Source of the DNA: Macrostomum hystrix
Taxonomy: Eukaryota > Animalia > Platyhelminthes
Assembly (NCBI GenBank): GCA_950097015.1
Contig: CATNEN010000001.1
Coordinates: forward strand, 10,106,001 to 10,170,000
Direction of reading: 5' to 3'
Length of the DNA: 64,000 nt
Shown here: positions 1 to 64,000 of the stretch, piece by piece
Position numbering within the stretch: position 1 is the stretch's first letter
Layout: every line of letters begins with the position of its first letter
Translations under genes and position numbers: made by a program
The notes under the pieces: model-generated
Told to the model about the DNA's origin: nothing
Database searches by the model: none
Seen by the model: the letters and a program-made list of their open reading frames with translations, nothing else

Positions 1-705
1 ATGTAACTTTTATTCGCACCGCATTATGAATGGCACCTTTCTTTATCTTTTTGCTTCGGGTGGGCCTGTGGGGTTCATTTCGGGACAATTTCTATTTTAG
101 GAAGGGTACCAACCCGCTAAAGTGAGCGGGGTGGTATGCATGGGAGTTCTATGTTCATGGAGGGGGGCAGTCATAAATCAAGGAACTGGACGGGCATATA
201 GTAGGACTTAAGGGAAGCTTTTCCATTGGCTCGGAGGGTGGCAGATTTCAAATGGTGGCCTCTATTCTCAGGGAAGTGCGAGGAGAAGGAAGGGACACTT
301 AGTTAGAAAACATGGTTGTTTACAATTAGGGTGAGTCACTGGAACTGCGGGCACTTATGTAAGAACACTGATTTTATGTTTTTCGGGCCAATTAAAAACT
401 TACTGTTATTAGGTGAATGAACTTTAGTGGGCAAGCTCGGGGTGACATGTTGCCTTGTTCTTTTAGAGGTTTCGGAGTTTGAGCAGCAATTGGGAAATAA
501 TCTCAACAAAAAGACAGCAAGGGGTTTAATCGTTATTCAGAATAGATGACGGTGGCTACTCGTTTGTATTAGGTACAGAAAACAACGGTAATTAGAAACT
601 TGAAACGGAAGAAAGGCTGGATAAAGCGGTGAAACTTGTCAAAAATGCAAAATGAGCCAGAGTCAGGTAGTTCTCAGCCGGTAGTCCATGTCTGGACCTT
701 CGCGC

Positions 706-1448
706 CTACGGGCGGAGCCACTTTACCAAGGCCGCGCCGGTGAAGGTGGACAGGCCGGCCACCACCGCAAGGCCAACAGGGCCTGTCATGAGTTTCCGAG
801 CTACGGCTCCGGCATCCTCCGGCTCAAATGGTAGTTCCATATCTGCAGATGGAAGGGGTAGGTTTTGATCACCTTAGCGGGGACTGATAAATGGTTTCTA
901 TGTGGGTAACTCCTAGGTGGTAGTTGTCATTCTGGTAAACTCTCAAATGGTGGCTAGATGTAGTTAAGGCTTCAAAAGGGTGGTTAGCAACTTACGAATA
1001 GCAAGACTCAGGCGCAGGGGCTGCTGCCCGATCGGGGCTCGCGGAGCTGTCGGCGTTTCTCTCTGCGGCAGGTCACCTCTGAAAGTTAGGAAAGTGAAAT
1101 TAGTTGAATTTGTAGTGGCAACCTCCAGAGAGTACGATAATTATGCAATTCAACCTATTCTAAATCTAAAACTTCGGGTTTCAGCGGGCTGTTTGGCCAA
1201 TAGAGTTAGGGCTAGGGCATCTGGGCCCGGGCGGGGATCAAAAATAGGTAAAAACAAGCTGGGTGTGCCGGGGGTCAGGATTAATGTCTATTCTAATAAT
1301 TATGCAATAACTCTCGCAAAACCCCTCAATAACCGGCCTTGGAAGGCCGAGTAGAAGCATAAATGACTCACCCTTCTTCAACAGGCTGCGGCTGGGCGGT
1401 GGCTGGGGCCTCCAGGATGGGCGTGAACGGCCGGGTCGTCACTTGCAT
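706..1448 (-). CDS. Three-exon antisense gene inside LTR-element internal region; 98-aa Pro-rich protein with C-terminal hydrophobic (putative TM) helix
   Basis: Exons 1448-1372, 1078-996, 842-706. Donors GTGAGT and GTAAGT, acceptors ctttcAG and ctgcAG. Frame is kept across both introns: MQVTTRPFTPILEAPATAQPQPVEEGGDLPQRETPTAPRAPIGQQPLRLSLAIHMELPFEPEDAGAVARKLMTGPVGLAVVAGLSTFTGAALVKWLRP*. TATAAAA on the minus strand at 1559-1553. Confidence 0.65.
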
Positions 1449-2301
1449 TTTATCAGTAGATCAAAGCAATAATCAGTAAATAAATGATGGCTCTCTAGGA
1501 GGGTCGTTTAGAAAAGATAGCGGCTTGAGTTAATGGGGCGTCAAGTGTTTGTTTTTATAGCACCTAAGTTTAGGGGTAAAGTGGCGGGAGCGCCAACCAA
1601 TAGGAAGACAGTTGGGAATGTGGGAAATTCCAGCATAGGGGGACCTTAGTGACAGTTTAGTTGTTGGGGCACTGACCTTTACGGTGAAGAGATACCGCGG
1701 CGGCAACAGCATCACAAAGCTGCAGCGCCGATTGGACCGCGCGCAACGGCTAGGCAACCGGCCCGGCGAGCATTTTCGGGCACGGCCAGCCGGAAACACC
1801 TGGAGCGCGCGGCAAATCAGAGGCCACTAACGCCCGGCAACAGGATCGGTGGGGACGCAAACGGGCCAACCAATCTGGAACCACCTGGGGAGAGCACGGC
1901 CGGACCCCTCGGACTCAAGGAAAGACGGCCGGGGCCCCCAGGATTGCGCAACCGAGACCAAGCCGGGCAGGAGAAGATGGGCACAGCTGCAACCACCTGG
2001 AGAAGACGGCGAGCCGGGACTAGGCACACCCCTGGGCATCGAGGAACTCTTTTCGCCGCGGCCAGAATGCGCACCCACCCCCCATAGGACGCTATACCGT
2101 AATCACTAGGGGCGCCGACCATTCTAAACTCTTGCACCAATCTATTTATAGTATCCGTACGTACGTACGCACTAGGATTCTTCTCTAGCGGAATTCTTCT
2201 TAGGGTTCTGTACAGTATGTTGTAGGTAATTATTATACTTTTCCCCTCGATTCTCGAGACACCCCGCTACTACTGTCAGTAGGCACGTAAGTGTCTTACG
2301 T

Positions 2302-2321
2302 GAAAGTGAGCGAAGGTGGAG
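2302..2321 (+). other. Putative polypurine tract before LTR
   Basis: GAAAGTGAGCGAAGGTGGAG directly abuts the TG start of the LTR at 2322. Confidence 0.5.
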
Positions 2322-4652
2322 TGATGTGGAGTGTGCTGCGGGAATGGAGTGGGAATGTGAGCCAGCATAATTTTTCAAATTTTTAAGTATCTAATAATTG
2401 CGACCCACATAGCAGCTGGCCGCAAACAAGATCATTAATCTTAGGGCCGGGTTTGGGGCGGCGGTGAATTAAGTAGCCGTCGAATCCCTTTTCCCTGGAT
2501 CTGTCTAGACCCCTGTAGGAATGAATGATCGCGGCCTTAACTTTTATTGTATGAGTAGTTTAGGTCATAATTCCCCTCCAAACCGCGATCAGATATCGGG
2601 AATCACTCGGGCATTATGAGTGATCATTAATAATTCTTCATGTCCCCACTTCTTTACAGTATTCGAGCCCAGCTCGACTTTATGACCTCCCTCCTTTAGA
2701 TACATGTAAATGTCACTGTAGGCAGGTCAGCGCCTGCGCTTCCCATTGTCCCGGCGGAGTAACAATTATTGGCCGACTGCCGGCGGCTGTTCTCGCAGAA
2801 CATCTGTCGTTTCCCGCCGTCGGTTCATTGGGTAATCGGGGTGGCCCATCGCCGCTTCGATTCCCCGTTGACAGGCTGGCGCGAATGTGGGTTATTTTGA
2901 TGGATGACGAGGTTGGCGTGCTGCAAGACTATTTAAGCAAGCGTGCTGCGCTGCTCCCTCTAGGACCTTCCCGGCGGACTATCTCCGACCTTCTCCCCCG
3001 CCGGACTCACCATTGCCGGGCCAGACTCCCACCGGACCCAGAGCACTTATTCCGGACCCAATTCTCCACATAGGGCTTAGACCCCAGAGCTATAAGCTCA
3101 GATTCAGCGCTCACAGGCCCATTGCCTGTTTCCTTCCCCCTTGTAGCGACAGCCACCTCTTTAAGTGAGCCTTCTAACTGAGCCTTTGAGCTCCTGGTGC
3201 GTTGGCCCCTGCCAGCATCGCAACAAGCTTATCCCTTCTCTGCCTTGCTATTTTTGCCCTGCCTCTCCCCGAGAACTACGGGATTGCAGCACGCGGCCGA
3301 TCGACCTCCGGATAAGTAAACCGCGCAGCGGCTCTTAATTTTTACTCCTAAGGGACCTATTCTCCTAGCTAGGCGGCACAGTAGTGGGAGGGGTATTAGA
3401 ATTTCTAGCCTAATAAACTGGCAACGGTTAGCCAATTAATTTCACATTAGGCAAACTTTAACTACAAATTAAATCCTTTCATTTCGTGTCCGCCTCCACG
3501 TTTATTTTATCTATTAGACAGCCCTCAGATATGAGTGGCTAATCTCCTAGGGGGGTGGGCTCTGGTGATGCCGAGCCGAAGGCTGCGGCAGGAAGACGAC
3601 TGTAAGCGCGCATGAGAGTAATAAGGAGCTAGGGATTCGCGAGTAAAATGCGGGATGTAGTGTGTGCATTGCTGCCTAGTGGCGGGGGATTCCTTGGCCG
3701 GCTTTCCTCGCTCACTGGCGGATTCCAGTGTGCGCGTCAAATCCCTTTGCCAATTGAATTCTCCTACTTTTCCCCGCCTCTCGTGACCGCGGCCATGGGA
3801 GCGAGAGGTGTGATCTAATAATAATCGCTTGCGTGATTACTTAGCCAGTGTTCTGTTTAATCTCTCCAGCCTCTGATTTCCTCATCTCACACAGATTCGG
3901 TTTGTTAGTTGCTTAATGTGTAGGCTGCAGTCTAATGTAAAGAATGTGTCTGATGTTTCATGAGTAGGATTCCGGCTATGGATTCTCATTCGAGTTCTTA
4001 GTACTACCTTTCTAGACCCCTGTAGCGCGAATTCAGGAATCCCCTTTTGAGGCGTGTCTCGATCCATTCTGGAGTTCTTCCCCCAGTCTAAAACGGAAGT
4101 TGCAGAATGCCCTATTTTTCGGCTTGTCTAGATCTGCGTGATAAACTAGGAGCTGTGTACTCCGGGGACCCAAGTTCCCAAATGCCTGCGGTGGCAACGT
4201 AGGCGCATTGGGTGGTGGCGCTACCCTCGATCAACTATCCGCTTTGCCGATAGCCTTTCCGCAGTTCTGTGACAGGAGCCTAGGCCGATTCGACCACCGC
4301 TACCAAGGTTAGGAGTCAGTTGCGCACGCACTACTGACGACAGTAGACTAGTTAGCCCTGTCCTGTCCGATTCCGGGCAGTCCTACACCCCTCCTTAGAC
4401 TTTTAGCCGGTTTCGAGCACTGCTTGGGGTAGGCACGGCAGTCATGCCTGTGGCCTATGGGACGAGTGGGACTGGACAGCCTGAGGCCGATAGGACCACT
4501 CCCTGCATCCGCTGAACCTCCCTTCATCTCCTCTCTCTCTCCGCGAAATCTCGCGTGTAGCCAAGCGGTCATTTAAGTCGACTCTGTCGCCCGCCCTAGG
4601 AATTGTCTCCCATGAGTGCAGGTCAGCGCTTGCAAAAGACCCTCCCACTTCA
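2322..4652 (+). mobile_element. Long LTR (~2.33 kb), copy 1, probably the 3' LTR of an element extending left of the window
   Basis: Starts TGATGTGGAG and ends CCCACTTCA. Reverse-complement homology over its length to 21972-24336 and 49581-51922. Preceded by a PPT-like tract; no TSD (GGAG vs CCCG). Confidence 0.85.
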
Positions 4653-4820
4653 CCCGCATCATTAAGCAGGGTTGGTGACATAATAGCTTCGGCTCATTTT
4701 CATTCCTTCTCGCACGACCCCCAGTCGTGACCCGTGCTTTCCTTCGCTCTTTTCCCCCATTGTTGCTTTAGCGACAACCCCCCTTTTTTCGCAAAATCCT
4801 CGTACCTCTTTTGGCCGAAA

Positions 4821-5879
4821 ATGTCCGACCAGGAGGACGAGGTGGTGGAGGCGGTCGGAACTGGCCGCCCACCTAGAGGCCGCGCCGCAGCAGCGGCGCG
4901 CGCCGAACCCCCAGCGGCTGCTGCAGCACAGCAAGCCGACCCTCTAGAGCGTCTAGCGCTGCTTTTAGAGCGCATTGAATTGCGGCGACCCCGGCACCCT
5001 CGGGTCAAAATCGCCATCGAACCCTATGAATCCCAAAAAGACTCCTTCCCCCTCTGGCTGCGCCGCTTCAGCCTGAAGCTGGAGGCGGAAGGCCTAGAAA
5101 CCGAGGAGGAAAGGATCCTGACCCTCCTGGCCCATTTGGGAGGCGAGCCCCTCACCGAGGCGATGGCCCTGCTCCGCCGTGGGACTTATGCTAGATTTGT
5201 GCAGGAGCTGACCGAGGCCCTCAGTGGCGCCTGCACCCCCTACGCCCGACTCCTGAGTGGGCGGAATCTGAAGCAGGGGCGGGACGAAACGTACGCCTCG
5301 TTCGCAGATCGGCTGAGGACCGCCGCCCTGCAGGCCACCCTCAACGGCCATGGCGTGCACTTTGAACGCGCCCTTTTGGCCTCCTTCATGGAGGGCATTG
5401 TGGCCACCCCGGAAGTCCTGGCGCCCATCATGAGGATGGAGTTTGCCACGGCGGAGGACGCGGCAGCCGAACTGCGTGCCGCCACGCAGGCCCACGAGAT
5501 GGCTGTCGAGCGCGACCCTCGCCGACGGGTGCGCCTGGTCAGAGCGGAGCCCGACGAAGGGCAGGGCCAGCCGGAGCCGCAGCACCGGCCGACGGAAGAA
5601 CTAGTCAGGGTGACCCAGCAGCTAGCTGAGATTGTTCAGCAGCTGCGGGAAGCCAAACCCAACCCCATCCCCCCGCTCTGCCCGCATCCAACCGGGCACC
5701 AGTGGCACCCTACGCGCTCAGGACACGGAGCCGCTAGGGAGGCGAACGTTGAGTCGGCTAAGGGAAATGGGAACGGGGCCGCCAACTGGAGGCAGGCCAA
5801 CGGCTCCGCGACCCAGCCCGCAGCCCGACCGTCGGAGCGGCGGCACCCGCTGCCTCCGCCCACCGAAAAGTCCGAGTAA
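4821..5879 (+). CDS. gag: Ty3/Gypsy-type Gag-like protein
   Basis: First ATG at 4821 (MSDQEDE). Capsid-like motifs: PYESQKDSFPLWLRRF, LLAHLGGE, LKQGRDETYASFADRL. Confidence 0.85.
   Translation: MSDQEDEVVEAVGTGRPPRGRAAAAARAEPPAAAAAQQADPLERLALLLERIELRRPRHPRVKIAIEPYESQKDSFPLWLRRFSLKLEAEGLETEEERILTLLAHLGGEPLTEAMALLRRGTYARFVQELTEALSGACTPYARLLSGRNLKQGRDETYASFADRLRTAALQATLNGHGVHFERALLASFMEGIVATPEVLAPIMRMEFATAEDAAAELRAATQAHEMAVERDPRRRVRLVRAEPDEGQGQPEPQHRPTEELVRVTQQLAEIVQQLREAKPNPIPPLCPHPTGHQWHPTRSGHGAAREANVESAKGNGNGAANWRQANGSATQPAARPSERRHPLPPPTEKSE
5762..5807 (+). other. -1 programmed ribosomal frameshift signal (gag to protease)
   Basis: G GGA AAT heptamer in the gag frame at 5762-5768, 6-nt spacer, then stem GGGGCCG(5775-5781)/CGGCTCC(5801-5807). 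The -1 frame opens right after TAA 5759-5761 and stays open into the protease. Confidence 0.75.
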
Positions 5880-6313
5880 ATTCACTCGGCCGAGTCCCCA
5901 CCCAAGTGCGCACCCGCCCCAATCGCTCTGAGAAGCTTAGTGAGGTGTGGGTAGCCTTGGAGGTGGACGGGGCACCCCTTGACCTCCTGATCGACACTGG
6001 GTCAATGGTGAATGTGCTCCCGGGCTCGTTGTCATCAATCTTCCAGCATTTCCCATTTGAACCCCCCCCCCAATTTTCGCTAATTGCTTATAATGGCACA
6101 CCGATCATTGCACTATCGCAAGTCAAGATCAAGTTACAGGTTGGCGCCGAAGCACTGGACACGCTATTCCTAGTGGTCGAGGGCGACTCCTCTCCCCTGC
6201 TAGGCGCCTCCTGGTTGGCTCACCATCATGCCATCCTGGATTTTGACTCGCGTCAATTAATCATCTACAGCCAATCTATCCCTTTCTCGCTCAGGCGGAG
6301 GCCTGCTCTTTAG
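5762..6313 (+). CDS. Retropepsin (aspartic protease), -1 frame of gag; no RT/RH/IN follows
   Basis: LLIDTGSMVNV catalytic motif and PLLGASWL; stop TAG at 6311-6313. Confidence 0.85.
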   Translation, partial: GKWERGRQLEAGQRLRDPARSPTVGAAAPAASAHRKVRVNSLGRVPTQVRTRPNRSEKLSEVWVALEVDGAPLDLLIDTGSMVNVLPGSLSSIFQHFPFEPPPQFSLIAYNGTPIIALSQVKIKLQVGAEALDTLFLVVEGDSSPLLGASWLAHHHAILDFDSRQLIIYSQSIPFSLRRRPAL

Positions 6314-6459
6314 GGTCGAGGAACCCCCTCTCTTCCCATTTCCCTCCCCCTCCCCTTCTCTTTCCCCCCTTCCCCCCCTTTGATACTATTTAGAGGAAGA
6401 GCCGCAAGCGTAGCGAAAGATGGTCATTTCATTCCTAGCGAAGGGCATCTACCTCAGTC

Positions 6460-6711
6460 ATGGCTAGCTTTGGCACCGTTCTGGCGTGGTGGCTGGAAGT
6501 GGCCGCCACGGATTATCGCCGCGAACTGGCAGGAAAAAGGACCTGGCTGATGGTCCGCCTGTGGCTGCTGCCCCTGTTGGGACGAGCGGCCCAAGCAGGC
6601 GTCGACCTCGCCCTTGCCTGCCAGCTGGCAGAATCTAGGTGGCTGGCCCAGGCGTGGTGCGAGGAGCGGGACCCTCTGCCGCCTAGGGGAGAGGCTAATT
6701 TAAATGGCTAA
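6460..6711 (+). CDS. Small Trp/Leu-rich ORF downstream of protease, function unknown
   Basis: ATG in gtcATGG context; preceded by a pyrimidine tract (6325-6380) and tttAG at ~6393; GC-rich like the gag-PR unit. Confidence 0.3.
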   Translation: MASFGTVLAWWLEVAATDYRRELAGKRTWLMVRLWLLPLLGRAAQAGVDLALACQLAESRWLAQAWCEERDPLPPRGEANLNG

Positions 6712-7149
6712 AAATAATAAGTTCTTCAGCTATTAACATATTCAACATTATTGAACAGGTACTTATCACACTAGCTGGAATGGTGGCATTGTTGACTGGC
6801 TTAAGGCAGTACTGCCTAGCAACTGCTTTCCTTACATCAGTGCATCTGAGAACTGGTCACATTGTAAGTACTTGACTAATCATGATCCTTTTGTGAAATA
6901 CTTGAAACCTAACCCACAATTGATAGCTACTAGCTTTTTGAGCCATTGGTTTGGATAATGTGTACAGGTTCAGTTTGTCTAAAAATGTGCTATGCATGCA
7001 TTTTTTTAACTCAAAAGCTTACTAAACATAGACTACTTTTGTATGTCAGACCCTAAAGTGTCATAAAAATTATAGCCATTCACTAGCTATTGACAGCTGT
7101 TGGTACTAGCTAGGGTTATTTGGTCTGCTGCATTCACGTGAGACAATTT

Positions 7150-7360
7150 GTGTCCTTTAGCAAGACACTAATTTAACTCTGCATTGCTTCAGTTCACCAA
7201 CTGTTAAATGGTACCAGCATTCGCTGGGATAATTGAAAGTGGGTGTGGCGTCCCCCCAGACCATGGACTGTACAGCTGTACGCAGTCTTCAGATGCGCCG
7301 TGAAATAGCTGCGGCTGTGCTGTCGGCTGCACATCTGGCCCGATTGGTGTAATCAATTAT
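7150..7360 (+). mobile_element. 5'-truncated CORE-like SINE
   Basis: GTGTCCTTTAGCAAGACAC...TGCTTCAGTTCACC..CTGT.AAATGGTACC; body matches the SINE at 35360-35635. Confidence 0.65.
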
Positions 7361-7529
7361 TAGTCACTTGCATCCATGTACAAGGTTGGTTCAAAGCACT
7401 TTTGTTCATTGATTAGTAGCTCTGATAACTTTAGAGATGGAGGTGTAGTAGATCTTGAAACAGCCGCAAGTTAAGGCAAGTCAAGTTACTTGTACTGGTA
7501 TCTAGTATTTGGTCCTACCATAGCCAGTG

Positions 7530-8126
7530 GGGGCGAGTGGGTCAGCGGCTAACGTCGCTGCCTCGCACTCCAAAGGACGCTAGTTCGATTCACCCTTCGA
7601 GTCACGGTTAATTTCGGGACTTGTTGGGGGGGTTTGGACAGTAGCGACCGGCGGAGGTGCACCATATTTCGTGCAATCAAAGCTTGAAATAATAGCTTCG
7701 CTCCTACCTTCTGTGTGCCTGTTCTGCGTTGTATGAGTTTGTGCGTTGGCGCTGGGGCGTTAGACCTTGCGGGGGGTGGCTGGAGGGCGGGTGTACACCG
7801 CCGCGCACTCTCTGGAATTCCGTCAGCGCGATTGGATAAGTGTACACTCATCACCCTGCCCCCCTGAGGACTGATTTCTTATCAGCCTTCCGCCCCGGCT
7901 CGGTCTGCTCTGTGCGTGTGGGGCGGGGGTGGGGGATGCTGCTGCCTATTCTGGGAGCCTCCTGCCCTCCCCGGCTGGTCTGTGCTGCTGTATGTGGTGC
8001 CTGCTCAGGGGAGGCGGCGCGATGGGCGCTAAAGCGCCTAGTTCGCCGGTCTGAGGGCGTGCCGCTCCGTCGCTTGTGCGACAAGTGCCCCGGGCCCCCC
8101 TGCAGATAGATAGATAGATAGATAGA
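7530..8126 (+). mobile_element. tRNA-derived SINE (~600 bp) with (GATA)n tail
   Basis: 14-bp TSD TACCATAGCCAGTG (7516-7529 and 8127-8140); A-box-like TGGGTCAGCGG and B-box AGTTCGATTC; GATA repeat tail. Confidence 0.85.
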
Positions 8127-8309
8127 TACCATAGCCAGTGATCCCAGTGTATACATGAGTTATTTGGTCTGGTTCAATGGTATTTAGCAGCTAGGGGTCA
8201 GCAAACTTATTAGCCTGTGGGCCACGTACAGAACCTAAAAGACGACGGCCGTTTTAACTGTAGGAATCTGAGAAAGGGGAGGGATTAGACATGGGAGAGA
8301 TGAGGCAGG

Positions 8310-8760
8310 GGGAATTAGGGTGGGGGGTTTGATTCCCAACTCTACTAGTACAATTTATGCCCTTTGGCAGGACGTCTAACTTATTTGCTTCAGTTCACCC
8401 AGTTATAAAAGTAATAATAATGCAATTACTAATTACACCTGTTACAGCTAATACTGGTACCCATCCATTTAATAGCTAGCTAGGTGAACTGAAGAAATTC
8501 AGAGTTAAGTGCCTTTCTTAGACACACAAATTGAAATAGGAGTCAGGAATCGAACCATCAAGCTTCAAGATGCGAGTCCGACGCTCTAACTGCTGGCTAC
8601 AACCCAGCTGTAAAATGGGTACCAATATTAACTAGGGGAACTGAAGGTGGGTCTGGCATCCCTAAGTCCATGGACTGAACAGCCATGTGCAGCCCTTAGA
8701 TACGAGCGTATGCAGCACAATAGCTGTGGCTGTTGTGTTGACCATACTGCACAATTGGCG
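8310..8760. mobile_element. Cluster of CORE-like SINE fragments in both orientations
   Basis: B-box+core at 8320-8410 (+), tRNA head+core at 8455-8605 (-), 3' body at 8600-8760 (+). Confidence 0.6.
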
Positions 8761-10489
8761 GGATAGATATAATAAGTTATATTAATTACTTAGCCTATAT
8801 ATAATATATATGCTATGTTATTTATTTTTCGGCTCTATTTAATACATCTAAAACTAACAAGCTAACCAACAACTCTCTTAACCACCTTATCTTTTTCAAA
8901 CAGGTTAAGGAATGGCAAGATTCTCGATCTGCATGTACGAGAGCTTACTGGAACTTCTACTGTATCTGGTGCTTGGCCAACAAGAGCTAGCCTGAATGCT
9001 GCTGCCATCCAAGATTATGAAAGGCATGATCAGCATGACTTGCTCACTGTTAACTGACAGATCTTTGCTGTTCTTAATGCCTAAGCATGACCAAAACTGC
9101 ATACCACATACCTAAACCAGCTAATAGTAATAAGTAATAATACATTTTTTCATGACAATTAGTTCTCATATCATAGCTATATAGCATGCAGTTTCTTTCT
9201 TTCACTGTTTCAATAAAATAGCCACTTGTGAAAGCCCCAGAATAAAAAGAAGTTAGACTTGAAGTATCTAGAGCAGAAAATAGGAATTGTAACCTAGCTA
9301 TATAGTATATAGGCATTTTAGCCTCACATGGTACAATTCATTATAATAATGTTGCAAAAATATGTATTTTTTGCTAAATAAAAATAAATATACGCTATGT
9401 GCTTTAAAATAGCACTCTTTTTTTTAAATATTCCTGCAGCTTCATAATATATCCTAACTAAGCTACACTGACATTGCTGATCAAATAGACTTTCACTTAA
9501 TATAGATAAACCACAAAGTGATGGCGAGTTTCATATCAGTGTTTATATTCACTTTGTCTTGTCTAATGAATTTTAGTGTCTTTTAGTGTGAATAGTTTTT
9601 GAGAATTCGTTGATCGAATCGAGAATTCTCACGTACATAATATCTAATTAATTGAGGATCCCGTCAGATCAAAGTGAAAGTTTGCAGTGCATGCGCTTTC
9701 AAAAACTTTGCTCAGGCCATTCTTACGTTTTTAAGCTGCAATTTGAAACTAAAAAATTGATTCTGACTTCTTATTAAGCTTAGTGTAACTGGCTTCTTCT
9801 GAGACAAAACTTTTTATTGCCTGCGGTCAAAATACATGTGTTGTTAAATTTTACATTCACGTCGCCTTTTTACGGACTCAAATCGGACGGAAAGCGGACC
9901 ATCACAATTATGCGATTTCAACCTATTCTATATACTCCTAAATACATAGCTATTCGAGATGTAATTCAATTAAAGCAGTTGCCGCAGTATCAATAATTTT
10001 ATACGGCTATTGAGCGGTTTACTGCAGATGGCCGGAATATGCATGGCCGACCAGAAGATCGCATTGTATACACGCTCAGAATATTTTGATGATTCCACTA
10101 TATACTCGTAAATTGTTTCACTGAATGTGCACACAAATTTTATTTTCCAGCTCTCACTGATCATTAAAACAGTAAGGATATGTATTGTAAATAAGTTATA
10201 TCTCAAAACGAAATATTCGATTATACTTGCTGCACTACTAACGTTTAAATACGAGTAGTATTTCAAGCATGTTACGAGCATGTTGTCTCGTAGGTTCTGT
10301 ACAGTAGATCAAAAAAGGACCTTTGCGGACTGGAATCGGACTGTTATAATTACACTATTTTTCATCTTTTAAATGCATAAGTAGCTGAAAATAAAGCCTC
10401 TTAAGGCGTTTTTAGCAGCTAACTCAACATCATCATCATCATCAGACCTTTTATCGCCTTTCGGCGTGGTCGAACCGGGCGGGTCAATC

Positions 10490-11017
10490 TTAGATACCAC
10501 TACAGCCTCTTCTATGTCGTGCCAGATTCGTTGCCGCCTGTGTCCGACCGCAATCCGGGCACGGAACGCGTCTGCTGCGGTAGATTCTGGCGACGTTTTC
10601 GACCAACTGCGTTTGGCCCTCGGTGTTGTTCATGGTCGCTTGCGGCCCGTGCTTTTGTGCGCATTTGATCCAGTGTCTCGCGAAGTTGCTGCTGCTAATC
10701 CACTTCCCGCAGCCGACGCAGTTCTTACGGCCGTCGATCTGGGGGGCTCCCCGGCACCACTTTTGGTGGTTCTTCCTGGTTGCTTCTGATTTGAAAGTCC
10801 TCTCGCATTTGTGGCAGGGGAGGGAGACTGCGGCGACGGAGTGATGTAGGCGTCTGCAGTGGATGGCCAGTCCGCCCCTGGATGCGCATATTTTGTTACA
10901 GCCTTCATACTTGCAATGGTACCCTGTTAGTTCGTTCTCTTGGGTATCCTCGGTCCCGTGGGGGGTGTTTCGTTTCGTTGGTCCCCCGCTGTTGTCGTGT
11001 TGTTGCCGCGTTTGCAT
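10490..11017 (-). CDS. C-terminal C2H2/C2HC zinc-finger segment of the LINE, in a shifted frame
   Basis: Four fingers: CKYEGC..HCRRLH, CHKC..HQKWC, CVGC..HWIKC, CPDC..HRRGC. Confidence 0.75.
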   Translation of the reverse strand: MQTRQQHDNSGGPTKRNTPHGTEDTQENELTGYHCKYEGCNKICASRGGLAIHCRRLHHSVAAVSLPCHKCERTFKSEATRKNHQKWCRGAPQIDGRKNCVGCGKWISSSNFARHWIKCAQKHGPQATMNNTEGQTQLVENVARIYRSRRVPCPDCGRTQAATNLARHRRGCSGI

Positions 11018-14000
11018 TTCAACGCCTCTTGGGTGGTGAGCTGGCGCCGTCGCTTTTCACACAGTGTCTTCCATGCTTTGCGGTCCTGGGCCAGTCTATT
11101 AATGTCCAGTTCGTCGATTTTCGCTGTCCTCAGCATCTTCTTCCAGAAGGACATGATCGTTTGCTTTCGTTTGCGTGCTTTGCGGACTGATTCCAACTCC
11201 TTGTTCCAGCCGAGAAGGCACGCCTTTGCGATGTTTTCGTCGGGCAACCGGATGACATGGCCCAGACGTCGCCAATGGGCCATTTCGACCTTTGTCTCGA
11301 CGCTTGCAATTCCGAGTTCTTGGCGGATGTCCCAGCTGTTGACTCCTTTCTCTTCCATTTCGCGCAGGGTCGGTTGCTGTTTATTGCTCCAGATCCTACG
11401 GTAGATGCGGTCTACTGCCTGTTGCATCCTTCTTGTTTCGGATCGATGGAAGGGTCTGGCCCCGCAGTTGAACAACATGGTGCTCTCGACGCACGTCTCT
11501 ACGATCTTGGCTTGGGTCTTCTTGCTCAACCGGGTTCGGCGCATCATGTTTTTCACCCCGCCCCAGGCTTTTGCTGCTCTCTGAAGGCGTTGGCTGGTGT
11601 CGTTCTTCCGGCCGAGCCAGGTTCCCAACATGCGGATGTTTTCGCTTTCTCCGGTGCCCAATTTGGCGTGCTCCTCCTTCTCGTCGTTCGTTCTCTCTTC
11701 GAACATCCCCATGACCTCTTTGATGGTGGAGGTGCCCTGCTCAATTTCCGCCGTCGTGCCGATCACCGTAGTGTCGTCCGCAAAAAGGGAGCACGTGATC
11801 GCAATTACTGATGTTTCCTCGTTGATGACTCCCATTCTCTGGGGGGGGAGGCTGTGACCTGAGCGCACTGTCCAGCGGATTCCGTACTGTTCTCCGGTCT
11901 CCACTGTCCGTTTGCGGCGCTCGATCTCTGCGAGGCGGATCACTGCTTGGTGAAAAATATTGAAGAGCACCGGTGATGTGGCACATCCTTCACGAAGTCC
12001 TCTCTGGGGGTAGAAAGGTGAACTCTCTTCTTTGTCGCTTACTACCTTGTAGGCGGTGGCTTCATGCAGGTCCTGTAGCTTGCTGATGATGGTCTTCGGC
12101 ATGCTGTAATGTTTCAGTAGTTGCCACAGCGCGGGCTTATTAACGCGAGGATACGCTTTTTTTAAGTCGAGGAGCGTGATGCTCGTGCAAAGGCCCTCAT
12201 GAAACTGCGGGCTGTCCCTGAGTTTGCCTGCATCTTCGTTGAGTCGCCAGAGTATTTGTGTGGCATCCATGGTTGAGCGTCCACTTCGAAAACCAGCCTG
12301 GTTCTCGTCCAGGATCCCGACTGATTCCGCCCATTCGCTGATCCTGGTTGCTAGTATTCGGGCGAGGATGCGACTGACGAGCGGGAGTAGGCAGATCCCT
12401 CGGTAGTTATTGAGGTTCCCTCTGTCTCCTTTCTTGAAGAGTGGTAAGACCAGGCCAGTTTTTTGGGCTTCACTCCATTCCTCCGCGTCAGTGTGCCAGA
12501 GGCGCTGGATCTCTTTGATCAGTTCACCCTTGGCTCTGTCGCAGGCGTCTCGGATGTAGCGAACGCGCACTCCATCTTCGCCTGGGGCACCGTCTTTGAT
12601 TTTTCGGATTTCCCCCTCAATTTCCCCATCCGTAAGCGGTCGGGCGAGTTTCACGTTGGCTTCTTTGGTGTGGTTACTGTCCGGTTTAGCCATGGTAGCA
12701 ATCAACTCAGTGATTTTGGCGGGGTCGTTCTCGAAACGATCAGCCTGAATAGTCGCCAGGTGTTCTTTAAACTCTTCCGCCGAGAAAAGTGGGACACTCG
12801 AGCTGTTGTTGCTGTTCCTTTTGCTGGCTCTTCCCATTCGTTTCAGGCAGTCGTACATTCCGCCTGTGTTCCCTCGTTCGCAGTGGTCCTTACATTCTTC
12901 CGCGATGCTGGTCCACCAATCGTCCTCCCATCCTTGAACGCGATCTTTTTGATTTTTTCGATGTTCTTTAAGGCGTTTGCGAGCCTCTTCGATGTTAGCA
13001 CGACTCTCTGGTGTGCTCTCTCTCCGGTCTATTGTGATCGCTCTATTCCGTTCCGCTAACGTGTTTGCAATCGCTTTGTTCAGCTCTTTCAACTCATCTT
13101 CGTGGCCGATCATCCAACTGTTCGTTTCTCTGGTCTTAATTCCGCAAGTGTCTTGGGCCGCTTCTATCAGTTTCTCCTCGACCGTGCGCCAGCAAACCTT
13201 CTGGTGTGCTCCGGTTTCCGTGTTTTTATTGCCGATTTCGAGTAGCTTGTGTTCCGTGGCTTTGCGGTACTCTTCTTTCACGACAGGGTCCCGGAGTTTC
13301 TCCCAGGCGATTTGTTTTTTACGGTTCCTCGCTCTCCGCTCGTGTTGTCGGTCGGTGTCGCAGGTCGTCAGGCATCCTTGGCGGAGGTTGAGTACCTTTG
13401 GTAGGTGGTCAGAGAGCTTAGCTTTGGAGTGGTCTGTGTGGATCTTTCGCAGCATCATATGGCGTTTATCCGCCTCTAGGAAAAAACCGTCGAGTTCATA
13501 CCATCGGCCCGTATTCGGGTTTCTCCAGGTGCCAGGTTTCTTTTGGGCGTAATATGAGCTGGCCCAGACCATGCCGATGCTCTCGGTCCAGGTGAGGAGG
13601 TCTCTGCCCTGGGTGTTGGTGGGCGGGCCACCTGGGTTGGTCTTGCCGTAGTTTGTGAAAACGTTTTGTGCGTCCGATCCCATGCTGGCGTTCCAGTCGC
13701 CGCCGATTATTGCCAGGGTGCTGTGGTGCTTGGACGTCAGCAGTCGTTCCACTTCGGTTCTGATGTCTTCAATGTCTTCCTCGTATCCGTGACTACCCTT
13801 GACGGGTTGGTAGACGACGATGAGGAGTAGGTTGTTGAATTCCAAAGCTAACGATCTCTTTTGCGGGTGGGATCTCCGCCCACTGGCTGTCCATCTGTGC
13901 CAGGCCGTGTTGTTCAGGAGTATCCCAACTTTTTGCGAGAAAAACAGGAACATGTCTTCGCCTCGGACGTGGTACTTGCGGACACCGGTGCTGGTGGTGT

Positions 14001-14409
14001 TGAGTTCGGTGAGAAGAGTGATGTCCCATTCCTTTGATGCTTCTTTCACAATTTCACCGAAACGTCCCGAGAAGATGTTTGCTCTCTGGGTGTTCCATGT
14101 GGCAATTCGTAGTTTCTGTGTCTTCCAGTAGGTTTCGGCCCTGTTCTGGTTTACGGAGGCTCGAGTTTCTCGGATGTGACACCTTTTCAGTTTCCTTCGT
14201 TGTCGTCTGGCAGTTCTCTGCGCCTCCGTTTTCGGGCCCGGGTTCTTTTCAATAGTGCGCAAAGCGACTCTGATCTCGGCTTCGACATTTCTTCTGTCTC
14301 TCACCGTTTTCGCTCTCTTTTTTTTATTTTCGTCGTTTGTGTCTTTTTTTGTTGATTTTTGGTTGATATTTTTTCTTTCTCTTTTCCTTCCGCTCCCGTT
14401 CCGGTTCTT
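10927..14409 (-). CDS. APE endonuclease-reverse transcriptase polyprotein (no upstream AUG; 2A-like motif near N-terminus)
   Basis: IATWN, GDWNA, SDH endonuclease motifs; NYRGICLL, QAGFR, GLREGC, LFADD RT motifs. Frame open from 14409. Confidence 0.92.
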   Translation of the reverse strand, partial: KNRNGSGRKRERKNINQKSTKKDTNDENKKKRAKTVRDRRNVEAEIRVALRTIEKNPGPKTEAQRTARRQRRKLKRCHIRETRASVNQNRAETYWKTQKLRIATWNTQRANIFSGRFGEIVKEASKEWDITLLTELNTTSTGVRKYHVRGEDMFLFFSQKVGILLNNTAWHRWTASGRRSHPQKRSLALEFNNLLLIVVYQPVKGSHGYEEDIEDIRTEVERLLTSKHHSTLAIIGGDWNASMGSDAQNVFTNYGKTNPGGPPTNTQGRDLLTWTESIGMVWASSYYAQKKPGTWRNPNTGRWYELDGFFLEADKRHMMLRKIHTDHSKAKLSDHLPKVLNLRQGCLTTCDTDRQHERRARNRKKQIAWEKLRDPVVKEEYRKATEHKLLEIGNKNTETGAHQKVCWRTVEEKLIEAAQDTCGIKTRETNSWMIGHEDELKELNKAIANTLAERNRAITIDRRESTPESRANIEEARKRLKEHRKNQKDRVQGWEDDWWTSIAEECKDHCERGNTGGMYDCLKRMGRASKRNSNNSSSVPLFSAEEFKEHLATIQADRFENDPAKITELIATMAKPDSNHTKEANVKLARPLTDGEIEGEIRKIKDGAPGEDGVRVRYIRDACDRAKGELIKEIQRLWHTDAEEWSEAQKTGLVLPLFKKGDRGNLNNYRGICLLPLVSRILARILATRISEWAESVGILDENQAGFRSGRSTMDATQILWRLNEDAGKLRDSPQFHEGLCTSITLLDLKKAYPRVNKPALWQLLKHYSMPKTIISKLQDLHEATAYKVVSDKEESSPFYPQRGLREGCATSPVLFNIFHQAVIRLAEIERRKRTVETGEQYGIRWTVRSGHSLPPQRMGVINEETSVIAITCSLFADDTTVIGTTAEIEQGTSTIKEVMGMFEERTNDEKEEHAKLGTGESENIRMLGTWLGRKNDTSQRLQRAAKAWGGVKNMMRRTRLSKKTQAKIVETCVESTMLFNCGARPFHRSETRRMQQAVDRIYRRIWSNKQQPTLREMEEKGVNSWDIRQELGIASVETKVEMAHWRRLGHVIRLPDENIAKACLLGWNKELESVRKARKRKQTIMSFWKKMLRTAKIDELDINRLAQDRKAWKTLCEKRRRQLTTQEALKCKRGNNTTTAGDQRNETPPTGPRIPKRTN

Positions 14410-14528
14410 TCACGTTTGTGTTGTTTAGAGAGGTGTTCAGGTTCGTTACTCCTGAGCCACTCTGTTGGGTGGAGGTTTGCCCACAGAACGTAGATGTTAC
14501 TCTACGGCTGCGGGTCTCTCTCCCCCCC

Positions 14529-14603
14529 CGAAACCGTGTTTGCCGGCCTTGATCCGGGCCGCCCGCTTGGCACCGCGCGGAGGTATGGTTTCGTTGTCCA
14601 AGC
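14529..14603 (-). ncRNA. HDV-like self-cleaving ribozyme at LINE 5' end
   Basis: GCTTGGA CAA CGAAACCAT ACC TCCGCGC GGT GCCAAGC GG GCGGCC CGGATCAA GGCCG GC AAAC ACGGTTTCG gives P1, P2, P3, L3 UCCGCGC, P1.1 GG, P4 and catalytic C. G1 is the first base inside the TSD. Confidence 0.85.
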
Positions 14604-14615
14604 GCAGCTAACTCA

Positions 14616-15070
14616 AGTATTTTTTTTTATTATGGAACATCGTCCTCCTCGTCGCCCTATTGAGGACTCAAAACGGACCGCGGACGCGTCGGCCTTTTGC
14701 GGACTGAAATCGGACTATACGAAGTACACATTTTTTCATCTTTTAAATGCATTTATAACTGAAATCAAGGCCTCTTAAGACGTTTTTAGCAGCTAACTCA
14801 CGAGTAATTTTTTTGGAACATCGTCCTTTGCGTCGGCCTTTTTCGGACTCAAATTGGACCATTTTGGAGCCGGTCGACGCGTCGGCCATTTTCGGACTAA
14901 AATCGGACTGTACGAAGTACACATTTTTTCATCTTTTAAATGCATTTATAACTGAAATCAAGACCTCTTAAGACGTTTTCAGCAGCTAACTTGGTTTTTT
15001 AGCTGAGCTGACGAAAGCCAAAATGGGACCGTAGGGGTCCGAAAACGTCCGGCGGACGATGACTTTTACA
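14616..15070. repeat. ~180-bp tandem units with GGACT(C/G)AAATCGGAC motifs, continuous with 10320-10427 before the LINE insertion
   Basis: CATTTTTTCATCTTTTAAATGCAT...CAGCAGCTAACT-type unit recurs at ~10355, ~14730, ~14920. Confidence 0.7.
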
Positions 15071-15074
15071 CCGG

Positions 15075-15564
15075 GTTATTATAATAAGAGGGGCCTCATT
15101 TTGGCTTTGGCTTTGGCTTCGGAACATTGCAGTTGCAGTTAGTACGATGAGCAGGGCTTAGAAATTCACTTACAAATAAAGAAAGTCAAAATTTTGTCTG
15201 GATGTGTATACAACTGTAGTACACATGAGCAATACAAGCAACAAGAAAATCGGAATATAGCAAAGTCATTTCTCGGATAGTCGGAATTTCTTGGAATAAA
15301 AGTTAATTTCATTTTCAGTAATAACTAAAAAACTGCTCTGAACAATTTTATGTATAAAATTAGTAAGACCATTTTTATAAAACACGTTGACATATAAAAG
15401 GCTCTAAACTAAGAAACCGTAAAAAAGTTGACAGTTTTGTTTTACCTAGAATGCGTTATTAACGATCTCCAAAAAATTCCTATTTTAAAAAGAGAACATT
15501 ATCGTAGTATTTTCACTTTTGGGTACTGAATATACAGTAATATACATCGACCATAACTTGCTAG
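15075..15564 (+). repeat. Dispersed repeat with Helitron-like 3' end; second copy 57200-57710
   Basis: ~450 bp shared with 57200-57665; ends AACTTGCTAG|T. Confidence 0.65.
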
Positions 15565-15641
15565 TAGCTTCGCTAAAAATGAAGAGATGCAAATATATCT
15601 TAAACGCTTCCTTGCCAGTTCTTTTATACAATCTTATTGAA

Positions 15642-15915
15642 TGGGTGCACGACAATTGACTGGCACAATTTTGACCTTTGTCTCCAGTCTATTTGACTGG
15701 GGACAATTTAACTGTCGACCAATGTGACTGCTGACAAAATGACGCTCCAATTAATTAGTTTAAGTCGTTTTCACCCCACTTACAGTGTTAAGTCAAAAGT
15801 ATTTTTGTCAATTTAAGTATTTTTGTCCACATTCATTTTTCAGCAGTCATTTTGATGGCAGTCAAATTGTCCACAGTCAAATTGACAAAAGTCAAATTGT
15901 ACCAGTCGATTTTGA
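15642..15915. repeat. MITE-like remnant with inverted subterminal GACAATTT/CAGTCAAATTGT motifs
   Basis: Repeated ACAATT(T)GACTG on the left half and its reverse complement on the right half. Confidence 0.4.
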
Positions 15916-15964
15916 TAGAGATGTGTATTACATAGAAATACACGCAGTTATGATTATAGTAAGC

Positions 15965-17015
15965 AAAGTGATCTGATCCTCCACTGAAACAAGAGCAGGC
16001 TCCAAGAACACAATAGTGAATGCTGTGTTATGTAAACATAATCCACTCACGATATAAATTCGTGGCTCTTTCGCGTACGGCATGCCTCAGGGATTCTAAA
16101 TCCTTCAGCTGACAGCCACTCGAGACATCTCCTATCTGAAACAAACGCTGGTAAAAGAGGGCGAATAACTGGTATGTATTTATTGTAACGCTCTTGAAAG
16201 ACAGATAAAAATGTATCGGGTTTCAGTATGCGGTACTCACAACAAAAGTAAGCAATCAGAATTGCGTATAAAAGGTTGGGTACTGTGTGTACACATAAGC
16301 GGAAGTTATGTTAAATAATAAAAACCATTTACCTTAATAACGTCGTCTCCGATTGGCTGCAAAATCTTTGCGTCTTGCTTTTGAGTACACACAAAACTGT
16401 AGTGACTCGTCTCATCGACCATAACCAGCAGAAAAGTTTTCCGAACTTTCGAAGCTAAAAGTACCAATAAAAATGTATAATCAGGAATAGTGATATTCGA
16501 AACAAATCGAATTACAGTAAAGAGGAAACTGTCCAAATCATTATAAGCAATACCTCATTTGTTATCGTTTTTAGCGACATTGGCTGCTTTGACGCATCCT
16601 CCTTAAGAGCTTGTTTCTCCTGTGAAGAAAGGGCTTTGTAGGCGGCAGCCACTGATGACTGGTAATCTGCATTTGGCAAGATGAACATGCTTATCATAGG
16701 GTCTCATCCAGTTTGTCAAAAAATATTTCACTAATTTAAACATGCTAAAGAAGTGCGAAAGATGGCCAGGTAGAAAGGACCCCGCGGCTACACATAGTCC
16801 TAGTCTACAGTACAGGGGGTCAGTATACAACTTAAAGACGTAAAGTAAAAGTCCTAACATCTTAAATGACTACCCTAATTTGGCAAATGTGTCAGAAACT
16901 CAACAAAAACAATAAACTGTACAAGTCGAACGGAAAAATATAATGATATAAAGTAACAAAACTTCTTCGCCTTCTTTTGGAACTCACTGTAACTGTTGCG
17001 GCCCATTTGGAACAC
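15965..17015 (-). pseudogene. Spliced HMG-like gene remnant, distant relative of the gene at 41017-43202
   Basis: Exons encode MGRNSYSEFQKKAKK, YQSSVAAAYKALSSQEKQALKEDA, TFLLVMVDETSHYSFVC (frameshifted) and LESLRHAVRERATNLY. Confidence 0.5.
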
Positions 17016-17356
17016 TGAAAAAATAATAGTTACGTAAATATGCGAATCTAGAATTAAAAACTGTCATCAACTCTATTAAAATCAAAACCAATTCTGTAAC
17101 AAAATTGACTACACATACTGACATGCGAAGCATTGGAAAGCCTCTTGTAGAATATTGTACTGTATGAAAAACATTTTTTTAAATAGTTGGAAATGCAAGG
17201 GCTGATATACGAGCTAAATGAAGTTTTGTTGCAAAGTTTTTTGCGATTGTTGCAAAGTTAAAGACTTGTTCAGAATGACAGAATTGGCGGGTGCACTAGA
17301 AAGCCGTTTCTTGGCCGCGAAAGGGCTTGCAGCATGGTCGCTTATGTAAGAATCCT

Positions 17357-17912
17357 CTAGGTCCTTCTCCTTCTGCAGCTCTGCTCGCAAATTTTTGCTG
17401 ACTGGAGTCGGTGGGTTACGACATGACGAGTGAGAGCCCCCGCCCTGTTAGAATGTATATGTAACTCTGCACGGAAAGAGGCCGGTTCATCCTTTTCTGG
17501 ATCGTAGCTCGGGTCCATATCCTCATCGTCAATACTTCCTTCGTCTTCTTGTCCAACTTCTTCGTCACTTCCGCATTCGACTACGTCACTAAGCTTCTTC
17601 ATTATTGCGTCAGTTGCATACCCTTGTTCAGCTAGTTGCTCAACTGTCGATTCTGCTTTCTTGACAGTGGTATAATTACCTAAGTTGAGAATAACGGCTT
17701 CGTGTTGGCCGTCCCTATCACGGACTTCGATTGTATCGCATTCTTGAAGCTTGTCCTTGTTAGACGGCGTAATATGTGCAAGCTAAGGCGCATTGACGTA
17801 TAGCACGCCATAAGAATTTTTCTTGCTATACCAGACTAACAGGTGGTCGAATCGATAGTTAGCAGGAAACCGTGAAGGCATAGGTGAATTACGTCGAGAC
17901 CGGTCCATCATG
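17357..17912 (-). pseudogene. Interrupted ORF (in-frame TAG at 17783-17785) with acidic tract, unknown TE cargo
   Basis: ORFs 17783-17971 and 17357-17602 are the same frame, separated by a single stop. Confidence 0.4.
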
Positions 17913-18027
17913 GAACGTCCTGCAAAAAAGTAGAATTTGTTGAAAGTAATATAAAGCCATGCGACTTTCACATCTTCGCTTTATGTTACTCGTAAGGTAT
18001 ATCTCTCTTATTTTACAAGAGAAAAAG

Positions 18028-18405
18028 TCATACTAAAAATGAAAATCTTGCTTGTTTGTTTGCAATCGACTATCGCTCGAACGGCTCAACCGATTTTCAC
18101 AATTCTTTCGCCAAAAGATCACAAATGGTCCCGAATCGGTACACATATTTTTATTTAGCTTAATTCCATTGCCAAAGGGATTAAATATTTGAAAAACTGT
18201 TTTAAATAGGCTTTTCTAATGCATTCTTGTTTTCAGCTTGTGCACAGTGAGGCTCCAGTGCCAATTTTAATGATTGCGTCAGAGCCAGTTTTGTTAGGCG
18301 AGCGTACTGATAAGAAATTTCTCACCCAAATGTGCATAGCTGTGTCAACCCCACTGGCGAGATAATTCAAGGGAGGCTACCCAGAGGGTAGCGAAAGCCG
18401 GCTAG
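18028..18405 (+). mobile_element. Short non-autonomous Helitron (5' boundary approximate)
   Basis: 5' part matches the Helitron start at 57711 (ATACTAAAAATGAAA...AACGGCTCAACCGATTTT). 3' hairpin GCTACCC-AGA-GGGTAGC (18376-18392), then CTAG|T. Confidence 0.75.
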
Positions 18406-20890
18406 TCTTCTTCCATCCATCCAACTATACTAAATCTCTAAAGTCTGTCTGTCTGTCTGTCTGTCTGTGGAATTTCGATACACAGGCTAAATGCCTCAAC
18501 CAAATTTGATCGCGTTTTTTGCTAAACATGCCAAATTTTACTGGCATGAGACCTTGAAAATTTCGTTAGTCTGCTTCAATGCTAACAATATTAAATATTC
18601 GAAAAACTAGTTTTCCTATTGCTTTCAATAGGAGGCCAAACAAGGTTAAATTAGAATAGGGCCGGACACTGTCAGCTTTATTAGATTGCATCGATGCTTT
18701 TTCTCGCCCGCGCGTGCATTGGTATAGCACTGAACAGGGCCTGATACTCTCAATTGAATAGGATTGCGTCACTGCTTTTCGACCCGTACGTACGTTCAGC
18801 CAAGATAAATTTGTCTCTTGGCTGATCGAGTGATTTGATTTGAATACGCAAACCGTACATAGCAGATTTCATGATTGGGCTTTTATGATGCTCAATGCTA
18901 GCGAGACCTCTCCTCCTCCTTTCTATCCATAAAACTGCAGCCTTTCTATTGTCAAACCTTGTCTCGACTTCGATCATTGTGCCGCTTTATTTTCATCTAG
19001 CTCCGAAGTAAAGTACTTTTATTATTTTGCAGAATGCAGATCCAAATTCAGCATCAGCTTTGTTACTGCTTCTTATTCTTCAAATCTTCTATCATCAACA
19101 GTTAAAAACGTAAGTTACTGTTTATTAGTCTTTTTTATTGGCAATTTTTTTTGTTCGAGTATAAATAATAAGCGCTTTTGGTTAGCTACTGTCGAAGCAG
19201 ATATTACTGTACTCGCTCTCAGAAAAGAATATAAGTATTTTCGAGTGAAGCAGCAAGTTTTATTCAATACTAAGACTAAGGAAAGAGTTTTTGAGCATAG
19301 CTGCAGGCGTTATCAGATTCAGAACTGCAACAAAAAATATTTTATTTATGTGTGTATCTTTGTTTGTATGTTTGCAATCAAACTATCTTCCGAACGGCTC
19401 AACCGATTTTCAAAATTCCTTCACCAAAATAGTCAAATGGTCCCGAATCAGTACATGTATTTTTATTAAGCTTAATTCCATTGCCAAGGGGATTAAATAT
19501 TCGAAAAACATGATTTTTTCAAAGGTCAAACCATCTTTGACCTTGGTTTGACCAATTATACACGTATTTTTATTAAGCTTAACTTTATTGCTAAGGGGAT
19601 TAAATATTCGAAAAACATGATTTTTCAAAGGTCAAACCATCTTGGCCTATTGAGAATTTTATACTCACTGCCACTGAATTAGAATTGCATCGTCAAATTG
19701 CGCAACAACCCCTAGCTGATTGAATTTGAAGCCTGCACTCTGGAGACAAATTTTAAATAAATGTACACAACCAACCGCGAGACTGAGTGTACTCTATTTT
19801 CTTACTTCATTGTACAAAGCCAGAACTTTGAGAATTCATTTTATAAGGCTGATTTTTGTACCCACTAATCAACAGTCGGAATAGCTTATGTGTAGGCAAT
19901 AGGAATAGGTTAGGCTAGGCTAGGGTTCGATTCTGCACTGCGTCAAATCATTTAGACTAATTGTCAGCCAGTAGTGACTGAAGAATATTTTTATTCATTT
20001 TTTTCATTTTGTAACTAAAATATCATGAAAATATCATAAATCATAGCAAACCTGAGTTTAAATCATGGCAAAAATAGAGTTTAAATCATAGCAAACCAGA
20101 GCTTGAATCATAGAGAAACCAGCGTCTGAATCATGGCTAAACCAGAGCTCGAATCATAGAGAAACCAGCGTCTGAATCATGGAATCATGGAGATTTTATT
20201 AGTGTCATCGCCTAGCATATCTGCAGTTAATTGGCTGTGGCCACTTTGGCTAAAAGGTCTTAGAAGTTCAGTGTGAAAGCGCCAGTCAATAAAAACGAAT
20301 TAAATCCGTTCCCGCCTTGACCATTTAACTGCTCGTGTTGGAGAGAATTTGGAGTCAGTGTACATATAGTATGTACACGAATGGGGTGTCCAGCCTTTGG
20401 GGGCGACTTCGCTGAGTATAAGATGTTTACTTGTATAGCTTTCTTATCTTGACCATTCTCCTCCTTCCAATTCTATCAATATTTTGATATCTTTCAATTT
20501 AGCTTTAGCATTAACTTTGTATTCTCATTTTTCTCATTTTCTCATCTCATTTTTAGTATAGTGGATTCTAAGATGGTTCGACGTGGCGCCAGCGCTTTAA
20601 AGAAGAGCAGAGATGCCAAAAAGAAACGTCAGCAAGAGACCGCTGATCAGCGAGAGGAGAGGCTTGCTGGACTCCGGCAGCAGAAGGCTCAGCGGACGGC
20701 CATGGAAACTGACGCTCAGCGAGCAGAGCGGCTGGCTGGACTCCGGCAGCACGAGACTGAGCGCAGGGCCAGGGAAACTGACGCTCAGCGAGAAGAGCGT
20801 CTGGAAGGACTGAGGCTGCGAGACGCCGAGAGGAGAGCCCAGGAAGGCGAAGCAGACGCAGAAGTGCGTAGAGCGGGACTGAGAACTCAG

Positions 20891-23800
20891 TGGCAGATAG
20901 GCGAACAAAGGAAAAGGAAATGAGGAGAGAGAAAGAGGGATTGGGGCCCTGGCTAGCCTCGCTTCTAGCCTTGGCTACTGACAACTGCTTGCGCGCACTT
21001 AAGTTTGGGACATAGAAGTGTAGGTTTTAACTTAGCGCTCGTTCTGCAACCCTATAGCGAACTGTTACACTATAGGTACGGCGGGGTCAGTACTACTGCG
21101 GGCTCGCGCCTGCGGCAGCCTATCACCCTACCTTAGAAAGTACACGACTCACTTAGGATGCCCAGAAAAGAGACAGTCCCCGGTGCTCGGCGAGTCATCG
21201 ATTCCCAGCTGCATTGCTGGGGGCTCCCCTCGCTCGGTTAGAAGGCCATAGGGACATTGCCCGGACCCTCGTTTAGACCACCCCTCAAAGAATCTCCTAG
21301 GAAACCGTGCCGACCGAATTCTAGCCCATGCTTAAAGTAGGCAGCTTCGAGAGGCGGGCACGGGTGCTGCTAGGCTCCCACAAAGTCCCACCTCCCTAAC
21401 TGTTCCCCACCTAAGTTAGACTTGGTCAAAGCTACGTGGCACTTTCAGAATCAGATACATGTAAGCAGGCCCTGCATGCTGCCCAAGAGAACCAATCCCC
21501 GGTGCTCGGCGAGTCATCGATTCCCGGCTGCATTGCCGGGGGCTCCCCTCGCTCGGTTAGAAGGACATAGGGCATTGCCCGGTCCCTCGTTAAGAATGGC
21601 CCCTTCCAGAATAGTCACGCGGGCAACCCCACAGACAGTCCCTGACTCCTGCAGCAGCCACATAACCCGAAGACACTCTAGCATGAAGTCCGCTCACACA
21701 GCCTACTCATAGAAGAAAGTCACTAATCAAAATTTTTAAAATTCCAACAAAAACTAAATTAAATTGAAATCAAATTGCAACTGTCCGGAAATTAATTGAC
21801 AGTCACTAGAACTGAGATTCACTATTTAGAGATAAGATTTAGGCATACGGAAAATGAAACCTAGAAGGGGCCCTTTCGGCCAGCTACCACAGAAATCTGC
21901 GGCGCTAAACTAACAATTGAAATTCAAGTTCGTTTCGCGCCCTTTCTAGATCCCACCCCGGTGCCACCATTTGAAATGGGTGGGTGTTTTGCAAGCCGAT
22001 GACCGCCCTGGTGAAAGATAGGAGTGTGGAGAAAAGATGATAGAGTCGAAGGTCGATCGCGTAGCTGCCCGCGAGTTGTCGCGGAGAGGGATGAGACGAA
22101 GGGAGGTATGAAGGGAGAGATGAAGGGGGAGATGAGGCGGTACAAAGGATGCAGGGAGTGGTCCTATTGGCCTCAGGCTGGCCAGTGCCACTCGTCCCAT
22201 AGGCCACAGGCATGACTGACGTTCCTACCCCTAGCAATGCTCGAAACCGGCTAAAAGTCTAAAGTGAGGTGTCGGACTATCCGTAATCGGTTAGGACAGG
22301 GCTAGAGAGCCTACTGTCGTCAGTAGCATGCAAATAACTGACTCCTAAACTTGGTAGCGGTGGTCGAAACGGCCCAGGCTCTTGTCACAGAAATGCGGAA
22401 AGGCTATTGGCAAAGCGGAAAATGATCTCGGGTAGCGCCACCACCCAATGCGCCTACGTTGCCACCGCAGACATTTGGGAACTTGGGTCCCCGGAGTACA
22501 CAGCTCCCAGTTCATCACACAGATCTAGACAAGCCGAAAAATAGGGCATTCTGCAACTTCCGTTTTAGACTGGGGTGAGAGCCCCAGAATGGATCGAGAC
22601 ACGCCTCAACAGGGGATTCCTGAATTCGCGCTACAGGGGTCTAGAAAGGTGGTACTAGTAACTCGAATGAAAATCCATAGCCAGAATCCTACTCATGAAA
22701 CATCAGACACATTCCGTACATTAGACTGCAGCCTACACATTAAGTAACTAACAAATCCGAATCTGTGTGAGATGAGGAAATCAGAGGCTGGAGAGATTAA
22801 GCAGAACACTGGCTGAGTGATTATGCAAGCGATGATTATTAGATCACACCTCTCGCTCCCATGGCCGCGGTTACGAGAGGCGGGGAATAGAAGGAGAATT
22901 CAATTGGCAAAGGAGTTTGACGCGCACACTGGAATCCGCCAGTGAGTGAGGAAAGCCGGCCAAGGAATTCCCCGCCCCTAGGCAGCAATGCACACGCTAC
23001 ATTCCGCATTTTACTCGCAAATCCCTAGCTCCTTATTACTCTCATGCGCGCCTACAGTTGTCTTCCTGCCGCAGCTTTCAGCTCGGCATCACCAGAGCCC
23101 ACCCCCTGAGAGTTTAGCCACTGATCTCTGAGGGCTGTCTAACAGATAAAATAAACATGGAGAATAAAGCAGAGAGGATTTAAATCGTTATTAAAGATTG
23201 GCCTATGATCAATAGATTTGGCGATGGTTGTGCTAATTTATTAAGCCAAAAGTCCTAGTGCCCTTGTCCCACTAAAGTGCCGCCTAGTTAAAGAAAAGTC
23301 CCTTAGGATTAACAATTACAAAACCGCTGCGCGGGTTACTTATCAGAGCGCCGGCTGGCCGCGTGCTGCAGTCCCGTCGTTCTCGGGGGAAGGGCAGGGC
23401 AAAAATAGCAGGCGGAGAAAGGATAAACTAAAATGAGCTGGCAGGGGCCAACACACCGGTGGAGCTCTAAGGCTCAATTTGAGGGCTCACCTAAAGAGGT
23501 GGCTTGCGCTACTAATGGATGGGGAGCAGGCAATGAGCCTGTGAGCGCTTGTCTGAGCTTATAGCTCTAGGGTCTGAGCCCTAAGTGGAGGGATTGGATT
23601 CGGAGTAAGTCTTGGGTCCGGAGGTGAGTTTCCCGAAGGAAAACGGGTCCGGTCCAGCAGGGGGGGTAAAGGTGGTGGTCCGGGTCCTAGAGGGAGCGGC
23701 GCAGCGCGCTTGCTTAAATAGTCCTGCAGCACGCCAACCTCGACATTCATCAAAATAACCCACATTCGCGCCAGCCTGTCATCGAGGAAGCGAAGCGGCG

Positions 23801-24336
23801 ATGGCCACCCCGATTACCCAATGAACCAGCGGCGAGAAACGACAGATGCTCCTTCACGAGCAGCCGCCGACAGTCGGCCAATAATTGTTACTCCGCCAGG
23901 ACAATGGGAAGCGCAGGCGCCGACCTGCCTATAGTGACATTTACATGTATCTAAGAGAGGAGGTCATAAAGTCGGGCTGGGCTCGAATACTGTAAAGAAG
24001 TGGGGACATGAAGAATTAATGATCACTCATAATGCCCGAGTGATTCCCAATATCACCTTGCCCGAGTGATCGCGGTTTGGAGGGGAATTATGACCTAGAA
24101 TACTCATACAATAAAAGCTATGGCCGCGATCAGTCATTCCTACAGGGGTCTAGACAGATCCAGGGAAAAGGGATTCGACGGCTACTTAATTCACCGCCGC
24201 CCAAAACCCGGCCCTAAGATTAATGATCTTGTTTGTGGCCAGCTGCTAGGTGGGTCGCGATTATTGATTGCCTAAAAATTTGAAAAATTCCGCTGGCTCG
24301 CATTCCCACTCGATTCCCGCAGCACACTCCACATCA
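20891..24336 (-). mobile_element. Truncated LTR element: 5' LTR (21972-24336), PBS and ~1 kb leader, inserted in Helitron 1
   Basis: LTR copy 2 on the minus strand; left boundary approximate; no TSD found; ~100-bp direct repeat at ~21180 and ~21500. Confidence 0.8.
21950..21969 (-). other. Primer-binding site, tRNA-Leu-like
   Basis: TTCA|A TGGTGGCACCGGGGTGGGAT immediately after the LTR; resembles the tRNA-Leu PBS TGGTGGCAGCGGTGGGAT with a small bulge. Confidence 0.7.
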
Positions 24337-27300
24337 GGGTACTGTTTGAATTTTGATGCTTCCGTCCTGTGCTTCTGCTTGAATTAGATGATTATTAGAT
24401 AAAAATGTATAATCGATTAAATTGTAAATGGATTTACAATTAGTAATATGATGAATATTCATTAGTTTAGACTTGTTATATACAAATTCCCATATTTCAG
24501 GCCTGGTAATGATGAGCTGGCGACACCGGCTGTGGTGCTACCTTTTGGTAGCTTGCGCATTATCCCAATTCCTGGGGATGGGAACTGCTTTTTTCATGCA
24601 GTGTGACCAGTTGCTGGGCACTCCGCTTGAGACCGATGCGGCCTCCCTAAGGCATGAGCTGACATGCCGTGCAGTGCAGGTAATGCCAGAACTGGTTGAA
24701 GCAGGCTTTGTTTTCTCTGAAAATGCTGATGCCATTATTAATGCGTCTTTTGCTGAGGGCACAGATGTGCCTGGTGAAATTGTTCCACTTTTAAGCCGCT
24801 GTTTCAATATTGACCTTGTCATCTATCAAGCAAATGGCAGCGTACTGCAGCACTGCGTGTCTTCTGTGCAACCACCCATTGCAGTTGTGCGCATTCTTTT
24901 GCGCCATGAGCACTATGAGTCACTACGAATTGCTAACCCACTGCCAGTGCCTGAGCCCATTGCAGATGCAGAGTTGCCAAGAGCAGAGCAGACTGCAGGA
25001 CATGCTGATGAAGAGCCTGCTCAAATGGGGTAATGCCTATAGGCTATAATAATTGGCACGATGCAGGGGTACGATAAGTTAAAAGATCACCGCTTATGTA
25101 TCGTTCAAACTGTCTTCATTCACAGGCCCAACAGGATGGCGAGGCCAGAGGCGCCGGCCCATGACTGCGGCCCAATGGACAGGGCATGTGATCAATGCAG
25201 TGCTCTGGTCTGGCGCATGGAGACCAGGGATTTCTGCTGCGCCAAAGGCAAAGTGAAGCTGCCCACCCGGACTGTGCCTCAGGTCCTGGCTGATCTGTAC
25301 GTGGGGCGGCACAGCATGAGTGCAGAGTTCCTGGCCAACATCAGGAGCTACAATTGTGCACTGCACCTGACATCGCTAGGTGCGAAAGTGCGGTTGGTGC
25401 TAGGCTGGAGCCTCAGCTTCATCATCAGTGGTGAGTTGTATCACAACATGGTGGCTCTGTTTCCAGCAGGTTCAGATCTGCCACAGGGCTGGCAGGTGTA
25501 TTTTACTGACAATCAAATTGAAAGTCGCATGATTCTCTCTCAGAAGGTGAGGCCCGAGCTACTGAAGCTGTTGCAGGCTCTGCTTCAGGAGTGCAACAGC
25601 TATGTGCGCAGCTTGAAGGCTGCAGCCCAGCGGATTGAAGAGGATCCGAGACTGGTGCATGCGCGAATTGTGATTCATCCAGACCGGCGACCTTCTGGTG
25701 AACACATTCGATGAGTGGGGTTAAAGATTTTGCCCATTGGCTTATTATGGATTTTTCTTGATGCAAGCGACAAGTTGATAGGCTGTCTTTATTTTTACAG
25801 ATTTTAACTACATACCCATGTTTTTGCATTTCCCATTCTGAACCAGGCGCTACAATCTGCCGACTGCTAACGAGGTCGGCATCCTGATTGTCGAGGACGA
25901 TGAGAATGCGCCGACTAGCCGTGATGTGGTGATCCAATTGCGGGGTGGCGGTGTCAGGCGTATCAGTAACAGGCACCGCTCATATGACCCTGTAGAGTAT
26001 GTGCTGCTGTTCCCGAATGGCGAGGACGGCTGGCACCCGGAGCTCCTCATGAGCAATGGCGGCAAGCTGACGCCCATGAAGTTCTATGCGAGCGAAATCA
26101 TGGTGCGGCCGGGCCAGCTGAGTCTGCTGCACTATGGCCGCAGGCTGTTCCAGCAGTACCTGGTGGACATGTGCGCCAAGATTGAGTCAGAGAGGCTGCT
26201 CTATCTGCGGACCCATCAGAGCGACCTGCGCAGTGAGACGTACAGCGGTCTGCGAGACGCTCTATTCGCTGCTGATGGCAGGTCGACCGACACAAATCCG
26301 ACAGATATTGGCAAGCCTGCGCACGTGTTACTGTCCTCCAGCTTCGTTGGCGGGCCAAGGTACCTGATGGAGAGGCTTCAAGACGCAATGACCTGTGTGC
26401 ACAAGTTCGGTAAGCCGGACCTGTTTGTCACGGCCACGAGCAACCCGAAGTGGCCAGAGATCAGTGCACAGCTGCTGCCTGGACAGCGGCCCGAAGACAG
26501 GCCGGACATTGTCACGCGAGTGTTTGAGCTGAAGAAGAAGGCTTTGCTGGCCGAGCTCAGAAAGCGCTTTGGCAAGGAGGCCGCTCACGTGTGCTCTCTG
26601 GAGTACCAGTTTAAAATGTGATGAAATATGTTTATAGTTTTTTACAGCTGCTTTATGTTCTCAAATACCCAGGTCTCCCCCATGTGCACTCTCTGATCTG
26701 GCTTGTGAACGGACACCGAGTGACTCCGGACCGCTACGATGCGATCGTGTCCGCGGAGATCCCCGACCCAGAGCAGCAGCCGGTGCTGTACGAGCTGGTG
26801 AAGACGCACATGATCCATGGACCGTGTGGCAAGGAGAACCCAGCCTGCGCCTGCATGGAGAATGGCGTGTGCAGCAAGGGCTTCCCGAAGGAGTTCCAGC
26901 AGGTGACTCTGACCAGTGAGACTGGATATCCGCTGTATCGGAGGCGCTCTCCAGAGATGGGTGGCTTTACAGTGGACAAACTGTTCAAAGGTCGCAGCAT
27001 TCGAATGGACAACAGGTGAGTTACGATGCCATGTCACTCATGTATGCTGTTAATTAATGTTTAAAGATGAACCAATTTTTCTATACTTTCTGTGCTGATT
27101 TTACTATTCTGCCTTACTTGAACGTGCTTTCGTATATTATGCTGCTTAATTTTATCCTATGCCTTTACCCATCGCAGGTGGGTTGTGCCCTACAGCCCGG
27201 TCCTGTTGCTCCAGTTCGCATGCCACATGAACGTTGAAGTTTGTGCCACTGTGAAGTCGGTCAAGTACGTGATCAAGTACTTGCTGAAGGGCGGCGACAT

Positions 27301-29397
27301 GGCGACGTTCAAAGTCGACGCCAACAAAAGTTCGAGCGAGCCGAGCGTGCAGACTGCGGGGCCGGCTCAAAATGCTGCGGCGAATCAGGAGCCGCGAGAT
27401 GAGATCAAGGAGTACCTGTCTGCGCGCTACATTGGCCCAATGGAAGCCGTGAATACCATTTTCGGCTTGGAAGTAATTAATATTTCTATTTTGTTGGTTT
27501 ATGGAAAGCATAGCTGGAAATATTTAGCTCGCATATTACTTATTCGCTACATGAGCAGTTTGCTGAGATTCGTCATGTGAATAGCAATTAAAGATGACAC
27601 CTCATTTTTTTTAACTCCCCCAGGTGCACAACAGGTATCCGCCAGTCATTCGACTGTGCGTGCACAAGTCGGAGGAGCAGCTCGTGTATTTCAACGAGCA
27701 GACTGCGGGCGCCAGAGCAAAGGCACCGAAGGACTCGACGTTGACGGCCTTCTTCAAGCTGTGCCGCACCGACGAGTTTGCGGACGGCTTGTGGACGGCT
27801 CGGGCAGCCTTCACTTCCTGGATGCGCCCGCTGGGACTGGCAAGACCTTCCTGCTGGAGGTTCTGCTGGCCTTCGTGCGCAGTCGGGGTGAGGTGGCCCT
27901 TGCCGTTGCGGCGTCTGGAATCGCAGCGACCCTGCTGCCAGGCGGCCAGACGGCGCATTCCACGTGAGTTGCGATCTGACAGCAGAGTTTGAGTCCTCTG
28001 ATTCCATGCCTTCAGCATACTCACTGAACTCAATAATCCCACCAGATTCAAGATCCCAATTCGAGTGCTTCGCTCCAGCAAGGACGTTTGCTCTGTCGGA
28101 GCGCAGTCGAAGCAAGCCGCGGTGTTTCGGAGTGTCCGTCTAATCGTTTGGGACGAGATCTCCATGACGAACCGGCAAGACCTGGAAGCTGTGGACCGGT
28201 GTCTGCGAGACGTGCGCAAGCAAAATGTGCCATTCGGTGGAGTGGTTCTCGTGCGCGCTGGAGATTTCCGCCAGCTGCTGCCAGTCGTAGTGAACGGGAC
28301 CAGAGCCAACAATGTCCTGGCGTGCGTGAGCAGATCCCCGCTGTGGAAACTGTTCCAGCGGCATCGCTTGACAAAGAACATCCGACTGCAGAGCAGTTCC
28401 GACCCTGCATTGTACCAGAGGTACACGGAACTACTCATGCAGGTGAGTGTATGGTCCCTTGAATTGAATCATTGCTCCTTTAAATACAGCTCTCATTGCG
28501 ATAGTTGTGTCTATGGCATCAAATGCTTCAACCCTCCCAGATCGGATCCGGTAGGATCGAGCAGGATGCGGAGGAGAACGTTTGCCTTCCTGCTGAGATT
28601 CTCATTCCTGCTGAGGGTGCGCTGACTGACCTGATCAAGTTCGTGTACCCATCGTTTGAGGCGTCGGGCGAGAGAGACGGCTACTTTGTGAGCCGAGCCA
28701 TCCTGGCGCCGTACAATGACTCAGTTGATGTGATCAATGAGACGTACCTGGGTATGTTCCCTGGCAGCTTGCGTGAGTACCGATCGATTGACAGTATTGC
28801 TGATGATGATGCCGCAACTCACTTTCCTCCTGAACTGCTCAACCAACTGGATGCCCCAAACTTCCCCAAGCACTTGCTGAGGTTGAAAGTGGGCATGCCG
28901 GTGGTTCTGTTGCGCAATTTGAATCCCCCCCGTTTATGCACGAGGCTGATCGTACTCGCGATGGGCGACAATGTGCTGCGCTGCAGGATTGCCGCCGGCC
29001 AGTTCACGGGAGACGAGATCCTGCTGCCGCGAATCCCGTTGATTCCTAGCAATGCGGACTTGCCAGTCTGCTTTAAGCGGCTGCAGTTTCCGGTGAAGCC
29101 GAGCTTCTGCCTTACAATACACAAAGCACAAAGACAATCCCTCGAGACCGTCGGCGTCGACCTGGCTGTCGGCTGCTTCACGCATGGCCAGCTGTACACG
29201 GCGCTGTCACGAGCGAAGAATGCGGCCAATATCCGAGTCCGAGTGTCGGGGGCCAGGACAAGGAATGTCGTTTTCCCCGAGGTGCTCACTGGCGACTAGC
29301 CGGTTATTGAACCAGTCGTACGTGAGTTCATGACAGTGCTGTTAAGTGTCTGTGATGAATATGATGAATGAATGAATGATAAGTATCTGTGTTTAAT

Positions 29398-31720
29398 CAC
29401 CCGTGTTGACACGGTAGTCAGCCTAAGAAACGATTTCGGAGCATGCACGAGGAGCGCATCATAGGCTACTCGGCGCATGCTCCGTGTTCTAAGAGCATGC
29501 TCTTTCAGTTTAATTAGGCTCGATAGTCCAATTTAATAGGGAGGATCTACGCTACACTGCAGAAATAGACGCTTAGTATTAGTTATATAGCAAGTAGTTA
29601 TATAGCAATTAGCTATATATAAATGTATTTTTAGTAGTAGTATTTTAATTTGTACAGTATTTAAATGTGAGAATCTATTCTAAATGCCAAAAAGACTCTT
29701 GACAATTCAAGATAGAAGAGAAGCTCTCTACTGCATTATTGTAATCCTTTATGATATCTATTTAGTGGTCCAATGGTGCACAATAGAATCGATAATTGGC
29801 TTGAACAAAACTGTCAGTTAGTTAATAAAAAGGCTAGAACTAGTTTAGCTGCATGCCTGTATAGTATTATTTGAACTAAAATTGTATTTCTAGCTGTCTT
29901 AAATGGGCAAGTATTAATATTAGGCCTAATATTAGCTAGGCCTATTAGCTTTCTTTTTGGATTTAGGCCCAATTTAAATTGTTGATGTACCTGATCCCCT
30001 AAATTTATAATTACTTCTATGTATTGACTTGTAAATGAATAATTCAGCTAGCTTACTATCACATACTAGGCTTATAGCTATAGTCAAAGGCTTAAATAAA
30101 TAACCATAAATTATTCCAATGCCATTGCAATGTCTATATGCATAAGTAACCAAGGCTTTTACATATAATTTATTAAATATAAAATCAAATGTCCATAGCT
30201 CTATAATCTATATATACAGTCCATTTCATAAGCTAATATAGCCTGCCTGTCTAAGGCAATAAATAGGCAGGGGCTAGATAGTAGAGCTTGTAGTAGGCTA
30301 GCTGGTAGGGCTAGCTAGTAGGGGCAGGCTGGTAGGGGCTAGATGGTAGAGCTGTTAGGGGATAGCTAGTAGGGGCTAGATAGTAGAGCTGTTAGGGGAT
30401 AACTGGTAGTGGCTAGCATAGGCCTAGATAATAGAGTTAGGGGATAGCATAGTTGGTAAGGCTAGCTAGTAGGGGCAGGCTGGTAGGGGCTAGATGGTAG
30501 AGCTGTTAGGGGATAACTGGTAGTGGCTAGCATAGGCCTAGATAATAGAGTTAGGGAATAGCATAGTTGGTAGGGATAGCTAGTAGGGGCTAGATGGTAG
30601 AGCTGTTAGGGGATAGCTGGTAGCAGCTAGCATAGGCCTAGATAATAGAGTTAGGGGATAGCTGGTAGGGCTAGCTAGTAGGGGCAGGCTGGTAGGGGCT
30701 AGATGGTAGAGCTGTTAGGGGATAACTGGTAGCCTAGGGGCTAGATAGTAGAGCTGTTAGGGGATAGCTAGTAGGGGCTAGATAGTAGATCTGTTAGGGG
30801 ATAACTGGTAGTGGCTAGCATAGGCCTAGATAATAGAGTTAGGGGATAGCATAGTTGGTAAGGCTAGCTAGTAGGGGCAGGCTGGTAGGGGCTAGATGGT
30901 AGAGCTGTTAGGGGATAGCTGGTAGCAGCTAGCATAGGCCTAGATAATAGAGTTAGGGGATAGCTGGTAGGGCTAGCTAGTAGGGGCAGGCTGGTAGGGG
31001 CTAGATGGTAGAGCTGTTAGGGGATAACTGGTAGCCTAGGGGCTAGATAGTAGAGCTGTTAGGGGATAGCTAGTAGGGGCTAGATAGTAGAGCTGTTAGG
31101 GGATAACTGGTAGTGGCTAGCATAGGCCTAGATAATAGAGTTAGGGGATAGCATAGTTGGTAAGGCTAGCTAGTAGGGGCAGGCTGGTAGGGGCTAGATG
31201 GTAGAGCTGTTAGGGGATAACTGGTAGTGGCTAGCATAGGCCTAGATAATAGAGTTAGGGAATAGCATAGTTGGTAGGGCTAGCTAGTAGGGGCTAGATG
31301 GTAGAGCTGTTAGGGGATAGCTGGTAGCAGCTAGCATAGGCCTAGATAATAGAGTTAGGGGATAACTGGTAGGGCTAGCTAGCCAGTAGGGGCAGGCTGG
31401 TAGGGGCTAGATGGTAGAGCTGTTAGGGGATAACTGGTAGCCTAGGGGCTAGATAGTAGAGCTGTTAGGGGATAGCTAGTAGGGGCTAGATAGTAGAGCT
31501 GTTAGGGGATAACTGGTAGTGGCTAGCATAGGCCTAGATAATAGAGTTAGGGGATAGCATAGTTGGTAGGGCTAGCTAGTAGGGGCTAGATGGTAGAGCT
31601 GTTAGGGGATAACTGGTAGTGGCTAGCATAGGCCTAGATAATAGAGTTAGGGGATAGCTGGTAGGGCTAGCTAGTAGGGGCAGGCTGGTAGGGGCTAGAT
31701 GGTAGAGCTGTTAGGGGATA
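29398..31720 (+). repeat. Left TIR (unique ~870 bp, then TAG-rich satellite)
   Basis: Reverse complement of 43673-45995; rare array variants align at a constant coordinate sum of 75393 (AGATCT 30787/44606; AGCCAGTAG 31381/44012). Confidence 0.95.
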
Positions 31721-32430
31721 ACTGGTAGCCTAGGGGCTAGATAGTAGAGCTGTTAGGGGATAGCTAGTAGGGGCTAGATAGTAGAGCTGTTAGGGGATAA
31801 CTGGTAGTGGCTAGCATAGGCCTAGATAATAGAGTTAGGGGATAGCATAGTTGGTAAGGCTAGCTAGTAGGGGCAGGCTGGTAGGGGCTAGATGGTAGAG
31901 CTGTTAGGGGATAACTGGTAGTGGCTAGCATAGGCCTAGATAATAGAGTTAGGGAATAGCATAGTTGGTAGGGCTAGCTAGTAGGGGCTAGATGGTAGAG
32001 CTGTTAGGGGATAGCTGGTAGCAGCTAGCATAGGCCTAGATAATAGAGTTAGGGGATAGCTGGTAGGGCTAGCTAGTAGGGGCAGGCTGGTTGAGCTGGT
32101 TGGGCTGGTGCGGGCTAGCTTGTAGGGCTGGTATGGGCTAGCTTGTAGGGCTGGTGCGGGCTAGCTTGTAGGGCTGGTGCGGGCTAGCTTGTAGGGCTGG
32201 TGCGGGCTAGCTTGTAGGGCTGGTGCGGGCTAGCTTGTAGGGCTGGTGCGGGCTAGCTTGTAGGGCTGGTGCGGGCTAGCTTGTAGGGCTGGTGCGGGCT
32301 AGCTTGTAGGGCTGGTAGGGGCTAGCTTGTAGGGCTGGATGGTTGCTAGGACGGGGCTAGATAATAGAGCGGTTAGGAGATAGCTGGTAGGGCTAGCTGG
32401 TAGTGCTAGCTGGTGGCGCTAGCTGTTTCT
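30265..32430 (+). repeat. Complex G-rich TAG/TTAGGGG satellite, then 23-bp GGGCTGGTGCGGGCTAGCTTGTA tandem
   Basis: Directly visible. Confidence 0.95.
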
Positions 32431-32602
32431 GGCTGGATATGGGATACGGGAATGTGGAGGCAGGAGTAATTTAGTTCCTTACATTACCAATTACTATTAC
32501 TTACTAATTATTAAATACTATAAAATGATTTCGATAGTAATATTGATTGTCTATTTGAACGTTTATTTACATCACTTTACACTGCTTTTCAGATTAATTG
32601 CA

Positions 32603-35600
32603 ATGTCAAAAAAATATCTAGTCAGTACCAGTAAGGAAGTCATATTTCATGCGCCAAAGCGAAGAAAAGTTCGTGAAAAAATCGAACATCCTGCAGTAAA
32701 AAGGTTTGTTTTGAGTCTTAGAAATTTCGTGTTTTTACATTTTTCATCTCGAAGAGATGTAAACTCTTTTATTTCGTTATCAAATATTTAGTTTATCAAA
32801 ACACAGGATTTAGTCGAATGAGTAATTTTTAAATGAATTTATCTGTTGTGCTCATCTTACTACTCTTGACTAAAATAATGTATTGTTTAGAATTCAATTG
32901 AATAAAGTAATTTAATTCCTCCACAATTTTAGCGATATTGACATGAAGTCAATAAATGCACCCACGCCTAGTGCTATCGAGGAAGGCGACGATTTTGAAC
33001 CAGAAGAATTCTTAGAAGTTTTTGAGATTCCCCAGATATTCATATAAAAACTTTTTATATGGAATTTGTGGTAATTTTTAATAGCTTAGTTTAGTTTTAG
33101 TCTTGCTAATTTGCTGTAAACTTGGCAAATGCAGTATAGGCTTGTACTGTATAGATAGCCCAAAAATCGGATAGCGTTTTAAGGCTTGTTTCTTTTGCAG
33201 AACAAAAACGAAACTTGTCAGCCTTGATCTGAAATCTTTGCATGCGATTTTTTCTCAGCAAGAACCTTTGCAATGTGTAAAGTTTTTTGTTTATTAAGCT
33301 TCTTCGACGCAATTTTAGTTTTCTGACTGTTACTGGCGTCACTGTTGCGGCTGTTGGCAGTGACCACATCGATGAAAATGTGGATCATGATGACTATGAG
33401 CCACCTGCAGAAGAGGCCGATGGTGGGCCAAGTCGATATGACACTCGGCGTGAGCTTGAGGAGGACGGCTGGAAAAGTCTAGCCACAGAGCTGGCAGATG
33501 GATTTGCCTCGTTTTTTCGAAATGAAGTAAATAACCTGTGCTCGCTTTGTAAAGCTTTGGTTGGAGAGTTTAGGTGCGAGAGCTGTCACCTACTACAAGT
33601 GTGTGAGCACTGTCTCAATATCGCTCACTCACACAGTCCACCCCATGTTGTGAAGATATGGGATGTAAGTTCTGTGCTGTTTTGCTGTTTTTTATATTTA
33701 GCGTTTTCATAATGTCACGTTACTGATTTCTCGGCACGTTATATAAAGCTAGCGTATCCCTAAGTCAAACTTAAGGATTGCATTTTACAGAGCCGAGATT
33801 GCAATTAAGATCAAACTTGCACTTCAAGCTTAATAATGCGACCCATCCTTTATTTCGATTTCTTCATGTTCTTTTCAGGGTACAACTTACATGGTGGTCT
33901 CGACGCCAATACTTTTGGTTCGAAGAACCACTTGTGTCTGCGATGATATCAGCACGCAAGTTGTGACTGCATTAACAGATGAAGGTAAAGTGACAGTTGA
34001 TGTCAGATAGACAATTAGGCCATTTTTAAGTATTTGTTAACGCTATTCTTAAGACTTCTGTCTAAATATTGATGCCCTTGCCAACATTGTAGGTCAATTG
34101 ACCCTGCAAGTGGAGTCTTGCTCGTGCTTAACATTGCGGAACACGCTACTGTCGCATGGCTTCTGGCCGACGCAACCTCTGACCGAAACTGTCAAGGAGG
34201 TTATCGCTGTCCACATCAACTTGTTGCTGTTCTTCGATTGCGTATCATCAAGTTGTACAGCATCGTTATCATCACTCTGTGCTGCATGGAAAAATTGCAG
34301 AAGCTCCGCTTGGCTATCTCCGCCAACGAAGGTAACTGAAGGCTCGAGCAGATCTAGCTATCGTAAATAAAACTGAAACTTCCTTCTGTACAAAAATTAG
34401 CCGTCTTTATTCCATTTTTGCTGTAACGATTGCGCAGATCAATCTTTTTCGTACATTGAACACCACTGGAAGCTTTCGAGCATTTCGGCGACTTTTGCAA
34501 GACATTCGGTGGGGACAGAAGACATCGTGTCCAGCATGTTTTTTTGTAAGTTGGTAATGCATTTCGTCAGTGACGTGAAACTATTTCTGCCATCTTAAGC
34601 TCAAAGCAAGTGTTCGTACATCGGCTTTCAAGCGTAAATAAGTTATTTTGATTCCTTTAATGATTAGGATCCCACTCCGAGCACTCGAAGTGAAAGCTCG
34701 CAAGGACCCAATCCCGATGATAACACGCTGATGCCCGAAACTCAAGTCTCGACACCGACTTTTCTTATGCTGGACGGCTGCTTCGGCATAAGACATCGAA
34801 AACGTGCTGGAAAAGCGGCGATTCCGCTTGCGTCCGGTTTTTTCGTCGATGTCGATTTCAGCAGACCAGCTGGGCAAAACCGAAATCACTGCCCTAATTG
34901 GACAGCCGGTGGTCGGGGCAAAGGGCTCGTTACTGCATCCGACAAAAACAAACTCGATGTTTTTGGCCTTTTCTGTGGCTCCTGCCGCCATTCTAGCGTA
35001 ACATATCTGGCCGACATCGTTACACCAGGAGAAAGGTGCGCCTTGCCACAGAGAAATCTGTGTACCTTTTATACATGTTGCAGCTACGAACGTATTTAAG
35101 CTCATTCGTTATGTATCATTACTAAGCTTTTGCGCCCTGCCTAACTCTATAATTTTAAGGTCTAAACTTGTAGCCTGGCGACTGTATACTCAAAATTAAT
35201 AATCCGAATATCTTGCCCGGTATGCACGAATATCTTGTACAGTCCTCCTTTCTGATTTCATCTTTTATTTCTTCTTTTTCTTCCTTTCTTTTCGTTTTTT
35301 TCTCTTCAGAAAAAATAATAATTAATATGTTAGTATTAATTAAAATAAGAATACATAGTTAATAATGCCTGCACAAACTGGGCCAGATGTGCAGCTAACA
35401 GCGCAGCCGCATCTGAAGGCTGCGTAGGGCTGTTTAGTCCACGGAATTAAGGACCACCACACCCACCTTCAATTACCCCAGCTAATGCTGGTACCGATTT
35501 TACAGCTGGATGAACTGAAGCAGGGCAGAATTAAATGGCTTGCTAAAGGAAACAACTTGTACCGGTGGAGTCGGGAATCGAACCCCCGACCTTCAAGTCG

Positions 35601-37261
35601 TGAGTCCGACGCTCTAACCACTAGTCTACAACCCCTTCTTAAAAATAATACTTAGTTAATTTTAACTCATTAAAAACTAATTACAATGTAGTTGAAAACC
35701 TGCCTCAATTTAGGCTCGCGTATTCCCAAGCAATGGTATCGAAAGCGTTGGCAGACATTCCGAGCCATCAGAAATTGGTCGTGTCGTACGACATCAGCTG
35801 CAAGCTGGCCAGTCATTTCAATGATGACAGGCTGTCCTTCGCCATTCCGGCTTTCCATGCATACGGTCACAAGGAAAGCTGCCATACGAAATTCGGAATT
35901 CGATCCGTAAATGGCGCAGGTTTGACTGACGGTGAGAGCTGTGAGCGCATATGGTCTTCTGCTAGACGCTTTGGTCCGCAAGTGAAAGAAATGACTCATC
36001 CAAATCGCCGCGAGTTCCTGAACTACTGGGCGGATTCGGTCAACTTCGAGAAAATTCGAACTATTAGTGAGTCATTTACTTACAGTTTTTTATTGCAAGG
36101 AAGTGAACTTTATATTTTCCGAAGCAAGATGTTTACTTTAAAATTACTTAGGCTCCTGGTTGTTTGGACGACGGCTTGTTGAGAAGCGAGCTTGGCAGCG
36201 TTTCAATTCTGATGTTCGACAGTTTTGCGTTTTGACCGAAATGAACTGTGGGTTATTAGTATACGTTTTTATGTAATAATTAAAAATTTTAAAACCAATT
36301 AGATATAAATTTGCGTAATTGAAGTTCATAATTAAAGCAAAGGCGCAATTTAATCAAAGCACAACCTTGAAATATGACTTAAAAGCCTCGGGCTTTCTGA
36401 CCGCACTTTACTAATTAGAATACGTTATTAATCTGACAAAATTAATCCCTGTTATTTAATTTTTAGGTGACGTTGAAACCTTCCTAGCGTTGGCCAAAGT
36501 CTGGGAAAATGAACTTATCGAGCAATCTGTTAAGGAGAATGCCAGGACGGACCACACAGACCAGACGATTCTCGAACTTCAAGAGTTGGCTTGCGAGCGA
36601 GAATTTTTAATTTGTCGGGCAGCTAGAGAAAGTGGTCAAAAGCTCAATCGAGTCCTTAACAAACGACTCAGCAAAATATCTGCAAGGGCTAATGTACTTC
36701 TTGAACGGTACAACGCAAGTTGTCCGCCAGGCTGTACTTTGAATTTCAACAGCATTCTGGCAACTGATAATGGTGACACTTCAATGGTGGATATCGCAAG
36801 GAAACGTCAAGCAGTTAAGTTGCTGCAGCTTCAAAGAAGAATCGAAGAGGAATCTTCTTTGGTTCAAGAGGAGGTTCGGCGGGCATCTCGCTTTTTTGTT
36901 GATGCACTCCTGCGCACGAGATCAGAAGTTGAGATCAATGCTCATCGTCCCCTGCTGACTTTAAGAGTTCTCAGGGCCAATGGAATTGAACAACTTTTAA
37001 AACAGCATATCAGTATTTTCCCGTCGGAAGATATCTTCACTCGATTTCTCTCAGCGGCCTGTAAGCTTTGTGGTATAGTTTCGGTTTTATAATTTAGGTT
37101 ACTTTTAAGATCACAGAATATATATAGCGAATTCTTAACACTTAGGTAACGCTGGAGCAGTGCCACCCGATGAGGTGGATCTGATCGACCAAGAAGCTGA
37201 GATTACCGAGTCTTCCGATGATGAAGAAGATACCGAGACCTCTGATGCCGAGGATGATTAA
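32603..37261 (+). CDS. KDZ transposase with N-terminal Cys-cluster (CxC) domain, >=11 exons
   Basis: FRCESC..C..C...H...H...W, GFWPTQP, CPAC, MLDGCF, CRH, SYDISC, FHAYGHKESC, GLTDGESCERIWS. In-frame GT-AG exons ~33361-33664, 33879-33984, 34093-34331, 34438-34545, 34668-35035, 35713-36066, ~36152-36248, 36467-37060, 37146-37261. First two exons uncertain. Confidence 0.9.
35360..35635 (-). mobile_element. tRNA-derived CORE-like SINE in a transposase intron
   Basis: GGGGTTGTAGACTAGTGGTTAGAGCG...GGTTCGATTCC head, then CCTTTAGCAAG...CTTCAGTTCATCCAGCTGTAAAA core. Confidence 0.8.
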
Positions 37262-40200
37262 GAATCATGATATTCTGAAATCAGATATTATTTTTTAAAA
37301 CTTTGTTAAGCTTCTGATCCTTTAGCCCGGTCTTGAACGTATAACATTTTAAAACTCTGCTACACCCAGTTTTTTTGTTTTCCCACTCGATTGAAGGCAT
37401 TATGTTATTATAAATACATTTTATTTTTAAATAAACTCAACATCCTGTAAAAGCTAACCTATTATAAAAATTATTGAACAGAGCTGCCAAGAAAAAATTC
37501 TAGTTTATACGCTGAAAGCGAAATTATTTAATGTTTTACATTAATATTTAAAATTAACATCAAGCCGAGATTTAATGTCTTCCGTATTATGTCTTCTATT
37601 ATCAAAAGAGGATAACTAATCGCTTGTGTGCTTTCTACGCATGCATGTATCTATGTCGAGTGAGGAGAGCTGGCTACCGCTTTTTTAATTTTGCATTTGC
37701 GCAGTACGAGCAGCATAATCTCGTATAATCTTCGAGACAGTCTATGACAATCATTTAAAAGCTGCAAGTTTCTGAAATGTTAACGACAAACGTCACGAAG
37801 TACATGGTATTAATTGTCCTGCTGCAAGAAGCAACTAATACCAATACACGGTTTTAATTAGCAGCAGTATTAGCGCACTCAAAAAGAGTCGCTGATTTTC
37901 TGTTCTTAAGAAAGGGACAAAATATATAACAAGTATATATATATATAACTCATATAACTCACTATACGATTATAGTGAGTTTATTTATTTGTGCGATGAA
38001 ATATAGAAAATATGAAAGTTAGGAATGATTAAAATCAACCACTCAGTACAATAATATTCACTTGCTCAAGTTGCGTGTATAGTGAAACTAGTGAAACGTA
38101 AAACTTTATCTGCAATACATGATCTAATCCATGTATCAAGAAATATACGAGTACAAAGATTCGGGTCTGGAAAATCAGAGGAAAGTTAAGAAATATCGGA
38201 TGTTTTTATAAATGAGGAAGAAAAAATGTTAAGAGCGCAGTCACCCTGTAAGCCATGCTTCCAGCAATTAGCTGCTCTTTTTTAAACAAGGTTTTAATCG
38301 CTTGGCAACAGTCTCATCAAGTAGCCGCGGGTCCCACTTTCTTTTTTTCCCACTACTATCTGAATCGTATTGTCCACTTGATAGAAATTACAATTACAAA
38401 TACCAACTCTGCAGCTAACGTTATGCTAGTCTCCAAGTGAAGTTGATCGTGCTAATTTTTTAATTACTCTGTCTGTCATTTCGACATCTCCATACCTGCA
38501 AGTCTGTTCAAACTTATGTGGGAAAATCATAAATTTTCCGAGCTAGGATGCAGGCTAATTAATTATGAAATTTCGAATTTTAAGATCGTTCAACACCATA
38601 AAAAGTGTCAGTTCCATTAGCTTAGTCAATCGTAACGAGACAATTAAGCTAACATGCGCAGAGAGAGAAGCTAGGGGTGCAAAGTGCAGAAACACTACTT
38701 TATGGATACATTACTGGACACGCGATCGCGCGTACACTGTGACACGGCAACAGTGGCTGCAACTCTAAAAAACCGAAATGTCTGAATTCTTTGCGTATTT
38801 GACGATAAACGTAAATGTGTACGTTCATAAAGACAACGCAAGGCAATACACGTTTTTGTTAAGATGATATGGAGTACATGTAAACGTTCCACTGCATGCT
38901 CACTGTGCATGTACGACTTATTCAGAGGTTTCGCGCCAAATATACGCTTACGCATGCCTGCATTCTGTGATCATCGCGTAAAAATCCGCGAACAAAATCT
39001 CTGCCAGCAAAGTTTGGCTAGCAAAAACCTCACTAGCCAATATTCCTGCTAGCAAAATTCGGCTAGCATTTTCCTGCTAGCAAAGTCATAGACCCTTCAT
39101 CCAAGCGCCCAATGTAATCCTAACGTATACTATTATAGGAATAGTTAGGGACTGCACATGCACGAGAACGCATGCATTGAAGCACACCATTAATGGATAA
39201 GAAGTGCGCTGACTGTTTCCCATCGGACACACTCTACCTTGGGTAGTGCCCACTGCATGTCTAGTGCTGCATCCCTAAGAATCCCCTATGCAAAAGTCCT
39301 CTCTTGCTGACCAATCTATTCCCTGAGAATCCCTACTATCTTCGGCCATACTACCTAAAGTACTTCTCTGAACAGAGCGACAGCCGCGTTTCGGTAGGGC
39401 CAGTCAATTGTAGTGTCCTGTAGGTGGCTGGTGGCAGCCCTGCCTAGCAGTTCTTACCTCTCACAACCCTGGTCCCTGGGATCTTGGCCACTCAGGCACA
39501 CCAACAGGTACCATACATCAGAGGTGGAGTAGATCGATTAGGAGCAGTTCAGTACAATGCACGTGTCCTGTCAGACACGGTCGTTCGAGAATATATACTG
39601 AATGTACTAAATACTGAATTTCACTGTCTCGTCAGCCGGCACATCACACGTGCGGGCGTACGCAAATGATTCTTTGTCATGATGCGTACGTGTGGTCTGG
39701 GCGTGGGTCAGTGTCTACTTTTTTCGACCCGAACTGACCCAGGGTCAAGCCACCTATAATTCCCCGCTGAATCGCCTCTCCTTTCCTGGCTGCGCCTACC
39801 GCCCGTCTGACCTGCGATTCGCACCTCTCACTCGACTCGCCCTCTCCTATTTCCCTCCCCTGTTTTGCATATTTTGGCTTTAGTAAATTAAGCTAGCAAT
39901 TAGACCCCTCCGGGTCCGTAAACACCTTTCATAGGAAGGGGTAAAAAATATCACCCCGTTAGCAGACAGCAGACTAATCCATCTGTTTCGTGTCAAATCC
40001 AGCGCTGAGCACGCTCCCGAGGGCCAATGAGATAGAGAGGGCAGCGGCGCTGACATTGACCTGTCAGCCATCTTGGATCCGGCGCTCTCTGTAATGGCGC
40101 GCCTAAAATCTTAAGAAGCTCAGAAGATTACGCTAAGGCGTCGTTGCCGAGTCGTTTGATACGCCGCCTTTTTTGCGACCATGAGTTTCAGCATCCAACA

Positions 40201-41016
40201 GCAACGACACAACACTCATGCAGCCATAGACACAGTAGCCGCGAGTTTCAATTAGGCCATTGCCATGAACTCTGGCTTTCCATGAGCATCATTGCATCAT
40301 TGCTTGAAATTGCCAGCTTCATTCTGCAGTCGTTTACCCGACTCCGAGGCAAACTCAATCGCAATCCCAATCAAGGTAGATACAATCGCAAGTTCAGGCC
40401 GAATGCACCTTGCCATTTGAGACGAAATGAAGCACCAAAGTAATAAATACGCTCGTAACATTGAAAATTACGACCCTTCAAATGTGCTAGAATCGCAAAA
40501 CATGCGTACAATACTTATTGTATTTAATGAAGTGGCGCGAGGCTACGTATGCACTTTGTTGCTTTTTAAGTCATTTTTGGCAAAAAATATTTAATCGAAC
40601 AGAATTACGCTCGTAACTTTGTATTAAAAAAGCTGTGAAACTTTCATTTATGATAAAAAGTAAAATAAACGGTATCACTGGTTTTAGCAGCCGTTTAAGC
40701 AATTGAGACATAGCAATCTGCATCATCAAAGAAAAATGCAAATTTGAGCAAAATAAATGTTTTAATTCAGTTAAATGCACAACACAGGAAAAAAATATTT
40801 TTTTCGCGCGCTTGTATGCTGGAGATTGTATTTAATACAATATGCTTTATCCGTGATAAGTTTCCATCATAGCTAATTCGAGATTGCACATAATGTTCCG
40901 TTTTAAGTTTGCCGGAACTGGCCGTCGAGGCTTCAACAATCACCTGGTGGACATCTCTCAGTCTTAGCGGGCTGGCTGATTACCGCTTGGTTTGAGCAAA
41001 ATTGATGAGTCATAAG

Positions 41017-43202
41017 TCATAACTGAAACAGATCACGGACTGCATTGTTGGTTCCGACGACTCGAACAATTTGACTCGCCACAGAGGTGGCACAGGTGGC
41101 TTGCCCGTTGATAACTCGAATGATTCGAATGCCGCTGCTCTGGTCAGCGATGCTCTGACCGGCGATGCTCTGGCCAGCGATGCTCTGACCGGCGATGCTC
41201 TGGCCAGCGATGCTCTGACCGGCGATGCTCTGGCCAGCGATGCTCTGACCGACGATGCTCTGACCAGCGATGCTCTGACCGACGATGCTCTGGTCAGCGA
41301 TGCTCTGACCGACGATGCTCTGGTCTGCAGCAACCTGGCCGTTTGAGATACGCGATAAATCCTCGACAATGGGGCTAATAGAGAAGCAAATGGTATCTCT
41401 ATTAGCCCACAATGTGTTTAGATGTTCCGCCTTAAGCATTTTTGGTGGTTGGTCTGCTGGCACCCCAGCTGGCCAGTGAAGCCAATTCTTGCAGTACTTC
41501 TTATACTGCAACCGACCAGAGCCACCAGCAGCAACTAAAAATTGGTGATTAGAAGAGAAACGCCAGTGGTATCAGAAGCAATTGTTATTATAATCCTTAA
41601 TCCTTAATCCTTAATGTAAGGCTATTTGTTTCAGGACAGTTTGGAGTTGGAGAAGCTAGAGAAGCTAGCGCTTTAATCGAAAATAGCGGTAAGCATGAGC
41701 AACTAACTAAAATAAACCGTTGAATGCAATAAAAAAATTGAATGCCAGACGACGCTTAAAGGATCTACTGAATTGAATTGCAAGCCTACAAGATTGCCAA
41801 ATATTTAAACAAGTTCGTTAATTTGGTCAAAAGGTCCGTTTACTTAACAGAAATATACTCACAGAATTTTTGCACCAAAAACTTTCCAACTTTCCGACGG
41901 AGATCAGCGACGGACTGTTTTCTAGTGTGGCTGCTCTCCTCAGACATTAGCTACGAGTGCAATAGACAGAATTAAATTGCAGTGAATTTGAATTTTGTGA
42001 TAATAAAGTTTTAACAAAAATATAATCAAGATCCGAGCTAACCCTGTTGCTTACATTGTGCAGGCCGGATTTTTTTACGCTTCCAAAAACATTCGTCGTT
42101 TCGAAGACGTGAAAGTCACCGCTCGGCAGGCCAAGGCAAATAGCCACAGAAACATTAGCAGTCTCACAAGTTTGCATCTGCAACAAAAAAACGAAAAAAT
42201 AACCTCTTTGGCAGAGATTAAGGTGACAGGTATAGAGCTAATACCCGACAAAATTTTGCCTGCTGCGTACTAATTTTTCGGCATATGCTTTAATTCGCGC
42301 GGAACTTTTCTCGGCAGTACACTGCAGATTCCTTAAAGCAACTTCCCTACGTAGATCAGCTAGCTGTGTCTTGCTCAAGGCGCGGAAAGCCTTTCGGAGC
42401 GCTTGAATTCGAACTAAAATTGTTTTTTTAATGGAAGTGTTTAAATGTGAGCGAAATGTAAAGGCCTCCAGGTGCTTCGAAATTTACATTTGCCGATTAC
42501 CTAAAATTTTGTCTAGGCACAGGGTGGCATTTTGTACGAGCGTACACTATTGGTATTTCAATACTTAATATATAAACAGCGATGCACGTTTGCAGAGTGT
42601 AAAGTATGAAGTCCGCTCGAGAGTAGTTTAGTGTGGTGCGAAGAATCGTAAGGCCCCAGCTGGCCAAGCTTGCGACTTTTTATTTGAGCAAACCGTGGGG
42701 TGGTGCAACTATCGATTGGCATATCGATGTACATATCGCAGGCAGATAATTGGTTGGGCCAATGCACGCGATATGAACATCGATATGCCAATCGATAGTT
42801 GCACCACCCCACGGTTTGCTAAAATAAAAAGTCGCAAGCTTGGCCAGCTGGGGCCTTACGATTCTTCGCACCACACTAAACTACTCTCGAGCGGACTTCA
42901 TACTTTACACAGAGCATGAGCAATTGAGTTTGGGCGCCAGTGCACAAGAACGGTCTACAAAATAACTGCATAAAAAGTTGAAACAAATTTAAGCAAATAC
43001 CAACCAGCAAATGATCCTGACATAAGCTTATAGCGCCTGGAAACAAAAATGTTCCAAGCCGATGCCTTTCGCCAGCGCATATTTGCTGAAAGAAGCGTAA
43101 AAGTACAACGAATGAATTTATAAATACACAAATAGATCTAGACGTAAAAAAACTATTTTCACTCCAGCGATCTGCCACATCCCGTGTTCTTGCCAAACCC
43201 AT
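41017..43202 (-). CDS. Six-exon 330-aa gene with HMG-box-like N-terminus and QSIAG repeats; second gene of the KDZ element
   Basis: Exons 43202-43163, 43085-43005, 42413-42271, 42177-42055, 41950-41863, 41534-41017 join in frame. Motifs RKASAWNIFVSRRYK...LRKAFRALSKTQLADLRR and WLHWPAGVP. Confidence 0.75.
41140..41325. repeat. 15-bp coding minisatellite (QSIAG/QSIVG)
   Basis: GCGATGCTCTGACCG-type units, about 12 copies. Confidence 0.95.
42598..42909. mobile_element. Palindromic MITE, TGT...ACA ends, 5-bp TSD (Ginger-like)
   Basis: ~140-bp near-perfect arms; TSD CAGAG at 42593-42597 and 42910-42914; lies in intron 2 of the HMG-like gene. Confidence 0.85.
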
Positions 43203-43672
43203 TTATGTTCCCACTAGCTTAGGTTAGGTTCATAGGTTCATAGTTAGGTTCATACTTAGGTTCATAGCATCTCTTGCCATATTTCAGTTAGCCCCTGACA
43301 GCTAGAGCAAGCCCCTGCCAGCAAGCTCTACCTGCTAGACCCTACCAGCTAACCTTTTCAGTAGCCCTTATGAGCTACCAGCCCTACCAGCTTGCCCCTA
43401 CTAGCCAGCACATACTGCTAGCACCTACCAGCCTGCCCCAACAAGCCCTACCATCTAGCCCCAACCAGCCTGCCAGCTAGCCCCAACCCCAACCTGCCCT
43501 GCCAGCCCTACAAGCTAGCTCCAACCAACCCCACTAGCTTGCCTCTACCAGCCCCTATCAGCTAGCCCCTACTAGCTAGCCTTACCAGCTATCCCCTAAC
43601 AGCTCTATTATCTTTTCTAGCCCCTACCAGCTAGCCTCAAACTCTATTATTTTTTTTCTAGCCCCTACCAGC

Positions 43673-45995
43673 TATCCCCTAACAGCTCTACCATCTAGCC
43701 CCTACCAGCCTGCCCCTACTAGCTAGCCCTACCAGCTATCCCCTAACTCTATTATCTAGGCCTATGCTAGCCACTACCAGTTATCCCCTAACAGCTCTAC
43801 CATCTAGCCCCTACTAGCTAGCCCTACCAACTATGCTATCCCCTAACTCTATTATCTAGGCCTATGCTAGCCACTACCAGTTATCCCCTAACAGCTCTAC
43901 TATCTAGCCCCTACTAGCTATCCCCTAACAGCTCTACTATCTAGCCCCTAGGCTACCAGTTATCCCCTAACAGCTCTACCATCTAGCCCCTACCAGCCTG
44001 CCCCTACTGGCTAGCTAGCCCTACCAGTTATCCCCTAACTCTATTATCTAGGCCTATGCTAGCTGCTACCAGCTATCCCCTAACAGCTCTACCATCTAGC
44101 CCCTACTAGCTAGCCCTACCAACTATGCTATTCCCTAACTCTATTATCTAGGCCTATGCTAGCCACTACCAGTTATCCCCTAACAGCTCTACCATCTAGC
44201 CCCTACCAGCCTGCCCCTACTAGCTAGCCTTACCAGCTATGCTATCCCCTAACTCTATTATCTAGGCCTATGCTAGCCACTACCAGTTATCCCCTAACAG
44301 CTCTACTATCTAGCCCCTACTAGCTATCCCCTAACAGCTCTACTATCTAGCCCCTAGGCTACCAGTTATCCCCTAACAGCTCTACCATCTAGCCCCTACC
44401 AGCCTGCCCCTACTAGCTAGCCCTACCAGCTATCCCCTAACTCTATTATCTAGGCCTATGCTAGCTGCTACCAGCTATCCCCTAACAGCTCTACCATCTA
44501 GCCCCTACCAGCCTGCCCCTACTAGCTAGCCTTACCAACTATGCTATCCCCTAACTCTATTATCTAGGCCTATGCTAGCCACTACCAGTTATCCCCTAAC
44601 AGATCTACTATCTAGCCCCTACTAGCTATCCCCTAACAGCTCTACTATCTAGCCCCTAGGCTACCAGTTATCCCCTAACAGCTCTACCATCTAGCCCCTA
44701 CCAGCCTGCCCCTACTAGCTAGCCCTACCAGCTATCCCCTAACTCTATTATCTAGGCCTATGCTAGCTGCTACCAGCTATCCCCTAACAGCTCTACCATC
44801 TAGCCCCTACTAGCTATCCCTACCAACTATGCTATTCCCTAACTCTATTATCTAGGCCTATGCTAGCCACTACCAGTTATCCCCTAACAGCTCTACCATC
44901 TAGCCCCTACCAGCCTGCCCCTACTAGCTAGCCTTACCAACTATGCTATCCCCTAACTCTATTATCTAGGCCTATGCTAGCCACTACCAGTTATCCCCTA
45001 ACAGCTCTACTATCTAGCCCCTACTAGCTATCCCCTAACAGCTCTACCATCTAGCCCCTACCAGCCTGCCCCTACTAGCTAGCCCTACCAGCTAGCCTAC
45101 TACAAGCTCTACTATCTAGCCCCTGCCTATTTATTGCCTTAGACAGGCAGGCTATATTAGCTTATGAAATGGACTGTATATATAGATTATAGAGCTATGG
45201 ACATTTGATTTTATATTTAATAAATTATATGTAAAAGCCTTGGTTACTTATGCATATAGACATTGCAATGGCATTGGAATAATTTATGGTTATTTATTTA
45301 AGCCTTTGACTATAGCTATAAGCCTAGTATGTGATAGTAAGCTAGCTGAATTATTCATTTACAAGTCAATACATAGAAGTAATTATAAATTTAGGGGATC
45401 AGGTACATCAACAATTTAAATTGGGCCTAAATCCAAAAAGAAAGCTAATAGGCCTAGCTAATATTAGGCCTAATATTAATACTTGCCCATTTAAGACAGC
45501 TAGAAATACAATTTTAGTTCAAATAATACTATACAGGCATGCAGCTAAACTAGTTCTAGCCTTTTTATTAACTAACTGACAGTTTTGTTCAAGCCAATTA
45601 TCGATTCTATTGTGCACCATTGGACCACTAAATAGATATCATAAAGGATTACAATAATGCAGTAGAGAGCTTCTCTTCTATCTTGAATTGTCAAGAGTCT
45701 TTTTGGCATTTAGAATAGATTCTCACATTTAAATACTGTACAAATTAAAATACTACTACTAAAAATACATTTATATATAGCTAATTGCTATATAACTACT
45801 TGCTATATAACTAATACTAAGCGTCTATTTCTGCAGTGTAGCGTAGATCCTCCCTATTAAATTGGACTATCGAGCCTAATTAAACTGAAAGAGCATGCTC
45901 TTAGAACACGGAGCATGCGCCGAGTAGCCTATGATGCGCTCCTCGTGCATGCTCCGAAATCGTTTCTTAGGCTGACTACCGTGTCAACACGGGTG
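43673..45995 (-). repeat. Right TIR of the KDZ element
   Basis: Reverse complement of 29398-31720. Confidence 0.95.
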
Positions 45996-46104
45996 GTTTA
46001 ATAGTGATCACAAGTAGTTTATCCTGATATGTAAGTGGCCCGATGAGACATATCAGGCAAATCCTGCCGTATTCGCCTAATGAATTCAAATTAGATGGGA
46101 TCAA

Positions 46105-46482
46105 AACGGGATCATCGCATAACTAGATTGGGATCATTGCATAACTAAATTGGGATCATCGCATAACTAGATTGGGATCACTGCATAACTAAATTGGGAT
46201 CATTGCATAACTAAATTGCGATCATCGCATAACTAGATTGGGATCATTGCATAACTAAATTGGGATCATTGCATAACTAAATTGGGATCATTGCATAACT
46301 ACTTGTAAATTGGGGTCATTGCATAACTAAATTGGGATCATTGCATAACTACATTGGGATCATTGCATAACTAAATTGGGGTCATTGCATAACTAAATTG
46401 GGATCATTGCATAACTAAATTCGGATTATCGCATAACGAAAGTGGGCTCATTGCATAACTAAATTGGGATTATCGCATAACG
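46105..46482. repeat. 22-bp satellite GGGATCATTGCATAACTAAATT
   Basis: About 17 tandem units. Confidence 0.95.
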
Positions 46483-46659
46483 AAAGTGAGAACATATTGC
46501 CAAAGTTGAGTGCGATTGATTTTTGTAATGCCTGAAATGACATCACAAGTAGTGCTTGACGGTGAAGATGGTGAATATACACCACTATTGGCCCGCGAAG
46601 ACGTCAAGTGAAACCCTGTTGCAGTGACATTGAAGTACTTTTCAGGGGTTCCGAAATTT

Positions 46660-48790
46660 CATACAAGCCATACAAGTCCATACGAGTCCATACGAGTCCA
46701 TACAAGCAGTCCATTGAGTCCATACAAGCAGTCCATTGAGTCCATACAAGCAGTCCATTGAGTCGATACAAGCAGTCCATTGAGTCCATACAAGCAGTCC
46801 AGTAAGTCCATACAAGCAGTCCATTGAGTCCATACAAGCAGTCTATTGAGTCCATACAAGCAGTCCATTGAGTCCATGCAAGCAGTCCATTGAGTCCATA
46901 CAAGCAGTCCATTGAGTCCATACAAGCAGTCCATTGAGTCGATATAAGCAGTCCATTGAGTCCATACAAGCAATCCATTGAGTCCATACAAGCAGTCTAT
47001 TGAGTCCATACAAGCAGTCCATTGAGTCCATGCAAGCAGTCCATTGAGTCCATACAAGCAGTCCATTGAGTCCATACAAGCAGTCCATTGAGTCGATATA
47101 AGCAGTCCATTGAGTCCATACAAGCAATCCATTGAGTCCATACAAGCAGTCCATTGAGTCGATACAAGCAGTCCATTGAGTCCATGCAAGCAGTCTATTG
47201 AGTCCATACAAGCAGTCCATTGAGTCCATGCAAGCAATCCATTGAGTCCATACAAGCAGTCATTGAGTCCATACAAGTCCATCACGCCTACCCTGAAGCT
47301 AAAAGGTGGTCAAAAAAATTCCCCAGAAAACTGGCTATTTCCGAACCTTCACCAGCCCACAGAGACCCGAAAACCTGTTTCAATAAAATTCTAATGCCTT
47401 GTCTGAGATTTTGAGAGAGAAAAGTTCGGTTTTCATTGGTTTTTAAATAGTGCTTTTGGCAGTGGGGTTCAGAATATATTTATAAGGGGCTCCTTTATTT
47501 GGTTAAAATTTCAGCACAGACAAAAGCCTTTATTGCAGGGTAAAAACGCATAAAATTAACTTCTGAAGTCTTGAAATGGCACCAAAAGTAATTTGCTATG
47601 ATATAATTTTATGCTATTATTACCTAAATGGTATTAAGTATCTGTGATTACGAGTATTACAACAATAAAAAACTTGCACTCAGACAAGTTCACAGTGGCA
47701 TAAGTAGGAGATATGGAATATTATCCATAATTTGTTTAAAAATTGCATAAATTCATAGAAAATGAAATATTTTTGCTTCTTTGTGCACAGCTGGCATATC
47801 CTTCAAATGGGGTCATCCCCATAGACCAAACTCCTAGGTACGCAACTGCAAGTTAAAGACAGCAGCCCGACAAAGAAAGCAGAAGTCTCTTATAACTTGT
47901 GATGGGGCGTGACAATCGACAGTTTATTTGGCCCCATTTTTTGAGACACCCGTTACATGATACGAATTGCAATTGACAACTGCATGCAGTAGGCAGTCTG
48001 CATACTGGGGATGACCCAGAGGTCTCTGGAAGCGGCTTATAATATGGTACTATGGTAAATGGTATGTTGAATGTATGGTAAATGGTATTAAGTATCTGTG
48101 GCAATAATAGCATAAAATTAATATCATAGCAAGCTACTTTTGCTACCATTTCAAGACTTCAGAAGTTACTTTTATGCGCTTTTACCCTGCAATAAAGGCT
48201 TTTGTCTGTGCTGAAATTTTAACCTAATAAAGGAGCCCCTTATAAATATATTCTGAACCCAACTGCCAAAAGCACTATTTAAAAAGCAATGAAAACCGAA
48301 CTTTTCTCTCTCAAAATCTCAGACAAGGCATTAGAATTTTATTGAAACAGGTTTTCGGGTCTCTGTGGGCTGGTGAAGGTTCGGAAATAGCCAGTTTTCT
48401 GGGGAATTTTTTTTGACCACTTTTTAGCTTCGGGGTAGGCGTGCCATACAAGCAGTCCATTGAGTCCATACAAGCAGTTCATTGAATCCATACAAGCAGT
48501 CCATTGAGTCCATACAAGCAGTTCATTGAATCCATACAAGCAGTCCATTGAGTCCATACAAGCAGTCCATTGAGTCCATACAAGCAGTCCATTGAGTCCA
48601 TACAAGCAGTCCATTGAGTCCATACAAGCAGTTCATTGAGTCCATACTAGCAGTCCATTGAGTCCATACAAGCAGTCCATTGAGTCCATACAAGTCCATA
48701 CAAGCAGTCCTTTGAGTCTATACAAGCAGTCCATTGAGTCCATACAAGCCATACAAGTACATACAAGTCCATATACAAACAGTCCAGTGA
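46660..48790. repeat. 22-bp satellite CATACAAGCAGTCCATTGAGTC, interrupted by a MITE; short version at 55535-55715
   Basis: Directly visible. Confidence 0.95.
47283..48443. mobile_element. Non-autonomous TIR element, CAC termini, 4-bp TSD (Chapaev-like)
   Basis: CACGCCTACCC.../...GGGTAGGCGTG; ~365-bp inverted arms; CCAT on both sides. Confidence 0.85.
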
Positions 48791-49580
48791 GTCCATTAAG
48801 GCCTGTGAGAGATCAATTACTGATAGTAGAAATAGAAGAATTTAACTTGTGAAGTCTCTCATGTACCCCAAATAGTGAACACCAACAGTGTTCAACCACA
48901 TGTAGATCATGGAAATCACTGGGATCATGGAAATCAGTACCACAAAATTAGAGGCACCTTGAGTCCCATATGAGCATTTTGGACTGCTGACAAAACTGAA
49001 ATGGCTTTAATGTCACTGCTTAGCCAGGCTGGCTGCATGGAGTTAATGGGCCGGAGTAGAGCTGGTTGAAACGGACTTTTTGCTGCTTTTTTATGTCCTG
49101 CACGTTTCTTCCACTCGGTTATATTCGATGGTATGCAGCCAGGGGGTTTGAAAGCAGCAGTTGCAAACCTGTTAGTCTTGTGATGTTTTGAGTACATTGT
49201 TGTGTTGCAAATGGAGCGACTGACTTTTTACATGCCCAAGTACATGTCTCTGACCGACACAAAGCAGAGCAGATGGTGCCAATAGGCAGCAGGATTGACA
49301 CCAATAATTCTGATGAATTGTGCAAGACTGCTGACCTGTTGGCCAGAGGTTTCTGCTGAAGCATCGAGTGACAATTTGTCCAAATTTGAGTCTGTAAATC
49401 ATAATTCCCCACCTAATTTGCTTTTATATAGAAAATTTGAGTGTGTTTGCAATGTCTTCTATTTGCACTTATACACCTTGTATACTCATAATTGTTTACC
49501 TAATGAATATTGTCCTAAGTAGCTAAGCAAGGCAATGAGTGGAAGGACTGACACCAAGCATTTCATTTGCATCTACTTGC

Positions 49581-51922
49581 TGGAATAGCTGCGGGTTTGC
49601 AATCCGATGATCTGTCCTCGTGAAGGAAAGGAGTGTGGGGATGGCGATAGAGTCGGAAGTCGTACCGCAAAGTCTCGCGAGTTGCCGCGGAAATAGGGAT
49701 GAAGGGAGAGATGAAGGGAGAGACAGTGGATGCAGGGAGTGGTCCTCTCGGCCTCAGGCTGGCCAGTCCCACTCAACCCATAGGCCACAGGCATGACTGC
49801 CGTGCCTACCCCAAGCAGTGCTCGAAACCGGCTAAAAGTCTAATCAGATGTCGGACTACCCGCAGACGGATAGGACAGGGCTATGCAGCCTACTGTCATC
49901 AGTAGCATGTTCGTAACTGACTCCTAAACTCGGTAGCAGTGGTCGACTCGGCCTAGGCTCTTGTCTTAGAAATGCGGAAAGGCTATCGGCAAAGCGGAAA
50001 AATGATCTAGGGTAGCGCCACCACCCAATGCGCCTACGTTGCCACCGCAGACATTTGGGAACTTGGGTCCCCGGAGCTCGCAGCTCCTAGTTTGTCACGC
50101 AGATCTTAGACAAGCCGAAAAATAGAGCCTTCTGTAACTTCCGTTTTAGACTAGGGTGAAGACCCCAGAATGGATCGAGACACGCCTCACCAGGGGATTC
50201 CTGAATTTGCGCTACAGTGGTCTAGAAAGGTGGTACTCCGAACCCGAAAGAGAAACCCATAGCCAGAGTCCTACTCATGAAACATCGGACACATTCTGTA
50301 CATTAGACTGCAGCCTACACATTAGATAACTAGCAATCCGAGTCTGTGTGAGTTGAGGAAAACAGAGGCAGGAGAGATTAAGCTGAACACTGGCTGAGTG
50401 ATTATGCAAGCGTGAGATTAATTGAACATCACTCTCGTTCCCGTGGCCGCAGGTGCGAAAGGGGGACAGCGGGAAAACTCCATTGGAAAGGGAGCTCGAC
50501 ACGTACCTTGAACCCACCCAAGAGGGAGAAGGAAAACCGGCCAAGGATTCCCCCAACCCCCTGGAAAGGAAAATGTACATGCTACCCTCCGCATTTACTT
50601 ACAAATCCCTAGCTCCATATTACTCTCATGCGCGCTTACAATTGCCTTCCTGCCGCAGCTTTCAGCTCGGCCGTGCCAGAGCCCATTCCCCTAATAGATT
50701 AGCCACTCATGGTAGAGGGCTGTCTAATGAGAAAATAAAGGTGGAAAGGAGACATAGTAAAAATTAGGTTGATGTTAAAAATTAGCCCAATAAGTTAAAG
50801 GTGCTTTAGATTAAGTGGTTTTATTAGGCTGAAACAATTCCTAACTCCCCTCCCACTAAATGCCGCCTAACTAATGGAAAGCCCCTTAGGAGCAATAATT
50901 GCAAACCGCTGCGCGGATTACTTATCTGGACGCTTCGGCCGCGTGCTGCAATCCCGTTGATCTCGGGGAAGGGGATGGGGTAAAATAGCAAAAGCCGGGA
51001 AGGGAAAGATGCTGCGAGTCGGCAAGGGGGCCAACACGCTTGGAGCTCAAGGCTCAATTTAGCAGCTCACCTAAAGAGGTGGCTCGCGCTCAGGGGGAAT
51101 GGGAACAGGCAATGGGCCTGCGCTAACTGTGGAGCTATGAGCTCTAGGGTCTATGCCCTAACTGGGTCTGGGGGATAAGTCCTGGGTCCGGTGGGAGTCC
51201 GGCCCGGCTTAGGTAAGTCCGGCAGGGGAGAAGGGGAAGAGCCGGCGGGAGAAAAAGGTCCTCCGGAAGGAAAAAGGGGTCCTCGAGGGAGCAGCGCCGC
51301 GCGCTTGCTTAAATAGGCCTTGCAGCACGCCAACCCCGACATCCATCAAAGCAACCCACATTCGCGCCAGCCTGTCATCGAGGAATTGAAGCGGCGGTTG
51401 CCGCCCCAATTGCCCAATGAACCGGCGGCGGGAAACGACAGATGTTCTGCGCGAACAGCCGTCGGCAGTCAGCCAGCGATTGTTACTCCGCCGGGACAAT
51501 GGAAGCGCAGGCGCCGACCTGCCTACAGTGATATTTACATGTATCTAAAGGAAGGAGGTCATAAAAGTCGAGCTGGGCTCGAATACTGTAAAGAAGTGAG
51601 GACATGAAGAATTTTACGATCACTCATAACGCGTGAGTGAGCCCCTATATCTGATCGCGGTTTGGAGGGGAATCATGACCTAAACTAGTTCATACAGTAA
51701 CATTATGGCCGCGATCAGTCATTCCTACGGGGAGTCTAGACAACTCCGGAGAGAGAGGATTCGGCAGCTACTTGATTCACCGCCGCCTCAAACCCGGCCC
51801 TAAGATTAATGATCTTGTTTTGTGACCAGCTGCTATGTGGGTCGCAATTATTAGTTACTTAAAAATTGAAAAATTATGCTGGCTCACACTCCCACTCGAT
51901 TCCCGCAGCACACTCCACATCA
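49581..51922 (-). mobile_element. Solo LTR (2342 bp), copy 3
   Basis: TG...CA; 4-bp TSD TTGC (49577-49580, 51923-51926); empty site present at ~56499-56502. Confidence 0.95.
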
Positions 51923-52668
51923 TTGCATCTATTTGCATTTGCATGAACTTTTGGGTCCTTGCACAATATTATAAAACATATTCATCTGTAACTTTGTTTT
52001 ACTGTAAATCTTATGATATACATTGTTATATACAAATAAATGTGTATAAATAACAAAGACATTACATTTCATGAAATTAACTTTCATAGACTGCTTTTCA
52101 AGGGCTCTATTTTTGTCCCCTAGAGGGGGTCTAATATTAATCATTCTAGCCATTACCTTTGAATCTTAAATCTTTAAGTGACAAATGAATGAAATGTGTT
52201 ACTTTGTCTATATAAGTAGCAATTAGCAATTCAGGTTAGGATTCCAGCAGATTGTAATGGACTTAGCTACAGGGGGCTCATGATAGAGCATAGTAGGAAG
52301 GTGAGCAATAGAATAAGGAAAAGGAAAATAAATTTTAATTAATAACCTAACCTTGACATAAGATATGCCAAGTAGGTAAAATTTAGGGTATATGATCAGA
52401 AACTTATATTCAGTCCTGTTTATTCAGAAATCATAATTCCTGAGTTTTAACTGGGAAACGAAAACTCAGTCCTGTTTCACTCTTCGTTGGTGGAGATCAA
52501 CCCCTGGAACAAATTGCCGAAACCGGCTTTCTCATGTATTATCCGGCTTTCCCTTGTAGTTAGCACACTATATCGAGGTAAGTGAATCAAGTCAAGTCGA
52601 GTGAATTCAGTCTGGAATGAAGTTTATTTTTTGAAGTCAGTTTTTTGAAGTTTATGAAGTCAGGAATT

Positions 52669-52743
52669 TTAGTTAATTAAAAAAATTAAACGGCTGCATC
52701 TGCGTCTGCGTCTGCGGCTGCATCTGCGTCTGCGTCTGCGGCG

Positions 52744-52775
<32 letters not shown>

Positions 52776-53238
52776 TGCCCTGCGGCGGTTGCTGCTGCTG
52801 ATGCGGCTGCGTCTGCATCTGCGGCTGGTGGTGCTGCTGCAGCTGCGTCTGCATCTGCGGCTGATGCTGCTGCTGTTGGTGCTGCTGCTGCTGCTCCTGC
52901 TGTTGCTGCTGCAGCCGGTCGGCAGCGAAGCGGCGGAGCGCCTGGCAGGTGGCGACGCGGTGGGCGCCGCCGCAGTAGTAGCATTGGACTGTGGTTGCAT
53001 AGGAAAGGCGGATTACAGTTACGTATTGAGAGAGCTTGTAAGTTGATGAGGATACACGTATGGCGAAGTAGAAGTATACGAAAGCAACGGGTTGACTTAT
53101 TTGCAGGAAGTACCGAAGGAAAGCAACTGGTTACTCACTGTTTCGATGGCTACCGCCGCCGCCGCCGCCGCCGCGACGTCCGCGGCCTCGCCTGCTGCCG
53201 CGCCGGCTGCCGCCAAATACGTACGTGAAGTTTTGCAT
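52669..53238 (-). CDS. Two-exon 139-aa protein: Arg/Gly (RGG) tract, CX2CX3HX4C zinc knuckle, polyQ, Arg-rich tail
   Basis: Exons 53238-53139 (GTGAGT donor) and 52988-52669 (cacAG acceptor) join in frame: MQNFTYVFGGSRRGSRRGRGRRGGGGGGGSHRN-IQCYYCGGAHRVATCQALRR..QQQ..RRRR. TATAAAT ~35 nt upstream of the ATG. Confidence 0.65.
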
Positions 53239-53269
53239 TTTTAGGAATTTTGTCTGCGCATGATGAGCG

Positions 53270-53700
53270 CGATTTATAGGCGGCGGAAAAATAAATGGCG
53301 AGTCTGTTTTGGTGGTTGTCGCTGATGAGTTGCGAAGCATTTGAAGGCTTAGAGAGCTCGGTGGCTTTGTGAGTAGGCACTGAGGCAGGCAGTCCGCTAA
53401 TTTTCGTGTTATGAAAGTTGTACTTGGCTGAGTGTAGTCCGTTTAGCCAGTAGGAGGGGAGGGCATGAAGCCTTAACTGAGGTTGGTGTGTGGAAGGGGG
53501 CGTGTGGGGCAGCTTATTGTGTGAACCAGTTGTGAAAATGAGGCCGTCGCCAAATAAGGTGCGAAAGAATTTGCGCTTTGGAGGAAAGTTGAGGAGGGGA
53601 GAGGCGAGATAGAACCGTGGCGTGAAAGTTGCGACTTATTTTTCAATTTGTTGGGCGCTCTGATTGGTTGCAGGGCTCTGATTGGTTGGAGTGCTTTGAA
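53270..53700. promoter_or_regulatory. Putative bidirectional promoter
   Basis: TATA on the minus strand at ~53273-53278; tandem CTCTGATTGGTTG (CCAAT boxes) at 53657-53688; lies between divergent genes. Confidence 0.45.
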
Positions 53701-53890
53701 AGTTGACTAAGCAAGGTGGCTGAGTGATAGTCAAACTGACCTGATTATTTTATTAGTGCAGACGCAGCCATTTTCTACTGTGCCCTGTTGAAAACAAAAT
53801 TCGATTGATTTTGGAGAATAGCTAAGCAAACTTTAGCCACATTTTCTTTTACATTTTTTGATTTGCTAGAAAGCATACTTTTGTCGTCAA

Positions 53891-55400
53891 ATGGCTTCCG
53901 TGACCTCGACACCAAGCAAGCAGTTCAAGTTTGGAATTTCTGCTCTGGAAGTTGGACCTATGACATCGGCCGTCACCGGAGTTGTAAATATGCTGTCGGC
54001 GGTGAAGTCCTTTACGAACAAAAAAGGTCCAGGTCAAGTGTTCCATTTCGTTTGGGTCGACGACTCGGCTGAGATTCGAGTGAGCGTCTTTGGGAAGGAC
54101 GTGGTGGAAGTTTGGAATGTTTGCCATTCTGAAGCTGTCCGAATTTCTGGTGGAATTCTGAAGCCGGCCGATCCGAAGTGGAATGTGGCCAACAACCCTC
54201 TGGAGATGTCGGTTTATGTCGATTCCTGTGGATCGATATACGAGAGTAGCGACGTGCCTCTTGTGCCAAAAATGCAATTCAAGTTTACGGAGTTGAGAGA
54301 TCTTCCGAGCATTGGATTGCAGGCGTAAGTTGATTTCTTTGTGATGTGATTTCACTATTGATGACTACTTGCAGAAGGAGGAAAGGAGTTTTTAATTTTC
54401 GACGTCAATTTACAGTGCCAAAATATTCGAATCGAATTTGGATTTTTAATTTTAGTTATGGGAAAAAAATTGAATGTCTCGATTCTAATTTCAATTTGTA
54501 AGTGAGTTTAAGCCATCTCTGGATGACATGTCAATGTTCAGAAATGCTTAGCGCATCCATCCATTCGTTTTATACAGACTGGTCGACGTTCGAGGCGCAA
54601 TTCATGCACGTCGAGCATCCGAAGAAGTGCTGACGCAGGCCGGGAAGAAGGTCAACGTTGCGAAAGTGACTGGTGGACCGGACTGGCTACTTCGTTGTAT
54701 GCACTTTCTGGGCTTAATCGGCGGCTCAGGTTGACGAATGGAGTGTTGGCGATAGTCTGTGCATAGGGAAAGTAAAAGTGCAAGAGTACGCTGGCTCAAT
54801 CACGTTGGGCTGTTCGTCTTCCGAGGTGCTGCGCAACACTGAAGACGTGGACACGCAAGTGTTACGAGCCTGGCATCAGACGCCAGAGGCTTCTTGTACG
54901 CAATTCCGAAACGTGCCTGCTCCGGTGCCTACTGCTGCTCAGCTGCAGCAGAGTACTAGCTGGACAACCGAGAGTGGTGCCACAAACCGAACAGTCCTTC
55001 AGCTGCCACCTGAATTGTACGACTTCTACTTGAGGAACTCGAAGGAAGTGATAATGGACTTTAGTAGCGGTAGAAAGGTGACTTAGGTTGTGCTGTGAAC
55101 TATTTTATTCGGTAGTTAGTAGCGCGGTATTAAAGGACAGTTATTATTATTATCACACGTGGGCAAGTTAAATTGAGCTAATTTTACTTGAACTTTTCTC
55201 AAATTACGTTTCTGCCCCAGATTCACTTCACGCGAGTTCCATGTGACAGCGAAGTTCGTAGCCGAGCTGAGCCGAGTCAAGGCGAGTCGATGTTACCCGA
55301 TGAGTCAAGCCAGATGTCGTGCGAAAGTTATCCTACTTACAGCACTCCGACGACGAAGTGAGAACATATTGCCAAAGTTGAGTGCGATTGATTTTTGTAA
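53891..55400 (+). pseudogene. RPA70 (RPA1)-like OB-fold ssDNA-binding gene, degraded after exon 1
   Basis: Exon 1: KSFTNKKGPGQVFHFVWVDDSAEIRVSVF..ISGGILKPADPKWN (DBD-A-like). Exon 2: VDV..VCTFW..KVKVQEYAG..LRAW (DBD-B-like) with a frameshift and stop. Remnant CRAKV..YCQS* (DBD-C-like). Confidence 0.75.
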
Positions 55401-56987
55401 TGCCTGAAATGACGTAGTGCTGAAGTAGTGCTTGACGGTGAAGATGGTGAATATACACCACTATTGGCCTGCGAAGACGTCAAGTGAAACCCTGTTGCAG
55501 TGACATTGAAGTACTTTTCAGGGGCTCCGAAATTTCATACAAGCCATACAAGTCCATACGAGTCCATACGAGTCCATACAAGCAGTCCATTGAGTCCATA
55601 CAAGCAGTCCATTGAGTCCATACAAGTCCATACAAGCAGTCCATTGAGTCAAACAAGCAGTCCATTGAGTCCATACAAGCAGTCCAGTGAGTCCATACAA
55701 ACAGTCCAGTGAGTCCATTAAGGCCTGTGAGAGATCAATTACTGATAGTAGAAATAGAAGAATTTAACTTGTGAAGTCTCTCATGTACCCCAAATAGTGA
55801 ACACCAACAGTGTTCAACCACATGTAAATCATGGAAATCACTGATATCATGGAAATCAGTGCCACAAAATTAGAGGCACCTTGAGTCCCATATGAGCATT
55901 TTTGACTGCTGACAAAACTGAAATGGCTTTAATGTCACTGCTTAGCCAGGCTGGCTGCATGGAGTTAATGGGCCGGAGTAGAGCTGGTTGAAACGGACAT
56001 TTTGCTGCTTTTTTATGTCCTGCACGTTTCTTCCACTCGGTTATATTCGATGGTATGCAGCCAGGGGGTTTGAAAGCAGCAGTTGCAAACCTGTTAGTCT
56101 TGTGATGTTTTGAGTACATTGTTGTGTTGCAAATGGAGCGACTGACTTTTTACATGCCCAAGTACATGTCTCTGACCGACACAAAGCAGAGCAGATGGTG
56201 CCAATAGGCAGCAGGATTGACACCAATAATTCTGATGAATTGTGCAAGACTGCTGACCTGTTGGCCAGAGGTTTCTGCTGAAGCATCGAGTGACAATTTG
56301 TCCAAATTTGAGTCTGTAAATCATAATTCCCCACCTAATTTGCTTTTATATAGAAAATTTGAGTGTGTTTGCAATGTCTTCTATTTGCACTTATACACCT
56401 TGTATACTCATAATTGTTTACCTAATGAATATTGTCCTAAGTAGCTAAGCAAGGCAATGAGTGGAAGGACTGACACCAAGCATTTCATTTGCATCTACTT
56501 GCATCTATTTGCATTTGCATGAACTTTTGGGTCCTTGCACAATATTATAAAACATATTCATCTGTAACTTTGTTTTACTGTAAATCTTATGATATACATT
56601 GTTATATACAAATAAATGTGTATAAATAACAAAGACATTACATTTCATGAAATTAACTTTCATAGACTGCTTTTCAAGGGCTCTATTTTTGTCCCCTAGA
56701 GGGGGTCTAATATTAATCATTCTAGCCATTACCTTTGAATCTTAAATCTTTAAGTGACAAATGAATGAAATGTGTTACTTTGTCTATATAAGTAGCAATT
56801 AGCAATTCAGGTTAGGATTCCAGCAGATTGTAATGGACTTAGCTACAGGGGGCTCATGATAGAGCATAGTAGGAAGGTGAGCAATAGAATAAGGAAAAGG
56901 AAAATAAATTTTAATTAATAACCTAACCTTGACATAAGATATGCCAAGTAGGTAAAATTTAGGGTATATGATCAGAAACTTATATTC
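55356..56987 (+). repeat. Uninterrupted copy of the duplicated segment
   Basis: See 46484-52410. Confidence 0.92.
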
Positions 56988-57710
56988 TCTAGGAGTTGCA
57001 ATACAATATTTTCTTTAACAAATTAAACAGGAAAGGTGTCTTTTACCTACCAATTGCTATTTTTATATATCATAGCTATATATAGCCAGTGTTAGCTTTA
57101 TTAAAAGCGTCAAACCAAAGGTCGAGGGATGTAGCTCCAGTTGCTTTTGCAAAGTCCATTCACAATGAGATAGCTGCATTGAACTGACTCTTTAAGTCAT
57201 TTATTATAATAAGAGGGGCCTCATTCAAGGGCAATAATTACAATGCTGAGCTACTTATTGTTCGGAACATTGCAGTTGCAGTTAGTACGATGAGCAGGGC
57301 TAAGAAATTCACTTACTAATGAAGAAAGTCAAAATTTTATCTGGATATGTATAAAACTGTAGTACACATGAGCAATACAAGCAACAAGAAAATCGGAATA
57401 GAGCAAGTCATTTCTCGGATAGTCGGAATTTCTTGGAATAAAAGTTAATGTCATTTTCAGTAATAACTAAAAAAAGTGCTCTGAACAATTTTATGTATGA
57501 AATTAGTAAGATCATTTTTATCAAACACGTTTACATATAAAAGGCTCTAAACTAAGAAACCGTAAAAAGGTTGAGTTTTGTTTTACCTAAAATGCGTTAT
57601 TAACGATCTCCAAAAAATTCCAATTTGAAATAGAGAACATTATCGTAGTATTTTCACTTTTTTGAGTACTATAAATATTTCTGCTCCCCGAAGGGGGGCA
57701 AAACTTGCTA

Positions 57711-60700
57711 TCCACTATACTAAAAATGAAATGCTTGCTTGATTGCTTGCTTGGTTGGTTGTAATTGATTTTTTCCCGAACGGCTCAACCGATTTTCACC
57801 ATTTCTTCACCAAAAGATGCCAAATATGGGGACAATTATACACGTATTTTTATTAAGCTTAACTTTATTGCTAAAGGGATTAAATATTCGAAAAACATGT
57901 TTTTTGACCATTTCAAAGGTCAAACTATCTTGACCTATTGAGAATTTCATTCACTGACTGCCACTGAATTAGAATTGCATCGTCAAATTGCGCAACAACC
58001 CCTAGCTGATTGAATTTGAAGCCTGCACTCTGGAGACAAATTTTAAATAAATGTACACAACCAACCGCGAGACTGAGTGTACTCTATTTTCTTACTTCAT
58101 TGTACAAAGCCAGAACTTTGATAATTCATTTTATAAGGCTGTTTTTTGCACCCACTAACCAACAGTCGGAATAGCCGATGTGTAGGCACTAGGAATACGT
58201 TAGGCTAGGCTAGGGTTCGATTCTGCACTGCGTCAAATCATTTAGACTAATTTTCAGCCAGTAGTGATTGAAGACTATTTTATATTATTTTTTTCATTTC
58301 GTAAATAAAATATCATAAATCATAGCAAACCTGAATTAGAATCATGGCAAAAATAGAGTTTGAATCATGGCTAAACCAGCGTCTGAATCATGGCTAAACC
58401 AAATTTTGAATCATGGCGAAACCAGAGATGGAATCATGGCTAAACCAGAGTTTGAATCATTCTAGACCAGAGTTTGAATCATAGCTAACCAGAGTTTGAA
58501 TCATTCTATTCTATTTGATTACAAAGCCAGAACTTAAAAAATTAATTTTATAAAGCTGATTTTTGCACCAAATAGCAAATTTCTTGTAGCTATTGAATAG
58601 TCCTTTGTATACACTGATAAGAATATCACTGTGTCAAATGTACATAGCTGTGTCAACCCCCCTGGCGAGACAGTCAGTGCGAATTTATAAATAGATTCCA
58701 TCACAGCTTTCTCACTGGCTGGCGCAGACCAGTGTACATTGTGAGCCCCCTGCCCCGGAATTTGGACACACGGGCCTGGAGAGCCCACACCCCAAATCAT
58801 AGGTTTTTTAGATTTAGACCCCTTTCTTCTTTATCGATTTTTCAGTTTTTACCCTGCGTCTTAAGATAAGCTCCAATTCAGCCCACTGGATGATAAATAG
58901 CCTGTAAATTAATTTGGCTAAAGGGCACCTTATCTGATTCTTCAGACATCCAAATTCACAAACTTTCATCTTTCAAAATTTTTCTTAACTATTTCATTTT
59001 ACTTCTCATTTCTAAATCATGGTTCGACGCGGCGCCAGCAATTTAAAGAAAAGCCGCGATGCCAAGCGACGGCGACAGGCAGAATCCGAGGCTGAGCGGG
59101 CTGCCCGACTGGAAGAACAGCGGCAGCGAGATGCTCAGCGCAGACATGCTGAGACTGAGGCTGAGCGGGCTGCCCGACTGGAAGAACAGCGGCAGCGGGA
59201 TGCTCAGCGCAGACATGCTGAGACTGAGGCTGAGCGGGCTGCCCGACTGGAAGAACAGCGGCAGCGGGATGCTCAGCGCAGACATGCTGAGACTGAGGCA
59301 GAGTGGGCTGCCCGACTGGAAGAACAGCGGCAGCGGAATGCTCAGCGCAGACATGCTGAGACTGAGGCAGAGTGGGCTGTCCGACTGGAAGAACAGCGGC
59401 AGCGGGATGCTCAGCGCAGACATGCTGAGACTGAGGCAGAGTGGGCTGCACGACTGGAAGAACAGCGGCAGCGGAATGCTCAGCGCATACATGCTGAGAC
59501 TGAGGCAGAGTGGGCTGCCCGACTGGAAGCCGATCGGATTCGTCGCCGTGGAGCTGTGGTTTCTAGGTGAGTTGTATAGTAACTTTTTATAACAAGTCTT
59601 TATTTTTGTTTTTTTCTTAATTGCCTTGAAGGAGATAATTTGTAGTATCCATTTTATTCTGTATAAATTAAGCGGACAGCGATTTTTGAGGAATGAATTG
59701 TCTTAAAAAGCCAATTAAGGCAGCTGTGCTTACGTTCACCCATTGCCCCTTAGGTCGGACACTCAGCAGCAAGGTACAGAATCTATTGTACCCTTTGAGC
59801 AGTTGCAGGTAATCCCCATTGTTGGTGATGGCAATTGCTTTTTTTATGCTGTGTGTGATCAGCTGCGTGGAACCCCGCTGGAAATTGACGCAGCCTCCCT
59901 GCGGCAGGATTTGTCTTGCCGTGTTGCAGAACTCATGCCACAGCTGGTTGCAGATGGCCTCATTGCACCTGAAAGTGCTGATGAGATCGTGAATTCCTCT
60001 TTTCAAGCAGGAATTTATGTTTCAGATGAAGTTGCCTCTTTGTTGAGCCGCTGCTTTAATGTGGACCTGGTCATTTACCAGGCCAATGGTAGTGTGATGC
60101 AATATTTCAGGGCTAATTTGCGCCCTCCTAATGCCATTGTGCGTGTGCTTTTGCGCCATGAACATTACGAGTCACTGAGACTTCGAGAGCTTTTGCAAGC
60201 CTTTACAGATGCTGAGTTCCCAAGCCTGGCAGCAAGCAGAACTCCTGCCAAGAAGACCAAAATGGCCAAGGGCCCCAGCGCGATGCCGGCGGAACATGAG
60301 ACTGCGGGCCGCGCTGAAGACGGACCCGCTACTGCAAGGTAAACTGACACACAATTAACAGTTACATTTACATTTAACAGTTACTAAGAGATACATTCCA
60401 TTTTTTATCAGGCCTGAGACGATGGCGAGGCCAGAAGCCCCAGCCCATGACTGCGGGCCAATGGACTGGGCATGCAACCATTGCGGTGCCAAGCTGTTCC
60501 GCATGGAGACGGGCAATTTCTGCTGTGCTGGCGGCAAGGTGAAGCTGCCCACCCGGACTGTGCCACAGCTGCTGGCTGACCTGTACATGGGCCGGCATGG
60601 CATGAGCTCAGAGTTCCTGACCAACATCCGGAGCTACAACTCTGTGCTGCACCTGACCTCGCTGAGTGCCAAGCCGCGGTTGGTGCCAGGCTGGAATCCC

Positions 60701-63700
60701 AGCTACATCATCAGCGGTCAGCTGCACCACACTGCTATGCCGCTGTTTGCTGAAGCGTCTGCTGTTCCTCGCGGCTGGCAGGTGTACTTCACTGACCGCG
60801 AACTCGAAAGCCAGCAGAGTCTGAGCGATAGGGTGAAGCCAGAGCTACATGAGCTGCTACAGACGTTGCTTCACGAGTGCAACCTTTACGTTCGGAGCCT
60901 GAAGGCTGCAGCACAGCGGATCATGGAGGATCCGGAGCTTGTGGATGCGCGAATCGTGATTCACCCGGACCGGAGGCCTTCTGGGGAACACATTCGGTGA
61001 GCTAACAATAACTGAAAAGGGATTCGAACACATTTTAAAACCAGTCATTTAAAGCTTTGTGCCTGTGTACACAGAAATGTTTACCGTTGTAAAGAGTTTT
61101 GTTAAAAGCATTTGTTACTACCGTTCAAAATCAGGCGCTACAATTTGCCCACGGCAAACGAGGTCGGCATCCTCATTGTTAAGGACACTGAGGACACTGA
61201 GGCCCCTGAAGACGGTGATGAGCCAGCAACTAGCCGAGATGTTGTCATTCAACTGCGGGGTGGCGGCTACAAGAGGATTAGCAAAACGCACCGATGGTAT
61301 GATGCACTGGAGTACGTGTTGCTGTTCCCCCATGGCGAGGACGGCTGGCACCCGGAGCTGCGCATGAGCAATGGCCGCAAGCTGACGCCGATGAAGTACT
61401 ATGCCAGCGAAATCATGGTGCGAGCGGGCCAGAGCAGCCTGCTGCACCACGGACGGCGGCTGTTCCAGCAGTACCTGGTGGACATGTGCGCCAAGATTGA
61501 GTCAGAGAGGCTGCTCTATCTGCGGACCCATCAGAGCGATCTGCGCAGTGAGACGTACAGCGGTCTGCGAGACGCTCTATTCGCTGCTGATGGCAGGTCG
61601 ACCGACACAAATCCGACTGATATTGGCAAGCCTGCGCACGTGTTCCTGTCCTCCAGCTTCGTTGACGGGCCAAGGTACCTGATGGAGAGGCTGCAAGACG
61701 CCATGACCTATGTACAAAAGTTTGGCAAGCCGGACCTGTTTGTCACGGCGACGTGCAACCCTAAGTGGCCGGAAATCAGTGCACAGCTGCTGCCTGGACA
61801 GCGACCTGAGGACCGGCCGGATATTGTCACGCGTGTTTTCGAGCTGAAGAAGAAGGCTCTGCTTGCCGAGCTGAGGAAGCGCTTTGGAAAGGAGGCCGCG
61901 CATGTTTGCTCTCTGGAATATCAGAAGCGCGGTAAGTTAGCAAATTGCGCTTTCAATTTTCATTCTGTAATTGCATTCCAGGTTTAGCAATCCATATTTT
62001 TATGCAAGGGGTCATTGCAAACCGGAATTAAGCTCTGGTTTAGCCATGATTCAAACTCCAGTTTCTCCATGATTCAAACTCCGCTTTCTCTACGATGCAA
62101 ACGCTGGTTTAGAATTTTAATTAATTTACATGACTAAATTGTGATCACTCATACGTCGCTTTGAATCACTTGTTTATGTCTTCCACAGGTCTCCCCCATG
62201 TGCACTTTCTGCTCTGGCTGGTCAGTGGACAGAGAGTGACTCCGGACCGCTACGACAAAATCGTGTCCGCTGAGATCCCGGACCCACAGCAGCAGCCGAG
62301 GCTGCACGAGCTGGTGAAGACTCACATGATCCATGGCCCCTGCGGCGTGGTAAATCCAGCCTGCCCGTGCATGGTGGACGGCCAGTGCAGCAAGGGCTTC
62401 CCGAAGGAGTTCCAGCAGGCGACCCTAACCAGCGATACTGGCTACCCATTGTATCGCAGGCTGTCCCCTGAGATGGGCGGATTTACGGTGGACAAACTAT
62501 TCAAAGGCCGCAGCATTCGCATGGACAACAGGTGAGTGAGGAGGTGTTGGTGTTTTTTCAGACTTGATTGAAAGGTTGATTCTTTAATACGAAAGCAAAG
62601 TACTTAGTTTAGCCTTGTGTTTAGTTTATTTATATTGCTAAATTGTTTATTTACTGTAAGTTTAATTTACCATTGCTAGGATACATAAATCATTAATTAG
62701 CAATTCTTTTCCTGGCACAAATACAGGTGGGTTGTACCATACGAGCCGTACAACCCGGGCCTGCTGCTCCTTTTCGAATGCCACATGAACTTTGAAGTTT
62801 GTGCCACCGTCAAGTCGGTCAAGTACGTGATCAAGTACTTGCTAAAAGGCGGCGACATGGCGTCGTTCAAGTTCGAGGCAAACAAGAAGCCGAGCGGGCC
62901 AGGAGAGCAGGCTGCGGATGGCGAACGACAGGAAGGTTCAGCTAGCAAGGCTCCGACTCAAGCCAAGAAGGAGGGGCGAAATGAGATCAAGGAGTATCTG
63001 CTGGCGCGCTACATAGGCCCAATGGAAGCCGTGAATACCATCTTGGGCTTTGAAGTAAGTCATAGATGTTTGCAAGGCAGTGCTAGCAGCAAAGAATGGG
63101 AAAATAATGATATGGTTTTTAAACTAAAACACAACAGGTGCACAACAGATTTCCGGCTGTGATCCGATTGTGCGTGCACAAGTCTAACGAGCAGCTCGTG
63201 TATTTCAACGAGCAAAATGCGAGCACAAAGGCCAGGGCGCCCAGAGATTCGACGCTGACGGCTTTCTTCAAGCTGTGCCGCACTGATGAATTCGCTAGAG
63301 GCCTGGTGTACACCGAGGTGCCGTCCTACTTCGTGTGGCACCACAGCGAGAGGGAGTGGCGCCGCGCCAAGAAGGGTTCGAGAGTTGAGGGCCACCCTGG
63401 TGTTGTACACAACACGAACATTGCCCGAATGTACACGGTGAGTCCGAGAGCAGGGGATCTGTTTTATATGCGAATGCTCCTCCTGCAGGTTAGAGGGCCA
63501 ACCAGCTTCGAGGCGCTGCACACTGTGGACGGAGTGCTGTGTCCCAGCGCCAAGGCTGCTTGCACGGCCCTGGGTCTGCTGCAACGAGACGACCACTGGC
63601 GGCGCTGCCTAGCCGAGGCAGTCCAGTCGCGAATGCCGAGAGCTCTCAGGCACCTGCTGGCTGTCATTCTGATTTGGGGCAACCCTGAGGATGGCAGCGA

Positions 63701-64000
63701 TCTGTGGTGCACATTCGCCGAGGATCTGTGCGAGGACCTGCGGTTTCACCACCGAGATCTGAGCGCTGAGGAAATCACCGACCTGGCGCTGCGCGAGCTG
63801 CAGAGCATGCTGACCTCCATGGGCGGTCACAGCCTGCCCGAGTACGGCTTGCCTGCGGCCTCCGTGCCGCCTCAAGTCGGACCGATGCAGTTCGACCCGG
63901 TTGAACAGGCCGAGATCCGGGAAGCGAGACTGTCAATGCTGACGGAGGAGCAGATTGCGGTGTACGAGTCGGTGACTGAGGATCTTGTGGCCGGCTCGGG
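57711..64000 (+). mobile_element. Helitron copy 2, runs off the window
   Basis: A|TCCACTATACTAAAA 5' end; RepHel gene. Confidence 0.9.
59019..64000 (+). CDS. Helitron RepHel, apparently intact: STPR-like 23-aa repeats, OTU protease, Zn finger, HUH Rep (partial at window end)
   Basis: In-frame exons 59019-59566, 59754-60338, 60412-60996, 61135-61931, 62189-62531, 62726-63055, 63138-end. Motifs VGDGNCFF..HEHYESL, FVTATCNP, EYQKRG/LPHVH, YVIKYLLKG. Confidence 0.92.

Follow-up and report, generated by a model that had tools for sequence, protein, structure and literature searches.

At the start of the window, which is the whole 64,000-nt stretch of Macrostomum hystrix DNA that was analysed, a candidate three-exon gene lies on the minus strand within positions 706-1560. 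It is followed, on the plus strand, by a polypurine-tract-like run and a 2.33-kb long terminal repeat (LTR A). Three copies of this LTR occur in the window and are 81-87% identical to each other. The coordinates of the LTRs, of the gene and of the motifs around it are collected in Table 1.

Table 1. Features of the antisense gene, its surroundings and the 2.33-kb LTR family (positions in the window)
Feature	Position	Strand	Remarks
LTR A	2322..4652	+	2331 nt, TG...CA; 86.5% and 80.9% identity to the other two copies
LTR copy B	24336-21972	-	followed by AA, a TGG primer-site-like run and a leader of ~1.07 kb
LTR copy C, solo	51922-49581	-	4-bp target duplication GCAA
Polypurine-tract-like run	2302..2321	+	17/20 purines; reached at 0.56% of window positions
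Coding exon 1	1372..1448	-	77 nt; ATG with A at -3
Intron 1	1079..1371	-	293 nt; GTGAGT...TTTCAG; branch-like CTAAC, pyrimidine tract; phase 2
Coding exon 2	996..1078	-	83 nt
Intron 2	843..995	-	153 nt; GTAAGT...CTGCAG; phase 1
Coding exon 3 and stop codon	706..842	-	137 nt
Predicted promoter	1553..1601	-	CCAAT box (ATTGG, 1601), GC box (1588), TATA box (1559-1553)
Possible third intron	117..403	-	287 nt, GTAAGT...TTTAG; 3' region, downstream of the stop
Poly(A)-like signals	530 (ATTAAA), 14 (AATAAA)	-	sequence motif
GC-rich block	1690..2150	-	three CAGGTG boxes, CCAAT-type motifs, second TATA at 2150
Predicted C-terminal membrane helix	724..777	-	residues 76-93, then a 5-residue tail, charge +2
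PTAP codons	1042..1053	-	residues 35-38, exon 2, inside PxxPxxP; P(T/S)AP late-domain match

The initial annotation had described three GC-rich exons that consensus splice sites join into a 98-residue reading frame, with a TATA box ~110 nt upstream. Both points were reproduced. When the four GT/AG combinations near the junctions were tried, only the pairing 1372/1078 with 996/842 read the 98 amino acids, and TATAAAA is found at 1559, 111 nt before the ATG. The GC content is 0.63-0.68 in the exons and 0.44 in the introns. GTRAGT donors are few on the minus strand of 1-2321, three in all (1371, 995 and 403), and the gene takes two of them, along with two of the five strong acceptors on this strand. 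The motifs at 1553-1601 are what we take to be CCAAT, GC and TATA boxes of a promoter, and no ATG lies between 1570 and the start codon at 1448. The antisense gene is very probably real, with its splicing predicted from the DNA sequence. The antisense transcript could also include an upstream non-coding exon, joined through a weak donor at 1677 and an acceptor near 1497. The 101-codon ORF in the GC-rich block has a non-coding score (-0.079).

The three LTR copies differ in their surroundings. Copy B is read as a 5' LTR because the primer-site-like run and the leader follow it. The primer site looks like a tRNA-Leu type, a likeness left unsupported by a comparison with prokaryotic tRNA ends, in which the one match was due to chance and no tRNA was identified. 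Together with the purine tract, the side on which copy B has its primer site places the family in the plus orientation at LTR A. The 20 nt ahead of the LTR contain 17 purines in copy A, and 10 and 14 in the other two copies. At its other end, LTR A stops exactly at the aligned CA, and the sequence beyond it is unlike the leader of copy B. LTR A is flanked by GGAG (5') and CCCG (3'), the latter as annotated initially, and shows neither a target duplication nor a primer site after it. These sequence features make LTR A most likely a 3' LTR, whose element would have inserted 168 nt before the gag of another one. Its reading as the 5' LTR of the downstream gag also fits, as a sense-oriented gag ORF begins 168 nt past it, but this would require a deletion beginning precisely at the LTR end and a purine run present by coincidence. 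The length of the LTR, the 4-bp duplication and the apparent Leu-type primer site are only suggestive of an affinity to the Gmr1/Osvaldo-type, long-LTR Ty3/gypsy elements.

Several observations on this family stand by themselves. The leader of copy B is ORF-poor and holds two 110-nt repeats (21168-21277 and 21485-21595; 92%). Copy B and its leader (~20900-24336, minus strand) sit inside a Helitron gene, between its STPR-coding part and a part that we presume to be OTU-like, and no 3' LTR accompanies them. The flank of copy C at 51923-52411 has a 489-nt exact duplicate at 56499-56987. A conserved antisense ORF within the LTR itself was considered and dropped, as an alignment of the three copies, read by eye, has frame-breaking indels.

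The product of the antisense gene has a simple layout. Residues 1-75 are rich in Pro, Ala, Thr and Gln, and the only hydrophobic stretch is C-terminal, at residues ~76-93 (GRAVY 1.93, or 1.46-1.75 with wider bounds; the Kyte-Doolittle score over 19 residues peaks at 1.75, at residue 75). An equally strong hydrophobic stretch appeared in the last 30 residues in 30 of 5000 residue shuffles. Modelled from its single sequence, exon 3 is predicted to form two helices, the second of which spans 22 residues (exon-3 residues 21-42, mean pLDDT 85) and stops 2 residues short of the C-terminus. The protein is thus predicted to be tail-anchored, with a single C-terminal helix and none elsewhere, which upholds, as a prediction, the earlier reading of a tail-anchored-like protein with a Pro-rich N-terminus. 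Mammalian tail-anchored proteins have mean tail charges of 0.2 in the ER, 1.1 in mitochondria, 2.5 when shared between mitochondria and peroxisomes, and 6.0 in peroxisomes (PMC5450235). With its +2 tail and its short, moderately hydrophobic helix, the antisense protein comes near both the mitochondrial and the shared class. The Pro-rich arm contains PTAP, a match to the P(S/T)AP late motif that binds TSG101 of ESCRT-I (PMC2172688). This motif was spotted post hoc and arises in 2713 of 100,000 composition shuffles (2.7%); in the long frames of the window it occurs once, in a total of 26,307 residues. The nearby gag, which may be that of another element, has no PTAP, PSAP, PPxY or YPxnL.

Searches for homologues covered exon 3 (44 of the 98 residues) and, in Pfam, also the exon 1 frame. 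Exon 3 had none of 210 candidates at E<=10 in a 5.8-billion library (lengths 78-2000), no match in the PDB, none of 11 BFVD fold matches at E<=0.001, and a best ESM Atlas value of 0.85, at low recognition. Neither exon 3 nor the exon 1 frame matched Pfam. The 55-aa exon-3 frame was confirmed in none of 599 candidates from metagenome contigs and none of 330 from viral contigs; the LTR start motif was found 0 times in metagenomes, and Rfam had no match on 1-7000. A single phmmer match of exon 3 in a 1.84-billion library was rejected, its score being added up from 11 weak matches of 12/29 along a protein with tandem repeats. These blanks weigh little because the downstream gag of the window likewise has no sequence relatives among those searched, nor has its protease; ESM Atlas rates this gag as Gag-like at 0.90-0.92.

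Should LTR A be a 3' LTR, the sequence in front of it would be element-internal, and we think that the antisense gene probably is part of the LTR element. The initial annotation had placed the gene antisense and just upstream of the polypurine tract and 3' LTR. The orientation and the 3'-like character of the LTR stand, but "just" does not, for the ATG is 874 nt from LTR A and a GC-rich block (~1690-2130) lies between them. Membership leans on one purine run and on elimination, since neither pol nor a 5' LTR nor another copy lies within reach: 1-2321 has no second copy in the 64-kb window, its plus strand has no stop-free frame above 144 codons and no pol or other element ORF, and no pol of the 2.33-kb LTR family was found in the window. 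Composition offers a further, weak indication. The trinucleotide signature of 1-2321 correlates with those of the LTRs and the copy B leader at r 0.58-0.76 and with those of seven other regions at 0.03-0.27. This signature is non-specific, as 57-59 kb (the Helitron 5' region) reaches 0.63 and 6.7-10.3 kb reaches 0.51; among 2-kb bins, 58001-60000 scores 0.70 and 1-2000 scores 0.72.

The most durable alternative is a small, lineage-specific host gene with a tail-anchored product, for example of the mitochondrial outer membrane, that lies beside an element that has been truncated, or beside a solo LTR left by recombination and lacking a target duplication. The Pol II-type promoter motifs, the introns and the poly(A)-like signals would look ordinary in such a gene, its tail features suit organelle targeting, and 1-2321 is both single-copy in the window and free of pol and other element ORFs. 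In addition, truncated copies are common in this family (the internal part of copy B is only ~1.07 kb), so that the 3' part of the element could end before 1560. Against this, a purine tract that few window positions equal abuts the LTR, the far side of LTR A has a clean CA junction, and the composition of 1-2321 is closer, weakly, to that of the LTR family. Recognisable host genes are also absent from the other ORFs scanned: a Pfam scan of 73 ORFs (8 + 65), picked from 217 frames of at least 75 aa in the window, returned no host gene family. Strong matches were all to transposon families, and the neighbourhood is therefore transposon-packed. We regard a host gene as possible but unlikely. If the gene were the host's own, it would be one more orphan micro-gene and of limited general interest.

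On balance we lean towards an intact antisense gene in the 3' internal region of the element, encoding a 98-residue tail-anchored protein for which ESCRT recruitment via PTAP is the most plausible use. Transcription of the gene along the minus strand would start from an internal promoter. Its introns would survive retrotransposition since the genomic RNA is the other strand, an argument drawn from the retroelement cycle: reverse transcription would copy the strand on which none of them are introns. The protein would insert post-translationally by its tail, while its unstructured Pro-rich arm would stay cytosolic and bind TSG101, and the capsids of the element would then bud into vesicles without Env. 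Hepatitis E virus ORF3 offers a functional analogy. Like the antisense protein, ORF3 is a small, membrane-bound accessory protein with P(S/T)AP, and it needs its PSAP for the membrane-wrapped release of a non-enveloped virus (PMC8472430; late domains in general, PMC8402826). The function of ORF3 is demonstrated, whereas here there is a motif match, and no sequence relation is expected.

If the gene belongs to the element, a role as ESCRT adaptor is the single most likely function, yet as a motif match it remains doubtful. The searches gave no homologue to support any function, and a mitochondria-like tail would be a poor fit to budding at endosomes or the plasma membrane. The wider scenario, an Env-less animal LTR element whose antisense, spliced, tail-anchored ESCRT adaptor supplies the late domain in trans, so that capsids are membrane-wrapped and pass from cell to cell, is a long shot. 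Retroviruses, in contrast, carry the late domain within Gag. If true, the adaptor would be a third infectivity route beside Env and the sORF2/FAST proteins, and such a route would be open to a worm that rebuilds its germline from somatic stem cells. If the PTAP works, an envelope-less element would have a new exit route from cells.

An element gene could instead have a regulatory role: its antisense RNA might base-pair with the genomic RNA or enter small-RNA silencing, and the protein might modulate the membrane of an organelle or be incidental. For LTR elements, a way of action of antisense transcripts may be through double-stranded RNA (PMC7264820), and HTLV-1 hbz is active both as RNA and as protein (PMC10186651). 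The likely third intron past the stop and the second upstream TATA also hint at a longer, more complex antisense RNA. The codon use and the ordered Pro-rich and hydrophobic layout nevertheless point to selection on the protein, and we consider a regulatory role improbable. The antisense accessory genes described from LTR retrotransposons encode nuclear or DNA-binding proteins and come from plants and fungi. A membrane micro-protein in the antisense slot of an animal element would broaden the known cargo, with a gene as small as 98 codons, one motif and one helix.

Nested insertions abound in this window (copy B within a Helitron, LTR A before a gag), and the gene might accordingly be a passenger of this copy only, either a captured or nested accessory gene of another mobile element or transduced host DNA. 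Repeat scans, however, gave no terminal repeats or duplication around 1-2321, and captured genes usually have the sense orientation (PMC7264820), which makes a passenger very improbable.

The gene model itself was set against chance. A mechanical three-exon finder returned a single model on the minus strand of 1-2321, the antisense gene, with 0 models on its plus strand and 0 on both strands of 2322-64000 (61.7 kb). Any model of at least 60 aa appeared in 0 of 2000 whole-region dinucleotide shuffles and in 3 of 2000 shuffles within 60-nt blocks, and a model with the exon/intron GC contrast in 0 of 2000, counts that are optimistic because the finder thresholds were chosen with the gene already in view. 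A codon model trained on 4040 codons from 13 transposon ORFs of the window scored the spliced frame at 0.166 bits per codon and the off-frames at -0.30 and -0.28; none of 500 stop-free shuffles matched the spliced-frame score. GC steps placed blind came within 2, 12, 4, 15, 11 and 29 nt of the six exon boundaries, a rough match, and acceptor 2 shows no GC step. Some boundaries are thus poorly matched, the finder criteria were fixed post hoc and the model has no homologue and is known from sequence alone, but the shuffles, the codon score above all 500 nulls and the lack of any other model in the window leave an accidental line-up of splice-like words in GC-mosaic DNA scarcely credible.

ORFs that lie antisense between pol and the 3' LTR (aORF-3R) form a known class, which includes gene23 of maize Grande, rice RIRE2, TRP28 of Retand and brtn of Botrytis Boty (PMC7264820, PMC11963269). 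Antisense TRP28 ORFs occur in 97% of Retand clusters (PMC11963269), and in Grande, gene23 is transcribed from its own promoter and encodes a nuclear protein (PMC7264820). Our gene resembles this class in being antisense, in probably lying in a long 3' internal region and, over the exons searched, in having no similarity to proteins outside the element. It lies upstream of the purine tract and the likely 3' LTR, and the window holds no pol of this family. Like gene23, it may have an upstream promoter, for which it shows the motifs. It differs in that the aORF-3R described in these sources are plant or fungal and nuclear or DNA-binding, whereas ours is an animal gene with two introns and a predicted tail-anchored micro-protein. 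Boty brtn presumably also has introns. Among the papers listed in searches of the open-access literature, none describes an animal LTR retrotransposon whose antisense accessory gene is spliced or encodes a tail-anchored protein. The claim of an undescribed accessory micro-protein is therefore narrowed: the layout is known, and the tail-anchored cargo is without precedent among the papers listed.

The sORF2/FAST-like proteins of MDG1-group insect LTR elements carry MGxxxS/T, an ectodomain of 10-50 residues and a polybasic flank (at least three K/R), and come from an unspliced transcript (bioRxiv 10.1101/2025.03.14.642691). As small (63-107 aa), single-helix membrane accessory proteins of Env-less LTR elements, they are akin to our protein. 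However, sORF2 lies on an unspliced LTR-to-LTR transcript and has its helix in the middle, between an ectodomain that is N-myristoylated and a cytoplasmic flank that is polybasic, whereas the antisense protein begins with MQ, has 75 residues before its helix and two K/R in its 5-residue tail, and comes from an antisense gene with two introns. The proposed link to the small proteins that replace Env in insect gypsy elements thus fails, as a claim of membership, on the absence of MGxxxS/T, the C-terminal helix, the antisense orientation and the splicing.

HTLV-1 hbz and HIV-1 asp are likewise antisense; hbz is spliced, and ASP is membrane-bound with PxxPxxP (PMC10186651). They are driven by TATA-less promoters within the 3' LTR, whereas here the TATA lies ~760 nt into the probable internal region (PMC10186651 for the former). 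Bdelloid Vesta elements show that short membrane accessory ORFs occur in invertebrate LTR elements (PMC5408684). Vesta ORF3 has 220-230 aa and two helices, and the available part of this source describes spliced messages and names no antisense coding ORF or intron (PMC5408684). No closer case appears in the available parts of PMC5408684, PMC13524379, PMC8220671, PMC8365987 and PMC3286476. LTR elements make up 21% of the genome of M. lignano (PMC5730564), and 137 LTR families have been catalogued in it (PMC12801592).

Other elements of the window deserve mention. Downstream of LTR A, gag (4821-5879) overlaps protease (to 6313) on the plus strand, and the in-frame heptamer G GGA AAT at 5762-5768 is probably where a -1 frameshift takes place. 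Farther on comes an 83-codon ORF rich in Trp and Leu (6460-6711), with a pyrimidine tract and AG ahead of it near 6392; this ORF has a strongly coding-like score of 0.316, no Pfam match and a low-confidence three-helix model. No reverse transcriptase follows gag-protease within 4821-6711, and this region could represent a non-autonomous element that carries gag, protease and a small ORF reached by splicing. A 152-codon frame at 53870-54328 (plus strand) has no Pfam match; by eye we take it to resemble an OB-fold fragment.

A LINE at 10490-14409 (minus strand) encodes endonuclease and reverse transcriptase in a 1160-codon frame, the end of which is overlapped by a C-terminal zinc-finger frame. 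Two related, intron-containing Helitrons with STPR repeats lie at 19553-29300 and 57833-64000 (plus strand) and are 70-90% identical in blocks. Within 29385-46008, a KDZ (Kyakuja-Dileera-Zisupton) transposase with a CxC1 domain (34053-37092) is flanked by inverted arms that are at least 2.3 kb long, nearly perfect complements of each other and rich in tandem repeats.

Follow-up and report, generated by a model that had tools for sequence, protein, structure and literature searches.

Few eukaryotic DNA transposons are as large, or as poorly understood, as the KDZ elements, and demonstrations of their mobility come to date mainly from fungi and algae. Comparable end structures occur in other transposons. 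En/Spm (CACTA) elements of plants have CAC termini, many subterminal repeat motifs at either end and, next to the transposase, a DNA-binding protein (TnpA), but they have a different transposase family and a 3-bp target site duplication (TSD), and alternative splicing of a single transcript yields the two proteins. Foldback and Galileo of Drosophila have very long inverted arms that consist mainly of tandem subrepeats, the Galileo enzyme being of the P type.

Within the KDZ superfamily, Kyakuja from Agaricomycete fungi has a 7-bp TSD and CA..TG ends; it is described as lacking terminal inverted repeats (TIRs), and a TET/JBP gene is often present (Kojima, 2025; PMC12730594). KDZ1, KDZ2, and KDZ3 of Cryptococcus (Dileera clade) are 9–11 kb long, with a CxC1+KDZ transposase, extra genes, TIRs of 139–241 bp and a TSD of 8 bp (4–8 bp for KDZ2/3), and their mobility has been experimentally shown (PMC11343200, PMC12810828). 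For Zisupton, found in fish and other animals, two papers citing Bohne 2012 describe a multi-exon KDZ-class gene, an 8-bp TSD and a canonical transposase of ~1,300–1,400 aa with CxC4 and SWIM (PMC12730594, PMC9297572).

The window analyzed in this study is a stretch of 64,000 nucleotides from the flatworm Macrostomum hystrix (contig CATNEN010000001.1), a member of a laboratory genus. It contains a KDZ element of 16,598 bp (29398-45995) with the termini CACCCGTG...CACGGGTG. The outermost letters, CACCCGTGTTGACACGG... on the left and ...CCGTGTCAACACGGGTG on the right, are of the CAC/GTG type. The ends are organized as follows.

29391-29397, no strand: left TSD copy GTTTAAT, identical to 45996-46002
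29398-31728, plus strand: left inverted arm, 2,331 bp, 2 mismatches with the right arm
29398-29527, plus strand: conserved terminal module with CACCCGTGTTGAC, three NNCATGNN palindromic motifs and AATTAGGCT
30272-32338, plus strand: left subterminal tandem arrays with periods of 14, 23, 37, 114, 302, and 402
43424-45124, minus strand: right subterminal tandem arrays, mirror of the left arrays, in CCCCTA orientation
43665-45995, minus strand: right inverted arm, complement of the left arm
45996-46002, no strand: right TSD copy GTTTAAT, identical to the left copy

Both arms are complementary without gaps over their whole length, the mismatches being located at arm positions 1760 and 2324 only, and in a gapped alignment the similarity extends to ~2,440 bp. 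About 870 bp of the left arm is unique sequence, while the remainder is made up of tandem arrays. These subterminal arrays are confined to the arms of the element; the left array contains 65 TAGGGG motifs in a single orientation and continues beyond the perfect arm. The TSD is 7 bp long, since the eighth base differs. An earlier sequence-only reading of this DNA had recognized the CAC-starting termini, the GTTTAAT duplication and the long, nearly identical inverted arms, all of which are borne out, but its estimate of ~2.32 kb with one mismatch has to be replaced by the measured values. Its description of the ends as Foldback/Galileo-like holds for the architecture of the arms and implies no kinship: the transposases are unrelated, the flatworm enzyme being of the KDZ type.

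The genome of M. hystrix contains five copies with nearly identical ends, at loci on three contigs, and all five have CAC-starting termini. A genome-wide search with the ends showed that the four other copies have their own perfect 7-bp TSDs (GCTATGC, AAATTTT, GTTTAAA, and AAAATTT). The TSD is 7 bp in 5/5 copies and the eighth base matches in none, with the chance of a single 7-bp flank match being ~6e-5. Arm length varies between 2.2 and 3.4 kb among the copies, and the internal regions of the full-length copies are 99.6–99.9% identical. Long-read chimeras classically arise at long, near-perfect inverted repeats that contain tandem arrays, and an assembly artefact, whether by foldback chimerism or repeat collapse, could account for the arms or for the element as a whole. 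We regard this as extremely improbable: the two-armed structure is present at five loci on three contigs with an own 7-bp TSD each, a sister family (family G, described below) has the same build, and there are at least eight paralogous loci where the flanks of this copy adjoin without the insert. The assembly itself is PacBio-based, polished and haplotig-purged (PMC10468722).

A family that is no longer mobile, with copies stemming from one recent burst or a segmental duplication and genes that are transcribed relics, is an unlikely explanation as well. It would fit the low number of copies, two of which (B and D) are rearranged or truncated, and the first conserved transposase exon, which lacks an ATG in families A and F and offers only an internal Met in family G. 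However, flanks and TSD are distinct at every copy, which excludes a segmental duplication. Between copies, the 860 bp of unique end sequence show only 0–2 nt differences, the predicted exons are open and gap-free in four copies (A, C, D, and E), and both genes are expressed and processed. We consider it very probable that the element, autonomous in appearance, belongs to a young family of cut-and-paste transposons of the KDZ superfamily in M. hystrix, in agreement with the recently active animal KDZ family proposed from the sequence.

This family has relatives in the same genome. Family G is 14.8 kb long, with TIRs of 1,441 bp, the end CACCCGTGTT and a 7-bp TSD (GCGTGCT), and encodes both genes in an unchanged order, while its array motifs differ from those of the element. 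At least seven KDZ families in the genome have a homologous accessory exon at a distance of 7–8 kb in convergent orientation. In addition, we found a 433-bp MITE with the same end as the element and with 7-bp TSDs in three of the six copies checked. The terminal module is common to the element, family G and this MITE and, judged from sequence conservation, is likely the recognition end of the transposase.

The transposase gene is a multi-exon gene on the plus strand with a KDZ domain, a candidate CxC1 cluster and a predicted product of ~780 aa. Its parts are listed below.

33242-33276, plus strand: candidate first coding exon (ATG 33242, GTAAGT donor 33277, followed by a 42-nt intron), placed by frame arithmetic
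33319-33664, plus strand: predicted exon with the Cys/His cluster CSLC..CESC..CEHC..HSH, no in-frame ATG, conserved in families F and G
33879-33984, plus strand: predicted transposase exon
34093-34331, plus strand: predicted transposase exon with a cysteine cluster of candidate CxC1 type, from the PF18802 match and splice sites
34438-34545, plus strand: predicted transposase exon, 67% amino acid identity with families F and G
34668-35035, plus strand: predicted exon with the N-terminal half of KDZ (PF18758) and an LDGCF motif
35714-36066, plus strand: predicted exon with the C-terminal half of KDZ, motifs YDISC and DGESCERIWS, donor 36067 or 36085
36152-36247, plus strand: predicted transposase exon
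36467-37060, plus strand: predicted transposase exon, helical C-terminal region
37146-37261, plus strand: predicted last transposase exon with an acidic tail, TAA stop 37259-37261
37262-37497, plus strand: 3' UTR of the transposase mRNA; transcript contigs stop at 37488, poly(A) loose end after 37497

The KDZ assignment made from the letters alone was confirmed with Pfam: in a single-exon search, two open exons together account for positions 3-215 of the 217 in PF18758 and so encode the complete catalytic domain. The N-terminal half matches the open frame 34668-35096 (positions 3-103, 27.2 bits with a cut-off of 26.6, E 3.7e-6) and the C-terminal half the open frame 35649-36179 (positions 102-215, 91 bits, E 1.1e-25). 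A match to CxC1 (PF18802) lies just below threshold on one exon, with an E-value of 2.3e-5 and 24.9 bits versus a cut-off of 26.9, over positions 30-97; the remainder of this domain would lie on the exon preceding 34093-34331. No open frame of the gene matched CxC4 or SWIM in exon-level Pfam searches with E-values up to 1–10. KDZ is found in 27 of the 30 nearest clusters of an Atlas search, which does not distinguish the sub-clade, and a length-limited homologue search returned only one protein of 173 aa. All conserved transposase blocks are separated by predicted, frame-compatible GT-AG introns, and the acidic tail is present in family G too. The transcript contigs and the poly(A) loose end show that the gene is transcribed. 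A start codon supplied by a spliced-leader AUG was considered and rejected: the acceptor at 33298 is in frame here, but the clearest acceptor of family F is out of frame. Likewise, a tRNA-derived origin of the intronic insert 35428-35652 was dismissed, as ARAGORN predicted no tRNA.

The element shares with Kyakuja the KDZ transposase, the 7-bp TSD and the CA..TG termini, but differs in its 2.3-kb array-bearing TIRs, its putatively GTF2I-like accessory gene (see below), the lack of a TET/JBP gene and its animal host. It resembles KDZ1-3 of Cryptococcus in its large size, a compatible CxC1+KDZ architecture, the presence of TIRs and an extra gene, whereas its arms are 2.2–3.4 kb long and its TSD is strictly 7 bp in five copies. 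With Zisupton, the element has in common an animal host and a multi-exon transposase gene of the KDZ class, and it deviates by its 7-bp TSD, a candidate CxC1, no SWIM match and ~780 aa.

The second gene lies on the minus strand, convergent with the transposase gene, and comprises five exons with a frame-consistent coding sequence of 945 nt (315 codons).

43005-43086, minus strand: accessory exon 1, ATG 43080-43078, junction 42413/43005
42271-42413, minus strand: accessory exon 2 with a helical stretch, from transcript contigs
42055-42177, minus strand: accessory exon 3, 49% identity to family G, from transcript contigs
41863-41950, minus strand: accessory exon 4, junctions 41534/41863 and 41950/42055 in transcript contigs
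41017-41534, minus strand: accessory exon 5 with the conserved, putatively GTF2I-like core (41344-41532), an in-frame repeat-encoded stretch and the TGA stop (41017-41019)
41136-41323, minus strand: 15/30-bp tandem repeat in exon 5, encoding (GQSIA)n, with a length that differs among copies

All four introns are of the GT-AG type and were confirmed by spliced transcript contigs. In one contig (run X2), a spliced leader is joined beyond 43086, beside the AG at 43087-43086; the Macrostomum spliced-leader sequence was taken from PMC8629364. Poly(A) loose ends in the transcript data are further evidence of expression of the element. Splicing and the spliced leader are evidenced for the accessory gene only. 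Of the two convergent spliced genes of the sequence-only reading, the arrangement is correct and the splice junctions are seen for this gene, while transposase splicing is predicted.

The same reading had described the second product as a 330-aa HMG-like protein. The gene is real, but the length has to be corrected to 315 codons and the HMG label was not confirmed. An HMG-box protein bending the DNA at the ends would be suggested by exon 1, where the stretch RKASAWNIFV (family F: RRPSAWNVF; family G: RKASKWNVFI), combined with the helical exon 2, looks by eye like the beginning of an HMG box. However, no accessory frame or exon matched HMG_box in Pfam with E-values up to 10, the exon-2 profile retrieved no HMG chain among PDB sequences, and an Atlas feature search of the gene returned nothing HMG-like; these tests were done exon by exon, and an HMG box would be intron-split in all three families. 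Exon 2 has no paralogue outside its own family in a genome-wide search, with a pairwise tblastn identity of 38% to family G. An HMG-box protein is therefore doubtful.

The conserved exon 5 points to another domain. A profile built from three families retrieved protein P0003 with an E-value of 9e-6 among 1.84 billion proteins, and hhalign gave 83%. P0003 matches Pfam GTF2I (PF02946) with 37.4 bits, above the cut-off of 27 bits, and contains four similar repeats. The family G exon matches PF02946 at positions 43-74 with an E-value of 0.22, and the exon of this copy has no direct Pfam match to GTF2I. No match was obtained with the exon-5 profile against PDB sequences, nor with the exon-5 frame in a word-indexed homologue search, and the AlphaFold2 model of the exon-5 core (mean pLDDT 62.5, poor) had no Foldseek match in the PDB. 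Other proteins of the profile search were set aside: P0001 and P0002 are repetitive-looking, while Pfam assigns unrelated domains to P0002 and P0005 and none to P0004. There is moderate, indirect support, from sequence comparison, for a GTF2I-like repeat in the accessory protein, which would make it a DNA binder of the TFII-I type. The GTF2I-like repeat is best known from vertebrate TFII-I.

In the mechanism that we propose, the transposase would recognize the terminal module of ~130 bp (CACCCGTGTTGAC and the three NNCATGNN palindromes) and cut at the CAC/GTG ends, with integration occurring through a 7-bp staggered cut. The accessory protein (315 aa) may bind element DNA via its GTF2I-like repeat, the likeliest target being the family-specific oriented subterminal arrays with their 65 TAGGGG motifs per arm. 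By analogy to TnpA at the subterminal repeats of En/Spm, such binding might help to pair or mark the ends; the likeness to En/Spm (CAC termini, subterminal repeats and a second element-encoded protein) is a functional analogy only. The 433-bp derivatives, having the terminal module only, would be mobilized in trans. As the array motifs of family G are different, any pairing of array and protein would have to co-evolve. It is conceivable, albeit at low probability, that the flatworm elements represent an old, undescribed two-component KDZ lineage in which the GTF2I-like protein acts as a co-evolving end-binding factor reading family-specific arrays.

The element is genuine and represents a distinctive variant within the known KDZ class. 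The literature searched contained no account of kilobase arms carrying oriented motif arrays, or of the accessory gene, and to that extent the combination called undescribed in the sequence-only reading remains so. The 7-bp TSD, which was also considered new, is not new for KDZ elements because it has been published for Kyakuja (PMC12730594); our data extend it from these fungal elements to an animal KDZ lineage with long TIRs. Genome annotation should treat both genes as belonging to a transposon and mask them, and should class the 433-bp derivatives with them. Several full-length, near-identical copies with clean ends and a fixed 7-bp TSD, along with MITEs and an expressed second gene, make the family a practical system, suited for asking how KDZ transposases recognize the element ends and which function the accessory protein has. 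If the proposed role of the GTF2I-like protein is true, a transposon-borne GTF2I-like repeat in invertebrates would allow tests of whether mobile elements gave rise to this domain or spread it.

The KDZ element at 29398-45995 of the window (16,598 bp; copy A of family A) is bounded by two arms, 29398-31728 and 43665-45995, with ungapped inverted complementarity across 2,331 bp, broken by mismatches at just two arm positions, 1760 and 2324. A gapped alignment extends the similarity to ~2,440 bp. The element starts with CACCCGTGTTGACACGG and its opposite end is the exact complement. The target-site duplication (TSD) GTTTAAT is present at 29391-29397 and 45996-46002, the eighth base being unmatched. 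The near-identical arms and the duplicated GTTTAAT proposed in the sequence-only reading are thus both borne out. In each arm, ~870 bp are unique; beyond them lie tandem arrays whose periods are 14, 23, 37, 114, 302, and 402 bp. The motif TAGGGG occurs 65 times per arm, in a single orientation relative to the end, and only one or two times across the 11-kb interior.

The flanks of this copy (29100-29397 and 45996-46110) are part of an older interspersed repeat with at least 20 genome copies (73-93% identity). To the right of this repeat lies a 22-bp tandem array (46108-46485). At eight or more further loci, left- and right-flank matches lie on the same strand, 66-67 bp apart versus the 85 bp expected for an empty site, and the shortfall falls within a (TGAA)n microsatellite. 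We infer a single GTTTAAT at these paralogous empty sites.

Genome-wide, the first 600 bp were found ten times at 99-100% identity; the matches pair up facing inward, with three pairs on contig C1 and one each on C8 and C41. One more match to the terminal 600 bp, 159 bp long and located on C41, stems from a duplicated end of copy B. The five elements have lengths of 16.6, 18.1, 19.4, 21.1, and 9.3 kb, and a check of TSD length in all five returned a perfect 7-bp duplication specific to each copy (GTTTAAT, AAAATTT, AAATTTT, GTTTAAA, and GCTATGC). With ten ends in five inward-facing pairs and a separate TSD for each copy, an assembly artefact is ruled out. Among copies, the ends show 0-2 nt differences over their unique 860 bp, except for an indel of 1 bp at one end and the duplicated end of the C41 copy. 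Arm length ranges between 2.2 and 3.4 kb, reflecting variation in the arrays. Two further full-length copies, on C8 and at C1:18.6 Mb, have interiors that share 99.6-99.9% identity with the window copy. Copy D (C1:11087269-11108352; L034-L036) has kept the transposase gene and diverges beyond window position 39138, where ~2 kb of other sequence and a displaced 199-bp piece are found instead. Copy B (C41:2834816-2844103; L031) is a 9.3-kb rearranged deletion derivative without the accessory gene, in which the 5' half of the transposase is internally inverted and the terminal 159 bp are duplicated. We conclude that this KDZ transposon family is real and well preserved, and it is probably still mobile.

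The plus-strand gene encodes the KDZ transposase claimed earlier, and Pfam, run on single open frames, matched the KDZ domain on two of them: profile positions 3-103 at 34668-35096 and positions 102-215 at 35649-36179 (E 1e-25). A CxC1 match at 34053-34367 is just under the cut-off (E 2.3e-5). An Atlas search agrees with the KDZ assignment. When translated and compared with three related elements from this genome (families F and G/H), the sequence is conserved in coding blocks alone. The KDZ exon of family F is 75% identical to that of the window element, and that of G/H is 71% identical. Predicted GT-AG introns of compatible frame connect all conserved blocks.

Predicted exons of the transposase gene
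33319-33664, plus strand, transposase exon
33879-33984, plus strand, transposase exon
34093-34331, plus strand, transposase exon
34438-34545, plus strand, transposase exon
34668-35035, plus strand, transposase exon
35714-36066, plus strand, transposase exon
36152-36247, plus strand, transposase exon
36467-37060, plus strand, transposase exon
37146-37261, plus strand, transposase exon

The predicted protein has ~780-790 codons and an acidic C-terminal tail, also present in family G. It contains the motifs LDGCF, YDISC, and DGESCERIWS, which we take to be the acidic triad. All predicted exons are gap-free in copies A, C, D, and E. The first conserved exon contains no ATG in families A and F and one internal Met in G; a candidate start would be the ATG at 33242 followed by a 42-nt intron, which is frame-consistent. 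The gene is expressed, since transcript contigs reach as far as 37488 and a loose end of poly(A) comes after 37497. An insert in the long intron (35428-35652), 75% identical to a sequence flanking a different KDZ locus (F coordinates 747-872), resembles a short interspersed repeat, and no tRNA was detected in it by ARAGORN.

The accessory gene lies on the minus strand. Introns 41535-41862, 41951-42054, and 42178-42270 are present in spliced contigs from two organism A runs and one organism B run, and intron 42414-43004 is supported by one run. Read on the minus strand, all four have GT-AG borders, and the transcript contigs confirm the spliced second gene predicted beforehand. At the gene's 5' end, a transcript loose end matches the final 23-24 nt of the spliced leader of Macrostomum (CGGTCTCTTACTGCGAAGACTCAATTTATTGCATG; PMC8629364), which is joined at 43086 in one contig of RNA run X2.

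Coding exons of the accessory gene (from transcript junctions and frame)
43080-43005, minus strand, coding exon 1
42413-42271, minus strand, coding exon 2
42177-42055, minus strand, coding exon 3
41950-41863, minus strand, coding exon 4
41534-41020, minus strand, coding exon 5

These exons total 945 nt in one frame of 315 codons with a TGA stop. A 15/30-bp tandem repeat inside the coding sequence (41136-41323) encodes (GQSIA)n, which differs in length and sequence among otherwise near-identical copies and looks like a fast-evolving linker. Family G has all five accessory exons in the same order (35-58% identity). At least seven KDZ families, with KDZ exons sharing 50-71% identity with that of the window element, have a convergent exon-5 homologue located 7-8 kb from a KDZ exon; the arrangement of the two genes is hence an old, conserved one.

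The first intron of the accessory gene contains a small foldback element (42597-42910; 148-bp arms, 18-bp spacer) with ends TGTAAAG...CTTTACA and CAGAG flanks, and the same sequence occurs within unrelated transcript contigs. Among the RNA runs attributed to other organisms (X2, organism B/X9, organism C), one contained 68% of the sampled words, and its spliced, leader-capped transcripts differ at 1 position in 1,662 nt. A 39332-to-43129 deletion form is seen in one contig. These near-identical transcripts could come from a very close relative, from cross-library carry-over, or from a recent horizontal transfer from one Macrostomum species to another.

The accessory protein had been read as HMG-like, based on RKASAWNIFV in exon 1 and a helical exon 2. 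The same intron interrupts this region in three families, so the reading can be tested only exon by exon, and nothing HMG-like emerged from Pfam on each exon, from Atlas, or from searching the PDB with an exon-2 profile. At exon level the HMG identity is not supported, and an additional HMG box appears unlikely. Profile A1, made from the exon-5 core of families A, F, and G and searched against 1.84 billion proteins, matches protein P0003 (303 aa) at E 9e-6. P0003 has four similar repeats and scores 37.4 bits against Pfam GTF2I (cut-off 27), and hhalign pairs WPAGVP...ICF with the equivalent part of a P0003 repeat (83% probability). The family G exon matches Pfam GTF2I directly but weakly (E 0.22). 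Foldseek found no structural match for the predicted model of the exon-5 core (pLDDT ~62). Judged by these sequence similarities, the accessory protein is more likely than not to be GTF2I-like.

Sister family G, 14.8 kb long, is bounded by 1,441-bp TIRs (97.8% identity between them), begins with the same ten bases as the window element, and has a 7-bp TSD (GCGTGCT). Its array motif, GGAGCTTCAGGGCAGG, is unlike that of the window element. A 433-bp foldback-like miniature derivative (MITE) is abundant, with more than 40 genome places (L012-L030, e.g., L030:1501-1933). Its first 123 bp are ~72% identical to the window element, its ends are CACCCGTGTTGAC and CAGCCGTGTTGAC (termini read as CACCCGTGTTGACAG... 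and ...GTCAACACGGCTG), and three of the six copies read have perfect 7-bp TSDs (tacagtt, agctggc, and atatatt). The MITE is probably mobilised by a KDZ transposase of the window-element group. Aligning the A, G, and MITE ends shows that CACCCGTGTT, three NNCATGNN palindromes, and AATTAGGCT are retained within 130 bp. This alignment suggests that a terminal module of ~130 bp is what the transposase requires, the arrays being an accessory feature. The transposase would cut the CAC/GTG ends and insert via 7-bp staggered cuts, seen indirectly through the duplications. The accessory protein would probably bind element DNA, with the oriented arrays as the most plausible target, after the manner of TnpA of En/Spm.

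Animal KDZ elements are already known, namely Zisupton in fish and elements in diplogastrid nematodes (PMC12730594, PMC9297572). Zisupton and Dileera make 8-bp TSDs (PMC12730594), in contrast to 7 bp here. Cryptococcus KDZ1-3 encode CxC1 and KDZ and have 8-bp TSDs (4-8 bp for KDZ2/3) and TIRs of 139-241 bp (PMC11343200, PMC12810828), as opposed to arms of 2,331 bp. The fungal Kyakuja have CA..TG ends and share the 7-bp TSD (PMC12730594) but lack TIRs, whereas the window element has kilobase TIRs. The 7-bp TSD, previously regarded as novel for KDZ, is thus not new. In the literature searched, we found no KDZ element whose kilobase TIRs bear oriented arrays, no KDZ element accompanied by a GTF2I-like gene, and no description of any KDZ element in Macrostomum.

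Genome-wide, there are at least 61 KDZ-domain exon matches across many families, and some multi-copy groups (36-39% identity, open frames of 235-382 aa) have no accessory homologue nearby. The window element is a distinctive variant within the known KDZ class and no new kind of element, and KDZ elements are a major, diverse share of the DNA transposons of M. hystrix.
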